Origin: an uncultured bacterium
GTDB lineage: Bacteria; Patescibacteriota; JABMPQ01; CAVVCK01
Direction: 5' to 3'
Length of the DNA stretch: 64,000 bases
Assembly: GCA_963746775.1 (NCBI GenBank)
Contig: CAVVCK010000002.1
Location: 431,656-495,655, forward strand
This document shows positions 1 through 64,000 of this stretch, in pieces. The notes under the pieces are model-generated. The model was not told where the DNA came from. It searched no databases and saw nothing but the letters and a program-made list of their open reading frames with translations. The translations under genes and the position numbers were made by a program. Each line of letters begins with the position of its first letter. Positions within the stretch are counted from its first letter, which is position 1.

Positions 1-399
1 TAATTTATCTTGGCTAAATCCAGGAGCTATCAAAAACATCAAATGATCCATAAATATAAAAATCAAACTAGAAATTACCACTGTAACTAAAAGTAAAATA
101 TTTAATAATGAATTAGCAATTTCCCAAGCTTCATTTTTTTTATCTTTAGATAAATACTTAACAAAAACTGGCACAAAGGCAGATGATAGGGCACCTAATA
201 TTAATAGATTAAAGATAAAATCAGGTATACGAAAAGCAGCATAATAAGCATCTAACATATCTCCAGCTCCAAATTTGGCAGCAAAAAGACGATCTCTTAT
301 TAAGCCTAAAAATCTACTCAATAAAGAGGAAATGCCTAAAATAAAAGCGCCACGAGAAATAGCGGATTTTGATGAAAAATTTTTAAAAAATTTAAACAT
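1..399 (-). CDS. murJ: Lipid II flippase MurJ/MviN, N-terminal part (gene runs off the left edge)
   Basis: Own translation of the minus strand from ATG at 399..397 gives MFKFFKNFSSKSAISRGAFILGISSLLSRFLGLIRDRLFAAKFGAGDMLDAYYAAFRIPDFIFNLLILGALSSAFVPVF..., the classical MurJ N-terminus. It is absent from the ORF track because it is truncated. Confidence 0.85.
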   Translation of the reverse strand, partial: MFKFFKNFSSKSAISRGAFILGISSLLSRFLGLIRDRLFAAKFGAGDMLDAYYAAFRIPDFIFNLLILGALSSAFVPVFVKYLSKDKKNEAWEIANSLLNILLLVTVVISSLIFIFMDHLMFLIAPGFSQDKL

Positions 400-417
400 A
401 AATAAAATTATACCTTA

Positions 418-2769
418 TTACTCTTTCTTACCTAACACAAACCCATAAACTTTATCACTGTTTATTTTATCTTCAACCCTAAATGTATTTTGATCTACTT
501 TTAAATTATCTGGATATTGCCAAATTGACTCATAGTCTGAAGGAAATTCTATTTGAGCCTTAAAATTAACCATATTAGGAGTTCCTGGTTGTTTTTGGAC
601 TAATAAACTATGTTTTTCAGCTAATTTACTTCCTAATGATATTTTAAAAGGCAGCTTATATTTTAACACTATTTCTTTTTCTTCTCCTACCTCTAACCCA
701 GAAAAGTTCCCAAAAACTGTCTTACCACTTTCTTCCGTTATACGAGTCTGAGATGGCTCATGAATCACTGTACTATCCTCAATCTCTTTTATTAAAGAGT
801 CGTCCTTTGCATTTCCATCTGCAGGCATTAAAACATTATAAAATTGATTATCAAAGCCAGAAGCATCTATTAAAATACTTCCTTTGGGTACATAGAGCCT
901 GAGATAAGAAACATTCTTAGTTCTAGTCCAAAAATCATTTTTATCACCATTGTGTTTTCTTTTTATTTTAACAGTATTTATGATTGACCCATCTGACTGT
1001 ATCTCGGAATTATAATCTATTCCTTGATCTATCACCTGATCTGTTTTACCTCCTCCAATATTACTTGCTACTAAAGATAAATAGTCTCCTTCTGTCTCCT
1101 TAACTTCCCCTCCCCAACCAAAATCTTTAATTAAATTTTCTAACTCTTCATCGGAAAAGTAAATTAAAATATCTTTCTTATAAAAACTATTTATAAATGC
1201 ATCCAGAACTTCTGGCCACTTATCTTTGTCGACATTAGATATTTTTTCAAAAAATTTTGGAAATAAATCAGCAATAAATTTTTTAGGTTTATTTAATTGC
1301 TTATCGTAATCTATCTCGACTTCTTTTTGAGCTTCGTTGAAAAAATTTTCGGAGGTAACTGTAACATTATAATCAGGCATTTCAATCGGTCCAGTTACTT
1401 TTAATAAATCTTCAAAAACAGAAGCTGTGAAAGTAACTACACCATCAACAGTTGGTCCACCTGCTTTCTCTTGCATTATATTAACTTTTTCAGCTGATGT
1501 TGGAAAATCTAGAAACCAATTAGCATCACGCATATATAACCTGGTTTGTATTAAGCGCATAGCTTCAGGAGCTTTTACATTATCTGTCAGCTGGCCATCA
1601 ATATTATAGGGTCCCTCTATTTTTAAATTGTTAATTTTACCCTCATCCATATCAAAAATACCATAAGTACCAATAAATCCTCCTGTAGCTCTTAACTCAC
1701 GATTGTTTTGAAAAAGTAATAAATATTTACGAGGCTGATTATGACCCAATAACTTTAATATTAAATCTACGTGAGCTGAAAAATATTCTAAGCCTTTTTC
1801 TAATTTAGGAATGCTTGATTTAAGTATTATCACTTGTGATTTATACTCTTCGGGAAAATCTTCTGCTTTTACATCTTCTAAATCAAGATTTGCTTGTTTA
1901 ATATTTTTTTGAGCTAATAAAATGTTTTCATAAGAAGAAGCCAGAGCAGTAGTAAATGATATTTTATTGTAAGAGGGTACTTTTTCGTTATTTTCTCCCT
2001 TAAATTCTGAAAATATATCTTCGGTTTTTGAAAAAGGTTCAAAAGCCTGAGTTAAACATTTAGAAGCATAGGAAACATTGGCACCAGCCTCTAATAATTT
2101 TTCTCCAGAATAAATACTTGATCCGCCAGGTACTTCTCTTAATAAACGAGCTATTATCTCACCTGTTCTGCCTAATTCTGATCCAGCCGCTTCAAAACGC
2201 TCAGCCGCTACATTAAACTTATAAGAAGCGAGATTATAGTCTTTTTCCATTATCGATCCTTCACCTGACATTAAATATTGATAAGCCACATTTGTATCAT
2301 CTAATATTTTGCCTTTTGTCTTAGATAAATTATTATCAACAAAAGCAAACCCTTTAATTGAAGATGTAAAAAATAAAGCAATTATTATAAAGGCAGTAAA
2401 TGATTTTTTTAAAAACAATAGCTTTTTAAATGAAATAAGCCCATTAGTCACTTGGTTAAAATTAAAATTTTTAACCACTGATTTTATAGTATTTAGCAAA
2501 TATTTCAATACTTTATCGTTCTTTCCCTTAAAACTTAAAATACTACTATTTTCTAAGTTTTGATTGGTCGCTCTTTCTGTCCCCTGTAACCTTAAATTAG
2601 ACTGAGTCGATTCATTAAATATTTTGTTTTGCTTATTTATATCAATGCTTCTTTTCTTATATACTTTATTTTTTTGGTCACCAAAATATTCCTGTTTTCT
2701 TTTTATCACTAAAACAGGTTTGATATCTGAGTAAAACCTTTTTTTATTTTTATTTGATTTTTCCTCCAT
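418..2769 (-). CDS. DUF4012-type membrane-anchored extracytoplasmic protein (783 aa)
   Basis: One N-proximal TM segment (FTAFIIIALFFTSSIKGFAF) precedes a large domain containing LLLFQNNRELRATGGFIGTYGIFDMDEGKI, which I recognise as the DUF4012 signature. The gene is co-directional with the glycosyltransferases. Confidence 0.75.
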   Translation of the reverse strand: MEEKSNKNKKRFYSDIKPVLVIKRKQEYFGDQKNKVYKKRSIDINKQNKIFNESTQSNLRLQGTERATNQNLENSSILSFKGKNDKVLKYLLNTIKSVVKNFNFNQVTNGLISFKKLLFLKKSFTAFIIIALFFTSSIKGFAFVDNNLSKTKGKILDDTNVAYQYLMSGEGSIMEKDYNLASYKFNVAAERFEAAGSELGRTGEIIARLLREVPGGSSIYSGEKLLEAGANVSYASKCLTQAFEPFSKTEDIFSEFKGENNEKVPSYNKISFTTALASSYENILLAQKNIKQANLDLEDVKAEDFPEEYKSQVIILKSSIPKLEKGLEYFSAHVDLILKLLGHNQPRKYLLLFQNNRELRATGGFIGTYGIFDMDEGKINNLKIEGPYNIDGQLTDNVKAPEAMRLIQTRLYMRDANWFLDFPTSAEKVNIMQEKAGGPTVDGVVTFTASVFEDLLKVTGPIEMPDYNVTVTSENFFNEAQKEVEIDYDKQLNKPKKFIADLFPKFFEKISNVDKDKWPEVLDAFINSFYKKDILIYFSDEELENLIKDFGWGGEVKETEGDYLSLVASNIGGGKTDQVIDQGIDYNSEIQSDGSIINTVKIKRKHNGDKNDFWTRTKNVSYLRLYVPKGSILIDASGFDNQFYNVLMPADGNAKDDSLIKEIEDSTVIHEPSQTRITEESGKTVFGNFSGLEVGEEKEIVLKYKLPFKISLGSKLAEKHSLLVQKQPGTPNMVNFKAQIEFPSDYESIWQYPDNLKVDQNTFRVEDKINSDKVYGFVLGKKE

Positions 2770-2800
2770 TGTTTTTGTTTTGCTTTTAAAATTATATCAC

Positions 2801-2840
2801 AAATACGTAGGGGTTCAAAATTTTGAACCCCTACGTATTT
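2801..2840. terminator. Perfect 40-nt palindrome (AAATACGTAGGGGTTCAAAA|TTTTGAACCCCTACGTATTT), probable stem-loop terminator
   Basis: Read directly. It sits between the stop of the GT4 gene (2859) and the start of the DUF4012 gene (2769). Confidence 0.55.
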
Positions 2841-2858
2841 GTAAATTATGTTTCATAT

Positions 2859-3995
2859 TTATTTTACATTTTCATAAATTTTTTGTGTCTCCTTCGCACA
2901 ATCTATCCAATTAAACTTTTTTATCTGTCTATAACCGTTATTAATCATATTATTTCTTAGTTGCTTATCTTTTAAAACTTTTTCGATATTTAAAACTATA
3001 TCTTCCCTATCTTTAGAATTAAAATATATTGCCGCCCTACCCAATATTTCAGGTAAAGAAGAAGTATTAGACGATATAACCGGTAAACCAAAACTCATTG
3101 CTTCTAGTCCTGGCAAACCAAAGCCTTCTATAAATGAAGGAAAAATATAAAGACTAGCTTTGGTATATAAATAAGCTAAATCTTTCTGGGAAGCAAAACC
3201 AAAAAATACTATTGAATTATCATGTAAAAGTCCTGTGCTATAAGCATCTTGTTTTAATCTTTTATAAAAATAATCTTCTTTCCCAATTAAAACTAGCTGG
3301 TGTGAAAAATTATTTCTTTTTTTAAATTCTTTGTAGGCCTCAATCATTCCTTCTAAGTTTTTATGAGGATAAGCATTGCCTACATACAAAATATAAGGCT
3401 TGGTTATTTTATGCTTTTCTAAAAATCCCGGCTCCGGAATGGATAACTGCCCACTCTCTACTCCGTCACAAGCCTCATAAGTAACTTCTACTTTATCTGA
3501 TCTTATTTTAAAATAACTTATCAAATCTTTTTTGGTAAATTCCGAAACCGTAATAACCTTTTTCGCTCTTCTAACAGCTGAATTAATAGCTAACTTATAG
3601 CCCAAATATTTAAATTTATACAATAATGGCCCTAAGGTAGTTGCCCTTTTAGTTGGAAATCTTAATAAAATTAAATCATGAATAGTAACTACGAAATCCC
3701 CTCGATATAATACTGGCACATTAAAATGAGGAAAATGCATCAAGTCAATCTTGTGCTCTTTTATCAATTTAGGCATTTTTAATTGTTCATCTAACGAATA
3801 CCATTTTAAATCAGCAACTATCTTTTCAAAATTTTCATTTTCAGGAATATATTCATCAAAATTTTCTTGGCGTAAAAAAATAATATACTGATTTGTTCTA
3901 TCAACTTTTTCTAAATTCTTTATTAATTTTTCTGTATAACGTCCCAGGCCTTTACCTTTAGGGCCGTAAAAGCGAGCATCTATTCCAATACGCAT
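2859..3995 (-). CDS. Glycosyltransferase, GT4 family (GT-B fold)
   Basis: 378 aa. C-terminal motif FPSFIEGFGLPGLEAMSFGLPVISS is typical of glycosyl transferase group 1. Confidence 0.85.
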   Translation of the reverse strand: MRIGIDARFYGPKGKGLGRYTEKLIKNLEKVDRTNQYIIFLRQENFDEYIPENENFEKIVADLKWYSLDEQLKMPKLIKEHKIDLMHFPHFNVPVLYRGDFVVTIHDLILLRFPTKRATTLGPLLYKFKYLGYKLAINSAVRRAKKVITVSEFTKKDLISYFKIRSDKVEVTYEACDGVESGQLSIPEPGFLEKHKITKPYILYVGNAYPHKNLEGMIEAYKEFKKRNNFSHQLVLIGKEDYFYKRLKQDAYSTGLLHDNSIVFFGFASQKDLAYLYTKASLYIFPSFIEGFGLPGLEAMSFGLPVISSNTSSLPEILGRAAIYFNSKDREDIVLNIEKVLKDKQLRNNMINNGYRQIKKFNWIDCAKETQKIYENVK

Positions 3996-4020
3996 AATAG
4001 AATAAATATAATTAGTATCA

Positions 4021-4112
4021 AAATTCCTAATTTCTAATAAAATTTTTAATATCCAATGACAAATTATTTTTGAAATTTGACATTTGGATTTTTATTAGGA
4101 ATTAGAAATTGG
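4021..4112. repeat. Family-A word hairpin (TAGAAAT/GGAAAT words), long imperfect inverted repeat
   Basis: ATTCCTAATTTCTAATAAAA...TTTTATTAGGAATTAGAAATT outer arms and ATCCAATGACAAATT...AAATTTGACATTTGGAT inner arms fill the spacer between two GT4 genes. Confidence 0.6.
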
Positions 4113-4164
4113 TAATTGGAAATTAAAACACTGTATTACATAAAACAATATTAGTATAATCCTA

Positions 4165-5304
4165 TTACTTTTTATCTTCAAGCACACTTAACACGCTCTT
4201 TGCACATTCTTCCCATCTAAACTCCTTCACTCTCCCTAATCCTTTATTAATCAACCTTTGTCGCAAATTTTTATCAACTATTCCATTATAAACACCCAAA
4301 GCCAAATCATCAATATTATAAGGATCAATCAACAAAGCTGCATCTTGACATACTTCCGGTAAAGAAGAAACAAAAGAAGTTACTACCGGCACTCCACAAG
4401 CCATCGCCTCTAGTGCCGGAAAACCAAAGCCTTCATAAAAACTAGGATAAACAAATAATTTGGTTAAATTATATAAATAAGGCTTATCTTCTTCTTCTAT
4501 AAATCCTGGAAAAATTATATCTTTTTTATATTTTGATTTTTCCCAATTTTCAAATATCTTTTTATAGCACCAAGCTTTCTCCCCCGCAATAACTAATTTA
4601 TTATTAATTTTATTCTGGTCTCTTAATTTTTCATAAGCAGATATAAGCCCTACAATATTTTTGCGCGGCTCTATTGATCCTAGTGATAAAATAAAATCTT
4701 TTGGTAAATTATATTTTTTTCTAATTTCTTCCAATTTATTGTCGTTATTACAAACCTTTAAATTCTCATTTATTCCAGAATATATTATCCTGATTTTTTC
4801 TTCCGAAATGCCATATGTTAAAACTAGGTCATCTTTAGTAGCTTCTGATACTGCAATAATGTAATCATTGTCTTTAGCTAATTTCTTGGGGTTTACCACT
4901 CTATGCCAGAGTCTTCTCTTTAATGAGTAGAAATGGGAATAATGAGAAAAGGCTAAATCATGGAAAGTAATAATGTTTTGGCAATTTTTATCTAATGAAT
5001 AAAAAGAAATATTTGGTGCAAAGAATATATCACAATCTAAGATTTTACTTATTTTGGGATAGTTAAATAAAACAAAAGACAAATTTAATAATTTATTAGG
5101 TATTTTTGTTTTTTTTATCTCTACATTAGGAAAATCAAAGGCCTTATCTATATCAAAGGAAGGACCCTTAAATGAATTAAAAAAAAGCTTATATTGATTT
5201 TCTTGATCAATTTTAAAAAGATTAGTTAGAAGATTCAGGGTATAACCCTCTACTCCTGTTCTTTTACCTTCAGATAACATGCGAATATCTATACCTATTT
5301 TCAT
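4165..5304 (-). CDS. Glycosyltransferase, GT4 family
   Basis: 379 aa. YPSFYEGFGFPALEAMACGVPVVTS motif. Confidence 0.85.
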   Translation of the reverse strand: MKIGIDIRMLSEGKRTGVEGYTLNLLTNLFKIDQENQYKLFFNSFKGPSFDIDKAFDFPNVEIKKTKIPNKLLNLSFVLFNYPKISKILDCDIFFAPNISFYSLDKNCQNIITFHDLAFSHYSHFYSLKRRLWHRVVNPKKLAKDNDYIIAVSEATKDDLVLTYGISEEKIRIIYSGINENLKVCNNDNKLEEIRKKYNLPKDFILSLGSIEPRKNIVGLISAYEKLRDQNKINNKLVIAGEKAWCYKKIFENWEKSKYKKDIIFPGFIEEEDKPYLYNLTKLFVYPSFYEGFGFPALEAMACGVPVVTSFVSSLPEVCQDAALLIDPYNIDDLALGVYNGIVDKNLRQRLINKGLGRVKEFRWEECAKSVLSVLEDKK

Positions 5305-5358
5305 TTATTTTTAGCTAATTTATCTTATTATATTAAATAAATATTTTATATTCAACAT

Positions 5359-5390
5359 AAATAGCCTAAATATGAATATTTAGGCTATTT
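5359..5390. terminator. 14-bp perfect stem-loop (AAATAGCCTAAATA tgaa TATTTAGGCTATTT)
   Basis: Read directly. It lies between the structured RNA region and the start of the GT4 gene. Its role (terminator versus spacer hairpin) is uncertain. Confidence 0.4.
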
Positions 5391-5414
5391 TAAACTATTT
5401 TTCACAAAAAAACC

Positions 5415-5443
5415 TTGACATTATTACTATTATGTGTTATCCT
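5415..5443 (+). promoter_or_regulatory. Sigma70-like promoter TTGACA-N17-TATCCT with TGn extended -10
   Basis: TTGACA at 5415-5420, TG at 5435-5436, TATCCT at 5438-5443. It points into the GC-rich structured region. Confidence 0.5.
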
Positions 5444-5449
5444 TTATTG

Positions 5450-6022
5450 TTTGTTCATTTACAAAATTTCCTTTTCTCTTTATAGCCCTAAAATTTAAGG
5501 CTTTAATGAGGAAAGGAGGTAGCATGAGTAGCTACCCGAGTGGGTTTGTCTAACAATAGGCAAAAATGCGAACCAGACCAAGATTCGACGGGGCGTCGAG
5601 GTCTGGTTGAACTTATTTTCCCCGTTAAACCTCTAACTGACAGAAGAAAGGAGGTTAACCCTGATTAAATCAGATTATGGCATGACGGCTTGCCATTTTC
5701 TGAAGAGCAAGAATAACCGTCAAACCCCCTGCATATTAAGGAGGTAAAATGCAGGTACACAAACGCTGGTTAGCAATGCTAACTAGCGCGATCTGAGAAA
5801 ACGCCACTCAGATCGTACAGAGGCGGTTCCCTGGGAGTTACCGCCGGGCGAAAAACTCCCAAACGGCCACGCTCAAGGCCACACCGAGACAGGCGATCTC
5901 GGCATTGAGCACAGGGGGCAAGCACCACATCGATCTTTTGCTTCGCCCCCACCCTTTTCAGAAAATATAATTAAATTGTATTTTGTGAAAATTAAAAAAT
6001 CACGCCTTAGGCGTGATTTTTT
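5450..6022 (+). ncRNA. Unclassified large structured RNA (about 570 nt). Strand is assigned from the promoter/terminator pair and is not certain.
   Basis: 210 of 420 nt are G+C in 5521-5940, against 18-30% in flanking lines. More than 10 directly readable helices, two pseudoknot-type pairings and three AAGGAGGU boxes. No credible ORF. See findings. Confidence 0.6.
5994..6022. terminator. Intrinsic terminator, A6-ATCACGCC-tta-GGCGTGAT-T6 (bidirectional geometry)
   Basis: GC-rich 8-bp stem flanked by an A-run and a T-run. Confidence 0.75.
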
Positions 6023-6048
6023 ATTATCTATTATTTTATTCAAAGTAC

Positions 6049-6069
6049 AGACAGGTTTCAAACCTGTCT
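6049..6069 (-). terminator. Stem-loop AGACAGG tttcaaa CCTGTCT directly after the stop of the Wzz-like gene
   Basis: Read directly. A covarying paralogue lies at 9390-9410. Confidence 0.5.
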
Positions 6070-6073
6070 TACC

Positions 6074-6688
6074 TTATTCTTCTTCCTTCAAATATTCTCT
6101 AAAAAATGCCAACCCCAAACCAATAAATATACCACCCAATAAACCAAACGCACCTACCAAATAAGGGTTATATTTTTTTAAAGTAATAATGGGTTCATCC
6201 GCTTCTACAGAAAACGAACTGTTACCTTCAGCATTTATTTCTAGAGTTTCAACTTTTTTCTTAGTCTCCTCTACTAAGGCTTTAGATAATTTACCCACCA
6301 CATCTCTATTGCTATTATTTAACCTCACGTCTATTAAATGAGAAGATAATTGCTTTGTCTTAACTTTTTTAGCTTCTTGATAAGCATCGCTCATTTTATC
6401 TTCTAAACCTGCTTCTTTGTAAACTAGGATTATAACTTCTGGAGTCTCAAGCCAACCGGTAATAGTATTGCTTAAATATTCAGCTGCCTGAATTGAATAA
6501 TAATTATCATACTGAAAATCTTCTGTTTTTTCTCTTTCAACTCTATGAATAGTCATTAAGATTGAGGCGTCAAAGCTGTCTTTTTGTAAAAACCCTAAAA
6601 TTAAAGATAAAGCTCCACATAAAACCCCTATAATTATAATAAATTTAATTTTTTCTTTTAGCACTTTAAAATAATCCTTTAAGTTCAT
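6074..6688 (-). CDS. Wzz/polysaccharide co-polymerase-like chain-length determinant (short form)
   Basis: 204 aa. N-terminal TM (FIIIIGVLCGALSLILGFL) and C-terminal TM (LVGAFGLLGGIFIGLGLAFF) flank a soluble domain, which is the PCP topology. Lies in the glycan cluster. Confidence 0.65.
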   Translation of the reverse strand: MNLKDYFKVLKEKIKFIIIIGVLCGALSLILGFLQKDSFDASILMTIHRVEREKTEDFQYDNYYSIQAAEYLSNTITGWLETPEVIILVYKEAGLEDKMSDAYQEAKKVKTKQLSSHLIDVRLNNSNRDVVGKLSKALVEETKKKVETLEINAEGNSSFSVEADEPIITLKKYNPYLVGAFGLLGGIFIGLGLAFFREYLKEEE

Positions 6689-6785
6689 AAGTTTATGTTG
6701 TTTAAATATTGTTAATTATAAATTTAGACATTGGACATTTATTCGCCATTCAGATTCCTTAATTCTTAATTTTTAACAAATTACA

Positions 6786-7904
6786 CTAACTATATGTGCT
6801 TCTAATTTTCTCTTGGTATTTACTATACTCTTCTTCCACATAATTCTTAATCTTTTCTTTAAATAATTCAATATCATATTGCTTGGCATGTTCTCTAATC
6901 GCTTCTGGATCATATTTTTCCGCATCAAATTCTCTAATCTTATCAACTAATTTCCAAGGAGTTTGTTCGTCAAAAAATTCTCCTGTTATCCCTTCTTTAA
7001 TAGTCTCCCTGGCTCCGCCTTTGCGTAAAGCTATAACCGGCCTGCCCGATGCCATAGCTTCTACGGCCGATATGCCAAAGTCTTCTTCCTGAGGATATAT
7101 CAAAGCTCGGCAAGATGATAAATATTTGCTTTTTTCCTCATCACTTAATGGTCCTAGAAATTCTATATTTTTCTTGGCTTTTTTCTTTAAATTGTCATAC
7201 TCTTCTCCCGTACCAATTATTTTTAAAGGATATTCTAAGGCGTTAAAAGCTTCGACAGCCAAATCAACACGCTTATATGGCCTAAGCCTGGATACAATTA
7301 AAAAGTAATCCCCCACACTTTTAGAAACATAAAATTTATCCGTTTCAACTGGAGGATAAATAATATCACTTTCTTTCCCATAATATTTTTTAATTCTATG
7401 AGCTACAGTTTTGGAATTAGCAATATATTTGTCTACTCTATCAGCTGCCACCCTATCCCATTGCCTTATTCTATTTAAAACTAAAGGGAGCATTCTTTTA
7501 ATAACTGCCGGCTGTTTTAGTTCTTCTGTATAGCTATGCGTATCATTCCATAAATACCTAGTTGGTGAATGGCAATAACTAATATGTAGCGTATCCGGCT
7601 GTACAATCACGCCCTTCGAATAAGCTGAGCTATCAGATAAAACCACATCATAGCCTGATAGATCTAATCTTTCGATTGCAGCTGGCATTAAACTTAAATA
7701 CCATTTATATTGGCCGGATCCTCCGGGTAATTTTTGAATAAAGGAAGTTCTAATATCCATATCTTCAAAAAGCCCCCTAGTCTCTTTCTTGTCATAAGTT
7801 AGAGTATAGACTGGGGCCTTAGGATATAGCTCGTGGAATATTTCTAAAACTTTTTCTGCTCCACCAACTTGGTTTAGAAAATCATGTACTAAGGCAACCT
7901 TCAT
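6786..7904 (-). CDS. Glycosyltransferase, GT4 family
   Basis: 372 aa. PQEEDFGISAVEAMASGRPVIA motif. Confidence 0.85.
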   Translation of the reverse strand: MKVALVHDFLNQVGGAEKVLEIFHELYPKAPVYTLTYDKKETRGLFEDMDIRTSFIQKLPGGSGQYKWYLSLMPAAIERLDLSGYDVVLSDSSAYSKGVIVQPDTLHISYCHSPTRYLWNDTHSYTEELKQPAVIKRMLPLVLNRIRQWDRVAADRVDKYIANSKTVAHRIKKYYGKESDIIYPPVETDKFYVSKSVGDYFLIVSRLRPYKRVDLAVEAFNALEYPLKIIGTGEEYDNLKKKAKKNIEFLGPLSDEEKSKYLSSCRALIYPQEEDFGISAVEAMASGRPVIALRKGGARETIKEGITGEFFDEQTPWKLVDKIREFDAEKYDPEAIREHAKQYDIELFKEKIKNYVEEEYSKYQEKIRSTYS

Positions 7905-7973
7905 AGGTTAGATATTAGTTAGTAGTTAGTGGTGATTAGTAGATTCTACTCATCACAAACTACTCACTACAAA

Positions 7974-9353
7974 CTAATACGCTGCCCTCCCTATTATCAC
8001 AATCACCAACGTTCTAAAAAATATTTGTAAATCTAATTTTAGTGACCAATTTTCAATATAATAAGTATCTAGTTTTACTTCATCATCAAATTCTAACTCT
8101 GCTCCTCCGCTTACTTGGGCCATACCAGTCATACCAGGTTTAATAGCTAAAACTTTCTTATGCCATTTCTGGTATTGAGCTACTTCTTCTGGCTCATGAG
8201 GACGTGGTCCAACTAAACTCATTTCATTTCTTAATACATTAAAGAATTGTGGTAATTCGTCAATACGAGTTTTTCTTAAAATTCTACCCACTTTGGTAAT
8301 TCTAGGATCATCTTTCATTTTGAATAAAGGCCCTTTACGTTCACTGTATTTTAATAATTTCTTTTTCATTTTGTGGGCATTTTCAACCATGGAACGAAAT
8401 TTATACATCTGAAATTCATTTTTATTACCTACTCTCTTTAGTTTAACAAAAACAGATCCCTTAGAACCAAGCTTGATTACGATTGCTACAATTAGGAAAA
8501 GTGGTGAAAATATTATTATTCCAATTAATGAACCAATAATGTCTAGAGATCTTTTTAAAATTCTTCCCCAACCATCCAATGGTGTTCTTTTAAGCTCGAC
8601 TAAAGGAAATCCAGCTAGAGGCCTGACATCTATATTAGTTGCCTGAGTACCAAAAAAATCAGGAACGTACTTAAAGTCAATCTTTGCCTCATCAGCAAAA
8701 TCTTTTATTTCTAAAGTTTTACTTTTGGATATTTTAGAATCTGTCTGGATAATTTCATCAATTCCTTTACTTTTGCTTATTTTCCCTAAAGAGCCCATAA
8801 CTGAATCATTATACTCTTTGATATGTGCTACAACTATATAGCCTGATAAAGGTTTTTCGAAATTGCGAATTAAGTGTTTGCTAGCTGATCCATTGCCAAT
8901 CAATACTACTCTGTAAACACCAATTCCATATTTATATAATCTTCTTTTTATAACACGAATTATAGACCGACCAAAGATAACAAATATAATTGACAGCAAC
9001 CAAGTCACAATAATTAAAAATCTAGATGAAAAAAGTTCAGCTCTTAAAAATATATAAAAAGAAAAAATAGCTACACAAACAGTAACTCCTATAAAAGCAC
9101 CGTACAAATCATCAATAAATCTCCTTTTGGATATTTTATAAAATCCTAATATAGCAAATACAAGAAGACAAAAAGGTGCAGCAACTAATATTAGCAGTAA
9201 ATATTTTGATAAAGATAAATCAAATAATATTGGTCTGACTTCTGTAAAATAATTGGTAAAACGTAAAAAATAAGAAGCAAGAGCTGCTAATAGTATCATT
9301 AAAAAATCTAACGGTAAAAGCACAACTGTAAAAAATAATTCCGATTTTTTCAT
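7974..9353 (-). CDS. Polyprenyl-phosphate sugar phosphotransferase (WbaP/EpsB-type bacterial sugar transferase)
   Basis: 459 aa with N-terminal TM helices. C-terminal domain reads KRSLDIIGSLIGIIIFSPLFL...YKFRSM...GPLFKMKDDPRITKVGRILRKTRIDELPQFFNVLRNEMSLVGPRP. Confidence 0.9.
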   Translation of the reverse strand: MKKSELFFTVVLLPLDFLMILLAALASYFLRFTNYFTEVRPILFDLSLSKYLLLILVAAPFCLLVFAILGFYKISKRRFIDDLYGAFIGVTVCVAIFSFYIFLRAELFSSRFLIIVTWLLSIIFVIFGRSIIRVIKRRLYKYGIGVYRVVLIGNGSASKHLIRNFEKPLSGYIVVAHIKEYNDSVMGSLGKISKSKGIDEIIQTDSKISKSKTLEIKDFADEAKIDFKYVPDFFGTQATNIDVRPLAGFPLVELKRTPLDGWGRILKRSLDIIGSLIGIIIFSPLFLIVAIVIKLGSKGSVFVKLKRVGNKNEFQMYKFRSMVENAHKMKKKLLKYSERKGPLFKMKDDPRITKVGRILRKTRIDELPQFFNVLRNEMSLVGPRPHEPEEVAQYQKWHKKVLAIKPGMTGMAQVSGGAELEFDDEVKLDTYYIENWSLKLDLQIFFRTLVIVIIGRAAY

Positions 9354-9389
9354 ATATTAAATAATTGACCGCAAACTCTTTATTAGTAC

Positions 9390-9410
9390 AGACAAGTTTA
9401 AAACTTGTTT
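9390..9410. terminator. Stem-loop ACAAGTT taaa ACTTGT downstream of rnpB
   Basis: Related in sequence to 6049-6069 (AGTACAGACARGTTTMAAACYTGTYT). Confidence 0.4.
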
Positions 9411-9427
9411 CTTCATTATTAACTTTA

Positions 9428-9886
9428 AATAGGCAGGCTATAAGCCGAATTCTGTCTCATCCGCCATAGATTAACAGCGAAGGCGGATTGCCTTCATTGA
9501 AAACTACGGCGAATACTATGATCATCTATCTAGCCTTACTATTACTAGCAAGGTCATGCTTTTTATAAATTACACCAGATGGGGTTTACCCTATTATAAT
9601 GTTACCATTATAACCTGTGAGCTCTTACCTCACTCTTTTCACCATTGCCTGCCATAGCCTATAAAGGCGACGGCTGGCTGTATATGTCTCTGTGGCACTT
9701 TCCCTCACCCTATCTAGAAGATAGAGTGCAATTGCCGTTAGCAATCACCTTGTTTCAAAGTCCCAAGGATTAATAGAAAATCCTATGAGGTTTTTCTACT
9801 CTCGAATCCATAAGCTCTGAGGTGTTCGGACTTTCCTCCCCTTATTATTATATAAATAATAAGAAGCGATCATAAACCTGCCTACT
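9428..9886 (-). ncRNA. rnpB: RNase P RNA, bacterial type A
   Basis: The minus strand reads ...TAGGCAGG...GGGGAGGAAAGUCCGAACACC (CR-I), GGUGAAAAGAGUGAGGUAAGAGCUCACAG (CR-II/III region) and GACAGAAUUCGGCUUAUAGCCUGCCUA (CR-V plus the P1 3' strand). Confidence 0.9.
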
Positions 9887-9982
9887 ATAATAATAAAATA
9901 GCAAAGAAATTTATGCTATTATTAAAGTGGATTGGCTTATAACAAGCAATTTAGATAATATGTGAAAATTTTAACTACTCAT

Positions 9983-10010
9983 ATTATACTTATTTTAAGT
10001 CTTTTGTCAA
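9983..10010 (-). promoter_or_regulatory. Consensus promoter TTGACA-N16-TATAAT upstream of rnpB
   Basis: Minus strand has TTGACA at 10010..10005 and TATAAT at 9988..9983. Confidence 0.6.
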
Positions 10011-10931
10011 CTATAACGATCCTTTTTTTCTATATAAATACACAATTGTTACAATCACAGCTAATAGAACACCGAAAATTAACCAAACAATCATAGAATT
10101 ATGAGCAAAAGGAAGACCTTCAATGTTCATGCCGTAAATTCCAGATAAAAGAGTTAGGGGTAGCAAAGATACAGAAATAATTGTTAATAATTTCATTATT
10201 TCGTTAGTCTTCAAGGAAACAATACTTTCATTAGTTTCAAATAAGCCATCTGAAATATTTTTATAATCATCCAAAATAGTCCAAACCTTCTCTAAATAGT
10301 CCCTAATATCATCAAAATATACTATATATTCTCTTCTTAAAATAAAATCTTTCTTAGAATGAGATAAACTATCAATTATAAATTTTTCCATACTCACGGT
10401 TCTCCTTATATCAAGAATTATTCTCCTAGCAAAAGCCAGCTCCTCAATAGTTTCTTTGTCTGCTTTTCTATCATAAATTTCTTCTTCTACGTTTGATACA
10501 AATTTACTTAATGATTTTAAACTTTCTGAATAATATGTTTTAAAAAGTGGGTCTAAAATTTTATAAAGTAAATAGCCTGATCCTCGGTTAGATAATTTCT
10601 TTTTATAATTATCACTTTTAGCAACTTTCAAAAATAAATTTTGGACAATATCAATTTTATTTTTTTGAATAGTTATTAAATAATTCTGTCCTACAAAAAT
10701 ATTTAATTCTAAATTTTTAAGCTTATTTTTTATAATTTGCGGAAAGTTTAAGATTGAAAAAATATAATGCTTATAAACATCAACTTTAGGAGGTTGCTTT
10801 TCTCCTAAAACATCCTGAATATCTAATTGATGAAATTGAAAATTTTCTTCTAGATAGTTAATGTCTTCATCTTGAGGATCAATAATATTTACCCAGTTAA
10901 TATTTCCAATTTTTGTAGATTTTAGAGCCAT
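10011..10931 (-). CDS. corA: CorA-family Mg2+/Co2+ transporter
   Basis: 306 aa. YGMNIEGLP (GMN motif) followed by a terminal TM helix. Confidence 0.85.
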   Translation of the reverse strand: MALKSTKIGNINWVNIIDPQDEDINYLEENFQFHQLDIQDVLGEKQPPKVDVYKHYIFSILNFPQIIKNKLKNLELNIFVGQNYLITIQKNKIDIVQNLFLKVAKSDNYKKKLSNRGSGYLLYKILDPLFKTYYSESLKSLSKFVSNVEEEIYDRKADKETIEELAFARRIILDIRRTVSMEKFIIDSLSHSKKDFILRREYIVYFDDIRDYLEKVWTILDDYKNISDGLFETNESIVSLKTNEIMKLLTIISVSLLPLTLLSGIYGMNIEGLPFAHNSMIVWLIFGVLLAVIVTIVYLYRKKGSL

Positions 10932-10935
10932 ATTT

Positions 10936-11370
10936 TTATTTCTTTAAGGCTTTATCTAAAACTAAATTTACCAGCCTGTCAGCTTCTTTATTTTTTTCTC
11001 TTCTTATATGTTTAAAAGTAACGGATTTAAAGCCCAAAGTCAAATTATGTATTTTGATAAAAAGCGGCTCTAAGTTCTTGTCTTTTACTCTATACTCTCT
11101 GTTCAGTTGTTTTACTACTAATTCACTATCTAAATAGCATAAAACCTCTATGGCTTTAAGCTTCTTTGCTCTTTCTAAACCTAAAATTAAAGCCCTGTAT
11201 TCTGCCTGATTATTTGTATTTATACCAATGTACTGTCCAATTTTAGCAATTATTTTTCTTTTAGAATTATAAACAACCGCCCCACAACCTGCTGGTCCTG
11301 GGTTACCTCTTGATCCTCCGTCTGAAAATATTATTAGTTTTTGGTTTTTCATAAATAAATACACTACCAA
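10936..11370 (-). CDS. RNase H (type 1, RNase HI family). True start is probably the MKNQK Met at 11352.
   Basis: IFSDGGSRGNPGPAGCGAVV...NNQAEYRALILGLE...DSELVVKQL. Confidence 0.8.
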   Translation of the reverse strand: MVVYLFMKNQKLIIFSDGGSRGNPGPAGCGAVVYNSKRKIIAKIGQYIGINTNNQAEYRALILGLERAKKLKAIEVLCYLDSELVVKQLNREYRVKDKNLEPLFIKIHNLTLGFKSVTFKHIRREKNKEADRLVNLVLDKALKK

Positions 11371-11531
11371 CCCTGGATATGATTGGTTTTTTAAATTTTA
11401 TTACTTTTATTTTAACTCAAAATTTATAAACACACAAACTGCTTGACTTGATAATTGAAAGTAATATTATACTAATTAATATCTAACTTTTTTCAGATAT
11501 TTTTTATTTATTTAATTTTAAAAACAAAAGG

Positions 11532-13067
11532 ATGAAAAAACTAAAACAATTAGTAAATCTAGACAATTTCTCTAAATTATGGAGAGGAAAAGTTGCTTTT
11601 CTAATAGTCTTAGCAGCTTTAGTGATTGTTCCTATGGTTTCTGCTTCAAATAATGATGAGGTAGATAAAAATAAAGAAGAAATAACTTCAGAAAAATCTA
11701 CGGAGAACAATAATCAAGAAGTAATAAATGAAGAAAAAAACAATCAAGAAGCTGGTACCAATGAAGGAGAAGAGAGTACTGCTAGTAATACTGCTTCTAC
11801 TTTTCTCTGGATTGCTGTCATCTTGATTGCTGCTAAATTAGCTAGTTTAGTGGAAAGATTTGGCCAACCCTCTGTTTTAGGTGAACTTGTTATTGGCGTA
11901 GTTTTAGGTAATTTAGTTCTTTTGGGTTTAAATATCTTCGAACCTATTAAAGAAAATGAAATTATAGCTTTCTTAGGCGAACTTGGTGTAGTAATTTTGC
12001 TGTTCCAGATAGGACTAGAATCAAATATTCAGAAAATGAAACAAGTAGGATTTCGTGCTTTCCTAGTAGCAGTCGTTGGTGTAGTATTACCCTTTGTAAT
12101 GGGTTATTTTATAGGACCAATACTTTTACCTGGTTTAACTAATAATGCTTACTTATTTTTAGGTGCTGCCCTAACCGCTACTTCAGTTGGTATTACTGCT
12201 CGTGTCTTTCAAGATTTAGGTAAATTAAAAATTCCCGAAGCACAAATTGTGCTTGGTGCGGCCGTTATTGATGATGTCTTGGGTTTAATTATACTTGCCG
12301 TAGTATCAGCCATGGCAACATTGGGTGCTGTGAGTATAGGTATGATATCCTGGATTGCAGCCAAGGCTGTTTTATTCTTAGTCGGCGCTATTGTTTTAGG
12401 TCAGCTACTTGCACCTAGAGTTGGAAAATTATTTTCCAAAATACATACCGGAGTAGGTATGAAATTCACCTTAGCCATTTCTTTCGGCTTAATCTTCGCC
12501 TACTTAGCTCAGGAAATTGGCTTAGCTCCTATAGTTGGTGCTTTTGCTGCAGGTTTAGTACTTGATCCTGTCCACTTTAAATATTTTAAAGATCCTAAAG
12601 TTGTTACTGATGTTAAAAAATGTGTTGAAAGCTGTGATGCTAGCTTAAAAGAAAAAGTATTGAAAACAATTGAACCACATGCTCATCGTCATATAGAGGA
12701 TATTATTGAACCCGTTGGTTTTTTATTAATCCCTATCTTTTTCGTCATGACTGGCATGGCTGTAAAAATTGAAACTTTATTCAATTTGCCGGTATTATTA
12801 GTAGCCTTAGGAATCACCGTTGTTGCTTTTGTAGGTAAAATTTGTGCTGGCTTAGCCGCTGGTAAGGTAAATAAAGCCTTAGTCGGCTTTGGTATGATAC
12901 CTCGAGGAGAAGTTGGACTTATTTTTGCTGCCATTGGTAAATCTATTGGCGTAGTTAATGATGAAGTATATTCAGTTATTGTTATTATGGTTATCTTTTC
13001 TACCTTATTTACTCCTCCCATTCTTACCTATCTCTTAAAGAAATATAAAGAACCAAAAGAAGCTTAA
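11532..13067 (+). CDS. Cation:proton antiporter (CPA2/Kef-NhaP type) with an acidic low-complexity N-terminal extension
   Basis: 511 aa, polytopic. QPSVLGELVIGVVLGNLVLLGL matches the Na_H_exchanger family pattern. Confidence 0.8.
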   Translation: MKKLKQLVNLDNFSKLWRGKVAFLIVLAALVIVPMVSASNNDEVDKNKEEITSEKSTENNNQEVINEEKNNQEAGTNEGEESTASNTASTFLWIAVILIAAKLASLVERFGQPSVLGELVIGVVLGNLVLLGLNIFEPIKENEIIAFLGELGVVILLFQIGLESNIQKMKQVGFRAFLVAVVGVVLPFVMGYFIGPILLPGLTNNAYLFLGAALTATSVGITARVFQDLGKLKIPEAQIVLGAAVIDDVLGLIILAVVSAMATLGAVSIGMISWIAAKAVLFLVGAIVLGQLLAPRVGKLFSKIHTGVGMKFTLAISFGLIFAYLAQEIGLAPIVGAFAAGLVLDPVHFKYFKDPKVVTDVKKCVESCDASLKEKVLKTIEPHAHRHIEDIIEPVGFLLIPIFFVMTGMAVKIETLFNLPVLLVALGITVVAFVGKICAGLAAGKVNKALVGFGMIPRGEVGLIFAAIGKSIGVVNDEVYSVIVIMVIFSTLFTPPILTYLLKKYKEPKEA

Positions 13068-13084
13068 ATAAAATTAATTATCAT

Positions 13085-13115
13085 AAAAGCCCAGCATTTT
13101 GTAGCTGGGCTTTTT
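13085..13115. terminator. Bidirectional intrinsic terminator AAAAGCCCAGC-loop-GCTGGGCTTTTT between convergent genes
   Basis: Read directly. Confidence 0.8.
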
Positions 13116-13137
13116 AAATTATTTTATTATCATTATT

Positions 13138-13827
13138 TTATATCTCTATTACTGCCACTGGGTTCCCTTCTTTCTCTTCTATTGTAACTTTCTTAATAAT
13201 AACATCATTAACAGGTTTATCATTGCTATTAGTTGGAGTCTCTGAAATTGCTTCAACTACATCCATTCCTTCAATTACTTTACCAAAAACAGCATGCTTA
13301 CCATCAAGCCAAGGTGTACCTTCCTTGGCATCTATTATAAAAAATTGGCTACCGCCAGTATTAGGTCCGGCATTGGCCATCGAAATTGATCCATATTCAT
13401 TAATCAAACTCTCATCAAATTCATCTGGAATGACCCAAGTACTCTCATCATTAGGGTCACCATAACTTTCGTGATATTTGGCGGCATGTCCACCCGTACC
13501 ATTTTTATTAGTAAAATCTCCTCCTTGAATCATAAAATCATTAATTATTCTGTGGAAAGGTGCACTATTGTATTTTCCAGCGCGAGCGAGATCTATAAAA
13601 TTTTGGGATGTTACAGGAGCCTTATCTTTATATAATTCAAGCTTTATCGTGCCAGCGATTTTATTTACCTCTTTTTCTGTTTCCATGTTATTTTCTTTTA
13701 AATTATTATTTATGTTTTTTGTACCCCCTACTACTTCCCCACTTATATTATTGTCACTACCACATCCAGCCGTAATTAAAGCAAATGAAAATAATAGAAT
13801 AATACTAAAAATTAATTTCTTTTTCAT
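13138..13827 (-). CDS. Cyclophilin-type peptidyl-prolyl isomerase, lipoprotein
   Basis: Signal peptide with lipobox ITAGC. FHRIINDFMIQGGDF, SMANAGPNTGGSQFFI. Confidence 0.9.
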   Translation of the reverse strand: MKKKLIFSIILLFSFALITAGCGSDNNISGEVVGGTKNINNNLKENNMETEKEVNKIAGTIKLELYKDKAPVTSQNFIDLARAGKYNSAPFHRIINDFMIQGGDFTNKNGTGGHAAKYHESYGDPNDESTWVIPDEFDESLINEYGSISMANAGPNTGGSQFFIIDAKEGTPWLDGKHAVFGKVIEGMDVVEAISETPTNSNDKPVNDVIIKKVTIEEKEGNPVAVIEI

Positions 13828-13860
13828 GATTTTTATTACTTAATAATTATTTTATAAAAC

Positions 13861-13940
13861 CATCCGCTTTATCCGCCAAATCCGCTAATCCGTAAACAAT
13901 AGATAACGGATTAGGCGGATTATTGCGGATAAGCGGAAAA
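13861..13940. repeat. Family-B word hairpin (ATCCGC/GCGGAT words), copy B1
   Basis: CATCCGCTTTATCCGCCAAATCCGCTAATCCGT...ACGGATTAGGCGGATTATTGCGGATAAGCGGAAAA. The left arm is nearly identical to copy B2. Confidence 0.75.
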
Positions 13941-13944
13941 TATA

Positions 13945-14484
13945 TCAACGAGTCTTGTAATTCATGTTCATTATTTCTAAAAATTTTATAAATACTTGTG
14001 CTGTTACTTTAACATCACCTAAAGCTCTATGTCTATCTTCTTCTTGTATCCCTACCCCCATTCTCCTCGCTACAACATCCAAGTTGTGGCTCCTCTCATA
14101 GGGAAATAATTTTCTAGACAAATTAAGGGTACATACGAATTTTGGAATTGGCAAATTAATTCCGCAAAGATTAATCTCCGCTTGTAAAAATTTTTTATCA
14201 AAAGAAGCATTGTGGGCAACTAAAGCACTATCTCCAACGAATCGTAAAAACTTAGGTAATACTTTATACATCGTAGGCTTATTCTCAACCATTTCATCAG
14301 TTATACCATTTACTGCTGAAGCACTAAGAGATATAGGCCTTTCCGGATTAACCAGAGCTTCAAATTTTTCATTAGTTATTTTGCCATCAACTATTTTTAT
14401 AGCTGCCATTTCAATGATACGATCTCCTTGATCGGGACTTAAACCCGTGGTCTCTGTATCAAAAATTGTATACATTCTTCTCAT
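13945..14484 (-). CDS. DnaQ-family 3'-5' exonuclease (Pol III epsilon-like)
   Basis: FDTETTGL, HNASFDKKFL and HRALGDV correspond to Exo I-III. Confidence 0.85.
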   Translation of the reverse strand: MRRMYTIFDTETTGLSPDQGDRIIEMAAIKIVDGKITNEKFEALVNPERPISLSASAVNGITDEMVENKPTMYKVLPKFLRFVGDSALVAHNASFDKKFLQAEINLCGINLPIPKFVCTLNLSRKLFPYERSHNLDVVARRMGVGIQEEDRHRALGDVKVTAQVFIKFLEIMNMNYKTR

Positions 14485-14488
14485 TTTT

Positions 14489-15100
14489 TTATTTTTCTTC
14501 TATAAAATATTTCTTTAAGTCTTTTCTACTCTTCATTTCAGGTAGACAATTATCTATGAAGTTTTTGTAAGTATAATTCTTATGTGGGAATTGGCTTAAA
14601 ACTATCTCTTTATTACATAAAGTCCCTGATCTTTGATTTACATAGTCTAGATAGTTAGACCAAGGATATTTATTGAGGTTATGGGTTATTTTGTGTAGTT
14701 TAGGATTTAGATTAATGTAGGCAGAGAGCCAGAGAAGATATTCGTTGGAGTTAATGCGGATGGATTTGAAGCGGTCCTGGAATAATATACCGGATTTATC
14801 ATGTTTTTTATTAAAATAAATGGTATAGCTCGTTCCTAACCTATACATAAATTCTGAAATAGCATTATCTGACGTTTGTTTTAATATGAAATGATAATGA
14901 CTAGGATTTAGGCAGTAGGCTATAAATTCTACTCCCAAAGACTCAGCCTTTTTCAGAAAGGCTGAGTCTTGAGATTTTAAGCTTCTTATGGTTTTAATAA
15001 AGCGAATATAATCTCTTGTTTCTAAAAAAATATTTCTTTTATCTACACCACGGTTGTAGATATGATAATACTCGTTATTAGAAAATATAGTCCTCCTCAT
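14489..15100 (-). CDS. IS200/Y1-transposase-like protein of the REP-associated tyrosine transposase (RAYT) type
   Basis: YHIYNRGVDKRNIF...AYCLNPSHYHFIL (HUH)...FQDRFKS...YINLNPKLHKI...YPWSNY. Confidence 0.75.
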   Translation of the reverse strand: MRRTIFSNNEYYHIYNRGVDKRNIFLETRDYIRFIKTIRSLKSQDSAFLKKAESLGVEFIAYCLNPSHYHFILKQTSDNAISEFMYRLGTSYTIYFNKKHDKSGILFQDRFKSIRINSNEYLLWLSAYINLNPKLHKITHNLNKYPWSNYLDYVNQRSGTLCNKEIVLSQFPHKNYTYKNFIDNCLPEMKSRKDLKKYFIEEK

Positions 15101-15109
15101 GAAGAATTA

Positions 15110-16846
15110 TTACTTAGCCTTCCTAAAATCAACTACCCTAATTTGCAAATTTTTCTTCCCATTCCATTCATTACAATCAATTTCAAAAATAATATCTATT
15201 TCATTGCCAAGCTCTTTTAATTTACCATTTTTAATATTAAAATATACACCTTCAATTTGCCCTTTATTATTTTGATCATTTAAAATTAATTTTAAATGAT
15301 CCCGCCTTTTACCAATTCTATCAAAACTCATTACCAATACTTTATGAGATATAAATAAAGGTTTTTCATTATTAGCACCATATGGCTTTAATTTTTCTAG
15401 CTCATTATAAAAATCCCAATTGATATTTTTTAAATCAATCTCTGCTTCTATATTTATTTTAGGTATTAAATCTTCTTCGCTTAGTTTTTCTTCAGCAATT
15501 TTATTAATTTTTTCAGAAAATTTATCTAAATTTTCATTTTCTAAAGTACAACCAGCCGCTCCTTTATGCCCACCAAACTCTAATAATAAATCCGAGCAAT
15601 CATTTATAGCCTCAATAATATTAAAGCTTGGAATACTACGAGCAGAGCCAGCACTCTCCTTCTCTCCTCGCGTTAAGACAAAACTTGGCCTAAAATATTC
15701 CTCGCAAATCTTAGAAGCTACTATACCCATCACTCCTAATGGCCAACCTTCTTTATTAGCTATTAAAACTTTCTTTGATAAATCTAATTCTTTCTTAATT
15801 TCCCTAAAAATTTGGTCCGTTATTCGCTGTCTTTTCCTATTAGATAATTCTAGTTGATAAGATAGAAGCTTCGCAATGCCATAAGATTCTGTGGCTAATA
15901 ATTTATAGGCAGCATTAGCATGATCTAGACGTCCTGCCGAATTAATACGTGGAGCTAAATAGAAACCTACTCCAAAACTATCAACCTTGAGTAAATCTAC
16001 TTGAGCAGACTTAGCTAGAGCTTGAAATCCCTGCCTTTTGGACTTAGATAATACTTTTAATCCTTCTTGCACTAAAATTCTATTTTCACCTGTCAGAGGC
16101 GAGCAATCAGCTATTGTCCCTACCGCTACTAAATCTAATAAACTTTTTTCAAATTCTTCTTGTAGTTCCTTATTTTCCTTAAATTCTGTATTAGTTTTTT
16201 TAATTATTTCAGACCTAAAAATTGCTTGAGCTAATTTAAAAACAATTCCTACTCCAGATAGTTCTTTATAGGGATATTCATCCTTTCCTTGTTTAGCATT
16301 AACAATTATATAATCATCAGAAAATTCTTCCGACAAATGATGATGATCAAAAACAATTACATCTACTCCCTTTTCTTTAGCATAATCAATTTCGAGCTTA
16401 TTCGCTACCCCACAATCACAAGTAACAATCAATTTTATATCTTTTTTAATTAACCAATCTATCGCTTTTTTATTTAACCCATATCCCTCACGCGCCCTAT
16501 CTGGAATATACAATTGCCCGGATAAACCCAAAACTTTCTTAAATATTTCTGTTAAAACGAGAGAAGAAGTTACTCCATCAGCGTCATAATCGCCATATAT
16601 CCCTACTCTCTCTTTATTATCCATAGCTTTTCCAATTCGCTCCAGGGCCCTATCCATATCTTTAAATAAAAATGGATCATATAAATCAGAATATTTTAAA
16701 TTATAAAACTTATCGATTTTATCTTTTGTATCAATTTTTCTATTAAATAGTAATTGTAAAATAGTAGAATTATATTGAGAAAAGTGAGAAATAAATTCCT
16801 GAGGTGCTTTTTCTAATATATTCCATTTTTTTGAAATTTCAGACAT
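15110..16846 (-). CDS. recJ: Single-stranded-DNA-specific exonuclease RecJ
   Basis: 578 aa. DHH family motifs GDYDADGVTS, DCG, FDHHH. Confidence 0.9.
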   Translation of the reverse strand: MSEISKKWNILEKAPQEFISHFSQYNSTILQLLFNRKIDTKDKIDKFYNLKYSDLYDPFLFKDMDRALERIGKAMDNKERVGIYGDYDADGVTSSLVLTEIFKKVLGLSGQLYIPDRAREGYGLNKKAIDWLIKKDIKLIVTCDCGVANKLEIDYAKEKGVDVIVFDHHHLSEEFSDDYIIVNAKQGKDEYPYKELSGVGIVFKLAQAIFRSEIIKKTNTEFKENKELQEEFEKSLLDLVAVGTIADCSPLTGENRILVQEGLKVLSKSKRQGFQALAKSAQVDLLKVDSFGVGFYLAPRINSAGRLDHANAAYKLLATESYGIAKLLSYQLELSNRKRQRITDQIFREIKKELDLSKKVLIANKEGWPLGVMGIVASKICEEYFRPSFVLTRGEKESAGSARSIPSFNIIEAINDCSDLLLEFGGHKGAAGCTLENENLDKFSEKINKIAEEKLSEEDLIPKINIEAEIDLKNINWDFYNELEKLKPYGANNEKPLFISHKVLVMSFDRIGKRRDHLKLILNDQNNKGQIEGVYFNIKNGKLKELGNEIDIIFEIDCNEWNGKKNLQIRVVDFRKAK

Positions 16847-16896
16847 TCAATATAATTAATAACATGACTCATACTATCATAAATTTCCATATATGC

Positions 16897-16922
16897 AAAA
16901 AAGAGCATCCTGCTCTTTTTTT
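16897..16922. terminator. Intrinsic terminator AAAAAAGAGCA tcc TGCTCTTTTTTT
   Basis: Read directly. Follows the ROK kinase stop. Confidence 0.75.
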
Positions 16923-16932
16923 AAATTTATAC

Positions 16933-17847
16933 CTATCTAGCTAACTCCGCCGCCCCCACAACACCTGCATCTTTACCCAGCTTTGCTTTTTTAATTTCTA
17001 TCTTTCTCTTTTTAAAAAATACATTTTTGGTCGTTTCTTTCTTGGCTAATCTAAAAAGTAATTCAGATTTTCCTAAGCCCCCGCCAATTACTATTAAATC
17101 AGGATCTAAAATATTTACTAAATTAGAAATGCCCACGCCTAGATATTCGCCTGCATTTTGATATATCTTATAAGCTACACTTTTTGTACCTTTATCCATA
17201 GCTTCTTTTTCAATCTCTAAAGCGCTCTTCTTTTGTTTAGTTTTTTTATAATATTCATTTTCAATACTAGTACCAGAAGCATAGGCCTCCAGACAGCCTT
17301 CCTGCCCACAGCTGCATTTCCTACCACCATATTTAACAATCATATGCCCAGGTTCAGAAGCAAAGCCCTGCCCTTGATACATTTGTCCATTCAAAATTAA
17401 TCCTCCGCCCACCCCTGTACCCAAAGTAATCCCCACCACGCTGGAAAAACCCTTGCCTGCTCCATAAGTAGCTTCTGCTAAAGTAAAACAATTAGCATCA
17501 TTAGCTATTTTTACTGTAATTTTTTTACTTTTTTTAAATTCAAAACCAAGCTTGCTTTCTAGTGTCTTGGCTACTGGAATATTTTTCCAGCGGGAAATAT
17601 TGGGTGAATGCACAATTATACCAGTCTTTGAATCTATCTGACCAGCAATACCAACCCCAATTTTTTCTATTTTATCTACCTTTAATTTTTTAAAACCGGC
17701 AATTATTTCATCTAACAAATGCTGAAAACTCTGCGTATTTTCAGTCTGAAATTCCACTTTGGAAACTAATTTACCGCTATTATTAACTAATCCCATAGCC
17801 GTTTTTGTGCCTCCTACATCAATGCCAATTGTATTGTTTTGTATCAT
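16933..17847 (-). CDS. ROK-family glucokinase
   Basis: GIDVGGTK N-terminus and the CSCGQEGCLEAYASG zinc motif. Confidence 0.85.
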   Translation of the reverse strand: MIQNNTIGIDVGGTKTAMGLVNNSGKLVSKVEFQTENTQSFQHLLDEIIAGFKKLKVDKIEKIGVGIAGQIDSKTGIIVHSPNISRWKNIPVAKTLESKLGFEFKKSKKITVKIANDANCFTLAEATYGAGKGFSSVVGITLGTGVGGGLILNGQMYQGQGFASEPGHMIVKYGGRKCSCGQEGCLEAYASGTSIENEYYKKTKQKKSALEIEKEAMDKGTKSVAYKIYQNAGEYLGVGISNLVNILDPDLIVIGGGLGKSELLFRLAKKETTKNVFFKKRKIEIKKAKLGKDAGVVGAAELAR

Positions 17848-18246
17848 TTATATATTGTTTATCGTTTTTTTTAATTCTACTAAAACCTCATCAACTACTT
17901 TTTCTACCTTATTTATATCTTCTCTAGTAGTTTTTGCTTTAAGCCCAAAATCTTTACTTTGAAACTCCTTAGCACATGCCTCAATGTCTGCTTGAATTTC
18001 TTCTGAAATATCTAATTCCCCCCTTTTGGCATAATCTAATATTACAGCCAAACCACCCGTTACAGCAGTAAACCATCCTTTTTGTAATTTGTATCTTGTT
18101 TGAGAAGTATCAGAATGAACAATTTTTCCCGGATCTTCATCGCTCCACATTTTCAACCTTTCTAACATTGGTATAATCTTAGTTCTTATAGCCTCTGGAA
18201 TCTTATTTGATAAATCAGGATTTTCTTCAAATCTTCTCTCGGTCAT
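17848..18246 (-). CDS. Hypothetical protein (132 aa), translationally coupled between ackA and the glucokinase
   Basis: ATGA overlap with the ackA stop, and it abuts the glucokinase start. No family recognised. Confidence 0.6.
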   Translation of the reverse strand: MTERRFEENPDLSNKIPEAIRTKIIPMLERLKMWSDEDPGKIVHSDTSQTRYKLQKGWFTAVTGGLAVILDYAKRGELDISEEIQADIEACAKEFQSKDFGLKAKTTREDINKVEKVVDEVLVELKKTINNI

Positions 18247-19310
18247 TTTATTTTATTAATTATTTGTTTAGCGATTTGTAATTCTTCATCCGTCTCCACC
18301 GCCTCAACCTTAATTCTTCCCAAAAAAGGTAACCCTTCACATATAACTCCCCTCGTTCTTTCATCTCCTGACCCAATAGAGCCCGTAAAAATCAATACAT
18401 CCGATCCGCCCAATTCTGCATAATATGCTCCAATATATTTTTTAACTCGTAGGCAAAACATATCAAAAGCAAGCTTGGCCGTTTTATCTCCTTCTTCTAC
18501 CCTATTTAAAACTTTCAACCAATCTTTCTCGCCACATATCCCATATACTCCACTTTCAAAATTTAACATTTTATCTATTTCATCAACATCCAAATTTTCT
18601 TTTCTTTGTAAATAGGTAATCACCCCCGGATCAATATCTCCTGATCTGCTCATCATCATTAATCCTTCCATAGGTGTAAACCCCATAGAAGTATCTACTG
18701 CCTTGCCACCTAACGATGCCGTTATTGAACATCCCCCACCAAGATGACATGATATAATCTTTAAATCTTCAGCTACTGTTTTGGTCTGTTGATCCTTGAT
18801 CTCTGATCCTTGATTACTCTCAATCATCTTGCTCACCACATAATTATGCGACAACCCATGAAATCCATACCTTCTCACATCAAATCTCCCCGGTATCGCA
18901 TATCTATACACTTTCTCTTCTAAATCTTTATAAAAAGCGGTATCAAAACAGGCATAATTTGAAACATTTGCTAATAAATTTATGGCTGCCTCTATTCCCA
19001 TTAAATTAGCTGGATTATGTAATGGTGCTAATTCATTATATTTTTCTAATTCTTTTAAATTTTCAGCTGTTATTTTAGTAGTTTCTACAAATTCCTCGCC
19101 TCCGTGCACAACACGATGCCCTACTATCTTAATACGCTCCAAATCACCTATCTCTTTCAGGGCAATCTCTAAAGCCTCTTTATGATCCTTAACTTCTTCT
19201 CCAATATTTTGAATATAGCCAAATTTTTCTTCTTTTAAATCTCCACTGTTAAAAAATTTATATTTCAAGGAAGTGGAGCCGGAATTTATAATTAATATTT
19301 TATCTTTCAT
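18243..19310 (-). CDS. ackA: Acetate kinase
   Basis: MKDKILIINSGSTSLKYKFF and FHGLSH motifs. 355 aa. Confidence 0.85.
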   Translation of the reverse strand: MKDKILIINSGSTSLKYKFFNSGDLKEEKFGYIQNIGEEVKDHKEALEIALKEIGDLERIKIVGHRVVHGGEEFVETTKITAENLKELEKYNELAPLHNPANLMGIEAAINLLANVSNYACFDTAFYKDLEEKVYRYAIPGRFDVRRYGFHGLSHNYVVSKMIESNQGSEIKDQQTKTVAEDLKIISCHLGGGCSITASLGGKAVDTSMGFTPMEGLMMMSRSGDIDPGVITYLQRKENLDVDEIDKMLNFESGVYGICGEKDWLKVLNRVEEGDKTAKLAFDMFCLRVKKYIGAYYAELGGSDVLIFTGSIGSGDERTRGVICEGLPFLGRIKVEAVETDEELQIAKQIINKIK

Positions 19311-19447
19311 TTATTTCTTAATTAATCGATTTTTTAATTATAACATAAATCTTGTCTTAAAAAAAGAAAATACCGATATTTTAGCTTAATATAGGCATTT
19401 ATAGTAATATAACTATTATAAAAAATTTATTCCCTAATTTAAAAATT

Positions 19448-19726
19448 CTAAAAACTTCTTTCTTCGAATACTTCTTTTTTCAATTCTTCTATCTGCCTAA
19501 ATAATTCTTTGGCTTCTTCTACTGATAATTCTCCCTTGACCTGCCTTGCAATAATCTTTTGTCTTAAAGAAATAAAATATTCTCTCCCAAAAGCTTCTTT
19601 TCCTTTATTTGGATCTTGTTTTCTAAGTTCTTCTAACACCTTAGACATTTTGTCTTGTGTTTTAGCTCTCTTTAATTTTTCTTCTGCCAAATTTATTACT
19701 TCTGCTCCTTCTGATCTCTCATTCAT
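19448..19726 (-). CDS. Hypothetical helical protein (92 aa)
   Basis: ORF only. Charged, coiled-coil-like composition. Confidence 0.45.
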   Translation of the reverse strand: MNERSEGAEVINLAEEKLKRAKTQDKMSKVLEELRKQDPNKGKEAFGREYFISLRQKIIARQVKGELSVEEAKELFRQIEELKKEVFEERSF

Positions 19727-19730
19727 ATTT

Positions 19731-20312
19731 TTATATTATTAATTTCCCATAATCCCCTAGCCCTACATCAGCTGCATTCCCCTCATCCGTATCCATTTGA
19801 AAAGATAAACTGAATTTAGGGTGAATACGCACAATAACATCTTTAAAAATTAAAGCACGAGAACCAGTTATCTCCACTGATACTCTCTGCTTAGCTTCCA
19901 ATCCAAATTGCTTTGCTTCATCTGGAGATATATGTATATGACGCATAGCACAAATCAATCCTTTATCTAATTTTATTTCTCCTTTTGGACCTTTTACTAA
20001 TATGCCAGGTGTACCAATAATATCACCAGATACTCTGACCGGTGGAATATCGCCTAGTTTTCTGCCATCAGTTATAGAAACTTCTACCTGACTAAATAGA
20101 CGGCAGGGTCCAATCACCCTGACATTTTTAATTTCTCCCTTGGGACCAACTATATCAACTACCTCTTTAGATGCATATTGTCCTGGCTGAGATAATTCTT
20201 TTAGCGGTGATATTTTATATCCTTTGCCAAAAAGCTTCTCAACATTTTCCTGAGTTAAGTGGATATGGCGAGCAGATATTTCGACGGGAACTTTGTTGTA
20301 TGTATTTTTCAT
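19731..20312 (-). CDS. pduL: Phosphate acyltransferase PduL (PTAC family)
   Basis: VPVEISARHIHLTQENVEKLFG...LSQPGQYA...VRVIGP...QVEVSITD...RHIHISPDEA...DTDEGNAA. Confidence 0.85.
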   Translation of the reverse strand: MKNTYNKVPVEISARHIHLTQENVEKLFGKGYKISPLKELSQPGQYASKEVVDIVGPKGEIKNVRVIGPCRLFSQVEVSITDGRKLGDIPPVRVSGDIIGTPGILVKGPKGEIKLDKGLICAMRHIHISPDEAKQFGLEAKQRVSVEITGSRALIFKDVIVRIHPKFSLSFQMDTDEGNAADVGLGDYGKLII

Positions 20313-20355
20313 ATTTTTTTCGTAGGAGCAAAACAGTGTTCTACTCCTACATTAG

Positions 20356-21912
20356 TTATATATATTCTAAAAGATTTGTCCCCGTCATCTCTTCCGGCTT
20401 ATCTAATCCCATCAAACTCAATACGGTAGTCGTCACATCAGTTAAAATCCCAATAGGTAATAATAAACTTAAATCTTCCAACTTGCCTTGCCCTTTTTTA
20501 TTATTTGAAATAGCTATAAAAGGCACCGGATTTACCGTATGCTCTTTATTTATTTCGCCATTTATCAAATTAATCATAATATCAGCATTACCATGATCGG
20601 CAGTAATTATGACATTGCCATCTTTTTCTAAAATTTTTGGCATAACTTTACTCAAACACTTGTCTATCGTCTCTATACCTTTTATGGCTGCCTGTAAATT
20701 TCCGGTATGACCTACCATATCTGAATTAGCATAATTAATTAGGGTAAAATCATGTTCTCCTTTTTCTATATCTTCTAAAACTTTATCCGTTACTTCTAAA
20801 GCACTCATTTCTGGCTTCTTATCATATGAATCTACTTGTGGTGAAGGAATTAACATTCTATCTTCACCCTTAAATGGATCAATACGACCACAGTTAAAAA
20901 AAACAGTTACATGGGCATATTTTTCTGTTTCAGCAATACGTAATTGTTTTAAATTATTTTTACTCACCACTTCACCTAAAACATTATTTATTTTGTTTTC
21001 TGTAAATACAATTTTTACTGGCAAGCCTTCGTCATATTTAGTCATGCAGACAAAATATAGATTAGGGATTAGTTCCCTCTTAAATCCATCAAACTCCGGA
21101 GAAGTTATGGCTCTGGTTATTTGTTTGGCTCTGTCAGACCGGAAATTAAAAAATATTACCGCATCATTAGCTGATATTTTACCGTCAACTCCTTTTATTA
21201 CTACCGGCTCTAGCTCTTCATCATAAATATTTCTTTTATAAGAATCTTCTATGGCTTCTTTAGTGTTTTTACTCTCTCTGCCTTCTCCTAAAACCATAAC
21301 GCGATAAGCTTTCTCTACTCTCTCCCACCTATTATCACGATCTAAAGCATAAAACCTACCAGAAATTGTAGCAATTTTACCAACTCTTAATTTTTTAATT
21401 TTTTGCTCTAGCTCTAAAATAAAATCTTTGGCAGAATCTTTGGGCGTATCACGGCCATCAGTAAAAGCATGAATATAAACGTTCCTAACTTTTTCCTTTT
21501 TTGCTAATTCTAAAAGTGCATATAAATGTCTGCTGTGGCTATGAACCCCGCCAGGACTTACTAATCCCATTAGGTGTAAAGAAGAGTTATTTTTTTTAAC
21601 ATGCTCAATAGCACCTATTAAAGCTTTATTGGTAAAAAAAGACTTATCTTGAATAGCTTTATCTATTTTAGGCAATTCTTGATACATTACCCTACCTGAT
21701 CCCAAGTTCATATGCCCCACTTCCGAATTGCCAAATTCAAATTTAGGCAAGCCTACTTCTTCTCCGGAAGCTTGTAATAAAGCATGTGGGTAATCGCGAA
21801 TCAGGCTATCAAAAAAAGGCTTTTTGGCTCGAGCTACCGCATTTCCTTCGTGCATGGGAGCTATGCCAAAGCCATCTAGAACTATTAAGATTGTAGGTTT
21901 AATATTTGACAA
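20356..21912 (-). CDS. gpmI: 2,3-bisphosphoglycerate-independent phosphoglycerate mutase (TTG start)
   Basis: 518 aa. ILIVLDGFG, NSEVGHMNLGSGR, ADHGNA. Confidence 0.92.
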   Translation of the reverse strand: MSNIKPTILIVLDGFGIAPMHEGNAVARAKKPFFDSLIRDYPHALLQASGEEVGLPKFEFGNSEVGHMNLGSGRVMYQELPKIDKAIQDKSFFTNKALIGAIEHVKKNNSSLHLMGLVSPGGVHSHSRHLYALLELAKKEKVRNVYIHAFTDGRDTPKDSAKDFILELEQKIKKLRVGKIATISGRFYALDRDNRWERVEKAYRVMVLGEGRESKNTKEAIEDSYKRNIYDEELEPVVIKGVDGKISANDAVIFFNFRSDRAKQITRAITSPEFDGFKRELIPNLYFVCMTKYDEGLPVKIVFTENKINNVLGEVVSKNNLKQLRIAETEKYAHVTVFFNCGRIDPFKGEDRMLIPSPQVDSYDKKPEMSALEVTDKVLEDIEKGEHDFTLINYANSDMVGHTGNLQAAIKGIETIDKCLSKVMPKILEKDGNVIITADHGNADIMINLINGEINKEHTVNPVPFIAISNNKKGQGKLEDLSLLLPIGILTDVTTTVLSLMGLDKPEEMTGTNLLEYI

Positions 21913-21953
21913 TATGTTTATTTTATGATTTTATTAAATTACAGGAGGTAAAA

Positions 21954-22079
21954 GTGGCGAAGATATATTACTCAAAACAAAAGGCCGAGAGAAGAGGGGC
22001 TGCTGCTGGATTAGCAATAGGAATTTTTTTCTTTTTATTTTTGTTAATAGCACTAACACCTAACCACTTGTTCTTTTAG
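21954..22079 (+). CDS. Candidate 41-aa single-TM peptide (below the ORF-track threshold)
   Basis: AGGAGG at 21943-21948, 5 nt before the GTG. Peptide is VAKIYYSKQKAERRGAAAGLAIGIFFFLFLLIALTPNHLFF. Followed by hairpins at 22078-22104 and 22143-22168. Confidence 0.35.
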   Translation: MAKIYYSKQKAERRGAAAGLAIGIFFFLFLLIALTPNHLFF

Positions 22080-22142
22080 AGAGTTTGTATGTCAATTACT
22101 CTCTTAAAATCAGAAAACATAATTATTTGTGTTTTGTGGTTT

Positions 22143-22168
22143 ATCCCCCACCATTTATGGTGGGGGAT
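22143..22168. terminator. Intrinsic terminator ATCCCCCACCA ttta TGGTGGGGGAT
   Basis: 11-bp GC-rich stem with T-runs on both sides. Follows the eno stop. Confidence 0.8.
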
Positions 22169-22172
22169 TTTA

Positions 22173-23432
22173 TTATTTTAGCAGATTCTCAATTTCCATT
22201 AACCTATTATACTTAGCAATTCTTTCTCCTCTTGATAATGATCCCGTTTTTATAAATCCTGCTCCGGTACCAACTGCAAGGTCAGATATAAAAGTATCAG
22301 TGGTCTCCCCTGATCTGTGAGATATAATTGCTTTAAAACCAGCATCAAAAGCTTTTTTAATACACTGCAGAGTTTCAGTTACAGATCCAATTTGATTTAA
22401 TTTTATTAAAATAGAATTGGCTAATTTTTTCTCAATTCCCATCTCCAACCTCTTCATATTGGTAACAAATAAATCATCACCAACAATTTGAATTTTGTCA
22501 CCCAATCTTTTCGTCACCTTCTGCCAACCTTCGAAATCATCTTCATCCAAAGGATCTTCTATAGATAAAAATGGATATTTTTCAACCCAATCAGCATACA
22601 TTAAAACTAATTGTTCTGCATCTAGAGTTTTATCTTGAGCTTTAAAGTAATAATTTTTAGACTCCTTCTTATAAAATTCAGAAGCGGCAGCATCTATAGC
22701 TAGCATAATATCACTACCTGCCTTGTATCCTGCTTTTTCAATTGCTTCTATTATATATCCAAGAGCTTGATCATTATTTTCTAGGCTAGGAGCATAACCA
22801 CCTTCATCACCTACAGTTGTAGTATAGCCTGCTTGTTTTAAAATTTTACCTAAACTATGAAATACCTCAGCGCCTTGTCTTAGGCGCTCAGCAAAAGACT
22901 CTGCTTGAGGCATAATCATATATTCCTGAATATCTAAACCTGAATCAGCATGTGCTCCTCCATTAACAATATTCATTTGAGGATAAGGAAGACTATATTC
23001 AGCACTACCACCTATTTTTTCAAAATTCTCTTTTACATATTCATAGGGCTCTAGTCCTTTTGATTTGGCAACTGCATTAAATATAGCTAGCGATACTCCC
23101 AGGATTGCATTGGCGCCTAGCTCGGATTTGTTTTCTGTCCCATCTAAATCTATCATTATTTTATCTACCTGTGCATGATCTGAAACATCTTGGTTTATCA
23201 ATGCTTTTAATATTTTTGTATTTACATTTTCACAAGCTTTAAGTGTTCCCTTGCCACCATATCTATTGGAATCACCATCACGAAGTTCTAGGGCTTCATG
23301 AGTACCCGTAGATGCGCCTGATGGTACTAAACCTAAACCTTCCGTTCCGTCTTCTAGTATAGCTTTTACTTCTACAGTTGGATTGCCGCGTGAATCTAAG
23401 ATTTCACGAGCTTTTAATGTTTTTAATTTCAT
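22173..23432 (-). CDS. eno: Enolase
   Basis: 419 aa. [21 protein letters not shown]. Confidence 0.95.
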
Positions 23433-23452
23433 TATGTTTTATATTAATTTAT

Positions 23453-23513
23453 GTAGTACCAACCCCTCCTGGTTGGTTTTCTAAACATACCAGCCTAAAG
23501 AGGCTGGTACTAC
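23453..23513. terminator. Composite hairpin between pgk and eno: two stem-loops enclosed by an outer helix
   Basis: ACCAACC/GGTTGGT (23458-23477), TACCAGCCT/AGGCTGGTA (23488-23509), outer GTAGTACC/GGTACTAC. Confidence 0.55.
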
Positions 23514-23517
23514 TTTT

Positions 23518-24699
23518 TTATTTATCATTCAAGGCTGCAATTCCTGGTAGTTCCTTCCCTTCCAAAAACTCCAACATCGCTCCGCCACCAGTCGATACAA
23601 AGGTTAATTTTTCCTCTAAACCTAAGCTTCTAACCAAATCAAGTGTCTCCCCCCCACCAATAATACTTTTAGCATTGCTGTTTGCTACAGCCTGGGCTAT
23701 TTCATAAGAACCTTTGGCAAATTCTGGAACTTCAAAAAGCCCCATGGGACCATTCCAAATTACCATATTTGAATAATTTATAATTTCTTTATATTGAGCA
23801 ATGGTCTTTGGTCCAATATCTAGAATCATTTCAAAGTCTTTTAAATCTGTCCCATTTGAAATCCTAGATTTAGCGTTTTCATTTGGACTGCTAGCTACAA
23901 TATAATCTTGAGGCATATATAATTTATTCTCCCCTTCTTCTAGATATGGTAATAATTTTTTTGCCTCAAATGCCATTTCTCTCTCTACTTTAGATTTGCC
24001 AACATTCTGTCCTTTTTCTATAAGAATATTATTAACCAAAGCTCCACCTAATAAAACTTTCTCTGCTAGCTCTAATAATTTTTCAATAACTTTAATTTTA
24101 GTAGAAATTTTAGCTCCACCTATTAAACAAACCAAAGGATGTTCCGGATTTCTTAAAATATTAGATAAATTATTAATTTCTTCTTCCATTAATAATCCGG
24201 CTACAGCTGGTATAAATTTTGTTACTCCTTCAGTTGAAGCATGAGCCCGATGAGCTGTCCCAAAGGCATCATTAACATAAATATCAGCTAAGCTTGCTAG
24301 TTTCTTGGCAAATTCTGGATTATTTTCTTCTTCCTCAGCATGAAATCTTAAATTTTCTAGTAAAACAATGTCTCCTTTCTGCATACCGGCTACCTCAGTT
24401 TCTACTTCTTCTCCGATACAATCACTTAACATTAGAACTGATTCATTTAGTAAGGTTGATAAATATCTGGCTACTGGTTCTAATCTTAATTCTTCTACTA
24501 TTTTTCCTTTTGGTTTTCCTAAATGAGACATTAAAATAATTCTGGCTCCTTGTTCTATTAAATATTTAATAGTAGGTAATGCTTTTACAATTCTAGTATC
24601 ATCACTTACTTTTCCCTCCGAGGTTAGAGGCACATTAAAATCCACACGCATTAATACTTTTTTGCCCCTAATGTCGATGTCTTTTATTGTTTTTTTCAT
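23518..24699 (-). CDS. pgk: Phosphoglycerate kinase
   Basis: 393 aa. RVDFNVP, GGAKISTKI, STGGGA. Confidence 0.95.
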   Translation of the reverse strand: MKKTIKDIDIRGKKVLMRVDFNVPLTSEGKVSDDTRIVKALPTIKYLIEQGARIILMSHLGKPKGKIVEELRLEPVARYLSTLLNESVLMLSDCIGEEVETEVAGMQKGDIVLLENLRFHAEEEENNPEFAKKLASLADIYVNDAFGTAHRAHASTEGVTKFIPAVAGLLMEEEINNLSNILRNPEHPLVCLIGGAKISTKIKVIEKLLELAEKVLLGGALVNNILIEKGQNVGKSKVEREMAFEAKKLLPYLEEGENKLYMPQDYIVASSPNENAKSRISNGTDLKDFEMILDIGPKTIAQYKEIINYSNMVIWNGPMGLFEVPEFAKGSYEIAQAVANSNAKSIIGGGETLDLVRSLGLEEKLTFVSTGGGAMLEFLEGKELPGIAALNDK

Positions 24700-24764
24700 T
24701 TTTTAAAGTTAGAATTTTAAATTTAGAATCTAGCTATTTTATTCTATATTCTACATTATAAATT

Positions 24765-25019
24765 CTACATTCCTTCAATCTCTTTTATTTTAACATAAGG
24801 ACCGCTAATTTGGCTAATTTCTACTTTAGAACCGCTCAAAACTGTCCCTTTACTTAATAATTTAATATTAAATTTCAAATTAGAAGGTAGAATAGTTTCT
24901 CCATGCTCAGAAATTTTTCCCAAGCCAATTTTAATATTAGTAATTTTTTTTAAGCCATTTTTTCTGGCATACTCTTTTATATCCCGAACTATTTTGTCTG
25001 CTGCATGTAGGTCGTGCAT
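24765..25019 (-). CDS. HypA-like nickel metallochaperone lacking the zinc-ribbon domain (84 aa)
   Basis: Starts MHD (compare the MHE Ni site). The alignable HypA core runs up to EISQISG...VKIKEIE. No CxxC pairs anywhere. Confidence 0.6.
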   Translation of the reverse strand: MHDLHAADKIVRDIKEYARKNGLKKITNIKIGLGKISEHGETILPSNLKFNIKLLSKGTVLSGSKVEISQISGPYVKIKEIEGM

Positions 25020-25060
25020 AAAATCAATATAACATTAAAACAATATAATTAAATAACAAT

Positions 25061-25429
25061 TTATTTTTTATTATCTATACTTTTTCCTAAAGTTTTCAGT
25101 TCTGTCCAAAGCATAACACCTATTTCATCGGCTAATTTTAAAGCAATAATGTAATCTTCTTTTTTTATATAATTCTCATTTAAAGAGAAATAGAGAAGGT
25201 ACTTAGACTCTTTTAATGATCCATAAGATATTTCAAGAAAATTCAACTGGACAGCTCTTTTCCTTCTAGCAAAACCTTCAATATAATTAAGTATCACCGA
25301 GAGTAATGATCTTCTTATCTATGAAACAACTCCATATAATTCTGCCTTTGGATATCCCCTGGTTAATTTATACATTGAATGAACATATTCATCCATTTTT
25401 AATTTTAACTCATCTTGAAACTTAGGCAT
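25061..25429 (-). pseudogene. Four-helix-bundle protein gene (23S rRNA IVS / Avd-like family) interrupted by one in-frame TAG at 25319..25321
   Basis: Own translation: MPKFQDELKLKMDEYVHSMYKLTRGYPKAELYGVVS*IRRSLLSVILNYIEGFARRKRAVQLNFLEISYGSLKESKYLL... The track shows only the 78-aa distal part (GTG start). Confidence 0.75.
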
Positions 25430-25432
25430 TTG

Positions 25433-25464
25433 TTATTTTGTTCTTGTGTTATCTTGTTATTTTG
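25433..25464. repeat. 32-nt intergenic motif TTATTTTGTTCTTGTGTTATCTTGTTATTTTG (31/32 identical to 36195-36226)
   Basis: Direct comparison of the two sites. Confidence 0.8.
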
Positions 25465-25466
25465 GC

Positions 25467-26735
25467 TTAATGTACCGAACACGTAATACAAGGATCATAA
25501 GCTCTGATCATCATTTTTATTTTCCTTGTTCTTTCTTCTTCTGTCAAATTTAGAACTCTTGATAAATATTGTTCTAAATCTCTTTCCATATTAGATATTA
25601 GTTGCGCTGTTGGTGTAATAATATTTAGTTTAGTAATCTTTCCCTTGCTACTTATTCCATAGGCATGATAAAGCGTTCCCCGAGGCGCTTCTATCGCTCC
25701 TACTCCGTAGCCTTCTTTCACTTTATAATCTGTAGCTATATTTTTCAAATCTGATTTTAAAACTTTTTCTAATAATTTTATACTTTCTTCAATACTATCA
25801 ATAATTTCAATCATTTGCGCTAAAATATTGTAAAAAGAATTACAAGAAGGCAATATAATACCCGATTTTTTTAATAATTTTTGCGCTTCTCTGTTTAATT
25901 TTTCATGATTAATATTAAGCCGGGCCAGTGCCCCTACCATAATTTCTTTATCGTTTTTCTTAACCCTCTTAACTGCTTCATAGGGCAATTGAATTTCTTC
26001 TATATTATTTTCAAATTTATCTGGTGAAATATTTAATCCTTTCGTTGATACTACGCTACCATCATATATTGAATATTCCTTTTTATTGCTCAAAGCTACA
26101 TATTCCGTCTCCCGACTAAAGCCTGGATATTTTAATTTGCTAAAAAATTCTCCTAGAATTGCAGCTTCTTTTAATATCTGACCACTTTGTTTTAGTAATT
26201 TCTCTACTTTAGATCGATTTGGTGCTACTCTAAAACCTCCTATTTTGCCAGACACAGGATGTATTGATCTTCCACCAAAAACATGAATCAGCTCATTACC
26301 ATATTCTCTAATGGACAAAGCTAGCTTAGTATATTCTGGAAATTGTTTAATTAAAGTAGAAGCTTCTGAAATATCAAAGAAATCTGATAGAGATAAAAAA
26401 TAAATATGCAGTGTATGGCTTTGAATAAATTGGCCCAGCATTAAAATTTTACGCATTATAACTGCATCTTCGGGAATTTTAACGTCTAAAGCTGATTCAA
26501 CGGCTTTTAGCGCAGTTAAGTAGTGAACAACCGGACATACTCCGCAAATACGAGCTGAAATATTAGCTGCTTCTTCAAAATTCCTGCCTACCATTATTCT
26601 CTCAAAAAGCCTAATGCCCATTATTACTTCAAAGCGAGCTTTTTGAACATTACCATTAACAATATCACCAATAAATCCAGCATGGCCTTCAATTTTGTCT
26701 ATTTGATTAATTTTAATTGTTCTTTTATTACTCAT
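25467..26735 (-). CDS. [NiFe]-hydrogenase large subunit, group 3b-like (alpha)
   Basis: 422 aa. N-terminal RICGVCPVVH and C-terminal DPCITCSVH-stop. Confidence 0.9.
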   Translation of the reverse strand: MSNKRTIKINQIDKIEGHAGFIGDIVNGNVQKARFEVIMGIRLFERIMVGRNFEEAANISARICGVCPVVHYLTALKAVESALDVKIPEDAVIMRKILMLGQFIQSHTLHIYFLSLSDFFDISEASTLIKQFPEYTKLALSIREYGNELIHVFGGRSIHPVSGKIGGFRVAPNRSKVEKLLKQSGQILKEAAILGEFFSKLKYPGFSRETEYVALSNKKEYSIYDGSVVSTKGLNISPDKFENNIEEIQLPYEAVKRVKKNDKEIMVGALARLNINHEKLNREAQKLLKKSGIILPSCNSFYNILAQMIEIIDSIEESIKLLEKVLKSDLKNIATDYKVKEGYGVGAIEAPRGTLYHAYGISSKGKITKLNIITPTAQLISNMERDLEQYLSRVLNLTEEERTRKIKMMIRAYDPCITCSVH

Positions 26736-27478
26736 TGTTTTTTTAATTTTTCAATTTTTACTCCATAAACTTCCATCATTTCATAAATCTCTTTCTCACT
26801 CACCCTATCTTTCAATGCTTTAATTATATTTTCCCAGTTAGCCTCTTTCAAAAATCCTCTACAACCATAGCACTCTAACCCACCAGATAAACAAGCAGCA
26901 CCACATCCTCCAGCTGTAGCCGGTCCCAAGCATGGCTTTCCTTCTTGTAATAAGCATTTATAACCATTTATTTGGCACTCATAACAAACTGGCCTTTGGA
27001 TATTCTTAGGATTACGGCCAGCTAGCAGCATATATACTATTCTCAAGAAATCTTTATTATCAATAGGACAGCCCAGCACTTCATAATCAACTTTAACGAC
27101 TTCTTTAACTGATTCTACTTTATAATCTTCCACTTCCTTTGGTCTTTCGTAAACAAATTTAGGCTTCACTAATTTAGGATGATAATTTTTCATTTTCTGC
27201 ACTCCCCCATGAGTAGCGCAAGTACCCAGCGCTATTAAAATCTTACTTCGTCCGCGAATACTTTTTAAAAATTTAAATTGTTCATCTAATAATGGAGTAC
27301 CTTCTACAAAGACAATATCATAGTTGCCTTCCTCGGGTAGTTCTTCAATCAAATGAAATTCTGCCAAATCAATTCTTTTAGTTAATTCTAAAAATTTCTC
27401 ACCTAAATCTAGGATAGCAAATTCACATCCCTCACAGCATGTTAAGCTTACTATCCCTACTTTTGGTTTCTTAGTCAT
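26732..27478 (-). CDS. [NiFe]-hydrogenase small subunit, group 3b-like (delta)
   Basis: 248 aa. VSLTCCEGCEF, GTCATHGG, Cys-rich C-terminus. ATGA overlap with the large subunit. Confidence 0.85.
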   Translation of the reverse strand: MTKKPKVGIVSLTCCEGCEFAILDLGEKFLELTKRIDLAEFHLIEELPEEGNYDIVFVEGTPLLDEQFKFLKSIRGRSKILIALGTCATHGGVQKMKNYHPKLVKPKFVYERPKEVEDYKVESVKEVVKVDYEVLGCPIDNKDFLRIVYMLLAGRNPKNIQRPVCYECQINGYKCLLQEGKPCLGPATAGGCGAACLSGGLECYGCRGFLKEANWENIIKALKDRVSEKEIYEMMEVYGVKIEKLKKQ

Positions 27479-27510
27479 AAAAAGATAAAAATTTTAAAAC
27501 ATTAAAACAA

Positions 27511-27870
27511 TTATTTTGAATCTTTGATATTTTTTATTTCAGTCCAAAGCAGAGCACCTATTTCATCTGCTAATTCCATTCCCTTTTTATATTGATTTTC
27601 GTTAATAAATCCTTCCATTAAAGAAAAATGTAAAAGATATTTAGTTTCTTTCAATAATCCATACGACATCATTGAAAAATTTCTCTGATTACCCTTATTA
27701 AATCTTGCAAAACCTTCTATATAATTAAGTATTACTGACAATGAAACTCGTTTAAGTTAAGAAACTATACCGAATAATTCTTCTTTTGGAAAATTGTATG
27801 ATATCTTATAGCAATAATGAGCATATTGATCCATTTTCTTTTTCAATATTTCTCTATAATTCTCTTTCAT
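27511..27870 (-). pseudogene. Second four-helix-bundle protein gene interrupted by one in-frame TAA at 27757..27759
   Basis: Own translation: MKENYREILKKKMDQYAHYCYKISYNFPKEELFGIVS*LKRVSLSVILNYIEGFARFNKGNQRNF... The track shows only the 76-aa distal part (TTG start). Confidence 0.75.
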
Positions 27871-27905
27871 TAATTTTGTTCTCGTGCTCTAGTGTTTTAA
27901 TGTTT

Positions 27906-28652
27906 TTATAATCCTATATTCGCCAACCCTACACTATACCCATTCCACTTATTCAAATTCATCACTTGCAAATCACTCAACTTATCACAAGCCCAAAACC
28001 AGTGCATGGAGACAAAGTCTCCTATTTTTATATTTTCAATAAACTTCTTATTATTAAATTTAAAATATATATCTTTATTTTCTAAATTTCCAAAGATAAA
28101 CTGATTATCTTTAAATATTAAAGGCCTATATTTTATTTCTAATTTTCCAGATTTTATTTTTAAAACACGTGTAGGCAATATTAAACATTCATTAATAGTC
28201 TCCAAAGTATGCTCTACTGGATAATAACCTGTTCGCTTGGGAATATTCAGCACATGAAAGCTATGATGAGGCTTCGCTCCCATCGGAATCTTACCAATTA
28301 CCTTCTCTGCCATTTTCATTTTAAACTTTTTCTTCAAGTTCTGCTTATCAATCAAATAACTATAGAAATTATTCATAGAAACATTATTCAGAAGATCATT
28401 CCCTATCCAATAAGCTTCACTAACTTTAGAATTAAGTGGATCTGAAATATGACTAGCATCAGCAATTAATTTTAAATAAGGATACATAGTCTGAAATTCA
28501 GCTAAAATCTCTTCTAACCCTTTATCTTGCTGATTCTGAGATACATATTCAAAAAGATTGCTATTCTTATCACCTCCGCAATACTGCAGCTTATTAGGAC
28601 TAAAGGCATAACGAGCTGCAATCAACATTCCATTATACGATAGGTTTTCCAT
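27906..28652 (-). CDS. Hypothetical 248-aa protein with a C-terminal HypC/HupF-like domain
   Basis: Residues about 155-240, ECLILPTRVLKIKSGKLEIKY...IKIGDFVSMHWFWACDKLS, parallel the local HypC MCLTYPAKILKIKGEIALIQ...LKVGDYILHNANLAIKKV. Confidence 0.6.
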   Translation of the reverse strand: MENLSYNGMLIAARYAFSPNKLQYCGGDKNSNLFEYVSQNQQDKGLEEILAEFQTMYPYLKLIADASHISDPLNSKVSEAYWIGNDLLNNVSMNNFYSYLIDKQNLKKKFKMKMAEKVIGKIPMGAKPHHSFHVLNIPKRTGYYPVEHTLETINECLILPTRVLKIKSGKLEIKYRPLIFKDNQFIFGNLENKDIYFKFNNKKFIENIKIGDFVSMHWFWACDKLSDLQVMNLNKWNGYSVGLANIGL

Positions 28653-29553
28653 GTAATTGTTTTTGATCTTCTAGTTTCTCTCTAAATTTCCAAAACAAAA
28701 CTACTCCCACTAAAATTATTAACGCTCCCAATATTTTATCTAACGACAATTTATGAGTTACAAAAGTAGCGTTTAAAAATGTTGTAATTGGTGAAGCTAA
28801 TACTAAAACCGAAGCTGTCACCGTCACTGGCAATTTCTTCAAAGCACTATACCAAGTAATTACATACCCGCCTAAAAATAGTGAGACCAATAATATCCAA
28901 GCCATTTGATTAGAGCTTAAATCTAGCAAACCTCCCATATTCCCTGTAAATAATAAAAATAAAACTAAAATAATTGATCCAAAAAACATTCTGCCCCAAG
29001 CTAGGACCATCGAATCAATATTCTTTAGAGCAATTTTGGCAATAATATTTTCCGCAGCCCATAAAAGCGTGGCTATCAATATTAAAATTTCAGCGTACCC
29101 GAATTTCAGTCCAGAAAAGCCTTCAAAAATTACATTGCCTGTTAATAAAATTCCCAAAGCTATAAATTGCAATTTACTTAGCTTCTCTTTTAAAATCGGA
29201 AAGGCTAGGATAGCCACCCAAATAAATAAAGTTTTATGTATAAATGAGGCAGATACTGGAGAGGTAAGGCTTAAGCCTTGGAAAAACAATAAAAAAGGAA
29301 CGCTGCCACCTATTAAGCCTATTAAGCTTAATTTCAGCCAGTCTTTTTTACTTAATAATTTTAATTTCTTAAAAATAAAAGGAGTTAGAACTATTAATGT
29401 CAAAAATAGAGCAACTACTACATTTTTCAAGGTCGTATATTGAAAAGCATTTTTACCTAAAGCCTGCATGCCAAATTTATTAAAAAAATTGGCTAAGCCA
29501 GAGATGACGGCCGTTGCTAGGACTAAATAGAATCCTTTTTGAATATTGATCAT
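28633..29553 (-). CDS. EamA/DMT-superfamily transporter
   Basis: 306 aa, about 10 TM helices, two-repeat architecture. Confidence 0.7.
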   Translation of the reverse strand: MINIQKGFYLVLATAVISGLANFFNKFGMQALGKNAFQYTTLKNVVVALFLTLIVLTPFIFKKLKLLSKKDWLKLSLIGLIGGSVPFLLFFQGLSLTSPVSASFIHKTLFIWVAILAFPILKEKLSKLQFIALGILLTGNVIFEGFSGLKFGYAEILILIATLLWAAENIIAKIALKNIDSMVLAWGRMFFGSIILVLFLLFTGNMGGLLDLSSNQMAWILLVSLFLGGYVITWYSALKKLPVTVTASVLVLASPITTFLNATFVTHKLSLDKILGALIILVGVVLFWKFREKLEDQKQLHGKPIV

Positions 29554-29599
29554 TTTTTTGTTAATACAAATTACAAATTAAACAATTATCTACACTATT

Positions 29600-29670
29600 C
29601 TGTTTTTGACCTGCTTATCTGTAATATTTAAAAAGCGGACTTAGCGGATTTTAGCAGATACGCGGAAAAA
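29600..29670. repeat. Family-B word hairpin, decayed copy B4
   Basis: The right arm AAGCGGACTTAGCGGATTTTAGCAGATACGCGGAAAAA is intact. The left arm is degenerate (CTGCTTATCTG in place of CCGCTTATCCG). Confidence 0.55.
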
Positions 29671-29729
29671 TATATTATTTAATATTTTTATTTTACTACT
29701 TATAGAGCCTTGGTGCAATGTTGAAAAGT

Positions 29730-29936
29730 TTATTTATTACTAAAAATATCCATAATTTCCTCAGCCTCTTTCCTGAAAACCTTTTTTATAGCCAAATTAG
29801 CATTATGTAAAATGTAATCTCCCACTTTAAGATTTTTTAACATACTAATATTAACTTCTAATTTATTCTTTTTATCTTGAATTAGAGCTATTTCTCCTTT
29901 AATTTTTAATATTTTAGCAGGATAGGTTAGACACAT
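29730..29936 (-). CDS. hypC: Hydrogenase maturation chaperone HypC
   Basis: 68 aa. MCLTYPAKI N-terminus and VGDYIL motif. Confidence 0.85.
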   Translation of the reverse strand: MCLTYPAKILKIKGEIALIQDKKNKLEVNISMLKNLKVGDYILHNANLAIKKVFRKEAEEIMDIFSNK

Positions 29937-29937
29937 T

Positions 29938-32232
29938 TTATTCTTCTTTTAGTTTATATAAGTAATATTCTCCTTCATGGGCTACTAGATCCATGTGTTT
30001 GTTTTTAAATTTTATCACCCTTTTGTAATTATCTAAAGTAAAATTAGCATATTCTTGTGAGCCATTTTCTTGTTTAGCCCACAATATTCTTTCCGAAATA
30101 TTTTCCGTATACCCTCTCCAAATAAAATATCTTATGTTAAAATTTTTTAATACTCGGATAACATGTTCCTCAGTATTATTTTTTAATAAATAACTAATAT
30201 ATAATAAATAATGATCTTGTATATAACGGTTATTAGAGTTATCTATATAATAACCCCTTGCTTGATCTAATCCCCAAATCATTTCTTTATTATCTAAATT
30301 ATTATTTAAATATTCTGACATTAAATACAATTTATCTCTCGATATACTCGGATCTGGTGAATATAGAGACATATAATTTATTCTTTTGTTAAATTGTAAA
30401 TTTCCAATTGTAATTATCCAGATCGATAAGAATGTATATAAAAATAATTTTAGGTATTTATTTCTTGTAAAAAATATTTGACTCAATAAAACAAAAAATA
30501 AAACATACAATGAAATAGCATACCAGATAACAACATGTCCTATATAAACCCAACCGAAATATAGAATAATAGTAGCAAACAATAGTAAAATAAATTCCCT
30601 TTTCAATTTCCTATAAAATATATTCTTTATATAATAAAATATTATAACTGGAGCAAAAAGAATAAATGTAAAACCTATGTTTAACGCATCAGAAATATAT
30701 TTTTTATTTCCTATATAAGTAATATCAAAAGGTATATTTAAAAAATAACTCAAATCCTTTTTTTGTTTATCATCCCATATCAAGTAAGCTTCATTTCTCA
30801 TCTCATTAACTATATATTTTTGTGAATCTCGACCTAAAGTATCATAAAAAGATTGTTTTGAAGCTAACTTCTCACTTAAAATTGGGTCAATCGGGTTACC
30901 GCTAAATTTAATATTTCTGACAAACCATGGCAACATAAAAATAAATATTATTAATCCCCAAATAAAAAAATATTTTACTTTTATTTTATTTCTAATTATT
31001 TGTACTAGAAAAAATATTACCAACGGAACAATATACCATGTTAGAAAAAAATATTTTAACCCGGCCGCGATACCACAGAAAACACTAAAAATAATTAAGT
31101 CTTTTATTTTTCTTTTTTTTAGATAGTTTATAAAAGAACAATAACTGATCAATGTATAAAAAACAAAAATCATTTCTATTTTATGGTCTTCTAAATTTTG
31201 AAAAAATATTACAGGCAATGTTAAATAGGCAATAATAGCATAAACGCCACCCTTTAATTTATTTTTTCTAAAGAAATAATAAATGCATAAAACAATTAAT
31301 AAAGTAAAAATAAAAATAAGCGCTAAAGTTATTTGGAAGTTAAAAAGTAAATATCCTAAAGTAAATAACATTTCTCCATTTTGAGGAAAACCATAATAAA
31401 TCCAATAAGGAAAATTTACTATCCCATGATTCTCAACGAAAATCTTAGGATAAGTTAAATAGGAAATGAAAGCATCAAAACCAGAAGGAAATTGCTGAAA
31501 TATACCCGAAATATCAATTCCTAAAATCACAGGAATAATTAAAAAAATACCTTTTCCAAATAAAGTTAATTTTTTGAGTTCATAAAAATTATTTTTATCT
31601 TTAAAATAAGTCCACAATTCTATAATTTCTTTATAAGTAACAAAGGTTACAATAATCATTAAAACATAAGCAATAATTCTATAATATAAACCAAACATTC
31701 CTAAAAAATACACAATAAACATTAAAGCACCAAATCCTAGAGCACAAGAAAATAAAAACTTTTCTAAAAAAAAGCTAGTTTTATATTTAAATATTTTTAA
31801 TGTTTTACAACCTAAAGAAAAAGATATTAAAAATATCCAGGAAACTAAAATAATAGTAATTATATCATTACCAATAACGCCTAAATTATAAGAAGATCTA
31901 GCATAAATCCAGATAATCCATAAAAATGTAAAAAAATATAAAGACAAAGGCAAATAATATACAGGTATTTTTAAATCATTTATCTTATTTTTAAGTCCTT
32001 TTCTGCTTATTGACATAAAGTCTTTAATTTTTTTGCTTGGCCAAAAAATAATTAAAACTATTTTAAACAAAGCTAAAATATTAGCTATAAGTAAAGCAAA
32101 AGTAACAAACAAAGCTACTGATGATATAAATGCTTCTCCATAGTTAGGAAAACTATAAAAATAATAAACTATTACAACAATTCCCCACATCAGGAATAAT
32201 CCTGCAAAAATTTTTGAATAATATTTTTTCAT
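29938..32232 (-). CDS. Large polytopic membrane protein (764 aa), possibly a GT-C-type glycosyltransferase
   Basis: More than 14 hydrophobic segments followed by a soluble C-terminal domain. The function call is by architecture only. Confidence 0.4.
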   Translation of the reverse strand: MKKYYSKIFAGLFLMWGIVVIVYYFYSFPNYGEAFISSVALFVTFALLIANILALFKIVLIIFWPSKKIKDFMSISRKGLKNKINDLKIPVYYLPLSLYFFTFLWIIWIYARSSYNLGVIGNDIITIILVSWIFLISFSLGCKTLKIFKYKTSFFLEKFLFSCALGFGALMFIVYFLGMFGLYYRIIAYVLMIIVTFVTYKEIIELWTYFKDKNNFYELKKLTLFGKGIFLIIPVILGIDISGIFQQFPSGFDAFISYLTYPKIFVENHGIVNFPYWIYYGFPQNGEMLFTLGYLLFNFQITLALIFIFTLLIVLCIYYFFRKNKLKGGVYAIIAYLTLPVIFFQNLEDHKIEMIFVFYTLISYCSFINYLKKRKIKDLIIFSVFCGIAAGLKYFFLTWYIVPLVIFFLVQIIRNKIKVKYFFIWGLIIFIFMLPWFVRNIKFSGNPIDPILSEKLASKQSFYDTLGRDSQKYIVNEMRNEAYLIWDDKQKKDLSYFLNIPFDITYIGNKKYISDALNIGFTFILFAPVIIFYYIKNIFYRKLKREFILLLFATIILYFGWVYIGHVVIWYAISLYVLFFVLLSQIFFTRNKYLKLFLYTFLSIWIITIGNLQFNKRINYMSLYSPDPSISRDKLYLMSEYLNNNLDNKEMIWGLDQARGYYIDNSNNRYIQDHYLLYISYLLKNNTEEHVIRVLKNFNIRYFIWRGYTENISERILWAKQENGSQEYANFTLDNYKRVIKFKNKHMDLVAHEGEYYLYKLKEE

Positions 32233-32299
32233 AAAACTATAAATAAATAACCCTACTCCTTAAAGCAGGGTCATTTATATTTTAATTATTTTAGTTATA

Positions 32300-33124
32300 T
32301 TAAATCACCCCCTCAATCCCTCTCAACTGCTCCCAACTAAATACCGGCCCATCCTTACAGACATAATAAGGACCAACAGCACAATGTTCACATACCCCAA
32401 TACCACATTCCATACGACGCTCCAGGGATAAATAAATATTTTCATCTTGAAAACCTTTTTCTTTTAATTTATCTATGACAAATTTACACATAATGGGCGG
32501 CCCGCAAACTAAGGCTACACCAGAAGCATCTGTTTCTTGCTGATCAAATAAAGCTGTGATTAAACCTATATTACATTTTACTCCTGAAATATTTTCTTCC
32601 CTACCTTTATCCAAAGTAATACTTATTTCTATATTCTTGCACCAATCATCAATTTCATCTTTAAATATTAATTCCTCCTTATCCCTGGCTCCATAAAATA
32701 CCTGCATATTGCTAGATTTGGCGCTACAATAGGACTTAATTAGGGATCTAAAGGGAATAATGCCAATTCCACCAGCAACAATTAAAACTTTTTTATTATT
32801 AATTTTATCTATTGGCCAACCATTGCCATAAGGTCCTCTAATGCCAACTGTATCACCTACTTTCATAGTGTGCATTCTCTTAGTCAATTCTCCCACTTTA
32901 CGGATACAAATCTCTATATATTTTTTATCATAAATAGATCCACAATAAGCAAAAGGAGCTTCATTAAAACCAGGAATGGATAACTCTAAAATTTGCCCCG
33001 GACTAAACTGAAAATTTTTTCTATATTTTCTATTTTCAAATCTTAATTTATAGAGATTGATAGTATCGTTTTCCTTCTTTATACTTATTATTTTTGCTTT
33101 TTCTGTTTGGTATTGGTTTTGCAT
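32300..33124 (-). CDS. Hydrogenase gamma subunit (FAD/NAD(P)-binding, 2Fe-2S; HydG/AsrB-like)
   Basis: 274 aa. GGIGIIPF and the C-terminal CGIGVCEHCAVG cluster. Confidence 0.8.
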   Translation of the reverse strand: MQNQYQTEKAKIISIKKENDTINLYKLRFENRKYRKNFQFSPGQILELSIPGFNEAPFAYCGSIYDKKYIEICIRKVGELTKRMHTMKVGDTVGIRGPYGNGWPIDKINNKKVLIVAGGIGIIPFRSLIKSYCSAKSSNMQVFYGARDKEELIFKDEIDDWCKNIEISITLDKGREENISGVKCNIGLITALFDQQETDASGVALVCGPPIMCKFVIDKLKEKGFQDENIYLSLERRMECGIGVCEHCAVGPYYVCKDGPVFSWEQLRGIEGVI

Positions 33125-33341
33125 TTTTTAAACTAATTATGAAATTAATGTCCTTGTAGATATTACTTCTAGCTAGATTAATAGCCTCAAATCTACTTCT
33201 TATGTATATTTTTTGATTTTTTTCTAAACGTTTTGAAATGTAATACTTTATATTGAGTTGTTATTTTTTCACTAAGTACCTTTGACTATATTAACATAAT
33301 ATGATATAGATAAACGTCAGACAAAAGAGGAGGACGACGCA

Positions 33342-33623
33342 ATGGCTGCGTTCGAAACTATAAAAGTACCTAGTATCGACCAAATTACAATGGCCTTCGC
33401 AACACGAAAGGAAGAAAAACGCTACGTTTTTTTTCAGGTCCGTAATATTAGAGATATAACAAAAAAAGTAATAGAATTAAGAGTAATAGTTGAAGCCATT
33501 AGCCGCGATAAAACACGGCTGAATCTGGTTATAAAAGGTACTGCTATTATTTATGGCAGAATTCGTAAGGTACTTTGTAGCTTTAACACGCTCTCTCGGA
33601 CAGGTAGCATTGTTACTACATAA
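33342..33623 (+). CDS. Hypothetical basic 93-aa protein on the opposite strand within the hydrogenase locus (alternatively a short sRNA)
   Basis: GAGGAGG sits 8 nt upstream of the ATG. The 5' part is locally GC-enriched. AACGctaCGTT followed by T8 at 33418-33436 could instead end a short transcript. Confidence 0.4.
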   Translation: MAAFETIKVPSIDQITMAFATRKEEKRYVFFQVRNIRDITKKVIELRVIVEAISRDKTRLNLVIKGTAIIYGRIRKVLCSFNTLSRTGSIVTT

Positions 33624-33710
33624 CCCCCTCGTTCTTTCCCTTTCATTTTATATTATTTCCTTCTATATATCCTCAATATAGGACAAAGTTGATTTTAATG
33701 ACCAAAGGAA

Positions 33711-34688
33711 TTATTTATCCTCTAAAATCTCCTTCAAAACCTCGCTTATTTCAATCCCCACCGGACAAACTCTAGAACACCTCCCACAACCCACACAACC
33801 GGAAATACCAAATTTATCAGGAGTTCTGACAAATTTGTGGGTATACCAATAATATATTCTTTCCTCGGTAGAATTTAAAAATTTATGATTACCGGCCACT
33901 TCTGAAAATTCATGATAAAAACAAGCATCCCAACATCGAACTCTCTCACCTTCGTCTTCTTCTAAACTCGGCCTATCATCTATTCTAAAACAATAGCAAG
34001 TAGGACAAGCTAGGGTACATTTACCACATTCTATACATCTCTTACCCAGCTCTTCCCATACTTTCTTATTATATCCTTTTTTCATTTTCTCTCTAATTTT
34101 CAACATTATAGGATCTTGGCCTTCCTCTTTTATTGGTCCTGCAAACTGAATATGATTATAATTCCTATAACCAAATTCTTCTAGTATTCTCTGCCCTTTT
34201 TCTGATCCGGTGAATACTTCATACAAATCTCCATGCTTTTCTAAAAATATATCAAATCGAACATGCTCCAAAATATGTTCTTCAAAATTTTCTAAGAATA
34301 TTTTAAAAGATTTACTATCTTTATTATTTGAACTACCTTGACCAATAACTATAATATTTCTCCTTCTCGTTTGATAATTTAAATCTTTTTCAAAAACATG
34401 GTCATACAAATTTAGAGCTTTTAAATCAAAAATGGTCATACCCAAAGCTATGGTTGGTTTCAGATTAAGTTTACCCTCTTCCAAATTACTACCCTTATAT
34501 TTAAATAAAGTTTCACACGGGGGTAGAAATAATTTTTTAAAATTTTTTCTGGCAACGGCGCCATTTAAAACAATATCTTGATAATCTTTGACATAGCCTA
34601 AGTCAAGGCCATCAGGTGCAAGTGGGGCGTATATTTTATGGGTTTCTAATAAATATTTTATTAGCTCTTTTAATTTTGTTTTTGTCAT
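33711..34688 (-). CDS. Hydrogenase beta subunit (4Fe-4S; HydB/AsrA-like)
   Basis: 325 aa. CIECGKCTLACPTCYC and CVGCGRCSRVCP. Confidence 0.8.
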   Translation of the reverse strand: MTKTKLKELIKYLLETHKIYAPLAPDGLDLGYVKDYQDIVLNGAVARKNFKKLFLPPCETLFKYKGSNLEEGKLNLKPTIALGMTIFDLKALNLYDHVFEKDLNYQTRRRNIIVIGQGSSNNKDSKSFKIFLENFEEHILEHVRFDIFLEKHGDLYEVFTGSEKGQRILEEFGYRNYNHIQFAGPIKEEGQDPIMLKIREKMKKGYNKKVWEELGKRCIECGKCTLACPTCYCFRIDDRPSLEEDEGERVRCWDACFYHEFSEVAGNHKFLNSTEERIYYWYTHKFVRTPDKFGISGCVGCGRCSRVCPVGIEISEVLKEILEDK

Positions 34689-34764
34689 AATATTTTATAA
34701 AGCACCAAACTACAAATAACAAATTCTAAAGTAGTTTTAATTTTTGTAATTTGTGTATTGTTTG

Positions 34765-43615: not shown

Positions 43616-44005
43616 TTAATAAATATAACAAACAACTTCTCCGCCTAAATTATTCTTTTTAGCATTTTTATTAGTCATTAAGCCCTTGGAAGTTGAGATA
43701 ATAGCTACTCCCAAACCATTTAATACATTTGGCAGATTAGCTTTATTTACATAAATTCTTTGTCCTGGTTTGCTTATTTTTCTAATCTTTTGGATTATTG
43801 ATCTTTTTTGTGAATCGTATTTCAATTCTAAAATAATTTCTTTAGGAAATTTATCTTTTACTTTAATAGACTTAATATATCCTTCTTCTTTTAAAATTTT
43901 AGCTAAAGAATTTTTTTCTTTAGACATAGGAATAGAAACCACAGCCAGTTTTGCATTCTGGGCGTTTCTAATTCTGGTTAACATGTCAGATATTGGATCG
44001 GTCAT
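43616..44005 (-). CDS. rpsH: 30S ribosomal protein S8
   Basis: MTDPISDMLTRIRNA. Confidence 0.95.
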   Translation of the reverse strand: MTDPISDMLTRIRNAQNAKLAVVSIPMSKEKNSLAKILKEEGYIKSIKVKDKFPKEIILELKYDSQKRSIIQKIRKISKPGQRIYVNKANLPNVLNGLGVAIISTSKGLMTNKNAKKNNLGGEVVCYIY

Positions 44006-44074
44006 ATTTATTCTTTAAAAACATTAAACTTTAAATATAAAACTATAAGAAAAAACAACTACTATTCTTAACTT

Positions 44075-44266
44075 TTACCAACTAGATTTTTTAACACCAG
44101 GAATTTCTCCGTTTGATGCTAGCTCACGAAAATGAATTCTGCAAACACCATATTTTCTCATATAACCATGAATTCTGCCACAACCAGGAATTTTACACCT
44201 ATTTATTTTTCTAGTGCTAAACTTTGGTTTTTTTTCTGCTTTTGCAATTAATGCTGTTCTAGCCAT
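44075..44266 (-). CDS. rpsN: 30S ribosomal protein S14 (short, type-Z-like)
   Basis: 63 aa ending GVKKSSW. Metal ligands are C-x4-C...C-x2-H. Confidence 0.9.
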
Positions 44267-44277
44267 ATTTTATTTAA

Positions 44278-44820
44278 TTATTCTTTTTTCTTAAATGGAA
44301 ATCCATATAATTCTAATAACTTCTTTACTTCTTCGTCTTTCTTAGCATTGGTTGTTATACATACTTCCAACCCATAAACCCTCTCTACATCGCTTGAACC
44401 TACTTCTGGAAAAACAGTGTGCTCCTTGAATCCTATGGAATAATTGCCAGATCCATCAAAACTTTTAGTAGATATACCTCTAAAATCTCTAACACGAGGA
44501 AATACTACATTGATTAACTTATTCAAAAATTCATACATATATTCTCCGCGCAAAGTTACTTTTAATCCTATTACTTGTCCTTCTCTTATAGAAAAACCAG
44601 ATATAGCTTTTTTTGCTGTAGTTTTAACTGGAGCTTGTCCTGTAATTTTTTTAATAGTCTCAATTACCTCATCAATATATTTAGTTTCTTTTAAAAATGG
44701 TCCAAGTCCAACATTTACAGTTACTTTCTTAATATTAGGTACTTGTAGATTATTTTTAAAACCAAACTTTTCCTTCATTTTCGGTACTATTTCTTTTTTG
44801 TATCTTTCCTTTAATGTCAT
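44278..44820 (-). CDS. rplE: 50S ribosomal protein L5
   Basis: LKERYKKEIVPKMKEKFGFKN. Confidence 0.95.
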   Translation of the reverse strand: MTLKERYKKEIVPKMKEKFGFKNNLQVPNIKKVTVNVGLGPFLKETKYIDEVIETIKKITGQAPVKTTAKKAISGFSIREGQVIGLKVTLRGEYMYEFLNKLINVVFPRVRDFRGISTKSFDGSGNYSIGFKEHTVFPEVGSSDVERVYGLEVCITTNAKKDEEVKKLLELYGFPFKKKE

Positions 44821-44829
44821 AAATATTTA

Positions 44830-45153
44830 CTAAATTACGTTTTTACATTTTTTACAAATTCTTGTCTTCTTTTTATCTTGAATCTTTGTTCCAACTCTTA
44901 CTGGTTTATTGCACTTTGAACAAAATATCATAGCGTTAGAGCTAGATATAGGCGCATTAAATTCAATTCTCTCACCTTTTTCCTTGCCTTTTCTTTGCTT
45001 TAAATGTTTGTACATCTTATTTACACCTTCAACTACAACTTTGTTATTTTCAGAAAATATCTGCAAAACTTTGCCTTTTTTACCTCTATCTTTTCCATTA
45101 ATAACTACTACTATATCGTCTTTTTTTATCTTCATAATATTTATACTTAACAT
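44830..45153 (-). CDS. rplX: 50S ribosomal protein L24 with a C-terminal CxxC...CxxC extension (likely start at 45135)
   Basis: MKIKKDDIVVVINGKDRGKKGKV, then CSKC...CKKC. Confidence 0.9.
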   Translation of the reverse strand: MLSINIMKIKKDDIVVVINGKDRGKKGKVLQIFSENNKVVVEGVNKMYKHLKQRKGKEKGERIEFNAPISSSNAMIFCSKCNKPVRVGTKIQDKKKTRICKKCKNVI

Positions 45154-45172
45154 AAATCATTAACTATGTAAT

Positions 45173-45250
45173 TATCCGCTTTATCCGCCAAATCCGCTAT
45201 ATCCGTAAACTACAAATAGCGGATAAAGCGGATTCTGCGGATAGACGGAA
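45173..45250. repeat. Family-B word hairpin, copy B2, between rplN and rplX
   Basis: ATCCGCTTTATCCGCCAAATCCGCTATATCCGTAAAC...AGCGGATAAAGCGGATTCTGCGGATAGACGGAAAA. Confidence 0.75.
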
Positions 45251-45280
45251 AAAACATACTGATAAATTTTATAATCTACT

Positions 45281-45649
45281 CTATAATACTTCTGGTGCTA
45301 ATGAAATAATTTTCATATAGCCAGCTTTTCTAACTTCACGAGCAATTGGACCAAATATACGACTTCCTTTTGGCTCTTTTCCATCCAATATAACTGCTGC
45401 ATTATCATCAAATCTAACAAAACTACCGTCTGCTCTAGTAAACTCTTTTCTTTGCCTGACAATCACAGCCTTTACTACTTCCTTTTTCTTAACTATACCA
45501 CGAGGTAGAGCTTCTTTTACTGAGGCAACTATAATTTCTCCTATTCCAGCATAAGTTTTTTTATTCCCACCAGGTAGAACTTGAATACACTTAATTACTT
45601 TTGCTCCGGTATTATCAGCTACTATTAGCTTTGTTCCTTTTTGTATCAT
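45281..45649 (-). CDS. rplN: 50S ribosomal protein L14
   Basis: [17 protein letters not shown]. Confidence 0.95.
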
Positions 45650-45658
45650 ATAAATAAA

Positions 45659-45916
45659 TTATTTAACAATTTTTACAACTCTCCATCTTTTATCTCTTGA
45701 TAGGGGCCGACATTCTCTAATTATAACTTTATCTCCTTCATGATATTCATTCTTCTCATCGTGAGCTTTGTATTTTTTAGTTATTTTATATCTTTTCTTG
45801 TATAATCTGTGTGTTTTAAAAGTATCAACTGCTACCACAACAGTTTTATCTGCTTTATCACTTACAATAACACCCGTTAAATTCCTATATATTTTATTAA
45901 CTTTTTTATTATCCAT
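45659..45916 (-). CDS. rpsQ: 30S ribosomal protein S17
   Basis: GVIVSDKADKTVVVAV...KYKAHDE. Confidence 0.93.
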   Translation of the reverse strand: MDNKKVNKIYRNLTGVIVSDKADKTVVVAVDTFKTHRLYKKRYKITKKYKAHDEKNEYHEGDKVIIRECRPLSRDKRWRVVKIVK

Positions 45917-45924
45917 AATTTTAC

Positions 45925-46140
45925 TTATTTACTTTCGTTAGATACTTTTTCTAATAATATCTTTTCTTTCATAATAGTTAAAATTTGACTTATACCTTTC
46001 TTAATTTTATCTACTTTTTTATAATCTTTAACTTGTCTTGAAGCAACTTTAAATCTGACTTCACGCAATTCATTCCTCTGTTCTGCTAAAAGCTTATGTA
46101 ATTCTTTATTAGTCTTTTTTCTTATTTCTTCTACTTTCAT
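45925..46140 (-). CDS. rpmC: 50S ribosomal protein L29
   Basis: Position between S17 and L16. ELREVRFKVASRQ. Confidence 0.9.
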   Translation of the reverse strand: MKVEEIRKKTNKELHKLLAEQRNELREVRFKVASRQVKDYKKVDKIKKGISQILTIMKEKILLEKVSNESK

Positions 46141-46149
46141 TATTTTTAT

Positions 46150-46566
46150 CTATTGTTCTTTTGATACAAACTTAGTTTTAATTGGTAATTTATTGGAAGC
46201 AAGTCTCATTGCTTCTTTAGCAATGTCAAAACTTACACCATCCATTTCAAATACAATTCTGCCCGGTTTTACTGGTACTACATAATGGTCAACTGCGCCC
46301 TTTCCCTTACCCATAGGAACTTCAGCACCTTTCATAGTAACTGGCTTATCTGGAAATATTCTAATCCAGACCTTTCCACCTCTTTGAATAAAACGTGTCA
46401 TTGCTCGCCTAGCTGCCTCAATCTGACGTGAAGTAATCCATTTTTGCTCTAAAGCTTTCAATCCATAAGTTCCAAAATCTAAATTACATCCAGCCTTAGA
46501 TTTACCTTTGGTTCTTCTGGTTCCCTTATGCCATTTTCTATGTTTTACTTTCTTAGGAATTAACAT
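46150..46566 (-). CDS. rplP: 50S ribosomal protein L16
   Basis: [15 protein letters not shown]. Confidence 0.95.
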
Positions 46567-46574
46567 ATATATAA

Positions 46575-47240
46575 TTATTTCTTATCCTTATTTTTACTTT
46601 TATTAAAAATCTCACCTTTATAAATCCAAACTTTAATACCTATAATACCATATGTCGTTAAAGCATTGTACTTAGCAAAGTCTACATTAGCGCGCAGCGT
46701 ATGTAAAGGAATTTTTCCTTCGGCTAACCATTCTCTTCTGGCAATATCAACTCCTCCAAGACGTCCAGCTACCATAATTTTAATTCCTTCTACATCCCTT
46801 GCCTGCATTGATTTTTCTATAGCTTTCTTTAAAGCTTTTCTATATGATATTCTTTTTTCTAACTGTTCAGCAATATTTTGGGCAACCAGATTAGCGTTTT
46901 CTTCTGGGTTCTTTATTTCTTTAATATTTATTTCAACTTTAGATTTTTTTGAAGATATAAGCTTCTTAGCATCTTTCTTTAATTCTTCTACCCCTACACC
47001 CGATCTGCCAATAATTATACCTGGTCTAGAAGAATAAATATTAATTTTTACAACTTGTGGACCTCGTTCTATCTGACAATCAGCAACACCAGCATTTTTT
47101 AATTTTTTATTTATAAAATCCTTTAACTTAAGGTCTTCAAGAAAATAATTTCTATATTTTTTGCCATCAGCAAACCACTTAGAATGCCAAGTCTTATTTA
47201 TACCTAAACGAAAACTAATTGGATTTATTTTGTGTCCCAT
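46575..47240 (-). CDS. rpsC: 30S ribosomal protein S3
   Basis: [24 protein letters not shown]. Confidence 0.95.
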
Positions 47241-47258
47241 AATAAATTTTTAAAATTA

Positions 47259-47798
47259 TTATACGCTCTTACGTCTAAATATTTTCTTTAATACTCCACC
47301 ATTTCTAGATGGTTTAGTATTTCTTTTATTATTTATATCAAATTTATTTTTCTTCTTATCGTTTCTATTATCTTTATTATCCTTATCATCTTTTTCATTT
47401 TTTAGATTAGTCTGAGTTATGGTTTTTTTATCTTTTACTATACTTTTAGCTTTTTTTTTGCCAGCTACCCTTTCATCTAAAACTAAGGTAACATGCGAAG
47501 TTCTTTTTATTATTGGATTAGCCCTGCCAAAAGCTCTTGGTTTCCATCTCTTCAATACAGCACCTCCATCTACAAAAACCTTACTAATATATAGATTGCT
47601 TTTTTCCATACTATAATTATGTTCTGCTGTAGCTACTGCTGAATTTAATAATTTTAAAATTGGTAAAGATGCTTTTTTTCTTAGATTTTTCAATTGCATC
47701 TCACCTTTTTCTACATCTAATCCCCTAATCAAATCAACTACCAAGCGGCATTTCTGAGGAGACATATGTAAATGTTTTGATTTACTAGTTAATTTCAT
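47259..47798 (-). CDS. rplV: 50S ribosomal protein L22 with a roughly 65-aa Lys/Asp-rich C-terminal extension
   Basis: SPQKCRLVVDLIRG. Tail reads KDDKDNKDNRNDKKKNK... Confidence 0.93.
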   Translation of the reverse strand: MKLTSKSKHLHMSPQKCRLVVDLIRGLDVEKGEMQLKNLRKKASLPILKLLNSAVATAEHNYSMEKSNLYISKVFVDGGAVLKRWKPRAFGRANPIIKRTSHVTLVLDERVAGKKKAKSIVKDKKTITQTNLKNEKDDKDNKDNRNDKKKNKFDINNKRNTKPSRNGGVLKKIFRRKSV

Positions 47799-47816
47799 AA
47801 TTATTGAATATCAATA

Positions 47817-48149
47817 TTATTCTTTTTTATCTTTTACTGGAGCAGCAGGTGCTGATTCTTTTACCTTTGCTTCTGCTTCTTCTTCTTTAGCCATTCTGCC
47901 ACCATGTACTACGAATTTCTTAGTAGGTGAAAATTCACCTAATTTATGCCCCACCATTTCTTCTGTTATAAATACAGGAATATGTTCTTTCCCATTATGA
48001 ACACCTAAAGTAAAATTGATCATTTCAGGAAAAATGGTTGATCTTCTAGACCAGGTTTTAATGATTCTTTTATCTCCTGGCTTTAGGTCTTTAATTTTTT
48101 TTAATAACTTAGGATCACAGAATGGTCCTTTTTTAAGTGATCTGGACAT
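47817..48149 (-). CDS. rpsS: 30S ribosomal protein S19
   Basis: [16 protein letters not shown]. Confidence 0.95.
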
Positions 48150-48153
48150 AATA

Positions 48154-48996
48154 TTATTTTCTTCTTTTAATAATCAATTTACTTGATCTCTTTTTCTTAT
48201 TTCTTGTCTTAACACCGATGGCTGGCTTACCCCAAGGTGTTTTAGGATGTTTCATACCTATCGGAGTTGATCCTTCACCACCACCATGCGGATGATCAAC
48301 TGGATTCATTGCTTTACCTCTGACGTGCGGTCTAATACCTTTCCATCTTTTTCTACCTGCTTTACCTATCTCTATATTAATATGTTCTACATTACTTACT
48401 TGGCCAACAGTTGCCATACAACTAGATAATATATTTCTTACCTCACCCGAAGAAAGTTTTACCTGGGCATATTTATTCTCTATAGACATTAACTGAACTT
48501 GTGAACCAGCACTTTTGGCTAACTGTGAACCTCTACCAGGGTAAAGTTCTATTTCAGAAATAAATGTACCTGTTGGAATATATTTCATAGGCATTCTATT
48601 ACCTATATTTGCATCTATTTTCTTTTTAGATGATAAAATTTTGTCTCCTACTTTAATTAATTCAGGAGCAACTATATAACTTTTTTTACCATCTTCATAT
48701 TTAATTAAAGCAATAAAAGCGGTCCTATTTGGATCATACTCTAGGGCAATTACTTCTGTAATCTCATCATATCTACTTCTTTTGAAATCAACTATTCTAT
48801 ATCTTCTACTATTACCACCACCTCTGTGTCTCGAAGTAACTCTACCAGTACTTTTACTTCTGCCAGTTTTTTTTCTGGATTTCAATAATAAAGATTTCTC
48901 CGGTTTTTTCTTTGTTAGAACACTATAATCAACCGTTTTCATATAACGTCTCGATGGGGTTGTTGGTTTGTAAGTTTTTACTGACATATCTAACAA
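48154..48996 (-). CDS. rplB: 50S ribosomal protein L2
   Basis: [22 protein letters not shown]. Confidence 0.95.
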
Positions 48997-49037
48997 TTAA
49001 TAATTGATAATAAATAATGAAAATGAAATTAGTTATT

Positions 49038-49096
49038 TAGAAAATAGAAATTTGTAATAGATATTAGAAACTAGAATTACAAATTTCTATTTTCTA
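49038..49096. repeat. Family-A hairpin A4: perfect 21-bp stem TAGAAAATAGAAATTTGTAAT / ATTACAAATTTCTATTTTCTA with a 17-nt loop, between rplW and rplB
   Basis: Arms at 49038-49058 and 49076-49096 verified base by base. Confidence 0.85.
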
Positions 49097-49181
49097 CTTT
49101 CAATTACCCTTTTCTAGTTTCTGTACATCCAGTTTCATGTAAAATATTTTAAATGTGATCACTTTCAATAACAAATATAAT

Positions 49182-49574
49182 TTATACACCATCATATATC
49201 TGAATCGTCTGTCCTTTAGGTAAAGCTACTATAGCTTTTTTGTAAGTAGATGTCCTGCCTTGTACTTTGCCATATCTTCGCTCTTTTCCACCAACCTTTA
49301 TAGTATTAATACTTATTGGTTTTATTCCATAAACATCTTTAATTGCCTGACTTATTTCTTTTTTATTAGCTTTATTTGATACTATAAAAATATATTTATT
49401 CTCTTCACTTAAATAAGTTGCTTTCTCAGAAATTTGGGGATAAAGTAAAATTTTGTGAGCATTGCTTTCAATTTTAGCTTTCGATTTTTCAACCTTTTTA
49501 GGAGTTTTCTTTTTGCTATCTTTCTTTTTACTATCAACTTTTTCTTCTTTTTTAAATTTATCTAAAATACTCAT
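49182..49574 (-). CDS. rplW: 50S ribosomal protein L23 with a Lys-rich N-terminal extension
   Basis: ILLYPQISEKATYL...IFIVSNKANKKEI. Confidence 0.92.
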   Translation of the reverse strand: MSILDKFKKEEKVDSKKKDSKKKTPKKVEKSKAKIESNAHKILLYPQISEKATYLSEENKYIFIVSNKANKKEISQAIKDVYGIKPISINTIKVGGKERRYGKVQGRTSTYKKAIVALPKGQTIQIYDGV

Positions 49575-49583
49575 TTTATAAAT

Positions 49584-50216
49584 TTATTGTTTATAATTAT
49601 TTTGCAAATTTTCTACAGCCTGAACAGTCATTAAAAGTGAATCATATTTTAAAATATCATATAAATTTAGACTTTCGGTAGTAGTTAATTTCATCTTAGG
49701 AGCATTCTTAATAGACTTTAATATTGTTTTATCTTGTATTCCTAAAACTACTAAAGCATTTTCATTTTTAACTGGTAATTTATTAATACTTTTTACAAAT
49801 TCCTTAGTGCTAATTTTCTTCATTTTTAATTCATCAACTAAAATCAATTTTTTATCATTTACTTTAGAACTCAGAGTCATGAATAAAGCTTTTTTTCTTT
49901 CTTTCTTGTTAATTTTTTTCTTGAAATTAATATTAGAACTTGGTCCAAAAGTAACACCACCACCAACCCAGATAGGAGATCTATTTGATCCATGACGTGC
50001 TCTGCCTGTACCTTTTTGTTTCCATGGTTTTCTACCACCACCTCTTACTTCACTTCTATCTTTTACGTGTGCTACTACGTTTCTTTTATTGGAAAGATGA
50101 GCAACTACAACCTTATGAATAACTTCTTTTTTTACTTCAATATCAAAAATATCCTTATCTAAATCTAGATCTTTTACTTTCTTACCTTCCATATTGTAAA
50201 CTGTAACTTTCGCCAT
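49584..50216 (-). CDS. rplD: 50S ribosomal protein L4
   Basis: RGGGRKPWKQKGTGRARHGS. Confidence 0.95.
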   Translation of the reverse strand: MAKVTVYNMEGKKVKDLDLDKDIFDIEVKKEVIHKVVVAHLSNKRNVVAHVKDRSEVRGGGRKPWKQKGTGRARHGSNRSPIWVGGGVTFGPSSNINFKKKINKKERKKALFMTLSSKVNDKKLILVDELKMKKISTKEFVKSINKLPVKNENALVVLGIQDKTILKSIKNAPKMKLTTTESLNLYDILKYDSLLMTVQAVENLQNNYKQ

Positions 50217-50217
50217 T

Positions 50218-50832
50218 TTATGATTTTATAAAAACTAAACTTTCTCTAGCACCAGGAATACCACCTTTTAAAATAATTAAATTTTTATCAACATCTAAAT
50301 CTATAACTTCAGAATTTAAGGTTACTTTATCTCCGCCCATTCTACCAGCCATCCTTAAACCTTTTATAACATGTTCAGGATAACCAGCACCGATTGAACC
50401 AGGTTTTCTTAAATCATGTTTGTGACCATGTGTTTTTGGAGATCCATGAAATTTATGTCTCTTAACAACTCCAGCGAATCCCATACCTTTTGATTTAGCA
50501 ATAATTTTCACTTTATCCCCTTTTTCGAAAACATCAACTTTTATTTCTTGTCCTTCTTTAACATCATTCAATTCATCTACTCTTAATTCTCTTAGATATC
50601 TTAATTTGTCTTTTCCTTTTAATGCTTTATTCAAATGTCCTGTTCTTGGTTTATTATTTTTTGCAGTTTCGGAAAAACCAATTTGTAAACTATTATATCC
50701 TTCTTTTTCAACTTTTTTTATTTGGGTAACATAACAAGGTCCAGCAGTAACTAAAGTAACAGGAATAGCTTTCCCTTTTTCGTTATAAATTCTGCTCATT
50801 CCAATTTTTTTTCCTATAATTACTTTATACAT
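50218..50832 (-). CDS. rplC: 50S ribosomal protein L3
   Basis: GKKIGMSRIY...FAGVVKRHKFHG. Confidence 0.95.
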   Translation of the reverse strand: MYKVIIGKKIGMSRIYNEKGKAIPVTLVTAGPCYVTQIKKVEKEGYNSLQIGFSETAKNNKPRTGHLNKALKGKDKLRYLRELRVDELNDVKEGQEIKVDVFEKGDKVKIIAKSKGMGFAGVVKRHKFHGSPKTHGHKHDLRKPGSIGAGYPEHVIKGLRMAGRMGGDKVTLNSEVIDLDVDKNLIILKGGIPGARESLVFIKS

Positions 50833-50853
50833 AATAAAATAATATTAAATTAA

Positions 50854-50914
50854 TTCCGCGCTATCCGCAAACTAAGTTATTGCGGATGATACGGATAAAG
50901 CGGATTACGCGGAT
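50854..50914. repeat. Family-B word hairpin, copy B3 (short left arm), in the rpsJ-rplC spacer
   Basis: TTCCGCGCTATCCGCAA...TTGCGGATGATACGGATAAAGCGGATTACGCGGATC. Confidence 0.65.
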
Positions 50915-50951
50915 CAATAAATTACGTAAATTAATATTTACCTATCAAAAA

Positions 50952-51001
50952 CCGGAAATTTAAGAAGCCAGAAAACATACGCCGGCTTCTAAAATTTCCG
51001 G
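50952..51001. repeat. 18-bp stem-loop CCGGAAATTTAAGAAGCC / GGCTTCTAAAATTTCCGG (one mismatch)
   Basis: Read directly. In the rpsJ-rplC spacer. Confidence 0.7.
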
Positions 51002-51072
51002 ACCTTGCTTACTTTAAATTTACTAAATAACAATAAAATAATTATTTAGTAAATTCTTTAGCTTATACTTTT

Positions 51073-51096
51073 AAGTCCCGATTTTAATCGGAACTT
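51073..51096. terminator. Small stem-loop AAGTCCCGAT ttta ATCGGAACTT just after the rpsJ stop
   Basis: Read directly. One C/A mismatch. Confidence 0.4.
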
Positions 51097-51111
51097 TAAT
51101 TATAAACTATC

Positions 51112-51441
51112 CTACATTTTAATCTCAATATCAACTCCAGCTGGTAAATTCAGATTAGTTAATGCTTCAATAGTATCTGGCTTCGGTTTTAAAATATCAA
51201 TCAATCTTTTATGAATTCTCATTTCAAATTGCTCTCTGGCATCTTTATGAACAAAGGTAGATTTATTAACTGTCTCTACTCTTTTCTCTGTAGGCAGAGG
51301 GACTGGCCCGCAAATCTCCGCCCCAGTTCTCTTGGCTGTTTCTACAATTTGAATAACTGCTTGATCAATTATCTTATGATCAAATGCTTTAATTTTTATT
51401 CTTATTCTTTGGGTTATCTCTTCTTCTTGGTTTTTAGACAT
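51112..51441 (-). CDS. rpsJ: 30S ribosomal protein S10
   Basis: [18 protein letters not shown]. Confidence 0.95.
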
Positions 51442-51468
51442 TTTAATTAAAAGGTACTATTCAATTAA

Positions 51469-52659
51469 TTATTTAATAATTTTAGTAACCACACCAGCTC
51501 CAACCGTCTTGCTACCTTCTCGGATAGCAAACTTTTGTTTTTCTTCCATAGCAATTGGTGCTCCAAGCTTTACATTTAAATTAGCTGTATCACCAGGCAT
51601 AACCATTTCTGTACCTGCGGGTAATTCTACTTCTCCTGTTACATCAGTAGTTCTGAAATAAAATTGTGGCTTATATCCTTTAGCGAAAGCTGTATGTCTT
51701 CCACCTTCTTCTTTAGTTAGAGCATAAATTTCTGCTGAAAATTCAGTATGAGGAGTAATTGTCCCCGGTTTAGCTAAAACTTGACCTCGCTCTACATCTT
51801 CTTTCTTTGTTCCACGAAGCAGAATACCTGCGTTATCACCTGCTTGGCCTTCATCTAATTGTTTATTAAACATTTCAATTCCTGTCACAACTGTCTTTGG
51901 AGTATCTTTAAGACCAACTATTTCAACTTCATCATTTAAATTAACTTTTCCTCGCTCAATTCTACCAGTCACAACTGTACCACGTCCTTCAATTGAGAAA
52001 ATGTCTTCGATTGGCATTAAGAAAGGTTGATCAACATCTCTTTTTGGTTCTGGAATATATGAATCTAACTTTTCGAATAATTCTAAAATTGGTTTAGCAT
52101 CATCACCTGTTGGATTTTCTAAAGCTTTTAGAGCCGAACCACGAATGATGGGTATTTCATCGCCAGGATATTCATATTTTTTCAATAAATCTCTTACTTC
52201 CTCTTCAACTAAATCAACTAATTCAGGATCATCAACCTGATCAACTTTATTCAAAAATACAATAATAGAAGGGACACCAATTTGATGAGCTAATAAAATA
52301 TGTTCTCTCGTTTGAGGCATGGGACCATCAGTAGCAGAGACTACTAGAATTGCACCGTCCATTTGAGCAGCACCTGTAATCATATTTTTAATATAATCAG
52401 CATGGCCTGGACAATCAACGTGGGCGTAATGTCTTTTTTCAGTCTCATATTCACAGTGAGCAGTAGCAATAGTAATTCCTCTTTCTCTCTCTTCAGGTGC
52501 GGCGTCAATTTGATCAACTCCTTTTTCCTGAGCTTTTCCTTTACCAGAAGCATTTAAAACTTTAAGCATAGCGGCTGTTAGCGTAGTTTTACCATGGTCA
52601 ACATGACCAATTGTACCAACATTAATGTGAGGTTTTCCTCTTTCAAATTTATCTGCCAT
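51469..52659 (-). CDS. tuf: Elongation factor Tu
   Basis: [22 protein letters not shown]. Confidence 0.98.
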
Positions 52660-52701
52660 TTTTTTATTTTTAGTTAATAGTTATATAAAATATTAGTTTA
52701 T

Positions 52702-52729
52702 ATTATAGCTGTAAATTTACTTATGTCAA
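52702..52729 (-). promoter_or_regulatory. Consensus promoter TTGACA-N16-TATAAT upstream of tuf
   Basis: Minus strand has TTGACA at 52729..52724 and TATAAT at 52707..52702. Confidence 0.6.
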
Positions 52730-52747
52730 ATGTTTTTTGGGCTTTTT

Positions 52748-52856
52748 CACAGTATTAATATACCAATTTATGCGAATTATACGAATAAATACTTGATTAG
52801 TATTATTAATATCAATTAGTATGCTTATCTCGAGTATTTTCGAGAGATTAGCATCG
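52748..52856. repeat. Family-C word element, copy C3
   Basis: AGTATTAATATACCAATTTATGCGAATTATACGAAT...GATTAGTATTATTAAT...GATTAGCATCG. Shares its ends and words with C1 and C2. Confidence 0.55.
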
Positions 52857-52861
52857 AAATA

Positions 52862-53191
52862 TTAGAAATCATCATCTAGATCTTCATATAGATATTGGGT
52901 TTCATTTTTTAAATCTTCATCAGTAGAATCGCCTGTTAAAAAATGATCATCTAGATTTTTTTCCTCTTCATTTTGACTAGCGTGCCAAATAGCTATATCT
53001 TTATTGATTTTCTCTACTAATTCTTCTTTAGACATTTCTCCTATAAAAACATTTTCTGAATTAGAGACTATTTTCTTATATTCCTTAATATCCATTAATA
53101 CATATGAGGGTTTACCTTCTTCTACAATAATATACTTACCACTAGAATTTTTTAATAGATCAATAATTTCGGAAAAATCTTTTGAATTCAT
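52862..53191 (-). CDS. Hypothetical acidic 109-aa protein between fusA and tuf. The N-terminal third resembles Phd/YefM-type antitoxin folds.
   Basis: SGKYIIVEEGKPSYVLMDIKEYKKI, then an acidic tail ending YEDLDDDF. Confidence 0.55.
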   Translation of the reverse strand: MNSKDFSEIIDLLKNSSGKYIIVEEGKPSYVLMDIKEYKKIVSNSENVFIGEMSKEELVEKINKDIAIWHASQNEEEKNLDDHFLTGDSTDEDLKNETQYLYEDLDDDF

Positions 53192-53272
53192 AAAATTATG
53201 TTAAATTATTTATATTATTTCTTTTATTGTAATCTATCAATAAAGACAAATCTAATATAAATATTGAAATAT

Positions 53273-53396
53273 ATAGAAACTTATTGAAATTCACAGAAAT
53301 TAATTGTTGTTTACCATGTACTCAGAAAAACAACAACGAATTTCCTATACTTCGACAAACTCAGCACAAGATTTCTATTAATTTCTAAGTTTCTAT
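53273..53396. repeat. Nested long hairpin downstream of fusA
   Basis: Outer ATAGAAACTTATTGAAATT / AATTTCTAAGTTTCTAT. Inner GAAATTAATTGTTGTTT / AAACAACAACGAATTTC. The right arm overlaps the fusA stop codon. Confidence 0.6.
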
Positions 53397-55498
53397 TTCT
53401 TTTCATCTTCTCCAATAATTTCTTTAGCGACATTGCCTGGAACTTGCTCATATTTCTCGAATTCCATTGTATAATTAGCTCGTCCTTGAGTTAGAGATCG
53501 TAGTGAAGTTGAATATCCGAACATGGAAGCTAAGGGTACAAAAGCTTTGATAACTTTCATATTTGTTCTATCAGTCATTTCTTGAATCTGCGCTCTTTTT
53601 GAATTTAGATCACCTACTACATCACCCATTGATTTTTCTGGAGTAAGTACTTCGACTCTCATTACTGGTTCGAGTAAAACTGGATTAGCTTTTTTAACAC
53701 CACTACGGAAAGCCATAGATCCAGCTATTTTAAAGGCAGCTTCTGAAGAGTCAACATCATGATAAGAACCATCATATAAAGTTACTTTTACATCTATAAC
53801 CGGATAACCAGCTAATACTCCATTATCAGATGCTTCTTTGGCTCCTTTACCAACTGGCTGTATATATTCTTGAGGAATAACTCCTCCTTTTATTTCATTA
53901 ACAAATTCAAAACCCTTACCTCTTTCCTGAGGTTCAAGTCTTAACCAAACATGACCGTATTGTCCACGTCCTCCTGATTGCTTAATATATTTTCCTTCAA
54001 CTTCTGTAGCAATTGTTATTGCTTCTTTATAAGCTACTTGCGGTTTGCCTACTGTTGCTTCTACTTTAAATTCTCTCTTCATGCGATCAACTAAAACATC
54101 TAAATGAAGCTCTCCCATACCAGCTATGATTGTCTGCCCAGTATCCTCATCAGTTTTAACTCGAAAAGTAGGATCTTCTTCAGCTAATTCTCTAAGTGCA
54201 TGAGCCATTTTTTCTTGATCTGCTTTAGTCTTTGGTTCAATAGCAACTGATATAACCGGCTCAGGAAAAGTAATTTTTTCTAATATTATAGGATTATCTT
54301 CATCACATAAAGTATCACCAGTCGTTGTACCTTTTAAACCTACAATAGCAGCAATATCACCAGTATATACTTCTTTAATTTCTTCTCTTTTATTGGCATG
54401 CATACGCACAATTCTACTAACCCTTTCTTTCTTGCCAGTTGAAGCATTAAGGATATATGATCCAGCTTTTAATACTCCCGAATAAACTCTGAAAAATATT
54501 AATTTACCAACAAAAGGATCTGTGGCTACTTTAAAAGCAAGCCCGGCAAATGGTTCGTTATCATCTGTTTTTCTAATTATCTCTTTTTCTTCGTCGTGAA
54601 CATCGCAGCCATGAGCTGGTGGAACATCTAATGGCGAAGGAAGTAAATCAACTACAACATCGAGTAATTTTTTTATAACAGCTTTTCTACCATCACCGCC
54701 AAGTACTGGATAATATTCTCCAGAAATAACACCCTTGCGCATTGCTCTTTTATATTCATCTACGGATATTTCTTGGCCATCTAGAAATTTTTCCATAACC
54801 TTATCATCAGCTTCTACAATTATTTCTAACATTTCATTTCTATATTTCTCACAAATTTCTTTCATATCTTCTGGAATTTCTTTTGCTTCAGATAATTCTA
54901 AACCATCTGTACCTTCAGTATAATAAGCCTTCATTTCTAGTAAATCAACTAAGCCTTTGATATCTTCTCCTTGACCAATCGGTAACATTATAGGAAAAGC
55001 TTTATTGCTTAATCTTTCTTTAATAGAATCTAGAGATCTATAAAAATCTCCACCAACTAAATTCAATTTATTTAAAAAACATATTCTGGGAACTTTATAT
55101 TTATCAGCTTGATGCCAAACTGTTTCCGATTGTGGTTCAACACCCATTTTACCATCAAATATTACTACTGCACCATCTAAAACTCGCAGTGATCTTTCCA
55201 CTTCCACAGTAAAATCAACATGACCTGGTGTATCAATAATATTTATACGATGTTCGTTTTTTTCTTTTAAATTAGTCGGAGACCAAAAACAAGTCGTAGC
55301 TGCCGAAGTGATAGTAATACCTCGCTCTCTTTCTTGTTCCATCCAATCCATAGTAGCTTCACCTTCATGAACTTCACCAATTTTATAAGAAATTCCAGTG
55401 AAATATAAAATACGCTCTGTGACTGTGGTTTTTCCAGCATCAATATGAGCGATTATTCCTATATTTCTTATTTTTTCGAGTGGATATTGTCTTGGCAT
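53393..55498 (-). CDS. fusA: Elongation factor G
   Basis: [17 protein letters not shown]. 701 aa. Confidence 0.98.
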
Positions 55499-55503
55499 AT
55501 TTT

Positions 55504-55585
55504 CGATACTAATATACTAATTTATACGAATTATACTAATACAAAATTATTCGTATTATTAGTATTCATTCGTATATTGGCATCG
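55504..55585. repeat. Family-C word hairpin, copy C2, between rpsG and fusA
   Basis: CGATACTAATATACTAAT...TTAGTATTCATTCGTATATTGGCATCG. Both ends are nearly identical to C1. Confidence 0.7.
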
Positions 55586-55586
55586 A

Positions 55587-56054
55587 TTATCTTGCATAGT
55601 GTGCAAAAGCCTTATTGGCTATAGCCATTCTATGAACATCCTCTTTCTTTTTAACAGCACTACCTAAACCTTTGGAGGCTTCGATAATTTCAGAAGCTAA
55701 TTTTTGAGCCATAGGCTGACCCTTTTTGCCTCTAGCAACTTCAAGCATCCAGCGCATAGCTAGGGTGTTTTTGCGACTACCTCTAACTTCAAAAGGTATT
55801 TGGTAATTAGCTCCACCAATTCTGCGACCTTTAATTTCTAGTGTTGGAGAAACATTTTTCATGGCTTGATTAAAAACTGACATAGGATCTTTTTTGGTTT
55901 TCTCTGCTACAATATCAAAAGCATCATAAATTATAGATACAGCTACTGATTTCTTGCCACCTTTCATAATATGATTAATAAATTTGCCTATTAAAGCATT
56001 TTTATGTTTTGGATCTAGATATTCTTCTCTTTTATATACTTGTTTTTTTCGCAT
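55587..56054 (-). CDS. rpsG: 30S ribosomal protein S7
   Basis: GKKSVAVSIIYDAF...RRIGGANYQIP. Confidence 0.95.
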   Translation of the reverse strand: MRKKQVYKREEYLDPKHKNALIGKFINHIMKGGKKSVAVSIIYDAFDIVAEKTKKDPMSVFNQAMKNVSPTLEIKGRRIGGANYQIPFEVRGSRKNTLAMRWMLEVARGKKGQPMAQKLASEIIEASKGLGSAVKKKEDVHRMAIANKAFAHYAR

Positions 56055-56139
56055 AATATTAGGGTTTAATTATTAAAGAATAGGGTGTAGAATTTTATTA
56101 ATTACTGACTACTAACTATTCTCTATTCCCTTAAAAAAA

Positions 56140-56610
56140 TTATTTACTTTCTTCTTTAGGAACTTCGGCAGGCGCTGCCTTCTTCTTGGCTCCCTTACTG
56201 CTTTTATCTAATTTAGCACCATATAGACTTCTTCCCTGTTTTCTGCCATCTACACCGCCTGTATCAAGCGGTCCACGAACAATATGATATTTAACACCGG
56301 GCAAATCTTTTACTCTACCACCACGGACAAGTACTACAGAGTGTTCTTGTAAATTATGACCTTCTCCTGGAATATAGGCAGTAACTTCCGTACCATTAGT
56401 AAGTCTGACACGAGCAATCTTTCTTAGAGCAGAGTTTGGCTTCTTAGGAGTCATAGTGGTTACTTTCATACAAACTCCTCTTTTGAAAGGATTGCCAGTT
56501 TTTACAAATTTCTTTTTAATTTTATTAAAATCACGCTGCAGTGCAGGTGACTTGGGTTTTCTCTTAACAGTTTTTCTTCTTCTCTTTACTAATTGATTAA
56601 TAGTTGGCAT
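56140..56610 (-). CDS. rpsL: 30S ribosomal protein S12 with a roughly 30-aa C-terminal extension
   Basis: [10 protein letters not shown]...[10 protein letters not shown]...GVKYHIVRG. Confidence 0.95.
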
Positions 56611-56680
56611 TTATAGTTATAAATAAAAAAATATCTATATAAATAGATAGAAATTATATTAATTTCCTTTATCAATACTT

Positions 56681-56708
56681 ATTATAGTAAGCAAAAAAAA
56701 GATGTCAA
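56681..56708 (-). promoter_or_regulatory. Consensus promoter TTGACA-N16-TATAAT upstream of rpsL
   Basis: Minus strand has TTGACA at 56708..56703 and TATAAT at 56686..56681. Confidence 0.65.
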
Positions 56709-56745
56709 ATGAATTTAATAAATTAGTTATTAGGAAATAGATATT

Positions 56746-56782
56746 ATAAGATTATTTATCAAATAAAACCGAATAATCTTAT
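56746..56782. repeat. 11-bp perfect stem-loop ATAAGATTATT / AATAATCTTAT
   Basis: Read directly. Confidence 0.6.
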
Positions 56783-56784
56783 TT

Positions 56785-56948
56785 AAAAAATAGAAACTGG
56801 CTATATAGAAAATAGAAATTGGTAATAGAAATTAGAAAAATTGAAAATAGTTATGATATAATTCAAATGAAACAAAAGCTATTTTCTAATTTCCAATTAC
56901 TATTACTATCTTCCAATTTCTAAATAGCTAATTTCAATTTCATTTTTT
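56785..56948. repeat. Family-A word hairpin, copy A5 (about 65-nt arms)
   Basis: AAAAAATAGAAACTGGCTATATAGAAAATAGAAATTGGTAATAGAAATTAGAAAAATTGAAAATAG...CTATTTTCTAATTTCCAATTACTATTACTATCTTCCAATTTCTAAATAGCTAATTTCAATTTCATTTTTT. Confidence 0.65.
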
Positions 56949-56999
56949 AAAATCTCTGATTTCATATGATATTCAATTATTAGATATTATTTCCCACAT

Positions 57000-57029
57000 T
57001 TGCATTTATTCTTTATTTCGTATTATAAT
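57000..57029 (+). promoter_or_regulatory. Promoter-like TTGCAT-N18-TATAAT placed 6 nt before an ATG (possible leaderless mRNA)
   Basis: TTGCAT at 57000-57005, TATAAT at 57024-57029, ATG at 57036. Confidence 0.4.
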
Positions 57030-57035
57030 TACTCT

Positions 57036-57410
57036 ATGCAAATAAACATCCTAAAAAGCAAAAATCTCCAGCAATCCACATCTGAAATTACTAGAGACAT
57101 TTTTGAAGTATTTTCTATTTTTTATTTAATTTTATTATTAGTAAATCAAATAAAAATAGGCTTTGTGAGTGATTTCTTAAATTTAAATCATATCTTAATA
57201 ATTGTTGTAGTCTCAGGACTTTTATCTCTCTGGAAAGAAAAATTAGAAGTGGGCAATAGAGATTATGTTTTTATTGTAATTTTGGCTCTGCTTGGAGCTA
57301 TGGCTATATTCTATAAAACTTCTATCTTCGGAAATTTTAAAGCTTCTATTTTCGCTTTCTTGAGTTTTGTTTTTATTATTTTAGTTTTATTTTTTTTATT
57401 AAAGAAGTAA
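57036..57410 (+). CDS. Hypothetical 124-aa membrane protein (the track ORF starts earlier at TTG 57000)
   Basis: Four hydrophobic segments. Followed by a terminator. Confidence 0.55.
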   Translation: MQINILKSKNLQQSTSEITRDIFEVFSIFYLILLLVNQIKIGFVSDFLNLNHILIIVVVSGLLSLWKEKLEVGNRDYVFIVILALLGAMAIFYKTSIFGNFKASIFAFLSFVFIILVLFFLLKK

Positions 57411-57423
57411 ATTGTTTTGCATT

Positions 57424-57454
57424 AAAAAAGACTGCACAAGAGCAATCTTTTTTT
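57424..57454. terminator. Bidirectional terminator AAAAAAGACTGC acaaga GCAATCTTTTTTT
   Basis: Between convergent genes. Confidence 0.7.
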
Positions 57455-57463
57455 ATTTATTAT

Positions 57464-58489
57464 TTAATAACCAATAGCTTGCCACTGTATTTCAGCCTCA
57501 GCAGGATAAGTAGAGCTACTCCAGTATACCCTAAAAGTATCACCATCTACTCGACTTATATATAAATTACCCAATTCACTTTCAGTTAATGTAGGATTAT
57601 TTTGACTGGTTGTTACATTATAGCTCGTATTACTTGTAAAAAAATTAGATGGTAATTCAATGGTATCAGAACAGCCCGCGATTACTGGGCAACCTGCTCC
57701 CCCTGAGGCACTAACATTAGCTACTCCGACTATTATTTTACTTGGATAAGGGTTAGGATTAGGCGTAGTTAAATTTGTATCAGAACCACTATCAGTACTA
57801 TAATAAACAGCATTTTCATTAGATACATCCACTCCATCTACATCACCACTCACGGTTAAATTACTTATACTTAAATCATCATCCACCCTCAACGTCACCT
57901 CTCCACTTGTTCCTCCGCCAGATAATCCTGTTCCAGCAGTAATTCCGGTAATATCACCTCCATTTACCCATTCTAAAGCCTCTCCATTATAGGATAGTAC
58001 TTGATTAGTTGAAGCAGCATTAGTAGTAGCTAGGTTATTAGTATGAATTACTCCTGTTCCTAACAAATTACCTACAGTTACCTCACCAGCAAAATAGGCA
58101 TCTTTCCACTGATTATCTTCCGTCCCTATATCGTTAACATTATTTAGAGCAGGCATTAGCGTATCGGCTATCTTTAAAGGCATATCATCAGCTGTTCCTT
58201 TAGAAGGCCCTCTCCAAATCATACCATCTACTCTTAAGTCATCACCCATAGTCAGAGGAACACTACCTGCTGAATTATTAATCATGGTACCATTGAAAAA
58301 AGTTACTCCGCCTTCGCCGGTAGTTTTACCAATGTAAGCAGAATCAAACCTGGCAGTACCATTAACTGTTAGATCCTCGTTGTAGGTAATAGTTTGAGCT
58401 GGTTGAAGATCGGTAGCGGGGGAAGCAGAGGCTAGATCCACCAAAGCGAAGATGCCTAAAATTGTTAGGAAAGGCAATAGTTTTTTCAT
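57464..58489 (-). CDS. Secreted fibre/adhesin-like protein (341 aa), paralogous N-module with the upstream gene
   Basis: Signal peptide MKKLLPFLTILGIFALVDLASA. Module PLTMGDDLRVDGMIWRGPSKG...NDIGTEDNQWKDAYFAGEVTVG... Confidence 0.75.
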   Translation of the reverse strand: MKKLLPFLTILGIFALVDLASASPATDLQPAQTITYNEDLTVNGTARFDSAYIGKTTGEGGVTFFNGTMINNSAGSVPLTMGDDLRVDGMIWRGPSKGTADDMPLKIADTLMPALNNVNDIGTEDNQWKDAYFAGEVTVGNLLGTGVIHTNNLATTNAASTNQVLSYNGEALEWVNGGDITGITAGTGLSGGGTSGEVTLRVDDDLSISNLTVSGDVDGVDVSNENAVYYSTDSGSDTNLTTPNPNPYPSKIIVGVANVSASGGAGCPVIAGCSDTIELPSNFFTSNTSYNVTTSQNNPTLTESELGNLYISRVDGDTFRVYWSSSTYPAEAEIQWQAIGY

Positions 58490-58525
58490 TTTCTAAAGAA
58501 TTATTAATATTTCCTATATTATCAC

Positions 58526-60526
58526 TTATTGCAAACTGAGCAAAGTCATAATTTTACATTCCTCTTGATCACAAGACTCTAACGCTTTACCAAAAATAGA
58601 ATTTCTTCTTTCTTCGTTTTCTTTTAAGATAGATTTTAGCCCATCAAAATCACTAGCCTCATCAGTATCGCGTAAAGTAAATTTCATTGCATATCCTTCT
58701 CGAGAGGAGGTTGTTAATAGATCTCCGATTTCTATATTACCATTTTCGTTGATAACTTTTGTCGGAATTCTACCCGCCAAGGTAATTGGTGCCAAATTTT
58801 CGGGCATTTCATAATCTGCATCTAGACCTCCTAAACTACTAAAATTATTTGATTCTCCATCGAAATTAAAAGAAATGTTAGGAGTAGTACTCACTACGCC
58901 AATTACTCTTTTATCATAAGATGTATTAGTATGACCAACTTTTACATTGTCTACTAAAACAACTACGTCTCCTTTTTCTAGTTTTTTATTCGTAGAAAAT
59001 CCTTCAGCAAGATCATAGGCAGCTCCATCAACCCCGGTATCATATGATATAGTACCGTCGCCAACATCTGGACAACCAGCTCCAGGATTATTGCTTGGAT
59101 CATCTACACAAAGTCCGCCAAAAACTGCAAATACACCTTCTCTATTATTTTCGCATAATGTTGAAGATGGATTACACTTATCTCCACCCCAACTATAACT
59201 TTTATCTCCACTTGTAGTAGCTCCATAGCCAGTTGATATAGCATATTCTCCAGTAGCACTGCCACGACCCAAAACAGCTGAGTAATCACCACTTGCCAAA
59301 GCATCATATCCTAAAGCCATAGAATAATCACCTATATTACTATTATCCCACTGAACACTGTCTACATATCCTGCTCTAAAAGCAGATTTTCTGGGATACC
59401 ATAATAATTTTGTAGCTTCACCAGAAGCTTCCAAGGTTGTAGCTGTACCATAATCACCTTGGGCCACTATCATGCCATCATCATAAATAGTTGTTCCGCC
59501 GTCTGTAGCATCTCCATATCCCCCACCCACAGAAGCAGTTCCAGTTACACCCAGTATTCCACCTAATGAAGTATTTCCACCAGCTAAAAAATTTCCATCT
59601 AAAAACAAGCTCCCGGTATCATAGATAGTAACTCCCGTAGATCCATACCCTCCGCCAACAGTTAAATTGCTAGATGCAATTACGTTACCTGTCAAAGCAC
59701 TTATTCCACCTACTGTCAACATCCCTCCTGTAGTAAGAGAACTTGCCGATAAAGCTCCATTAGCATTGATACCGCCCGTGGTGTCATAAATTGTTACCCC
59801 GCTATCACCAAATCCACCAGCGATATCAATATCAGTTCCATCATTATAAATTAAACTAGAAGCTTCCCAACCATTTGATCCATATCTTATCGTTTGGCCA
59901 GAAGTTCCCGCAGGTAAAATACCTCCGTCACTAGTTCCATCTCCATCTGAAGAACCTGTTATGGGTATCCAGGTAAATTGGCCATTTTGATTATAAGATA
60001 ATACCTGGCCAGCAGTTGCACTATTAGTTACATTAAGATTTTCTTCATTAATAATGTTTGCTCCTTCTAAATCTCCAACTGTTACTGCCCCGGCAAAATA
60101 ACCATTTTTCCATCTATTTGTAGTCGAACCAATATCATTAATATCAGTCATAGTTGGAATCATGGTATCAGATATTTTAAGGGGCATACCATCGGAAATA
60201 CCTTTGGATGTTCCTCTCCATATTTCACCATCAATACGGACATCATCTCCAAACGTTACTGGTATATTACTAATTCCATTATCATCTAAAGAAGAATTGA
60301 CAATTGTATGGTCGGCAAAAATAACACCGCCCAGATGCATGCCCTCGTAAAAATAACTTGCTCTGCCGGCACTTACAGCACTATCGGTTCTTAACCTTTC
60401 TCCGTAAATAACATCTTCGGCCGGTTGAATTTCCTCCGCAGTAGATGCCTTGGAAATATTTATATTGAAAAAGCAAAAAACAATCGCTAGAAATAAAATA
60501 ACTGCAAATTTAGCTATTTTAATCAT
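58526..60526 (-). CDS. Secreted fibre/adhesin-like protein (666 aa) with Gly-rich internal repeats
   Basis: Signal peptide. Shared N-module. Three copies of the GG(F/Y)G..G.TIYD repeat. YadA-head-like YSMALGYDALASGDYSAVLGRGSATGEYAISTGYGATTSG. Beta-rich C-terminal domain. Confidence 0.75.
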   Translation of the reverse strand: MIKIAKFAVILFLAIVFCFFNINISKASTAEEIQPAEDVIYGERLRTDSAVSAGRASYFYEGMHLGGVIFADHTIVNSSLDDNGISNIPVTFGDDVRIDGEIWRGTSKGISDGMPLKISDTMIPTMTDINDIGSTTNRWKNGYFAGAVTVGDLEGANIINEENLNVTNSATAGQVLSYNQNGQFTWIPITGSSDGDGTSDGGILPAGTSGQTIRYGSNGWEASSLIYNDGTDIDIAGGFGDSGVTIYDTTGGINANGALSASSLTTGGMLTVGGISALTGNVIASSNLTVGGGYGSTGVTIYDTGSLFLDGNFLAGGNTSLGGILGVTGTASVGGGYGDATDGGTTIYDDGMIVAQGDYGTATTLEASGEATKLLWYPRKSAFRAGYVDSVQWDNSNIGDYSMALGYDALASGDYSAVLGRGSATGEYAISTGYGATTSGDKSYSWGGDKCNPSSTLCENNREGVFAVFGGLCVDDPSNNPGAGCPDVGDGTISYDTGVDGAAYDLAEGFSTNKKLEKGDVVVLVDNVKVGHTNTSYDKRVIGVVSTTPNISFNFDGESNNFSSLGGLDADYEMPENLAPITLAGRIPTKVINENGNIEIGDLLTTSSREGYAMKFTLRDTDEASDFDGLKSILKENEERRNSIFGKALESCDQEECKIMTLLSLQ

Positions 60527-60584
60527 TTTTTTTATTTTTATTTTTGTTTTAAATATTTTTAAAGATATTTATACTCTTGCTTAT

Positions 60585-60613
60585 ATTATAGCAAATTATA
60601 GCCTTGCGGTCAA
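60585..60613 (-). promoter_or_regulatory. Promoter TTGACC-N17-TATAAT upstream of the fibre-protein genes
   Basis: Minus strand has TTGACC at 60613..60608 and TATAAT at 60590..60585. Confidence 0.55.
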
Positions 60614-60628
60614 TATACAAACCAAAAG

Positions 60629-61628
60629 TTATCCCCTGTTATCTTTATACCACCTAACAAATCTTTCTATCCCTTTTTCTATACTAACCTTTCGGTCTAT
60701 ATCCTAATAATCTCCTTGATTTACTTATATCGGCATAAGTTTTTCCCACATCACCTGGTTGCATAAGCATTTTTTTAATTTTAGCTGATTTCCCTACTGC
60801 CTTCTCTATTACTTCTATAAAATATTTTAACTTAACTGTTTTGGAATTACCTAAATTAAATATTTCATAAGTACTCTTATTTTCCCCTACATAATTCATG
60901 GCTAAAATAATGCCACTTACAATATCATCTACATAAGTATAATCTCTAAAAGTATTTCCATCTCCATACATCTGTATCTCTTTGCCCTCAGAAATTAATT
61001 TGGTAAATTTATAAGGAGCCATATCCGGCCGACCACAAGGTCCGTAAACTGTAAAAAATCGTAAACAAGCTGTATTAATTTTATATAAATGATGATAAGT
61101 ATAGCATATTAATTCACCTGCCTTTTTAGTAGCGGCATAAGGAGATATGGGTTTATCTACTCTATCACTCTCAGAAAATGGTACTTTGTTATTATTACCA
61201 TAAATAGATGAAGAAGAAGCAAAAATAAAATTTTTAACTTTATATTTTTTAGCTAATTCTAGAAGATTGACAGTTCCTATAATATTTATCTGGTGGTAAA
61301 GCAATGAATTTTCAATAGAAGGTCGCACTCCTGCTCTAGCGGCCAAATGAATAATTATATCTATTTTATTACTTTTGAAAATCTTATCTAAACCTGCTAA
61401 GTTGCATATGTCCTCTTTATATAATATAAAATTTTTATTATCCAAAAATTCTTCAATATTTTCTTTTTTGAATTTTGGGTTATAATAACTATTTCCGCCT
61501 CTTTCGGCAGATGCGCCGCCAGAGGCACAAAAGTCATCCACACAGATGACTTTTTTATTTTGCTTTAATAATTTTTTAATCAAGTGGCTGCCAATAAAAC
61601 CAGCGCCACCAGTAACTAGAATAAACAT
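60629..61628 (-). CDS. NAD-dependent UDP-sugar (UDP-glucuronate-type) 4-epimerase. The 3' end is frameshifted (track ORF ends at 60684).
   Basis: VTGGAGFIGSH and YAATK. After ...LGYRPK the conserved C-terminus VSIEKGIERFVRWYKDNRG-stop is encoded one base out of frame (60688..60629). Confidence 0.8.
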
Positions 61629-61676
61629 ATATAATTATTATTCTAAATTCTAAATACAAGATACTATATACAGATT

Positions 61677-62969
61677 TCAAATTCTTCCTACTCCACTATA
61701 CTTAAACCCTAATTTTCTCATTTTCTCTGGATCCAAAATATTTCTACCATCAATAATATTTGGTTTCTTCATTAATCTTTTAATTTTCTTATAATCAAGT
61801 TTCTGAAATTCTGTCCAATCAGTAGCAATTACTAAGGCTTCAGCTTTTTCGACCGCTTCATAAGGATTCTGACAAAATTTTACATTTTTATCTTTTAAAA
61901 CTACTTGAGAATTTTTAGTTGCTTGAGCATCATAAGTTGAAATAGAAGCTCCAATATCAGACAGCATTTTAATAATATCAATCGCCGCTGATTCTCTAAT
62001 ATCATCAGTGTCTTTTTTAAAAGCAAGACCTAGTACACATACCTTTCTTTCTTTTAAATTATTGAAAAGATCTTCTAATTTATCAATAATTAAAGTTCTT
62101 TGTCTATTGTTTACTTCAATTACTGATTTTATAAGTTTAAAATCATAGCCATTTGTGCCGGCAATTTGATTGAGAGCATTTACATCCTTGGGGAAACAAG
62201 AACCGCCATAACCAATACCAGCTTTCAGAAAATCCATGCCAATTCGCTTATCCATTCCCATACCGCGAGCTACATCTTCTACATCAGCTCCAACCTTTTC
62301 ACAAATATTAGCAATTTCATTAATGAATGAAATCTTTGTAGCTAAAAAAGCATTTGAGGCATATTTAGTCATTTCAGACGATTCAACTGTAGTCGTTACT
62401 TTTGGATAATCAATAGGTTCATACACTCCCAGCATTATATCTCGAGCTTTATTTGTTCTAGTGCCAAAAACTATTCTGTCAGGTTTTAGAAAATCTTTGA
62501 CAGCCGAACCTTCTCTTAGAAACTCTGGATTAGAAACAACATCAAATTTACCTTTGTAATATTTGGAAATTATCTTTTCTATTTTTTGAGCTGTTCCAAC
62601 TGGCACAGTGCTTTTATTTACAATCACTTTATAATTATTCATATTCTTGGCAATTTCTTTGGCAGCCGCTTCTACATAAGTTAAATCTGCCCTACCATCT
62701 TTCCTGGAAGGAGTACCAACGGCAATAAAAATAACTTCACTATTTGGAATAGTATTTTTATATGAAGTTGAAAAAGATAGTCTTTTATTTTTCTGCTCTT
62801 CTAAAATTAATTTTCCTAGTCCTGGCTCATAAATAGGAACCTTGCCGCTTTTATATAAATCTATTTTTTCTTGATCTATATCGAGATTAATAACCTTGTG
62901 GCCTATTTTAGCTAGACAAGCTCCAGTAACTGAGCCAACGTAGCCGGTACCTATGATTGCGATGTTCAT
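61677..62969 (-). CDS. ugd: UDP-glucose 6-dehydrogenase
   Basis: MNIAIIGTGYVG, GGSCFPKD. Confidence 0.93.
   Translation of the reverse strand: MNIAIIGTGYVGSVTGACLAKIGHKVINLDIDQEKIDLYKSGKVPIYEPGLGKLILEEQKNKRLSFSTSYKNTIPNSEVIFIAVGTPSRKDGRADLTYVEAAAKEIAKNMNNYKVIVNKSTVPVGTAQKIEKIISKYYKGKFDVVSNPEFLREGSAVKDFLKPDRIVFGTRTNKARDIMLGVYEPIDYPKVTTTVESSEMTKYASNAFLATKISFINEIANICEKVGADVEDVARGMGMDKRIGMDFLKAGIGYGGSCFPKDVNALNQIAGTNGYDFKLIKSVIEVNNRQRTLIIDKLEDLFNNLKERKVCVLGLAFKKDTDDIRESAAIDIIKMLSDIGASISTYDAQATKNSQVVLKDKNVKFCQNPYEAVEKAEALVIATDWTEFQKLDYKKIKRLMKKPNIIDGRNILDPEKMRKLGFKYSGVGRI

Positions 62970-64000: not shown

What the first reader, a model, noticed from the sequence alone, without database searches (positions are those of the whole stretch)
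27511..27870. Second interrupted four-helix-bundle gene (in-frame TAA), wedged between hydrogenase genes and sharing cassette-like flanks with the first
Translation from ATG 27870 gives MKENYREILKKKMDQYAHYCYKISYNFPKEELFGIVS*LKRVSLSVILNYIEGFARFNKGNQRNF..., with TAA at 27757-27759.

Both copies sit in spacers of the hydrogenase locus. One lies between the DUF/HypC-like gene and the small subunit. The other lies between the large subunit and hypA-like.

The two copies share flanking motifs:
- An upstream T/G-rich block (27872-27902 versus 25433-25464; roughly two thirds identical by eye).
- A downstream AACATTAAAACAAT (27498-27511 and 25031-25044).

This looks like a repeatedly inserted small gene cassette rather than ordinary operon members. 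The family includes Avd of diversity-generating retroelements, but no RT or TR/VR pair is in the window.
Basis: partly seen in the sequence, partly recalled or inferred. Interest (0 to 1): 0.7.

Follow-up and report, generated by a model that had tools for sequence, protein, structure and literature searches.

The report
Stop-interrupted IVS-type gene cassette in hydrogenase operon
A small mobile "gene-in-a-hairpin" cassette of the kind known from bacterial 23S rRNA intervening sequences sits between two hydrogenase-locus genes of a Patescibacteria-like genome, and it and a second copy 2.4 kb away each carry a recent stop codon at the same invariant glutamine, so the protein is switched off or made only by rare readthrough.

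Summary
The ORF at 27870..27511 (-) belongs to PF05635/TIGR02436 (S23p, "23S rRNA intervening-sequence protein"). It has an in-frame TAA at 27757-27759. A 53%-identical paralogue (25429..25061) has TAG at the homologous codon. Every intact homologue inspected has Gln there (SQLRR, start of helix 2).

The cassette reading also holds. Each ORF fills its intergenic spacer and is bracketed by inverted arrays of about 8-nt tandem repeats. About three quarters of 70 intact homologues in other contexts show such arms. Among 64 window genes, the two ORFs rank first and second for this feature. Close relatives lack cassette 2, which sets its borders at 27474-27908. Across relatives the cassette-1 site is empty, holds an ORF-less hairpin, or holds a cassette.

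This matches the Coxiella/Leptospira 23S rRNA IVS element, but here it sits in mRNA spacers. It is not a DGR Avd: scores fall below the cut-offs, and no RT or TR/VR was found.

The stop is derived. An 86.6%-identical orthologous locus has CAA, with dN/dS 0.12 and no rate acceleration. No other window gene is interrupted.

Best reading: a recent nonsense knock-out or knock-down of a dispensable cassette ORF. A tolerated leaky stop, read as Gln, is not excluded. Chance of the same-codon coincidence is about 0.01-0.05.

The parts
27474..27908 (-). Whole cassette 2 (5' arm + ORF + 3' arm), filling the spacer between the DUF6390 gene and the hydrogenase small-subunit gene
   Evidence: Nucleotide homology of close relatives L088/L089 to the window breaks at 27909 and resumes at 27473. 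An unrelated-context homologue, L087, matches 27475-27914 at 73%.
27511..27870 (-). S23p / four-helix-bundle ORF, copy 2 (119 codons plus stop), interrupted
   Evidence: PF05635 73.1 bits, TIGR02436 68.1 bits.
27757..27759 (-). In-frame TAA replacing the invariant Gln (SQLRR) at the start of helix 2; the next base is C
   Evidence: Gln invariant in 62 homologues; helix 2 starts here. TAA-C is the context of only 3 of 46 genuine TAA stops in the window.
27871..27908 (-). 5' arm of cassette 2: octamer array AACATTAA|AACACTAG|AGCACGAG|AACAAAAT ending 3 nt before the ATG
   Evidence: (period-8 autocorrelation 0.65).
27476..27510 (-). 3' arm of cassette 2: octamer array TTGTTTTAATGTTTTAAAATTTTT, complementary to the 5' arm, starting right after the ORF stop and ending at the small-subunit ATG
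   Evidence: TRF finds period 8 with 4.2 copies. Inverted repeat 27477-27510 / 27876-27909. Duplex -17.1 kcal/mol, z -3.4.
25061..25429 (-). S23p / four-helix-bundle ORF, copy 1 (122 codons), interrupted by TAG at 25319-25321
   Evidence: The orthologue in L086 is intact, with CAA at this codon.
25430..25466 (-). 5' arm of cassette 1: AAAATAAC|AAGATAAC|ACAAGAAC|AAAATAAC
   Evidence: TRF finds period 8 with 4.5 copies. Inverted repeat. 2 of 37 positions differ from L086.
25020..25060 (-). 3' arm of cassette 1: ATTGTTAT|TTAATTAT|ATTGTTTT|AATGTTAT
   Evidence: 1 of 41 positions differs from L086.
27906..28652 (-). Upstream neighbour, DUF6390 gene
   Evidence: PF19927, 172 bits.
26732..27478 (-). 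Downstream neighbour, [NiFe] hydrogenase small (delta) subunit
   Evidence: PF01058. Orthologues are 80-92% identical.

Best explanation
The feature is an IVS-type S23p cassette, about 435 nt long. It consists of a ~120-codon four-helix-bundle ORF in the loop of a hairpin. The hairpin arms are inverted arrays of about four octamer repeats.

The cassette was inserted, co-oriented, into the DUF6390 / small-subunit spacer of this lineage. A second, only distantly related cassette occupies the large-subunit / hypA spacer.

Shown here:
- Family membership, fold, arms and borders.
- Presence/absence of the cassettes in relatives.
- The stop of copy 1 is derived.
- Neither copy shows any other sign of decay.
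- The cassette-1 arms are conserved against the one orthologue (no orthologue of cassette 2 was available).

Inferred:
- The cassette is co-transcribed with the operon.
- The arms pair in the RNA, as in 23S rRNA IVS elements that RNase III cuts, or they serve as leader/spacer signals. That would explain why they are kept.
- The ORF is dispensable in this lineage and was recently silenced by a C-to-T change on the coding (leading) strand, CAA to TAA, at the invariant Gln that opens helix 2. What remains is a 37-aa helix-1 peptide.
- Any full-length protein would arise only from rare near-cognate tRNA-Gln readthrough, which would restore the wild-type residue.
For: Family and fold:
- PF05635 and TIGR02436 scores are above cut-off.
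- An AlphaFold model of the closest intact homologue has four helices and pLDDT 93. It matches 2GSC, 2RLD and bAvd 4DWL.

Arms:
- TRF finds period-8 arrays and the arms are inverted repeats.
- 76% of 70 distinct homologous loci have 5'/3' flank complementarity with z above 3, although the repeat unit differs from locus to locus.
- The two window ORFs rank first and second among 64 window genes for this feature.

Mobility and borders:
-.
- Neighbouring genes are on the same strand in 57 of 60 cases upstream and 51 of 57 downstream, with a median gap of about 37 nt.

Known precedent:
- The Coxiella IVS is 428 nt, with an S23p ORF in the loop and a 28-bp terminal inverted-repeat stem cut by RNase III.
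- It has tandem heptamers just upstream of the ATG, and its ORF is decaying and not expressed (PMC4990558).

The stop is derived and recent:
- The orthologue in L086 (86.6% nt identity) has CAA.
- dN/dS is 0.124 for the 4HB gene, against 0.076 for hypA and 0.102 for PGK.
- Relative-rate tests show no excess change in either copy.
- Each copy departs at only 2 of 39 highly conserved columns.

The stop is specific to these genes:
- No other minus-strand gene in the window has an internal stop.
- TAA, TAG and TGA all serve as normal stops in the window (46, 14 and 5 genes).
- All 72 distinct homologous loci and 239 of the 240 top protein hits are uninterrupted. The single exception is this gene's own fragment.

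The arms are kept:
- 3 differences in 78 nt against L086, where synonymous sites differ at 31-51%.
Against: - Two independent nonsense mutations landing on homologous codons has a chance of only about 0.012-0.054 under plausible mutation spectra. A pure-accident model is therefore strained.
- Neither copy carries any second lesion. Both events would have to be very recent, less than roughly a tenth of the window-L086 divergence.
- The window arms form only weak duplexes: -17 and -15 kcal/mol, z -3.4 and -2.2. L037 reaches -44. Whole-cassette folds are no better than shuffles. RNase III processing here is an analogy, not a result.
- No transcript, protein or read-level data were available.
- The remaining ~480 kb of the source contig could not be inspected.
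Confidence: 0.55

Rival explanations
1. Tolerated or selected leaky stop. The TAA (and the TAG in copy 1) acts as an expression attenuator. Near-cognate tRNA-Gln occasionally reads it and inserts the wild-type Gln. A small amount of functional four-helix-bundle protein is therefore still made, and the rest of the ORF stays under purifying selection.
For: - Both stops replace the same invariant Gln. If only Gln-codon nonsense is tolerated, the same-codon coincidence rises from about 0.01-0.05 to roughly 1 in 6. That figure is my own count of three and four Gln codons per gene, two of them homologous.
- Neither copy shows a second lesion or a rate acceleration.
- The internal TAA is followed by C, the rarest context of true TAA stops here (3 of 46). 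+4U is the strong termination context in bacteria (PMC5289835).
- Gln is the residue inserted at UAG and UAA in suppressor-free E. coli (Nilsson & Ryden-Aulin 2003, cited in PMC5289835).
Against: - The stop is not conserved. The orthologue of copy 1 has CAA, and none of about 310 other family members inspected has it.
- Programmed readthrough is rare in bacteria.
- Copy 1's context, TAG-A, is ordinary (6 of 14 true TAG stops).
- No readthrough-stimulating structure was identified.
- Nothing shows that the protein is needed at all. The Coxiella homologue is not expressed.
Confidence: 0.25
2. Genome-specific suppression or recoding. A suppressor tRNA-Gln or altered release-factor activity elsewhere in the 547-kb genome reads these TAA/TAG codons efficiently, so the genes are effectively intact.
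For: Both interrupted genes come from one genome, and both stops sit at Gln codons.
Against: - No tRNA gene is in the window.
- TAA and TAG terminate 60 of 65 ordinary genes here.
- None of the other ~63 genes (440 Gln codons) has an internal TAA or TAG.
- The other Gln codons of both ORFs are CAA or CAG, and both ORFs end in TAA.
Confidence: 0.05
3. Split gene. The 37-aa N-terminal peptide and a re-initiated 76-aa C-terminal product are both made and assemble into a bundle.
For: Gene callers predict both pieces. In-frame TTG and GTG codons lie 6-8 codons after the stops.
Against: - The candidate restart codons differ in position and type between the two copies and have no upstream signal.
- The C-terminal piece would lack helix 1 and the invariant Q..R start of helix 2.
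- No homologue is split in this way.
Confidence: 0.04
4. Avd-like accessory protein of a diversity-generating retroelement, or a remnant of one.
For: The fold resembles bAvd (TM 0.79-0.89). There are weak hits to the Avd models.
Against: - Both Avd models score below their cut-offs.
- No reverse transcriptase among 46 scanned ORFs. The only RVT_3 hit is a 144-aa RNase H.
- No TR/VR pair.
- Homologues sit singly in operon spacers, not next to RT genes.
Confidence: 0.02
5. Sequencing or assembly error, or a minority allele taken as the consensus.
For: The source is a metagenome-derived contig. The second assembly may come from the same reads.
Against: Two different substitutions in two genes appear identically in two assemblies that differ at five other sites.
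Confidence: 0.03

Closest known systems
23S rRNA intervening sequence (IVS) elements carrying an S23p ORF (Coxiella burnetii, Leptospira, Brucella; Warrier et al. 2016, PMC4990558)
   Same: - Same protein family (PF05635).
- Same size: about 435-440 nt here, 428 nt in Coxiella.
- The ORF lies in the loop of a stem made by ~30-nt terminal inverted repeats.
- Short tandem repeats lie directly upstream of the ATG.
- No good Shine-Dalgarno sequence.
- The ORF is expendable and prone to decay.
   Different: - Located in spacers of a protein-coding operon, not in helix 45 of 23S rRNA.
- The arms are AU-rich octamer arrays forming weak stems (-15 to -17 kcal/mol).
- RNase III excision has not been shown.
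- The ORF lesion is a single nonsense codon at the same invariant Gln in two cassettes.
XCC0516 (PDB 2GSC) and BT_0352 (PDB 2RLD), S23-family four-helix-bundle proteins of unknown function
   Same: Sequence homologues (E 4e-14 and 2e-4). Near-identical fold (rmsd 0.8-1.9 A). 2GSC has the same AQLRRAA..S...N..EG motif.
   Different: Those are intact, free-standing genes. Their function is equally unknown.
bAvd, accessory variability determinant of diversity-generating retroelements (PDB 4DWL, 8UB7)
   Same: Same four-helix-bundle fold and the same superfamily.
   Different: 16-19% identity. Below the Avd model cut-offs. No RT, TR or VR nearby.
REP/REPIN elements and their RAYT (Y1) transposases
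   Same: The genome is full of dispersed families of intergenic hairpins. The window also encodes a distant RAYT-like Y1 transposase at 14489-15100. Hairpin elements and 4HB cassettes occupy the same kind of site, and in relatives even the same site (L091 against the window).
   Different: The RAYT match is below cut-off (39 bits against 80). The hairpin arms are built from 7-9-nt tandem repeats, unlike classical REPs. No link between this transposase and the elements has been tested.

Membership tests
PF05635 / TIGR02436 (S23p, 23S rRNA intervening-sequence protein, 'four helix bundle protein') | Score above the curated cut-off of the family models | tested here: met
   PF05635 gives 73.1 bits against a cut-off of 33.8. 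TIGR02436 gives 68.1 bits against 24. The stop was read as Gln.
PF05635 / TIGR02436 | Four-helix-bundle fold | tested here: met
   AlphaFold model of the 68%-identical homologue P0001: helices 2-27, 38-58, 62-88 and 94-119, pLDDT 93. Best PDB matches are 2GSC and 2RLD. The fold was modelled on the homologue, not on the interrupted sequence itself.
PF05635 / TIGR02436 | Conserved S-Q-L/I-R-R ... N-Y-I-E-G motif with an uninterrupted reading frame | tested here: not met
   The motif is present, but the invariant Gln codon is TAA at 27757-27759.
23S rRNA IVS element | S23p ORF enclosed by terminal inverted repeats that can form a stem | tested here: met
   Arms 27477-27510 / 27876-27909. Duplex -17.1 kcal/mol, reached by 1 of 300 shuffles. 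Flank-complementarity z 4.3-5.0. The feature is family-wide.
23S rRNA IVS element | Short tandem repeats immediately upstream of the ORF start | tested here: met
   Period-8 arrays. Coxiella has GACAGAT heptamers in the same place.
23S rRNA IVS element | Inserted in helix 45 of the 23S rRNA gene | tested here: not met
   It lies between protein-coding genes. Rfam finds no rRNA in the window, only RNase P.
23S rRNA IVS element | Excised from the transcript by RNase III | not testable with these tools
   This needs RNA-end mapping. No rnc gene was looked for outside the window.
DGR accessory protein Avd | Score above the cut-off of NF033474 or PF22296 | tested here: not met
   NF033474 gives 26.6 bits against 80. 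PF22296 gives 34.1 bits against 40.
DGR accessory protein Avd | Adjacent reverse transcriptase and a TR/VR repeat pair | tested here: not met
   No RT among 46 ORFs. No long direct repeat within genes. This covers the window only.
Programmed stop-codon readthrough | The stop codon is conserved at that position among orthologues | tested here: not met
   The copy-1 orthologue L086 has CAA. Close relatives lack cassette 2 altogether. All other homologues have Gln.
Programmed stop-codon readthrough | Measurable full-length product, or a stimulatory context or structure | not testable with these tools
   Only weak context evidence is available: TAA-C is rare among true stops.
Stop-codon reassignment (TAA/TAG = Gln) | In-frame TAA/TAG across many genes, and those codons not used as terminators | tested here: not met
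   Only these two genes are interrupted. TAA ends 46 and TAG ends 14 of 65 genes.

The most novel reading that the evidence does not exclude
The two stops are not accidents. They would be a lineage-specific, selected knock-down: nonsense codons placed on an invariant Gln so that near-cognate tRNA-Gln readthrough yields trace amounts of wild-type protein.

More broadly, Patescibacteria would carry a large, undescribed population of IVS-like 'ORF-in-a-hairpin' cassettes and ORF-less periodic-repeat hairpins. These would colonise operon spacers as well as rRNA, could be mobilised by a RAYT-like Y1 transposase, and would act at the RNA level in operon processing.
Probability: 0.2. Interest if true: 0.65.

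Novelty: new variant of a known kind. Interest (0 to 1): 0.45.

Why it matters
S23p four-helix-bundle genes are very numerous in Patescibacteria (1,834 database hits at E <= 0.001 for one copy), and their function is unknown.

This locus shows that they travel as complete IVS-like hairpin cassettes into the spacers of protein-coding operons. The arms are conserved far more strongly than synonymous sites. That links a long-known rRNA oddity to a general class of intergenic elements and gives a concrete RNA-level hypothesis to test: stem formation and RNase III processing within operons.

The paired stops at one invariant Gln form a small natural experiment. They bear on whether the ORF is needed at all, and on how leaky termination is in these reduced-genome bacteria.

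For annotation, the 37-aa and 76-aa gene calls should be merged and flagged as one interrupted gene.

Tried and rejected
- **Genome-wide recoding:** rejected. No other in-frame stops were found, and all three stop codons are in normal use.
- **Suppressor tRNA in the window:** none found.
- **Rfam:** only RNase P in the window.
- **Scan of GTDB species genomes with the hydrogenase large subunit:** returned only one distant locus, L005. The source genome is not a representative there, so copies could not be counted genome-wide.
- **Whole-cassette RNA folds:** no more stable than shuffles, z about -0.1. Only the arm-arm duplex is above chance.
- **Recent gene conversion or duplication between the two copies:** rejected. 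They are 53% identical and rank 70th of 71 as each other's relatives. The sequence around the stops also differs.
- **L037 as a true orthologue of copy 1:** not supported. It ranks 47th of 71, so a cassette at the same site there may be an independent insertion.
- **Degenerate third copy near 5956-6075:** rejected (score -1.8).
- **Literature searches for prior descriptions of repeat-flanked S23p genes outside rRNA:** nothing found. Absence from the library searched is not proof of novelty.
- **Long-term pseudogene:** rejected by dN/dS and relative-rate tests.

Full report
**Observation**

It has an in-frame TAA at 27757-27759 and a natural TAA stop at 27511-27513.

A second ORF, 25429..25061, has an in-frame TAG at 25319-25321. 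With the stop read as Gln, both score far above the curated cut-offs of PF05635 ("23S rRNA intervening-sequence protein") and TIGR02436 ("four helix bundle protein"). Both score below the cut-offs of the two Avd models.

They are the only copies in the window. They are only 53% identical, and in a set of 72 family members each ranks 70th of 71 among the other's relatives. They are therefore not recent duplicates, and the DNA around the two stops differs.

Copy 2 lies between a DUF6390 gene and the hydrogenase small subunit. Copy 1 lies between the large subunit and an 84-aa HypA-like gene. A second assembly, from run ERR11571143, differs at five sites in 10.3 kb and carries both stops.

**Where the stop sits**

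Every intact homologue inspected has Gln at this position, in the motif S-Q-L/I-R-R:
- It is invariant in an alignment of 62 proteins.
- It is present in all 72 distinct metagenomic loci.
- It is present in the PDB relative 2GSC.

An AlphaFold model of the closest intact homologue (pLDDT 93) has four helices. Gln is the fourth residue of helix 2. The fold matches 2GSC, 2RLD and bAvd. Termination at the stop would leave a 37-residue helix-1 peptide.

**Not recoding**

On the coding strand of the window, the only genes with an internal stop are these two. TAA, TAG and TGA terminate 46, 14 and 5 of 65 ordinary genes. There is no tRNA gene in the window. The other Gln codons of both ORFs are CAA or CAG, and both ORFs end in TAA.

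**The flanks are the arms of a hairpin cassette**

- The upstream blocks match at 22 of 31 positions, and no shuffle out of 1000 reaches that score.
- The 14-mer ATTGTTTTAATGTT occurs exactly twice in the window, each time just 3' of a copy. An inverted one-mismatch copy lies 5' of copy 2.

They are parts of one structure:
- Each ORF is preceded by about four tandem octamers and followed by the reverse-complement array. TRF finds period 8 and the inverted repeats are.
- In 70 distinct homologous loci from metagenomes, 76% have 5'/3' flank complementarity with z above 3 (median 5.8).
- Those flanks have a 7-8-nt periodicity that is absent from the coding sequence.
- The repeat unit differs from locus to locus, yet the two arms stay complementary.
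- As a control, among 64 genes of the window the two 4HB ORFs rank first and second for this property (z 4.9 and 4.3, median -0.1).

The window arms themselves form only weak AU-rich duplexes (-17.1 and -15.4 kcal/mol, z -3.4 and -2.2). L037 reaches -43.9. Whole-cassette folds are no better than shuffles.

**Presence and absence in relatives, and borders**

Cassette 2:
- The closest relatives found are L088 and L089 (DUF6390 86% and small subunit 90% identical in protein, about 82.5% in DNA).
- They carry an unrelated 213-nt GC-rich palindrome in place of the cassette.
- Their homology to the window stops at 27909 and resumes at 27473.
- L091 has only 3 nt between the two genes.
- L087 encodes the closest intact homologue of copy 2, in a non-hydrogenase context. 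It matches window 27475-27914 at 73% and nothing beyond.
- Cassette 2 is therefore 27474-27908.

The cassette-1 site (between large subunit and hypA):
- Empty in L005, with an 8-nt spacer.
- Holds an 88-nt ORF-less repeat hairpin in L091. That hairpin is 77-79% identical to hairpins elsewhere in the window.
- Holds a different 4HB cassette in L037.
- Holds the orthologous cassette in L086.

Across the 70 loci, neighbouring genes are almost always on the same strand, at a median distance of about 37 nt.

**Comparison with what is known**

Warrier et al. 2016 (PMC4990558) describe the Coxiella burnetii 23S rRNA intervening sequence:
- It is a 428-nt selfish element with an S23p ORF in its loop.
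- It has a 28-bp terminal inverted-repeat stem that RNase III cuts.
- Two or three tandem heptamers lie directly upstream of the ATG.
- It has no usable ribosome-binding site after excision.
- Its ORF is not expressed and is decaying.

The window cassettes share the protein family, the size and the arrangement of parts. They differ in sitting in spacers of a protein-coding operon, and RNase III cleavage is untested here. They are not DGR Avd genes:
- Scores are below the model cut-offs.
- No reverse transcriptase was found among 46 scanned ORFs; the one RVT_3 hit is an RNase H.
- No TR/VR pair was found.

**Age and meaning of the stop**

L086 is an orthologous locus (4HB, hypA, PGK) that is 86.6% identical in DNA:
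- Its 4HB gene is intact, with CAA where the window has TAG, so the stop is derived.
- dN/dS between the two 4HB genes is 0.124. It is 0.076 for hypA and 0.102 for PGK.
- The arms differ at 3 of 78 positions, while synonymous sites differ at 31-51%.

Relative-rate tests show no excess change on the window branch of copy 1, or of copy 2 against its intact sisters. Each copy departs at 2 of 39 highly conserved columns, the same as several intact members.

Either both stops are very recent or the ORFs are still constrained. If the two were independent nonsense hits, the probability that they fall on homologous codons is 0.012-0.054. That range covers transition bias of 1-4 and GC-to-AT bias of 1-4. 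No interrupted member appears among 72 loci or 239 top protein hits from elsewhere.

**Verdict on mechanism**

Most likely (about 0.55), the ORFs were recently silenced in this lineage. The change would be C-to-T on the coding strand, which is the leading strand given the strongly negative GC skew of the plus strand. The cassettes persist because their arms matter or cannot be excised cleanly.

The main rival (about 0.25) is a tolerated or selected leaky stop:
- Gln is the residue inserted at UAA and UAG in suppressor-free E. coli (reference cited in PMC5289835). Readthrough would therefore regenerate the wild-type protein.
- The internal TAA is followed by C, a context used by only 3 of 46 true TAA stops.
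- Against it, the stop is not conserved.

The remaining alternatives are each unlikely, for the reasons listed with the rivals: a suppressor tRNA elsewhere in the genome, a split protein, a DGR remnant, and an assembly error.

**Limits**

The other ~480 kb of the source contig, the reads and any RNA data were out of reach. Open questions are therefore the genome-wide copy count, suppressor tRNAs, RNase III, allele frequencies and processing. The literature library gave no earlier description of repeat-flanked S23p cassettes outside rRNA. That does not prove there is none.

Noticed in passing
window 13828-13944, 45154-45280, 50833-51111, 29554-29729; 42956-43058, 52660-52861, 55499-55586; 35551-35685, 48997-49181, 56780-56935, 62970-63163, 3996-4164, 39108-39323; 34689-34764, 7905-7973, 37479-37644: Many ORF-less intergenic spacers are hairpins whose arms are inverted arrays of 7-9-nt tandem repeats. 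They fall into dispersed families with units ATCCGC.., ATACGAAT/ATACTAAT and TAGAAAT/TGGAAAT. They look like 4HB cassettes without the ORF. One such hairpin occupies the large-subunit/hypA site in relative L091.
   Followed up: partly
window 14489-15100 (-): A 203-aa ORF with a weak IS200-like Y1 transposase match (PF01797, 36 bits). Its best NCBIfam hit is 'REP-associated tyrosine transposase' at 39 bits, below the cut-off of 80. It is a candidate mobiliser of the hairpin elements; this is untested.
   Followed up: partly
window 36190-36224 (-): A near-copy of the 5' arm of cassette 1 (AAAATAACAACATAACACAAGAACAAAATAAT; 19 of 21 match in the core). It sits directly upstream of the ATG of an unrelated gene (Sm_multidrug_ex, 35686-36189), with no 4HB ORF and no matching 3' arm. 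It may be a solo arm or a portable A/C-rich leader.
   Followed up: partly
L088 565-777 and window 36960-37076: A different, GC-rich long palindromic element fills the DUF6390/small-subunit spacer in the closest relatives. A similar-looking element lies in the window between 36959 and 37077.
   Followed up: no
window 24765-34688: The group-3b-like hydrogenase locus is interspersed with unrelated genes. The order is Fe-S subunit (33711-34688), FAD/NAD subunit (32300-33124), a 764-aa PMT_2 glycosyltransferase-like gene, HypC, an EamA transporter, DUF6390, cassette 2, small and large subunits, cassette 1, then HypA-like. The HypA-like protein is only 84 aa against a 112-position Pfam model, and it is also 84 aa in the orthologue L086.
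   Followed up: partly
window 9425-9885 (-): The bacterial RNase P RNA match spans 461 nt for a 367-position model. The gene therefore appears to carry about 90 nt of extra sequence.
   Followed up: no
L086 vs window 25061-25429: Synonymous divergence of the 4HB gene (dS 0.85) is higher than that of the adjacent hypA (0.40) and PGK (0.57). The arms flanking it are almost unchanged, at 3 differences in 78 nt.
   Followed up: no
window 28039-28149: TRF reports a 57-nt tandem duplication (1.9 copies, 78% matches) inside the DUF6390 gene, just upstream of cassette 2.
   Followed up: no

What the first reader, a model, noticed from the sequence alone, without database searches (positions are those of the whole stretch)
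27906..28652. 248-aa protein in the hydrogenase locus carries an internal HypC/HupF-like OB-fold domain behind an unknown ~155-aa N-domain
The C-terminal part, ECLILPTRVLKIKSGKLEIKY...IKIGDFVSMHWFWACDKLSDLQV, parallels the bona fide HypC encoded 1 kb away (MCLTYPAKILKIKGEIALIQ...LKVGDYILHNANLAIKKV). The similarity includes the CL..P..(I/V)LKIK start and the (V/I)GD(Y/F) motif.

In HypC the Cys must be N-terminal (Cys2) to hold the Fe(CN)2CO group. Here it is internal. The protein would therefore need processing, or it would act as a HypC-like scaffold or competitor. I do not recognise the N-domain.
Basis: inference. Interest (0 to 1): 0.55.

Follow-up and report, generated by a model that had tools for sequence, protein, structure and literature searches.

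The report
HypC-like metal module in hydrogenase operon
A 248-residue protein of unknown function in a hydrogenase gene cluster really does contain a buried copy of the HypC chaperone fold. Its gene neighbours and fusion partners suggest it binds or senses a metal, probably nickel, rather than acting as a second HypC.

Summary

C25, H130, H133, C156, H217, W218 and C222 are invariant in 81 sequences from several phyla.

The gene sits in [NiFe]-hydrogenase or hyp clusters in 70 of 80 related loci. It lies beside a transporter gene in 68 of 80: EamA, which overlaps it here and is fused to it elsewhere, Nik-like ABC genes, or CbiM. Homologues are fused to XRE, PadR or GntR DNA-binding domains at the head of such transporter operons.

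The best reading is a Cys/His metal-binding sensor or hand-off module, probably for nickel, that links import to hydrogenase maturation. A role as Fe(CN)2CO carrier remains possible. Processing to expose the Cys is unlikely. No HypD, HypE or HypF gene lies near any locus, but whole genomes could not be checked.

The parts
27906..28652 (-). DUF6390 gene (248 aa plus stop codon), the subject of the finding
   Evidence: ORF. PF19927 E 1.5e-50, 172 bits, profile positions 4-235 of 244. 384 homologues, all PF19927.
28188..28652 (-). N-terminal all-helical domain (residues 1-155) with no recognised fold. It holds invariant C25 (28578-28580) and the H129-H130-x-x-H133 motif (28254-28268).
27909..28187 (-). 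HypC-like OB-fold domain with C-terminal helix (residues 156-248). C156 (28185-28187) is the equivalent of HypC Cys2 and H217 of HypC His51. The invariant H217-W218-x-x-x-C222 motif lies at 27987-28004. An ~18-residue beta-hairpin insert is present relative to HypC.
28633..29553 (-). EamA/DMT 10-TM transporter gene. Its 3' end overlaps the DUF6390 start by 20 nt, and it is the conserved partner of DUF6390.
   Evidence: PF00892 E 1.1e-32. A homologue lies immediately upstream on the same strand in 59 of 80 loci. It forms a single ORF with DUF6390 in L039/P0121 and L050.
29730..29936 (-). Stand-alone HypC (68 aa, starts MC). The canonical His position is Asn, with a His one residue earlier.
   Evidence: PF01455 E 1.4e-16. 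HypC is found upstream of EamA-DUF6390, or directly upstream of DUF6390, in 37 or more of 80 loci. His statistics.
26732..27478 (-). Hydrogenase small (delta) subunit
   Evidence: PF01058 E 4.5e-22
25467..26735 (-). [NiFe]-hydrogenase large subunit. It has the RICGVC and DPCITCSVH motifs and ends at the His, with no C-terminal extension.
   Evidence: PF00374 E 2e-39. Sequence.
32300..33124 (-). Hydrogenase gamma subunit (FAD/NAD-binding, 2Fe-2S)
   Evidence: PF00175, PF10418 and PF00970
33711..34688 (-). Hydrogenase beta subunit (4Fe-4S dicluster)
   Evidence: PF17179 E 3.8e-32
24765..25019 (-). Minimal HypA (84 aa, no cysteine and hence no zinc site, starts MHD)
   Evidence: PF01155 E 1.8e-8, matching profile positions 1-68 of 112 only. 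Sequence. The same 84-aa form occurs in L081 and L082.

Best explanation
The protein is a two-domain cytoplasmic metal-binding module. A HypC-derived OB-fold domain keeps the two iron-ligating positions of HypC (C156 for Cys2, H217 for His51) and adds C222. It packs against a novel helical domain that supplies C25 and the H129/H130/H133 cluster.

Inference: together these form one Cys/His metal site, and the N-domain occupies the position where HypD would dock on a true HypC. That would explain why the Cys no longer needs to be N-terminal.

The module binds or senses a metal needed for [NiFe]-hydrogenase, most likely nickel. In this window it is a stand-alone protein that is translationally coupled to an EamA/DMT transporter inside a four-subunit (HydBGDA) hydrogenase operon. 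I infer that it takes up or reports the transported metal or metal complex at the membrane and feeds the nickel-insertion step (minimal HypA, large subunit). It may also gate the transporter. In other lineages the same module is fused to DNA-binding domains and would act as a metal-responsive regulator of Nik-like uptake operons.

What is shown:
- the homology and fold;
- the invariant residues;
- the gene neighbourhoods;
- the domain fusions.

What is inferred:
- metal binding itself;
- the identity of the metal;
- the direction of transfer.
For: - Fold and homology to HypC, with the Cys and His positions in register.
- C25, H130, H133, C156, H217, W218 and C222 are invariant in 81 of 81 sequences from Patescibacteria, Chloroflexota, Bacillota, Desulfatiglandales and Armatimonadota. 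H129 is present in 78 of 81.
- The full-length model is confident as a single unit (pTM 0.89). The N-domain modelled alone drops to pLDDT 68 and loses the C25 loop and the loop before the His cluster.
- A hydrogenase or hyp gene lies within 10 kb in 70 of 80 loci. An adjacent transporter gene is present in 68 of 80, and both in 62 of 80.
- EamA is immediately upstream in 59 of 80 loci and fused to DUF6390 in L039/P0121 and L050.
- A Nik-like SBP_bac_5 gene with permeases lies directly downstream in 10 non-CPR loci. The best NCBIfam matches are nickel NikA (E 5.5e-44 and 4.1e-38) and the 'nickel ABC transporter permease', all below the curated cut-offs.
- CbiM/NikM-type genes occur in 6 CPR loci.
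- Three unrelated DNA-binding families are fused N-terminally to intact DUF6390 modules: XRE in P0139 (P0128, truncated, also carries an HTH_3 domain), PadR in P0166 and GntR in P0223. The three intact fusions keep the invariant residues, except that P0139 has Phe at H133. Each is the first gene of an ABC-transporter operon near hydrogenase or hypC genes. The PadR fusion is seen on many independent contigs.
- Precedent: the EamA/DMT protein CntI moves a Ni/Zn metallophore (PMC5719457).
Against:
- The Nik assignments are below the curated cut-offs, and the same superfamily carries peptides.
- The GntR-fused homologue precedes a PhnS/Fbp-type transporter, not a Nik-type one.
- Some CPR loci already carry CbiM, so EamA need not import nickel.
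- HypC itself binds iron, and DUF6390 usually follows hypC, the place where hypD sits in classical operons. That would fit an iron or cofactor role equally well.
- About 12 loci show no adjacent transporter.
Confidence: 0.45

Rival explanations
1. Iron or Fe(CN)2CO scaffold. The protein is an intramolecular mimic of the HypC-HypD complex. C156 (HypC Cys2 position) and C25 (playing HypD Cys41) hold the iron or the Fe(CN)2CO group. The protein then acts as an intermediate carrier, like HupK/HoxV with HupF/HoxL, passing the group to the neighbouring HypC or to the large subunit. In the extreme version it replaces HypD in reduced genomes.
For: - The HypC fold is conserved with both Fe-ligating positions. 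The roles of C2, H51 and HypD C41 are described in PMC12134894.
- The gene follows hypC directly in non-CPR loci, where hypD normally sits.
- tblastn with E. coli HypD, HypE and HypF finds nothing in the 64-kb window or within 10 kb in any of 82 loci.
- Many neighbouring stand-alone HypCs lack the canonical His, which is present in only 12 of 39, while DUF6390 always has it.
Against: - Fusion to three kinds of transcription-factor DNA-binding domain and to a membrane transporter is not expected of a cofactor assembly scaffold.
- There is no [4Fe-4S] motif, no Rossmann fold and no similarity to HypD.
- HypD, HypE and HypF may simply be encoded elsewhere in these genomes, which was not testable here.
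Confidence: 0.2
2. Redox or Fe-S sensor. The three Cys and three to four His residues ligate an Fe-S cluster or form a thiol switch that reports O2 or redox state, and so control hydrogenase-related transport and expression.
For: - The invariant Cys3/His3-4 set.
- The HTH fusions are typical of one-component sensors.
- Hydrogenase maturation is O2-sensitive (PMC12134894).
Against: - There is no canonical cluster-binding spacing.
- The transporter operons under the fused regulators look like metal or solute uptake systems, not redox functions.
- Nothing in the context is specific to oxygen.
Confidence: 0.1
3. Metal-free chaperone or competitor. The HypC-like domain docks on the apo large subunit, as HypC does through Cys2, to hold it open or to block premature assembly.
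For: - HypC fold and operon membership.
- HypC C2 is needed to bind the apo large subunit (PMC12134894).
Against: - It does not explain the invariant N-domain Cys and His residues, the transporter coupling and fusion, or the HTH fusions.
- The family serves both four-subunit cytoplasmic (3b-like) and group-1-like hydrogenases, whereas HypC paralogues are usually isoenzyme-specific.
Confidence: 0.1
4. Pro-protein. The N-domain is cleaved off at the ...E|C site to release a true HypC with an N-terminal Cys.
For: Only the requirement of HypC for an N-terminal Cys and the position of C156 at the domain boundary.
Against: - The residue before the Cys is variable (S, E, N, A, L, Q), so there is no conserved cleavage motif.
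- The N-domain is as conserved as the C-domain, has its own invariant Cys and His residues, and is predicted to pack on the C-domain.
- No intact gene encodes the C-domain or the N-domain alone. The short hits are fragments or frameshifts.
- A normal HypC is already encoded next door.
Confidence: 0.03

Closest known systems
HypC/HybG/HupF/HoxL family (PF01455, TIGR00074), the Fe(CN)2CO-carrying chaperones of [NiFe]-hydrogenase maturation
   Same: - Profile-profile homology (96%).
- A Cys at the start of strand 1 and a His in the GDxVxxH motif, in register.
- Encoded in hydrogenase and hyp gene clusters.
   Different: - The Cys is internal (position 156), not residue 2.
- A 155-residue conserved helical domain precedes it.
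- There is an extra invariant Trp218 and Cys222, and an ~18-residue hairpin insert.
- It is not detected by the Pfam or TIGRFAM HypC models.
- It is fused in relatives to transporters and DNA-binding domains, which is unknown for HypC as far as I know (from my own knowledge, not tested here).
Pfam DUF6390 (PF19927)
   Same: Full-length member (172 bits against a cut-off of 25).
   Different: Nothing differs. The family is catalogued but has no described fold, function or literature.
NikR and other nickel-responsive one-component regulators (from my own knowledge)
   Same: In the HTH-fused relatives, a metal-site-bearing sensor domain is joined to a DNA-binding domain at the head of a Nik-like uptake operon near hydrogenase genes.
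   Different: - The sensor fold is unrelated (HypC-like OB plus a novel helical domain, against the ACT-like domain of NikR).
- The protein in this window has no DNA-binding domain.
- Nickel binding is untested.
CooT, a small Ni-binding beta-barrel protein of CO-dehydrogenase maturation with an essential Cys2 (from my own knowledge)
   Same: A small beta-barrel that uses a Cys at the start of the barrel for metal binding, within a Ni-enzyme maturation cluster.
   Different: - In CooT the Cys is N-terminal.
- CooT has no helical partner domain.
HupK/HoxV with HupF/HoxL, the intermediate Fe(CN)2CO scaffold of O2-tolerant hydrogenases (PMC12134894)
   Same: An extra HypC-type element encoded beside the normal HypC in a hydrogenase cluster.
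   Different: - HupK/HoxV resembles the large subunit; the DUF6390 N-domain does not.
- DUF6390 occurs in anaerobic fermenters.
- The transporter and regulator fusions have no counterpart.
CntI, the EamA/DMT exporter of the Ni/Zn metallophore pseudopaline (PMC5719457)
   Same: An EamA-type transporter dedicated to metal trafficking. It is a precedent for the EamA partner gene.
   Different: - No metallophore biosynthesis genes are seen here.
- The direction and substrate of the EamA partner are unknown.
- The best NCBIfam match of the EamA partner is a weak one to 'carboxylate/amino acid/amine transporter'.

Membership tests
HypC/HupF (PF01455 / TIGR00074) | Cys at position 2, exposed as the N-terminus after Met removal | tested here: not met
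   The conserved Cys is residue 156 of 248, preceded by a conserved domain.
HypC/HupF (PF01455 / TIGR00074) | OB-fold beta-barrel followed by a C-terminal helix | tested here: met
   [not shown]
HypC/HupF (PF01455 / TIGR00074) | Conserved His (E. coli H51) in the GD(W/Y)V(L/I)VH motif | tested here: met
   H217 in GDFVSMH aligns with that position. It is invariant in 81 of 81 sequences.
HypC/HupF (PF01455 / TIGR00074) | Scores above the curated threshold of the family models | tested here: not met
   No PF01455 or TIGR00074 hit at E<=1. The relation is seen only by profile-profile comparison and by fold.
HypC/HupF (PF01455 / TIGR00074) | [quoted passage not shown] | not testable with these tools
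   Needs biochemistry or complex prediction.
DUF6390 (PF19927) | Full-length match above the gathering score | tested here: met
   172.4 bits against 25; residues 7-242 on profile positions 4-235 of 244.
HypD | CGxHxH motif, Rossmann-like domains and a C-terminal [4Fe-4S] Cys motif | tested here: not met
   [not shown]
One-component metal-responsive transcription regulators | DNA-binding domain joined to the sensor domain | tested here: not met
   The window protein has no HTH. Relatives P0139, P0166 and P0223 do: XRE, PadR and GntR.
One-component metal-responsive transcription regulators | Specific metal binding that changes activity | not testable with these tools
   Only invariant Cys and His residues and Nik-like neighbours are available.
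Group 3b [NiFe]-hydrogenase operon accessory gene | Conserved position inside the hydrogenase structural gene cluster | tested here: met
   The common CPR order (e.g. L004, L014) is HydB-HydG-HypC-EamA-DUF6390-HydD-HydA-HypA. The window subunits are confirmed. The family is also found with group-1-like enzymes.

The most novel reading that the evidence does not exclude
DUF6390, together with its EamA partner, is the core of a reduced route for building or acquiring the hydrogenase metal centre that does not depend on HypD, HypE or HypF. On this reading the N-domain Cys25 and His cluster do the job of HypD Cys41 on an intramolecular HypC-like domain, in ultra-small CPR genomes that keep only HypC, a 84-residue Cys-free HypA and this protein beside the structural genes.
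Probability: 0.1. Interest if true: 0.9.

Novelty: new variant of a known kind. Interest (0 to 1): 0.62.

Why it matters
[NiFe]-hydrogenase maturation is thought to rest on six Hyp proteins, and HypC is thought to need its N-terminal cysteine. This family shows the HypC fold reused with an internal cysteine, welded to a new Cys/His-bearing domain, and wired to transporters and transcription factors.

The family is widespread. There are about 900 clusters at 50% identity, and more than 580 of the 599 candidate stretches kept from a scan of one genome per species (185,579 species) encode a relative.

If the module binds nickel, three things follow:
- It is a new class of nickel sensor or chaperone.
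- It gives the first function for DUF6390.
- It explains how minimal CPR hydrogenase operons, which have a truncated HypA and no HypB nearby, obtain their nickel.

If it binds iron, it bears on how the Fe(CN)2CO site is built in reduced genomes. Either way it is a concrete, clonable candidate for an unrecognised hydrogenase accessory factor.

Tried and rejected
- **Direct HypC detection.** Pfam and NCBIfam hmmscan of the whole protein gave no HypC hit. Profile-profile comparison and fold search were needed.
- **APP E2 hit.** The best PDB sequence hit of the family profile was the amyloid precursor E2 domain (E 0.054, over the PHHxF segment). I treat this as chance.
- **Literature.** Searches for DUF6390 and PF19927 found nothing. 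Searches on hydrogenase maturation in CPR found nothing relevant.
- **HypD, HypE and HypF.** tblastn found none in the window or in 82 loci, but whole genomes could not be fetched, so absence from the genomes is not established.
- **Apparent HypC-DUF6390 fusion (P0193) and second EamA fusion (P0225).** Both were rejected as frameshifted high-GC gene calls.
- **Short 'N-domain only' proteins.** These are fragments or frameshifts (P0149 lies on a 992-nt contig).
- **Origin of the window.** Look-ups of the window protein's own contig and of P0156 found nothing on record.
- **Processing at the E|C site.** Rejected as unlikely because there is no conserved residue before the Cys and the N-domain is conserved.

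Full report
**1. What is in the sequence**

Its start overlaps by 20 nt the end of an upstream EamA/DMT transporter gene (28633..29553). A stand-alone HypC (29730..29936; PF01455, E 1.4e-16) lies 1078 nt upstream.

The surrounding genes, all on the minus strand, form a four-subunit [NiFe]-hydrogenase operon. This HydBGDA architecture is that of group 3b as I know it; I ran no hydrogenase classifier.
- beta subunit, 33711..34688 (Fer4_22)
- gamma subunit, 32300..33124 (FAD/NAD-binding plus DHODB_Fe-S)
- delta subunit, 26732..27478 (Oxidored_q6)
- alpha subunit, 25467..26735 (NiFeSe_Hases)
- an 84-residue HypA, 24765..25019

The operon is embedded among glycolysis and fermentation genes. The window has 31.4% G+C. 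The closest named homologues of the protein come from Patescibacteria.

**2. Is the HypC resemblance real?**

The protein is a full-length member of Pfam DUF6390 (PF19927; 172 bits against a cut-off of 25). Hmmscan finds no HupF_HypC hit, even at E<=1. BLASTP against the neighbouring HypC aligns only CLILPTRVLKIK with CLTYPAKILKIK (E 0.004 for that single comparison).

Three stronger tests agree that the resemblance is real:
- **Profile against the PDB.** A profile of 59 family members picks three HypC sequences (six PDB entries) among its five best hits. The alignment covers the GDWVxxH...helix segment in register, at E 0.14-0.87.
- **Profile-profile comparison.** hhalign of family residues 150-248 against 39 HypCs encoded next to family members gives probability 96.1% and E 3.1e-9. 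It covers HypC residues 2-64 of 68, with C156 on Cys2 and H217 on the canonical His position. The N-terminal half, used as a control, gives 0.2%.

Relative to HypC the domain carries an ~18-residue hairpin insert.

**3. The N-domain and the conserved residues**

Modelled alone, the N-domain drops to pLDDT 68, and the loops around C25 and before the His cluster fall below 50. This suggests, but does not prove, that those loops lean on the HypC-like domain.

I compared 81 sequences: the window protein plus 80 loci from Patescibacteria, Chloroflexota, Bacillota, Desulfatiglandales and Armatimonadota. C25, H130, H133, C156, H217, W218 and C222 are invariant, and H129 is present in 78. Three Cys and three to four His residues kept across phyla is the signature of a metal or cluster site. 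I could not measure their distances because model coordinates are not returned.

**4. Genomic context**

A search of 1.84 billion cluster representatives with the N-domain profile found 921 hits at E<=1e-3.

- A [NiFe] large subunit lies within 10 kb in 57 of 80 loci.
- Some hydrogenase or hyp gene is present in 70 of 80.
- The common CPR order (e.g. L004, L014; other loci carry inserts or an inverted structural pair) is HydB-HydG-HypC-EamA-DUF6390-HydD-HydA-HypA. In six CPR loci, among them L081 (L082 shows the same order but stops short of that gene), a CbiM/NikM-type gene also lies between HydG and HypC.
- An EamA homologue sits immediately upstream on the same strand in 59 of 80 loci. In L039 (protein P0121, 563 aa) and L050 the two genes are one ORF.
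- In Chloroflexota and other non-CPR loci the enzyme is group-1-like, with a small subunit carrying NiFe_hyd_SSU_C. There the order is HycI-HypA-HypC-DUF6390, followed at once by an SBP_bac_5 gene and two permease genes. This arrangement occurs in 10 loci.
- The best NCBIfam matches of those transporter genes are nickel NikA (E 5.5e-44 and 4.1e-38) and 'nickel ABC transporter permease'. All are below the curated cut-offs, so this is only a lean towards nickel.
- Overall, 68 of 80 loci have an adjacent transporter gene, and 62 of 80 have both a transporter and hydrogenase or hyp genes.
- E. coli HypD, HypE and HypF find nothing in the 64-kb window or in any of 82 loci. HypB appears in only four non-CPR loci.

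**5. Domain fusions change the interpretation**

Among the longer hits of the representative search are intact DUF6390 modules preceded by DNA-binding domains of three unrelated families: XRE/HTH_3 (P0139; P0128, truncated, also carries HTH_3), PadR (P0166) and GntR (P0223). The three intact fusions keep C25, H130, C156, H217, W218 and C222.

Each fused gene heads a transporter operon:
- PadR-DUF6390 is followed by a 394-aa unknown protein, SBP_bac_5 and two permeases.
- XRE-DUF6390 sits between hypC and an SBP_bac_5/permease/ATPase set, with HycI and a large subunit nearby.
- GntR-DUF6390 overlaps the start of an SBP_bac_1/double-permease/ATPase operon, 8 kb from a hydrogenase small subunit.

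The PadR fusion is seen on many contigs from different samples, so it is not an assembly artefact.

Two other apparent fusions, HypC-DUF6390 (P0193) and a second EamA fusion (P0225), are frameshifted calls and were discarded. Short 'N-only' hits are fragments.

Repeated, independent fusion to different DNA-binding domains is how ligand-sensing domains of one-component regulators typically appear. Fusion to the cytoplasmic end of a transporter is how metal-binding regulatory or hand-off domains typically appear. Both statements are general knowledge, not tested here.

**6. Best explanation**

DUF6390 is most likely a Cys/His metal-binding module made from a HypC-derived OB domain and a novel helical domain. 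It senses or hands on a metal needed by [NiFe]-hydrogenase, most likely nickel.

In this window it works as a stand-alone partner of the EamA transporter inside the hydrogenase operon. Elsewhere the same module is the sensor of regulators of Nik-like uptake operons.

The N-domain probably covers the face where HypD docks on a true HypC and contributes ligands. That would explain why the Cys can be internal. HypC C2, H51 and HypD C41 are the proposed iron ligands (PMC12134894). An EamA/DMT protein that moves a Ni/Zn metallophore is known (CntI; PMC5719457).

I put this explanation at about 0.45, and nickel specifically somewhat lower.

**7. Rivals**

- **Iron or Fe(CN)2CO scaffold (0.2).** An intramolecular HypC-HypD mimic. 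It is supported by the conserved Fe-ligand positions, by the gene's place after hypC, by the absence of HypD, HypE and HypF nearby, and by the fact that only 12 of 39 neighbouring HypCs keep the canonical His. The HTH and transporter fusions fit it poorly.
- **Redox or Fe-S sensor (0.1).**
- **Metal-free chaperone or competitor of HypC on the large subunit (0.1).** It leaves the N-domain ligands and the fusions unexplained.
- **Pro-protein cleaved before C156 (0.03).** There is no conserved residue before the Cys, the N-domain is conserved and packed, and no split genes exist.

**8. Comparison with known families**

The protein works with a HypC fold but is not a HypC. It fails the N-terminal-Cys criterion and the family-model criterion, while meeting the fold and His criteria. 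It is a member of DUF6390, which is catalogued without fold, function or literature. One JGI record already calls a homologue 'hydrogenase maturation factor'.

I therefore rate it a new variant of a known kind. Interest is moderate to high for hydrogenase-maturation and metal-homeostasis specialists, because it offers a testable candidate for an unrecognised accessory factor or nickel sensor that is widespread in CPR bacteria and Chloroflexota.

**9. Limits**

- No coordinates were available, so the clustering of the invariant residues is not shown.
- No whole genomes were available, so the absence of HypD, HypE and HypF is not established.
- There is no experimental evidence for any metal.
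- The Nik assignments are below the curated thresholds.

Noticed in passing
window 25014-25475 and 27482-27920: Two ~440-460-nt cassettes lie 2438 nt apart. Each carries a short ORF of the 23S_rRNA_IVP / four-helix-bundle family (25061..25297 and 27511..27741, minus strand), matching only profile positions ~41-104 of 106. Each is bounded by imperfect inverted repeats and shares direct repeats with the other. They sit in the HypA|HydA and HydD|DUF6390 spacers and are absent from all 80 related loci. They look like a duplicated small insertion. The right arm of the second cassette overlaps the stop-codon end of the DUF6390 gene.
   Followed up: partly
window 29938-32232 (-): A 764-aa multi-pass membrane protein with a PMT_2 (dolichyl-phosphate-mannose glycosyltransferase-like) domain is inserted between HydG and HypC inside the hydrogenase operon. 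No homologue is found in the 80 related loci.
   Followed up: partly
window 24765-25019 (-); also L081 14195-14449 and L082 5786-6040: HypA is only 84 residues and has no cysteine at all, so it has no zinc site. It starts MHD instead of the usual MHE and matches only the first 68 of 112 profile positions. The same minimal form recurs in another CPR genome.
   Followed up: partly
window 25467-26735 (-): The large subunit ends exactly at the His of DPCITCSVH, so there is no C-terminal extension for an endopeptidase to remove. Yet 20 related loci encode a small, divergent HycI-like protein directly after DUF6390 (e.g. L049 10726-11112; PF01750 24 bits; hhalign 86% to HycI).
   Followed up: partly
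HypC genes next to DUF6390 in L001-L074 and window 29730-29936: Only 12 of 39 stand-alone HypCs beside DUF6390 keep His at the canonical H51 position; the others have N (13), Q (6), Y (5) and two singletons. The window copy has Asn there and a His one residue earlier. DUF6390 always has the His.
   Followed up: partly
L088 2466-3650; L058 6948-8138; L065 10741-11916; L076 7697-8605: A conserved ~394-aa protein with no Pfam or NCBIfam family lies between DUF6390 (stand-alone or PadR-fused) and the Nik-like SBP_bac_5 gene in several non-CPR loci.
   Followed up: partly
window 14489-15100 (-) and 10936-11370 (-): An IS200-like Y1 transposase ORF (PF01797) and an RNase H / RVT_3 ORF lie in the flanking region.
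   Followed up: no
L081 10783-11271 and L082 2374-2862: In one CPR lineage a Flavin_Reduct (PF01613) gene is inserted between DUF6390 and the hydrogenase small subunit.
   Followed up: no

What the first reader, a model, noticed from the sequence alone, without database searches (positions are those of the whole stretch)
45173..45250. A family-B hairpin sits inside the spc operon between rplN (L14) and rplX (L24)
L14 and L24 are normally separated by a dozen bases. Here a 127-bp spacer is filled by the 78-nt GC-rich B2 hairpin. A stable 30+ bp stem in the middle of a polycistronic r-protein mRNA should either attenuate or terminate transcription, create an RNase III-type processing site, or be a recent insertion tolerated in an essential operon.
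Basis: seen in the sequence. Interest (0 to 1): 0.5.

Follow-up and report, generated by a model that had tools for sequence, protein, structure and literature searches.

The report
Repeat hairpin inserted between L14 and L24
The hairpin between two ribosomal protein genes is real, but it is a lineage-specific inserted copy of a small dispersed palindromic repeat, not a conserved regulatory signal, in a tiny candidate-phyla-radiation (CPR) genome whose relatives carry similar repeats throughout their ribosomal operons.

Summary
rplN (45281-45649) and rplX (44830-45135), both on the minus strand, are 145 nt apart (127 nt if the longer ORF is used). The spacer holds an ~81-nt hairpin at 45174-45255. 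It folds at -44 to -47 kcal/mol as RNA (z about -7.5), equally well on both strands.

Each arm is an array of four 9-nt units (ATCCGCnnn / nnnGCGGAT). It matches copy B1 (13850-13935) end to end. Two further copies, one decayed and one truncated, lie at 29630-29675 and 50850-50916. All four are intergenic.

Six closest lineages (L24 79-85% identical) have a 10-nt spacer here, so B2 is an insertion.

It lacks a U-tract, has no downstream promoter, and differs from this genome's canonical terminators, so termination is unlikely. RNase III processing was not testable.

More distant CPR relatives carry unrelated hairpin repeats at the same junction. One sister clade has them at nearly every ribosomal-protein junction.

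A single-copy gene (14489-15100) resembles the REP-associated tyrosine transposases (RAYTs). It lies one gene upstream of B1, and B1 is 94% conserved in a relative with ~80% DNA identity.

Best reading: a REP/REPIN-like mobile hairpin tolerated in an essential operon. Mobilisation by the RAYT-like protein is inferred only.

The parts
45281..45649 (-). rplN (uL14), 122 aa, stop codon TAG at 45283-45281
   Evidence: NCBIfam TIGR01067, 160.9 bits against a cutoff of 111
44830..45135 (-). rplX (uL24), 101 aa. The true start is ATG 45135; the 107-aa ORF starting at 45153 is an over-extension.
   Evidence: TIGR01079 aligns from residue 7. All relatives start MKIKKDD.
45136..45280 (-). L14-L24 spacer, 145 nt. 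In the six closest lineages it is 10 nt. Only the last ~7 nt (AAATATT) still resemble the ancestral spacer.
45174..45255 (-). B2 element, about 81 nt. In sense orientation it reads U-run, 5' arm, loop, 3' arm. It is homologous to B1 over this stretch only.
   Evidence: alignment A1; folds; the rest of the spacer is unique in the window
45174..45205 (+). Arm of four ATCCGC units at 9-nt spacing (45174, 45183, 45192, 45201). This is the 3' arm of the sense RNA. It is the best-conserved half of the family: 37 nt are 97% identical to B1.
45206..45218 (+). Loop, TAAACTACAAATA
45219..45249 (+). Arm of GCGGAT units (45219, 45228, 45237, then CGGA at 45246). This is the 5' arm of the sense RNA. Two pairing registers one unit apart are possible.
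   Evidence: I6 and I11
13850..13935 (-). B1, the family copy at the end of the operon recJ / RAYT-like gene / DEDD (DnaQ-like) exonuclease. Its 117-nt intergenic region is 110/117 identical in relative L163, whose flanking DNA is ~80% identical.
29630..29675 (-). B3, a decayed copy in which one arm is recognisable and the other is eroded
50850..50916 (.). B4, a copy with 2 + 4 units in the S10-L3 gap. Its orientation is ambiguous and may be inverted.
14489..15100 (-). Gene for a Y1 HUH transposase-like (RAYT-like) protein, 203 aa. It is a candidate mobiliser of the hairpin repeats; that role is inferred.
   Evidence: Pfam PF01797, 36 bits. NCBIfam REP_Tyr_transpos, 39 bits, below the cutoff of 80. 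An AlphaFold2 model (pLDDT 80) best matches 4ER8, the E. coli RAYT bound to a REP hairpin, at E=1.7e-7. H68, H70 and Y128 are invariant in 30 homologues.

Best explanation
B2 is one copy of a small non-autonomous dispersed palindromic repeat ('family B'). The element is about 81 nt, and each arm is an array of 9-nt ATCCGCnnn units. It entered the 10-nt rplN-rplX spacer, together with about 55 nt of unique AT-rich sequence, after this lineage split from its closest known relatives.

It is co-transcribed within the spc mRNA, where it forms a stem-loop of about -44 kcal/mol. It does not terminate transcription. The likely consequences are modest. It lengthens the L14-to-L24 distance from 10 to 145 nt, which would weaken tight termination-reinitiation coupling. 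It could also serve as a 3'-exonuclease barrier or a double-strand RNase substrate, as REP, ERIC and Correia elements do in other bacteria. In kind it is a REP/REPIN/MITE-like selfish or commensal element tolerated in an essential operon.

The most likely means of spread is excision and insertion of the hairpin as single-stranded DNA by the genome's single-copy RAYT-like Y1 HUH enzyme (14489-15100). The conserved 'home' copy B1 sits at the end of that enzyme's operon.

Shown: the structure, family membership, insertion status, absence of terminator and promoter signals, and the RAYT-like fold. Inferred: co-transcription, the effects on the mRNA, and mobilisation by the RAYT-like protein (about 0.35 on its own).
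For: - The hairpin is far stronger than chance on both strands.
- The family has four intergenic copies in 64 kb against 0.02 expected. B1 and B2 are homologous over ~81 nt, with the similarity ending at the element edges.
- The junction is empty in six lineages with 79-85% L24 identity, on 13 contigs, each with a 10-nt spacer.
- The same junction is independently occupied by unrelated hairpin or MITE-like repeats in other CPR lineages. L001 and L040 carry the GTAAC family, L041 a GTTCATG-unit hairpin, and L002 an element with perfect 20-nt terminal inverted repeats (TIRs) present at least 3 times in 20 kb.
- The other hairpin insertions in the window's ribosomal cluster (L18-L6, L2-L23) are likewise absent from L032 and L035.
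- No terminator or promoter call falls in the spacer. Consensus promoters lie elsewhere, at 56708, 52729 and 51128.
- A truly conserved regulatory hairpin in the same cluster, upstream of rplC at 50942-51009, is retained with compensatory changes in the window, L032, L001 and L040. B2 is not.
- A RAYT-like gene is present, with the catalytic motifs conserved and its best fold match to a RAYT bound to a REP hairpin.
- The synteny recJ / Y1 gene / exonuclease / B1 / cyclophilin is conserved in L163 and L164. B1 is 94% identical there against ~80% for the flanking DNA.
Against: - No target-site duplication could be established. There is only a post-hoc AAGTAT match.
- About 55 nt of the insertion is not part of the repeat and has no identified source.
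- Only 64 kb of a 547-kb genome was visible, so copy number and orientation bias for family B are unknown.
- The RAYT-like gene's own flanks are 9 and 4 nt with no repeat. A homologue in another context (L162) has no adjacent unit-array hairpin.
- The protein scores below the NCBIfam RAYT cutoff.
- The arms are tandem 9-nt units, not the REP doublets of classical REPINs.
- There are no expression data, so a regulatory effect cannot be excluded. The strong conservation of B1 shows that at least one family member is under selection.
Confidence: 0.65

Rival explanations
1. B2 has been co-opted as an intra-operon RNA element. It could be a processing site (RNase III or another double-strand-specific nuclease) or a decay barrier. 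Either would uncouple the rplN-proximal and rplX-distal parts of the spc transcript and retune their relative expression.
For: The near-continuous duplex of about 29 bp is long enough for RNase III-type recognition. In a sister clade nearly every ribosomal-protein junction carries a 60-100 nt hairpin element that abuts the stop codon and ends 2-13 nt before the next start. The occupying family differs between genomes at the same junction, which hints that 'a hairpin here' may itself be favoured. B1 is more conserved than the flanking coding DNA.
Against: B2 is absent from all six closest lineages. It shows no strand asymmetry: the sense fold is -41.3 and the antisense fold -41.5. There is no covariation evidence for B2 itself. 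The presence of the enzyme was not examined.
Confidence: 0.18
2. B2 is a transcription attenuator or terminator inside the spc operon.
For: It is a very stable GC-rich stem in an AT-rich transcript. B1 lies at the end of an operon and is followed by GGUUUUAU.
Against: In the sense RNA the U-run lies 5' of the stem, and the 3' side reads AAUUACAU. The scan makes no terminator call and finds no promoter of 9/12 or better downstream on the gene strand. Essential genes (rplX, rplE, rpsN, rpsH, rplF and others) follow. Canonical terminators in this genome have stems of about 11 bp flanked by A and T runs.
Confidence: 0.05
3. The element works at the DNA level. It would be an inverted array of 9-bp units acting as a multi-site binding platform for a DNA-binding protein, for example a nucleoid-associated protein or the Y1 enzyme acting as a regulator.
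For: The 6-nt core is strictly periodic with variable 3-nt spacers. One arm is far better conserved than the other across B1, B1 in L163, and B2. Both strands fold equally well.
Against: Several unrelated unit sequences and periods (7-11 nt) coexist in this genome and its relatives, which argues against one specific binder. No cognate binder is identified.
Confidence: 0.07
4. B2 is an assembly artefact, with a repeat-induced mis-join placing the hairpin in the spacer.
For: B2 is seen in a single assembly only. Palindromic repeats can confuse assemblers.
Against: Both gene ends are intact and collinear with relatives. The spacer also contains unique sequence. The family is independently assembled in L163 and L164. 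Analogous insertions occur at the same junction in four other independent assemblies.
Confidence: 0.03

Closest known systems
REP / REPIN elements with their RAYT (REP-associated tyrosine transposase), as in Escherichia coli and Pseudomonas fluorescens (PMC5581495, PMC3116915)
   Same: - Both are short, extragenic, hairpin-forming repeats dispersed between co-directional genes and co-transcribed inside operons.
- The genome carries a single-copy, syntenic, vertically inherited Y1 HUH gene whose model best matches the E. coli RAYT-REP complex 4ER8.
- A family copy (B1) sits in the first sizeable extragenic space next to that gene and is unusually conserved.
   Different: - The arms are tandem arrays of 9-nt units, not two inverted REPs that each carry their own small palindrome and a 5' GTAG.
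- There is no BLAST similarity to any E. coli genome.
- The protein scores below the NCBIfam RAYT cutoff (39 against 80 bits).
- The gene's immediate flanks carry no repeat.
- The host is a Patescibacteria genome of about 0.55 Mb. No paper in the searched library links RAYT or REPIN to that group.
ERIC/IRU, Correia (NEMIS) and Rickettsia palindromic elements: MITE-like repeats co-transcribed with genes. This comparison rests on my own knowledge plus the review PMC3184786.
   Same: These are 70-150 nt palindromic insertions found between genes of operons. They form long RNA stems and, in those systems, alter mRNA processing or stability (RNase III cleavage for Correia, orientation-dependent decay for ERIC).
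   Different: No sequence relationship is evident. No TIR plus target-site-duplication signature was demonstrated. The unit-array architecture differs. No functional data exist for B2.
Rho-independent terminators and attenuators
   Same: A stable GC-rich stem-loop in a transcript.
   Different: There is no 3' U-tract in the sense strand. The stem is about three times longer than this genome's canonical terminators. Essential genes follow without a promoter.
Ribosomal-protein autoregulatory leaders, for example the S8 site at rplE and the L4/S10 attenuator in E. coli (PMC3616713)
   Same: A structured RNA inside a ribosomal-protein operon.
   Different: B2 is not conserved even among close relatives. 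The conserved hairpin upstream of rplC (50942-51009) behaves as such a leader should.

Membership tests
REPIN-RAYT system | A single-copy, vertically inherited RAYT gene (Y1 HUH transposase fold with the HUH motif and catalytic Tyr) | tested here: inconclusive
   There is one Y1_Tnp gene in the 64 kb (Pfam 36 bits). Its best fold match is 4ER8, a RAYT bound to REP (E=1.7e-7). H68, H70 and Y128 are invariant. Synteny is conserved in L163 and L164. However, NCBIfam REP_Tyr_transpos gives 39 bits against a cutoff of 80, and copy number in the other 480 kb is unknown.
REPIN-RAYT system | Repeats lie in the extragenic space immediately flanking the RAYT gene and are abundant genome-wide (the flanking-16mer criterion, PMC5581495) | tested here: inconclusive
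   The immediate flanks are 9 and 4 nt with no repeat. B1 occupies the next extragenic gap, one gene downstream. A 37-nt stretch of the B1 arm recurs in B2 at 97% identity. Genome-wide frequency is not measurable from the window.
REPIN-RAYT system | The element is a doublet of inverted REPs, each an imperfect palindrome with a conserved 5' tetranucleotide (GTAG in E. coli) | tested here: not met
   The arms are tandem 9-nt ATCCGCnnn units without internal palindromes. There is no BLAST match to any E. coli genome.
MITE (miniature inverted-repeat transposable element) | Terminal inverted repeats plus a target-site duplication, and a related autonomous IS | tested here: inconclusive
   The inverted arms are present. 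No convincing flanking direct repeat was found, only a post-hoc 6-nt AAGTAT match. No IS with matching ends lies in the window.
Intrinsic (Rho-independent) terminator | A GC-rich stem followed directly by a U-tract on the transcribed strand | tested here: not met
   The sense 3' flank is AAUUACAU, and the U-run is on the 5' side. The scan does not call it.
Conserved cis-regulatory RNA of the spc operon | Present at the orthologous position in relatives, with the structure preserved | tested here: not met
   There is a 10-nt spacer in six lineages with 79-85% L24 identity. No Rfam family matches, apart from weak generic miRNA-hairpin hits.
RNase III substrate | About 20 bp or more of near-continuous dsRNA, the enzyme encoded in the genome, and cleavage observed | not testable with these tools
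   The duplex-length criterion is met, with a core of about 29 bp. The enzyme gene was not seen in the 64 kb. No RNA data are available.

The most novel reading that the evidence does not exclude
The unit-array hairpins (family B here; GTAAC and other families in relatives) may be the REPIN equivalents of a Patescibacteria-wide, domesticated RAYT-like Y1 enzyme. They would not be mere passengers. In some lineages they have replaced essentially every intercistronic spacer of the S10-spc-alpha cluster, fitted exactly between stop and start codons. That would make them a lineage-specific 'punctuation' of polycistronic mRNAs, through processing, decay barriers, or stop/start juxtaposition for reinitiation. 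B2 would then be an early stage of that colonisation.
Probability: 0.2. Interest if true: 0.75.

Novelty: new variant of a known kind. Interest (0 to 1): 0.45.

Why it matters
Taken alone, B2 is a tolerated repeat insertion, and it corrects the idea of a built-in attenuator in the spc operon.

The context is more interesting. Ultra-small CPR genomes are thought to be streamlined. Even so, this one and its relatives carry several families of hairpin repeats inside their most essential and highly expressed operons, and in a sister clade nearly every junction is occupied. A RAYT-like gene is widespread in the group, with 2,292 homologues found.

If the link between that gene and the repeats is real, it extends REPIN-RAYT-type systems to Patescibacteria. 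It would also offer a natural experiment on how translational coupling and mRNA processing cope with 60-150 nt stem-loops between ribosomal protein genes.

Tried and rejected
- **Exact look-up of window proteins.** Look-ups of uL14 and the 107-aa uL24 (P0001) to find the source contig both returned 'not on record'. The cluster look-up gave no name, only a 547,535-bp contig.
- **Metagenome scan.** The degenerate pattern ATCCGCnnnATCCGCnnnATCCGC was too permissive. A few contigs (L083, L085, L103) do show GCGGATnnn/ATCCGCnnn hairpins, but in the opposite arm arrangement.
- **Viral scans.** Exact scans of viral contigs for family-B and GTAAC cores gave 0 hits.
- **BLAST.** B2 has no match in E. 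coli genomes or plasmids.
- **Rfam.** Nothing matched at gathering score except RNase P elsewhere in the window. Around B2 there were only weak generic miRNA-hairpin hits.
- **Strand test.** A comparison of G.U against A.C pairs for B2 showed no difference between strands, so it cannot say whether RNA or DNA is the selected form.
- **Target-site duplication.** The search was inconclusive.
- **Sequence search of the PDB.** The Y1 protein and its 30-sequence profile gave no relevant or no hits. Only the fold search connected it to RAYT/IS200-family structures.
- **RAYT homologue in a different context.** L162 has no adjacent unit-array hairpin, which weakens a general adjacency rule.
- **Resemblance to the E. 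coli REP core.** The unit GCGGATAAAG looks like the E. coli REP core GCCGGATAAGG. This was recalled from memory, was not supported by BLAST, and is treated as coincidence.

Full report
**1. Observation**

The window is AT-rich (31% G+C), and almost all genes are on the minus strand. The ORF at 45281-45649(-) is uL14 and the ORF at 44830-45153(-) is uL24. S17, L5, L6 and L18 are in the expected order.

The uL24 profile aligns from residue 7, and every relative begins MKIKKDD. The real start is therefore ATG 45135, and the spacer is 145 nt (45136-45280) rather than 127.

The spacer folds at -46.6 kcal/mol as RNA, against -23.4 +/- 3.1 for shuffles (z -7.6). As ssDNA it gives -25.6 and -25.1 on the two strands, with z about -7.5. 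The 94-nt element forms 35 pairs. It is 45% G+C in a 31% background.

**2. Anatomy**

On the plus strand the element reads as follows:
- four ATCCGC cores at 9-nt spacing (45174, 45183, 45192, 45201);
- a 13-nt loop;
- GCGGAT cores at 45219, 45228 and 45237, then CGGA at 45246;
- an A-run.

In the sense (minus-strand) RNA a U-run therefore precedes the stem, and AAUUACAU follows it. Because the arms are tandem units, two pairing registers one unit apart are possible (I6 and I11).

The motif ATCCGCnnnATCCGC occurs 13 times at four sites, all intergenic, against 0.02 expected. Gaps of 45 nt or more make up only about 11.5% of the window.

B2 aligns end to end, over about 81 nt, with B1 (13850-13935). 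The similarity stops at the element edges. The remaining ~55 nt of the spacer is unique in the window. B3 (29630-29675) is decayed, and B4 (50850-50916) has 2 + 4 units.

**3. Comparison with relatives**

The window's own genome is not retrievable; it is known only as a 547,535-bp contig.

Six lineages with uL24 79-85% identical all have a 10-nt spacer (TTTTAATATT or a near variant) between the L14 stop and the L24 start. They are P0002, P0003, P0004, P0005, P0008 and P0011, on 13 contigs from groundwater, sediment and other metagenomes. The window keeps only the last ~7 nt of that spacer. B2, with its flanks, is therefore an insertion of about 135 nt specific to this lineage.

The other hairpin-filled junctions of the window's cluster are also compact in L032 and L035:
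- L18-L6, 103 nt, family C;
- L2-L23, 185 nt, family A.

**4. The same junction elsewhere**

More distant CPR genomes have independently acquired different elements at the L14-L24 junction:
- L001 and L040 carry the 'GTAAC' family;
- L041 carries a GTTCATG-unit hairpin;
- L002 carries a MITE-like element with perfect 20-nt terminal inverted repeats (TIRs), present at least 3 times in 20 kb.

In L001, L040 and L041 nearly every junction from S10 to SecY holds a 60-100 nt unit-array hairpin. At least six families are involved, with units of 7-11 nt. The occupying family differs between genomes at the same junction. The elements abut the upstream stop codon and end 2-13 nt before the next start.

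Across 31 genomes the median L14-L24 spacer is 14 nt.

**5. What B2 is not**

It is not a canonical terminator or attenuator.
- It has no 3' U-tract, and the scan does not call it.
- No promoter-like site of 9/12 or better lies on the gene strand in the spacer. Perfect or near-perfect consensus promoters lie before rpsL, tuf and rplC.
- The genome's evident terminators are ~11-bp GC stems flanked by A and T runs (see also 32299-32233).

It is not a conserved ribosomal-protein leader. The hairpin plus U-run upstream of rplC (50942-51009) is retained with compensatory changes in the window, L032, L001 and L040. That shows what conservation looks like here. B2 has none.

No Rfam family matches. 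There is no similarity to E. coli genomes, plasmids or viral contigs.

**6. How it may spread**

Annotating the rest of the window revealed a 203-aa Y1_Tnp protein (14489-15100, Pfam 36 bits). Its features are as follows.
- NCBIfam's REP-associated tyrosine transposase (RAYT) model hits it at 39 bits, below the cutoff of 80.
- In 30 homologues H68 and H70 (the HUH motif) and Y128 (in AYINLNP) are invariant.
- An AlphaFold2 model (pLDDT 80) best matches 4ER8, the E. coli RAYT bound to a REP hairpin (E=1.7e-7). IS608 and ISDra2 TnpA follow at about 2e-4.
- There are 2,292 homologues, mostly from Patescibacteria.

The gene sits in the operon recJ / Y1 gene / DEDD (DnaQ-like) exonuclease. B1 fills the next intergenic gap. 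The same synteny holds in L163 and L164. There the proteins are 63-90% identical and the DNA about 80%, yet the 117-nt B1 gap is 110/117 identical. B1 is thus old and constrained. B2 shares its best-conserved arm, with 37 nt at 97% identity.

This resembles a REPIN-RAYT arrangement (criteria from PMC5581495), but several points count against it:
- the gene's immediate flanks lack repeats;
- the arms are not REP doublets;
- a homologue in another context (L162) has no adjacent unit-array hairpin.

No paper in the searched library links RAYT or REPIN to Patescibacteria. I therefore treat mobilisation by this enzyme as an inference, at about 0.35.

**7. Mechanistic verdict**

B2 is most likely a REP/REPIN/MITE-like hairpin repeat that inserted into the rplN-rplX spacer and is read through as part of the spc mRNA.

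The expected effects are inferred by analogy with REP, ERIC and Correia elements, from my own knowledge and the review PMC3184786. They are loosened L14-to-L24 translational coupling and a possible decay barrier or double-strand RNase site. The sense and antisense strands fold equally well, so there is no signature of RNA-level selection on B2 itself.

A co-opted processing role remains the main rival. The near-saturation of junctions in the sister clade keeps it alive.

**8. Limits**

Only 64 kb of the genome was visible. Relatedness was judged from single-protein identities. No expression data exist.

Noticed in passing
window 14489-15100 (-): A single-copy RAYT-like Y1 HUH transposase gene is embedded in a conserved operon, recJ / Y1 gene / DEDD (DnaQ-like) exonuclease. 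Its best structural match is the E. coli RAYT-REP complex 4ER8. The family has 2,292 homologues, mostly in Patescibacteria.
   Followed up: yes
L001:3277-16000; L040 and L041 whole loci: In a sister clade (uL24 68-74% identical) almost every junction of the S10-spc-alpha cluster holds a 60-100 nt hairpin whose arms are arrays of 7-11 nt units. At least six families are involved. The elements fit exactly between stop and start codons, and the occupying family differs between genomes at the same junction.
   Followed up: partly
L001 GTAAC-family copies (e.g. 4224-4288, 7611-7694, 9924-10000, 11338-11422): All 11 copies lie in the same orientation as the genes. In 11 of 11 the antisense RNA folds 3-14 kcal/mol better than the sense RNA, because A.C mismatches in the sense strand become G.U pairs in the antisense strand. 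This has no explanation so far.
   Followed up: partly
window 50942-51009 (-), within the S10-L3 gap 50833-51111: A conserved hairpin followed by a U-run lies upstream of rplC and is retained with compensatory changes in L032, L001 and L040. A near-consensus promoter lies at 51128-51099. It may be an unannotated ribosomal-protein leader or attenuator. No Rfam family matches.
   Followed up: partly
window 42973-43058, 52747-52842, 55501-55595: Family C hairpins, built of ATACGAAT/ATACTAAT units, lie in the L18-L6, tuf-upstream and EF-G/S7 gaps. A family-C-like hairpin also occurs in relative L032 (19602-19711).
   Followed up: partly
window 49020-49096, 35555-35680, 56766-56935, 63022-63160, 4022-4110, 37501-37595, 39141-39267: Family A hairpins are AT-rich, with units of about 11 nt such as AGAAATTGGTAAT. 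One lies in the L2-L23 gap, with a perfect 21-bp stem at 49038-49096.
   Followed up: no
window 5305-6073: This 769-nt stretch has no ORF, is 39% G+C against 31% for the window, and is predicted to be highly structured (-267 kcal/mol). No Rfam match was found even at a permissive threshold.
   Followed up: partly
window 52862-53191 (-): A small Phd/YefM-antitoxin-like gene sits between fusA and tuf. It is conserved at the same place in L001 and L032.
   Followed up: no
L002:8859-8989, 9878-10002, 17002-17127: A MITE-like element with perfect 20-23-nt TIRs (ATCCCACACATAACTTGCAC) and an ~85-nt interior is repeated at least 3 times in 20 kb of another CPR genome. One copy is at its L14-L24 junction.
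   Followed up: partly
L085:~1130-1400, L103:~300-440, L083:~50-330: Unrelated, higher-GC metagenome contigs carry hairpins whose arms are GCGGATnnn / ATCCGCnnn 9-nt units in the opposite arm order. L083 also has one built of ACAGGATnn units. Unit-array hairpins may therefore be widespread beyond CPR.
   Followed up: no
window 25061-25297 and 27511-27741 (-): Two small genes of the '23S rRNA intervening sequence protein' family (PF05635) are interspersed with NiFe-hydrogenase subunit genes.
   Followed up: no
L001:2585-2720: A pure tandem array of about 17 copies of GTTCATGG/GTTCATAG lies between tuf and rpsJ. It uses the same unit that forms hairpin arms in L041.
   Followed up: no

What the first reader, a model, noticed from the sequence alone, without database searches (positions are those of the whole stretch)
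49038..49096. Perfect 21-bp hairpin (family A) splitting rplW and rplB in the S10 operon
TAGAAAATAGAAATTTGTAAT (49038-49058) and ATTACAAATTTCTATTTTCTA (49076-49096) are exact reverse complements with a 17-nt loop. They lie inside a 185-bp L23-L2 spacer whose outer parts extend the inverted repeat imperfectly (ATGAAAATGAAATT...CAGTTTCATGT).

The stem is made of the same 7-nt (T)AGAAAT words seen in the other family-A elements.
Basis: seen in the sequence. Interest (0 to 1): 0.5.

Follow-up and report, generated by a model that had tools for sequence, protein, structure and literature searches.

The report
Repeat-element hairpin inserted between rplW and rplB
The perfect hairpin between the ribosomal-protein genes L23 and L2 is real, but it is one copy of a ~120-bp palindromic repeat that is scattered through this small bacterial genome, is missing from the same spot in its closest relatives, and shows no sign so far of being a purpose-built regulatory signal.

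Summary
TAGAAAATAGAAATTTGTAAT (49038-49058) and its exact reverse complement (49076-49096) form a 21-bp stem with a 17-nt loop, far beyond chance.

The hairpin is the core of a ~120-bp imperfect palindrome (about 49017-49140). The palindrome lies in the rplW-rplB spacer of a Patescibacteria (CPR) genome; the genes are on the minus strand.

It belongs to a multi-copy family whose arms are tandem heptamers T[AG]G[AT]AAT:
- The window holds six copies.
- More than 120 metagenome contigs carry the same 21-mer.
- Homologous ~135-nt units sit in unrelated flanks.
- Some copies lie inside 23S rRNA genes; one was placed at the classical helix-25 intervening-sequence site.

In the six closest lineages (L2 72-85% identical) the rplW-rplB spacer is 14-82 bp and carries no such element.

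Nothing supports a promoter, a terminator or an Rfam family. There is no strand-specific RNA selection, and this gene junction is not favoured over others.

Best reading: a MITE/REPIN/Correia-like palindromic repeat, co-transcribed with the operon. It probably forms a double-stranded RNA that RNase III could cut, with an effect on L2 expression that is mild or neutral. The way it moves and any RNA processing are untested.

The parts
49182..49574 (-). rplW (ribosomal protein L23), the upstream gene in the direction of transcription
   Evidence: ORF. Pfam Ribosomal_L23 on the identical product in L001.
48988..49181 (-). The rplW-rplB intercistronic spacer, 194 nt, about 19% G+C
   Evidence: The L2 start at ATG 48987 follows from homologues.
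49017..49140 (.). Full copy of the family-A 'A-rich-arm-first' palindromic repeat element, about 124 bp. It runs from ATGAAAATGAAATTAG... to ...CAGTTTCATGT.
   Evidence: It aligns colinearly with the window copies at 56790-56941 and 63026-63160 and with seven copies from other metagenome contigs. Conservation stops at these borders. The whole-element RNA fold has z = -3.9.
49038..49058 (.). Left arm of the perfect 21-bp stem, TAGAAAATAGAAATTTGTAAT (three heptamer words)
   Evidence: (I2).
49059..49075 (.). The 17-nt loop, AGATATTAGAAACTAGA. It is itself made of the same words.
49076..49096 (.). Right arm of the perfect stem, ATTACAAATTTCTATTTTCTA
   Evidence: (I2).
49066..49122 (.). Second, competing perfect 11-bp inverted repeat: AGAAACTAGAA (49066-49076) with TTCTAGTTTCT (49112-49122). 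It reflects register ambiguity among the repeated words.
   Evidence: I5. The alternative register-shifted MFE fold (-28.5 kcal/mol) is nearly as stable as the perfect hairpin (-27.2).
48154..48987 (-). rplB (ribosomal protein L2), the downstream gene. Its ATG lies 50 nt beyond the 3' end of the perfect stem in the transcript and is not preceded by a Shine-Dalgarno-like motif.
   Evidence: (P0001, 100% identical, 277 aa).
56790..56941 (.). Family-A copy (A-rich arm first), upstream of the 156-aa ORF at 56140-56610 (S12 by synteny with L082)
   Evidence: (I4).
63026..63160 (.). Family-A copy (A-rich arm first), in the spacer after the S-adenosylmethionine synthetase gene (63164-63970)
   Evidence: (I1).
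35591..35682 (.). Family-A-like copy in the spacer next to the triosephosphate isomerase gene (34765-35550)
4022..4124 (.). Family-A copy of the 'T-rich-arm-first' form (AATTCCTAATTTCTAAT ... GGTAATTGGAAATT), between two glycosyltransferase genes
   Evidence: (I19). It matches the termini of the metagenomic T-first copies.
39150..39263 (.). Family-A copy of the T-rich-arm-first form, in the secY-adk spacer. That spacer is 216 bp here and 32 bp in sister L082.

Best explanation
The hairpin is the core of one copy of a non-coding, multi-copy palindromic repeat. The closest analogies are MITE, REPIN and Correia elements. Its arms are tandem heptamer words T[AG]G[AT]AAT.

**Shown**
- The copy entered the normally tiny rplW-rplB spacer in this lineage only.
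- It is a discrete unit of about 120 bp, with homologues in unrelated flanks here and in many other CPR genomes.
- It is absent from the orthologous site in the closest relatives.

**Inferred**
- It spread as DNA by an unknown transposition- or recombination-like route, into spacers where it is tolerated.
- The exceptionally perfect 21-bp inner stem of this copy arose secondarily. The likely routes are a register-shifted deletion or a foldback (template-switch) repair between repeated words. Typical family members pair only GAAA/TTTC tetrads, with mismatched word edges.
- Because it lies inside the operon it is co-transcribed. It then folds into an A-U-rich double-stranded RNA (21 perfect bp, or a ~45-bp imperfect stem).
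- That RNA is a plausible substrate for RNase III or a barrier to exonucleases. It also breaks the tight L23-L2 translational coupling seen in relatives.
- The net effect is probably neutral to mildly modulatory, not a selected regulatory device.
For: **Multi-copy family**
- The 21-mer occurs 5 times in the window with up to 3 mismatches, against 0.07 expected. With up to 2 mismatches to the family consensus, six arm matches lie in 64 kb.
- The window copies at 49k, 56k and 63k align colinearly over about 130 nt.

**Discrete unit in unrelated flanks**
- Ten A-first copies from the window and six other metagenome contigs align over about 125-150 nt. Conservation stops at both ends.
- T-first copies have sharp termini, AATTTCTAAT...ATTAGAAATT.

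**Lineage-specific insertion**
- The six closest lineages (L2 72-85% identical) have rplW-rplB spacers of 14, 31, 14, 14, 82 and 34 bp, none with the element.
- The median among 81 relatives and sister lineages is 14 bp.
- The family-B and family-C hairpins in the L14-L24 and L6-L18 spacers are likewise absent in sister L082.

**Patchy distribution typical of repeat bursts**
- Motif matches: 6 in the window, 0 in 47 kb of sister DNA, and 2 of 80 GTDB relatives.

**Behaviour of a DNA palindrome, not a strand-specific RNA**
- About 96% of copies are intergenic, and they occur in both orientations relative to genes.
- The sense strand has no folding advantage: it is more stable in 16 cases and less stable in 18.
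- This junction is not favoured: 11 of 81 spacers are 60 bp or longer, similar to other junctions.

**Preserved arm complementarity**
- One compensatory change keeps the arms complementary: GGTTAT/ATAACT becomes GGCTAT/ATAGCT.

**A dsRNA-processing consequence is plausible**
- The same module forms a long hairpin insertion inside four 23S rRNA gene contigs. In L119 it was placed by model alignment in the loop of the hairpin at Rfam LSU positions 574-600, taken here to be helix 25, a classical site of RNase III-excised intervening sequences (background in PMC11270868).
Against: - No target-site duplication could be recognised.
- No transposase, RAYT or other autonomous partner was found in the window or between paired copies. 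The mechanism of spread is therefore unproven.
- About half of the motif occurrences are single arrays with no partner arm within 170 nt, and one locus (L178) carries a long heptamer satellite. Slippage or recombination could create some copies without transposition.
- Copies inside the window are no more alike (67-74%) than they are to copies from other metagenomes (68-77%). The 29-mer TAGAAATTAGAAATTGGTAATTAGAAATT is nearly invariant across many contigs. This hints at sequence-specific constraint that a purely selfish, neutrally decaying element would not show.
- Eight or more such elements sit inside the highly expressed ribosomal-protein gene cluster. That is compatible with a use in operon processing.
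Confidence: 0.65

Rival explanations
1. It is a selected cis-acting RNA structure of the operon. The hairpin would be an RNase III (or other dsRNA endonuclease) processing site, or a 3'-exonuclease barrier. It would split the long ribosomal-protein transcript and set the L23:L2 expression ratio. In this view the repeat family is a reusable 'processing cassette'.
For: - A perfect 21-bp stem is long enough for RNase III (established knowledge).
- The same module is inserted in four 23S rRNA gene contigs; in L119 it sits at the helix-25 intervening-sequence site, where removal or tolerance is obligatory (PMC11270868).
- The window has eight or more word-hairpins between ribosomal-protein cluster genes.
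- The arm sequence is strongly conserved across contigs.
- Copies lie flush against start or stop codons.
Against: - It is absent at this site in all six closest lineages and in most of the 81 relatives and sister lineages.
- The junction is not favoured.
- There is no sense-strand folding advantage, and copies occur in either polarity relative to genes.
- Almost no covariation was seen: 1 of 36 pairs.
- No RNase III gene is visible in the window, which is not informative for the whole genome.
Confidence: 0.17
2. It acts as DNA. The heptamer arrays would be binding sites for a sequence-specific DNA-binding protein (nucleoid-associated, partition-like, regulator or uptake-signal-like). The hairpin would then be only a by-product of two arrays lying in inverted orientation.
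For: - Half of the occurrences are single arrays without a partner arm.
- The 29-mer is nearly invariant across many contigs.
- There is no strand preference for folding.
Against: - The 7-bp period does not match the DNA helical repeat (inference from the sequence).
- At least four different word families (A-D) share the same architecture within 64 kb. Each would need its own binding protein.
- The element is absent from close relatives that share the same gene set in this region.
- Copies occur inside rRNA genes, where a DNA-binding role is hard to picture.
Confidence: 0.08
3. It was generated locally, not inserted. Replication slippage would have expanded heptamer words in an A+T-rich spacer, and a template switch would have created the palindrome. 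Similarity to other copies would be convergence on a slippage-prone word.
For: - L178 carries a long heptamer satellite made of the same words.
- Register ambiguity and competing pairings exist within this copy.
- The perfect inner stem looks like a recent foldback event (compared with the family consensus).
Against: - Colinear homology extends over about 125 nt and includes non-word segments (GGYTRTWTAG ... ATARCYA). It links this copy to copies in other loci and other genomes with unrelated flanks.
- The element borders are sharp.
Confidence: 0.07
4. It is an intrinsic transcription terminator or attenuator, or an internal promoter, that separates an rplW-proximal unit from an rplB-distal unit.
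For: The hairpin lies between genes. The 3' arm and downstream sequence are U-rich.
Against: - The consensus scan found no terminator-like site. Promoter-like sites numbered 6, against 3.7 +/- 1.5 in shuffles.
- The genome's evident terminators have G+C-rich stems followed by T-runs, for example 5989-6027, 13080-13119, 16894-16924 and 38399-38434. This stem has only 3 G-C pairs in 21.
- Orientation relative to genes is not fixed.
Confidence: 0.03

Closest known systems
Correia elements (NEMIS/CREE) of Neisseria
   Same: - Non-coding palindromic repeats of about 100-160 bp with long terminal inverted repeats.
- Many copies, inserted in intergenic spacers including within operons.
- Co-transcribed. 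Their hairpin RNA is known, from the established literature, to be cut by RNase III and to change mRNA stability.
   Different: - There is no sequence similarity.
- Correia elements have a TA target duplication and an IHF site. No target duplication was seen here.
- The arms here are tandem heptamer words.
- The family spans many CPR genomes, not one genus.
- RNase III cleavage is untested.
REP / BIME / REPIN elements with RAYT transposases (Proteobacteria)
   Same: - Several families of short extragenic palindromes coexist in one genome.
- Inverted pairs form long hairpins.
- They are located between co-transcribed genes.
- They are known to protect upstream mRNA from 3' exonucleases.
   Different: - REP units are G+C-rich palindromes of 20-40 nt. 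Here the arms are A+T-rich direct heptamer arrays that are not themselves palindromic.
- No RAYT (IS200-like Y1 transposase) was seen in the window.
- The lineage is different.
23S rRNA intervening sequences (IVS) excised by RNase III (Salmonella, Leptospira, Campylobacter, Coxiella; short ORF-less insertions in CPR rRNA, PMC11270868)
   Same: Homologous family-A hairpins occur inside four CPR 23S rRNA gene contigs. In L119 the insertion extends the loop of the helix-25 hairpin, with an added G+C clamp. This links the element to a known class of RNase III substrates.
   Different: The copy under study lies in an mRNA spacer, not in rRNA. The cited survey of CPR rRNA insertions does not mention repeats (the word 'repeat' does not occur in its main text).
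ERIC/IRU, RUP/BOX/SPRITE and Rickettsia palindromic elements
   Same: They are small, non-autonomous, imperfect palindromes scattered in intergenic DNA of compact genomes. They are often transcribed, and their function is debated.
   Different: They are unrelated in sequence and host range. None is built from tandem heptamer words, and none is reported in both mRNA spacers and rRNA helices.
TIGR arrays of TIGR-Tas systems (PMC12045711), which are frequent in parasitic bacteria
   Same: They are short repeated words in non-coding DNA of CPR-type organisms. Some variants have palindromic segments.
   Different: TIGR arrays have a 36-nt unit of alternating edge and loop repeats with 9-nt spacers, and they adjoin a Nop-domain Tas gene. 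Here the period is 7 nt, the two halves are inverted repeats, and none of the flanking ORFs scanned with Pfam is a Tas gene.

Membership tests
MITE (miniature inverted-repeat transposable element) | Short (under about 600 bp) and non-coding | tested here: met
   About 124 bp, no ORF.
MITE | Terminal inverted repeats | tested here: met
   The arms pair over about 45-55 nt. There are 36 consensus pairs across 10 copies.
MITE | Many copies with unrelated flanking sequence | tested here: met
   Six copies in the window. At least 120 metagenome contigs carry the 21-mer. Conservation ends at the element borders.
MITE | Target-site duplication flanking each copy | tested here: inconclusive
   No consistent direct repeat was seen next to 25 T-first and 10 A-first copies. 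A+T-rich flanks and fuzzy ends limit the test.
MITE | A related autonomous element (transposase gene) with the same termini | tested here: inconclusive
   None of the ten window ORFs scanned, including those next to copies, is a transposase. The genes between the paired copies in L116 look like membrane proteins from their translations. The whole genome could not be searched.
MITE | Presence/absence difference at orthologous sites | tested here: met
   The element is absent from the rplW-rplB spacer in six sister lineages.
REP/REPIN | Association with a RAYT (IS200-like tyrosine transposase) gene flanked by the repeats | tested here: inconclusive
   The only candidate near a copy (136-aa ORF, 57000-57410) has no Pfam match. 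The rest of the genome was not available.
REP/REPIN | The unit is itself a short imperfect palindrome, and pairs of units lie in inverted orientation | tested here: not met
   Each arm is a direct array of heptamer words, not a palindrome.
23S rRNA intervening sequence | Inserted in a 23S rRNA helix (helix 9, 25 or 45) as a helix extension | tested here: not met
   The window copy lies between protein genes. Homologous copies in L095, L101, L106 and L119 are inside 23S genes, and L119 has the insertion in the loop at Rfam LSU model positions 574-600.
23S rRNA intervening sequence | Excised by RNase III | not testable with these tools
   This needs RNA end-mapping or an enzyme assay.
Intrinsic (Rho-independent) terminator | A short G+C-rich stem followed directly by a U-tract on the transcribed strand | tested here: not met
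   No terminator-like site in 48800-49400 on either strand. The stem has 3 G-C pairs in 21.
TIGR array (TIGR-Tas) | A 36-nt unit of alternating edge and loop repeats with about 9-nt spacers, next to a Nop-domain Tas gene | tested here: not met
   The period is 7 nt, the architecture is an inverted repeat, and the flanking genes are rplW and rplB.
Any Rfam family (ribosomal-protein leaders and others) | Reaches the family's gathering score | tested here: not met
   The only gathering-level match in the window is RNase P RNA. In 48900-51200 the only match with E up to 1 is a microRNA-precursor model at 29 bits, against a threshold of 70. That is a hairpin-shape artefact.

The most novel reading that the evidence does not exclude
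The heptamer-word hairpins would be a previously undescribed, CPR-wide class of modular element. The same sequence module (…TAGAAATTAGAAATTGGTAATTAGAAATT and its complement) would serve both as intervening sequences inside 23S rRNA helices and as intercistronic hairpins in mRNAs. It would be kept close to a consensus by a sequence-specific factor: a dsRNA-processing enzyme, or a protein that binds heptad repeats. These promoter-poor, streamlined genomes would use it to cut long operon transcripts into separately tuned pieces. On that reading the rplW-rplB copy is a recently recruited processing site, not junk.
Probability: 0.15. Interest if true: 0.75.

Novelty: new variant of a known kind. 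Interest (0 to 1): 0.42.

Why it matters
For this locus the practical message is caution. A striking perfect hairpin in the middle of the most conserved operon in bacteria turns out to be a lineage-specific copy of a repeat, not a conserved regulatory signal.

The wider interest lies in the family:
- CPR/Patescibacteria genomes are tiny and densely packed, yet this one tolerates roughly 15-20 word-built hairpins in 64 kb. Eight or more of them sit inside the ribosomal-protein gene cluster.
- The same module turns up in more than a hundred metagenome contigs and inside 23S rRNA genes.
- If these elements are cut as RNA, they would link rRNA fragmentation and operon mRNA processing in an uncultured radiation where almost nothing is known about gene expression.
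- If they are mobile, their mechanism is unknown: no transposase and no target duplication were seen.
- They also matter technically, as a source of assembly breaks and of false 'regulatory hairpin' calls in CPR genomes.

Tried and rejected
1. **Known RNA families.** Rfam at gathering level over the whole window found only RNase P RNA. A permissive scan of 48900-51200 gave only a sub-threshold microRNA-precursor artefact.
2. **Promoter or terminator.** Nothing exceeded chance.
3. **TIGR-Tas array.** This was suggested by a literature hit for Patescibacteria plus palindromic repeats. It was rejected on period, architecture and neighbouring genes.
4. **RAYT or transposase next to copies.** The 136-aa ORF at 57000-57410 has no Pfam hit, and the other neighbours scanned are housekeeping genes. 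The genes between the two L116 copies look like membrane proteins from their translations.
5. **Strand-specific RNA selection (G-U versus A-C asymmetry).** The sense strand folded better in 16 of 34 co-directional cases, so there is no signal.
6. **Fixed polarity or distance to start codons (promoter or leader idea).** The array abuts starts and stops alike, in both orientations.
7. **Insertion hotspot at the L23-L2 junction.** The junction behaves like the others.
8. **Phage vector.** Only one of 2.9 million viral contigs carries the motif.
9. **RNase III gene in the window.** This says nothing about the rest of the genome.
10. **Exact look-up of the L2 protein.** It failed for both start choices. 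L23 worked and gave only the same organism.
11. **Literature.** Searches for CPR promoters or inverted repeats and for MITEs in Patescibacteria found nothing relevant.
12. **Target-site duplications.** None was recognisable.

Full report
**1. The observation**

The sequence at 49038-49096 reads TAGAAAATAGAAATTTGTAAT, then 17 nt, then ATTACAAATTTCTATTTTCTA. The repeat finder reports the two arms as 21 nt, 100% complementary, 17 nt apart (I2).

This is far beyond chance:
- The longest perfect inverted repeat in 100 dinucleotide-preserving shuffles of the window was 17 bp. In 2000 shuffles of the spacer it was 13 bp.
- The hairpin as DNA has z = -7.5.
- The whole element as minus-strand RNA has z = -3.9, with 0 of 200 shuffles as stable.

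An independent Logan assembly (L001) is identical through the whole spacer.

All genes here are on the minus strand: tuf, rpsJ, rplC, rplD, rplW (49182-49574), the spacer, rplB, rpsS, rplV, rpsC, rplP and so on. Homologues place the L2 start at ATG 48987, so the spacer is 194 nt rather than 185.

**2. The organism and its closest relatives**

L2 searches place the window in the Patescibacteria (CPR). GTDB species representatives reach only about 60% L2 identity. The protein database holds closer lineages at 72-85%.

Across 81 relatives and sister lineages the rplW-rplB spacer has a median of 14 bp.

The six closest lineages have these spacers:

| Locus | Spacer (bp) |
|---|---|
| L082 | 14 |
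| L083 | 31 |
| L088 | 14 |
| L210 / L211 | 14 |
| L212 | 82 (an unrelated small G+C hairpin) |
| L214 | 34 |

None carries the element. It is therefore a derived insertion of roughly 120-170 bp in this lineage.

**3. It is one copy of a repeat family**

The 21-mer, with up to 3 mismatches, occurs five times in the window against 0.07 expected. Reading the intergenic regions shows family-A elements at these positions:

| Coordinates | Form |
|---|---|
| 4022-4124 | T-rich arm first |
| 35591-35682 | family-A-like |
| 39150-39263 | T-rich arm first |
| 49017-49140 | A-rich arm first (this finding) |
| 56790-56941 | A-rich arm first |
| 63026-63160 | A-rich arm first |

The arms are tandem heptamers T[AG]G[AT]AAT.

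There are two forms: A-rich arm first (as here) and T-rich arm first.

Ten A-first copies were aligned: three from the window and seven from six other metagenome contigs. They align colinearly over about 125-150 nt. The alignment includes non-word segments (GGYTRTWTAG ... ATARCYA), and similarity stops at both borders.

The consensus fold is a ladder of GAAA/UUUC tetrads separated by small mismatches at the word edges. It has 36 pairs, nearly all invariant, with one compensatory change (GGTTAT/ATAACT to GGCTAT/ATAGCT).

This copy differs from the family:
- It lacks the usual central segment.
- Its left arm pairs perfectly with the inner part of its right arm.
- A register-shifted whole-element fold (-28.5 kcal/mol) competes with the perfect hairpin (-27.2).
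- A second perfect 11-bp pairing exists, 49066-49076 with 49112-49122 (I5).

I read the perfect stem as a secondary event peculiar to this copy, either a deletion or a foldback repair between repeated words. That is inference.

**4. Distribution outside the window**

- The dominant form is TAGAAATTAGAAATTGGTAATTAGAAATT, which is four heptamers.
- Of 100 usable occurrences, 27 have the partner arm upstream, 15 have it downstream, 5 are ambiguous and 53 have no partner within 170 nt.
- About 96% are intergenic. The array ends within about 6-28 nt of either a start or a stop codon, and it occurs in both orientations relative to genes.
- T-first copies have sharp ends (AATTTCTAAT...ATTAGAAATT; about 93-125 bp in most). 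No target-site duplication is recognisable.
- The distribution is patchy: 6 matches in the window, 0 in 47 kb of sister DNA, 2 of 80 GTDB relatives, and 1 viral contig.
- Copies within the window are 67-74% identical to each other and 68-77% identical to copies from other contigs.

**5. Copies inside rRNA genes**

Four of the contigs are 23S rRNA genes. In each, a T-first family-A hairpin with an added G+C clamp (CCGAUGCUUCGCAUCGG...CCGACGCGGAGCGUCGG) folds into one stem of about 85 bp.

In L119 the model alignment puts the ~140-nt insertion in the loop of the hairpin at Rfam LSU positions 574-600. That hairpin is helix 25, going by my recollection of the E. coli 23S numbering. By comparison with the E. 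coli 23S sequence as I recall it, L095 looks as if it shares this site, while L101 and L106 appear to carry the module elsewhere in the gene; only L119 was placed by model alignment.

Helix 25 is a classical site of intervening sequences removed by RNase III. A survey of CPR rRNA insertions noted many short, ORF-less insertions at such sites. It did not relate them to intergenic repeats (PMC11270868). This is the best indirect argument that the module is handled as double-stranded RNA. It remains an inference for the mRNA copy.

**6. Tests of a dedicated function at this locus**

- No Rfam family matches.
- There is no terminator-like site, and promoter-like sites do not exceed chance. The genome's evident terminators are G+C-rich stems followed by T-runs.
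- Among 34 family members lying between co-directional genes, the sense strand folds better in 16 and worse in 18. There is no sign of selection for G-U pairs.
- The L23-L2 junction is expanded to 60 bp or more in 11 of 81 relatives and sisters, much like other junctions at roughly 10-15%. In many of those cases the extra DNA is again a word-built hairpin, but with different words: L056, L065, L027, L050, L037 and L024. Spacers in CPR ribosomal-protein operons are thus repeatedly and independently colonised.
- No transposase or RAYT was found near copies.
- The TIGR-Tas reading was rejected on period and architecture.

**7. Conclusion**

The evidence favours a lineage-specific insertion of a MITE/REPIN/Correia-like palindromic repeat (confidence about 0.65). 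The likely consequence is a dsRNA hairpin in the operon transcript that RNase III could cut, and a loss of the tight L23-L2 coupling seen in relatives.

A selected processing role is possible but unsupported (about 0.17). Other rivals are DNA-binding arrays (0.08), local slippage (0.07), and a terminator or promoter (0.03).

The family itself is the more interesting result: heptamer-word arms, several word families in one genome, spread across many CPR metagenome contigs, and presence in both mRNA spacers and 23S helices. No paper in the searchable library describes it. Hence 'new variant of a known kind' and moderate interest.

Noticed in passing
window 13862-13940, 29635-29670, 45172-45253, 50854-50915: 'Family B' hairpins have the same architecture but different words: ATCCGC arrays facing GCGGAT arrays. 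The G+C cores pair and the linkers mismatch. Two copies lie in ribosomal-protein spacers (L14-L24 and S10-L3) that are short or lack the element in sister L082. No family-B array was seen in any of the about 200 other loci fetched.
   Followed up: partly
window 42981-43055, 52770-52824, 55520-55560; locus L065 8531-8689: 'Family C' hairpins are built from TACGAAT, TAGTAT and TACTAAT words. The copy in the L6-L18 spacer closely resembles the hairpin that fills the L23-L2 spacer of a distant relative (L065, L2 about 55% identical). The two share ...ATTCGAATGAATTAGTATA...GTATCGC.
   Followed up: partly
window 37501-37595; also 7913-7979: Further word-built hairpins are present: CAAAC/GTTTG words in the spacer between the 248-aa ORF (37645-38391) and ruvX, and TTAGTAG words at 7913-7979. 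Sister L082 has its own types: TTAGTAA words at 16759-16877, and CTAACAT repeated four times at 17899-17950.
   Followed up: no
window 50946-51007 and 51074-51096 (minus strand); L082 8169-8347; L083 1255-1615; L088 727-1020; L212 3630-3822; L214 1357-1576: The rpsJ-rplC spacer is long (median 253 bp; 60 bp or more in 66 of 71 relatives and sisters). In the sister lineages it holds two conserved structures. One is an AGUUCCGAU..AUCGGAACUU hairpin just after rpsJ. The other is a ~20-bp stem, CCGGAAAYUUUAGAAGCC...GGCUUCUAAARUUUCCGG, followed by UUUUUGAUA about 25 nt before the rplC start, with compensatory changes between lineages. It looks like a terminator or attenuator-type leader for the L3 operon. 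No Rfam family matches it.
   Followed up: partly
loci L095, L101, L106, L119: Family-A T-first hairpins with an extra G+C clamp are inserted in four 23S rRNA gene contigs. In L119 the insertion sits in the loop at Rfam LSU model positions 574-600 (helix 25). L119 also has a second insertion of 273 nt near model position 685.
   Followed up: partly
window 5305-6073: A 769-bp ORF-free stretch is clearly richer in G+C (39%) than its surroundings. It contains strong helices and the string GATTCGACGGGG, which resembles the 5' part of tmRNA. It is followed by two terminator-like hairpins (5989-6027 and 6043-6075). ARAGORN and Rfam (gathering level, and E up to 0.1) give no credible match. It is probably an unrecognised structured RNA.
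   Followed up: partly
window 25061-25297 and 27511-27741 (minus strand): Two paralogous short ORFs match only the C-terminal 60% of Pfam 23S_rRNA_IVP (PF05635; E = 6e-12 and 1e-9). They lie in 430-450-bp 'gaps', and the N-terminal part is not in frame, so the genes are truncated or frameshifted. Each is preceded by a short TTGTT/GTTTT word tract.
   Followed up: partly
locus L178, around 10260-10560 on the minus strand: A long tandem array (over 200 nt) of the same heptamer words (TAGAAAT, TAGATAA, TGGTAAT, TAGTAAT, TGGATGA). This is a satellite-like expansion, not a hairpin.
   Followed up: no
window 9425-9885 (minus strand): Bacterial class-A RNase P RNA: 166 bits, against a gathering score of 100.
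   Followed up: no
window 52862-53191 (minus strand); L082 6185-6508: A 107-109-aa ORF with a weak, below-cutoff Phd/YefM antitoxin match (E = 1.8e-5) sits between fusA and tuf in the window and in sister L082. This is an unusual conserved insertion in the str operon.
   Followed up: no
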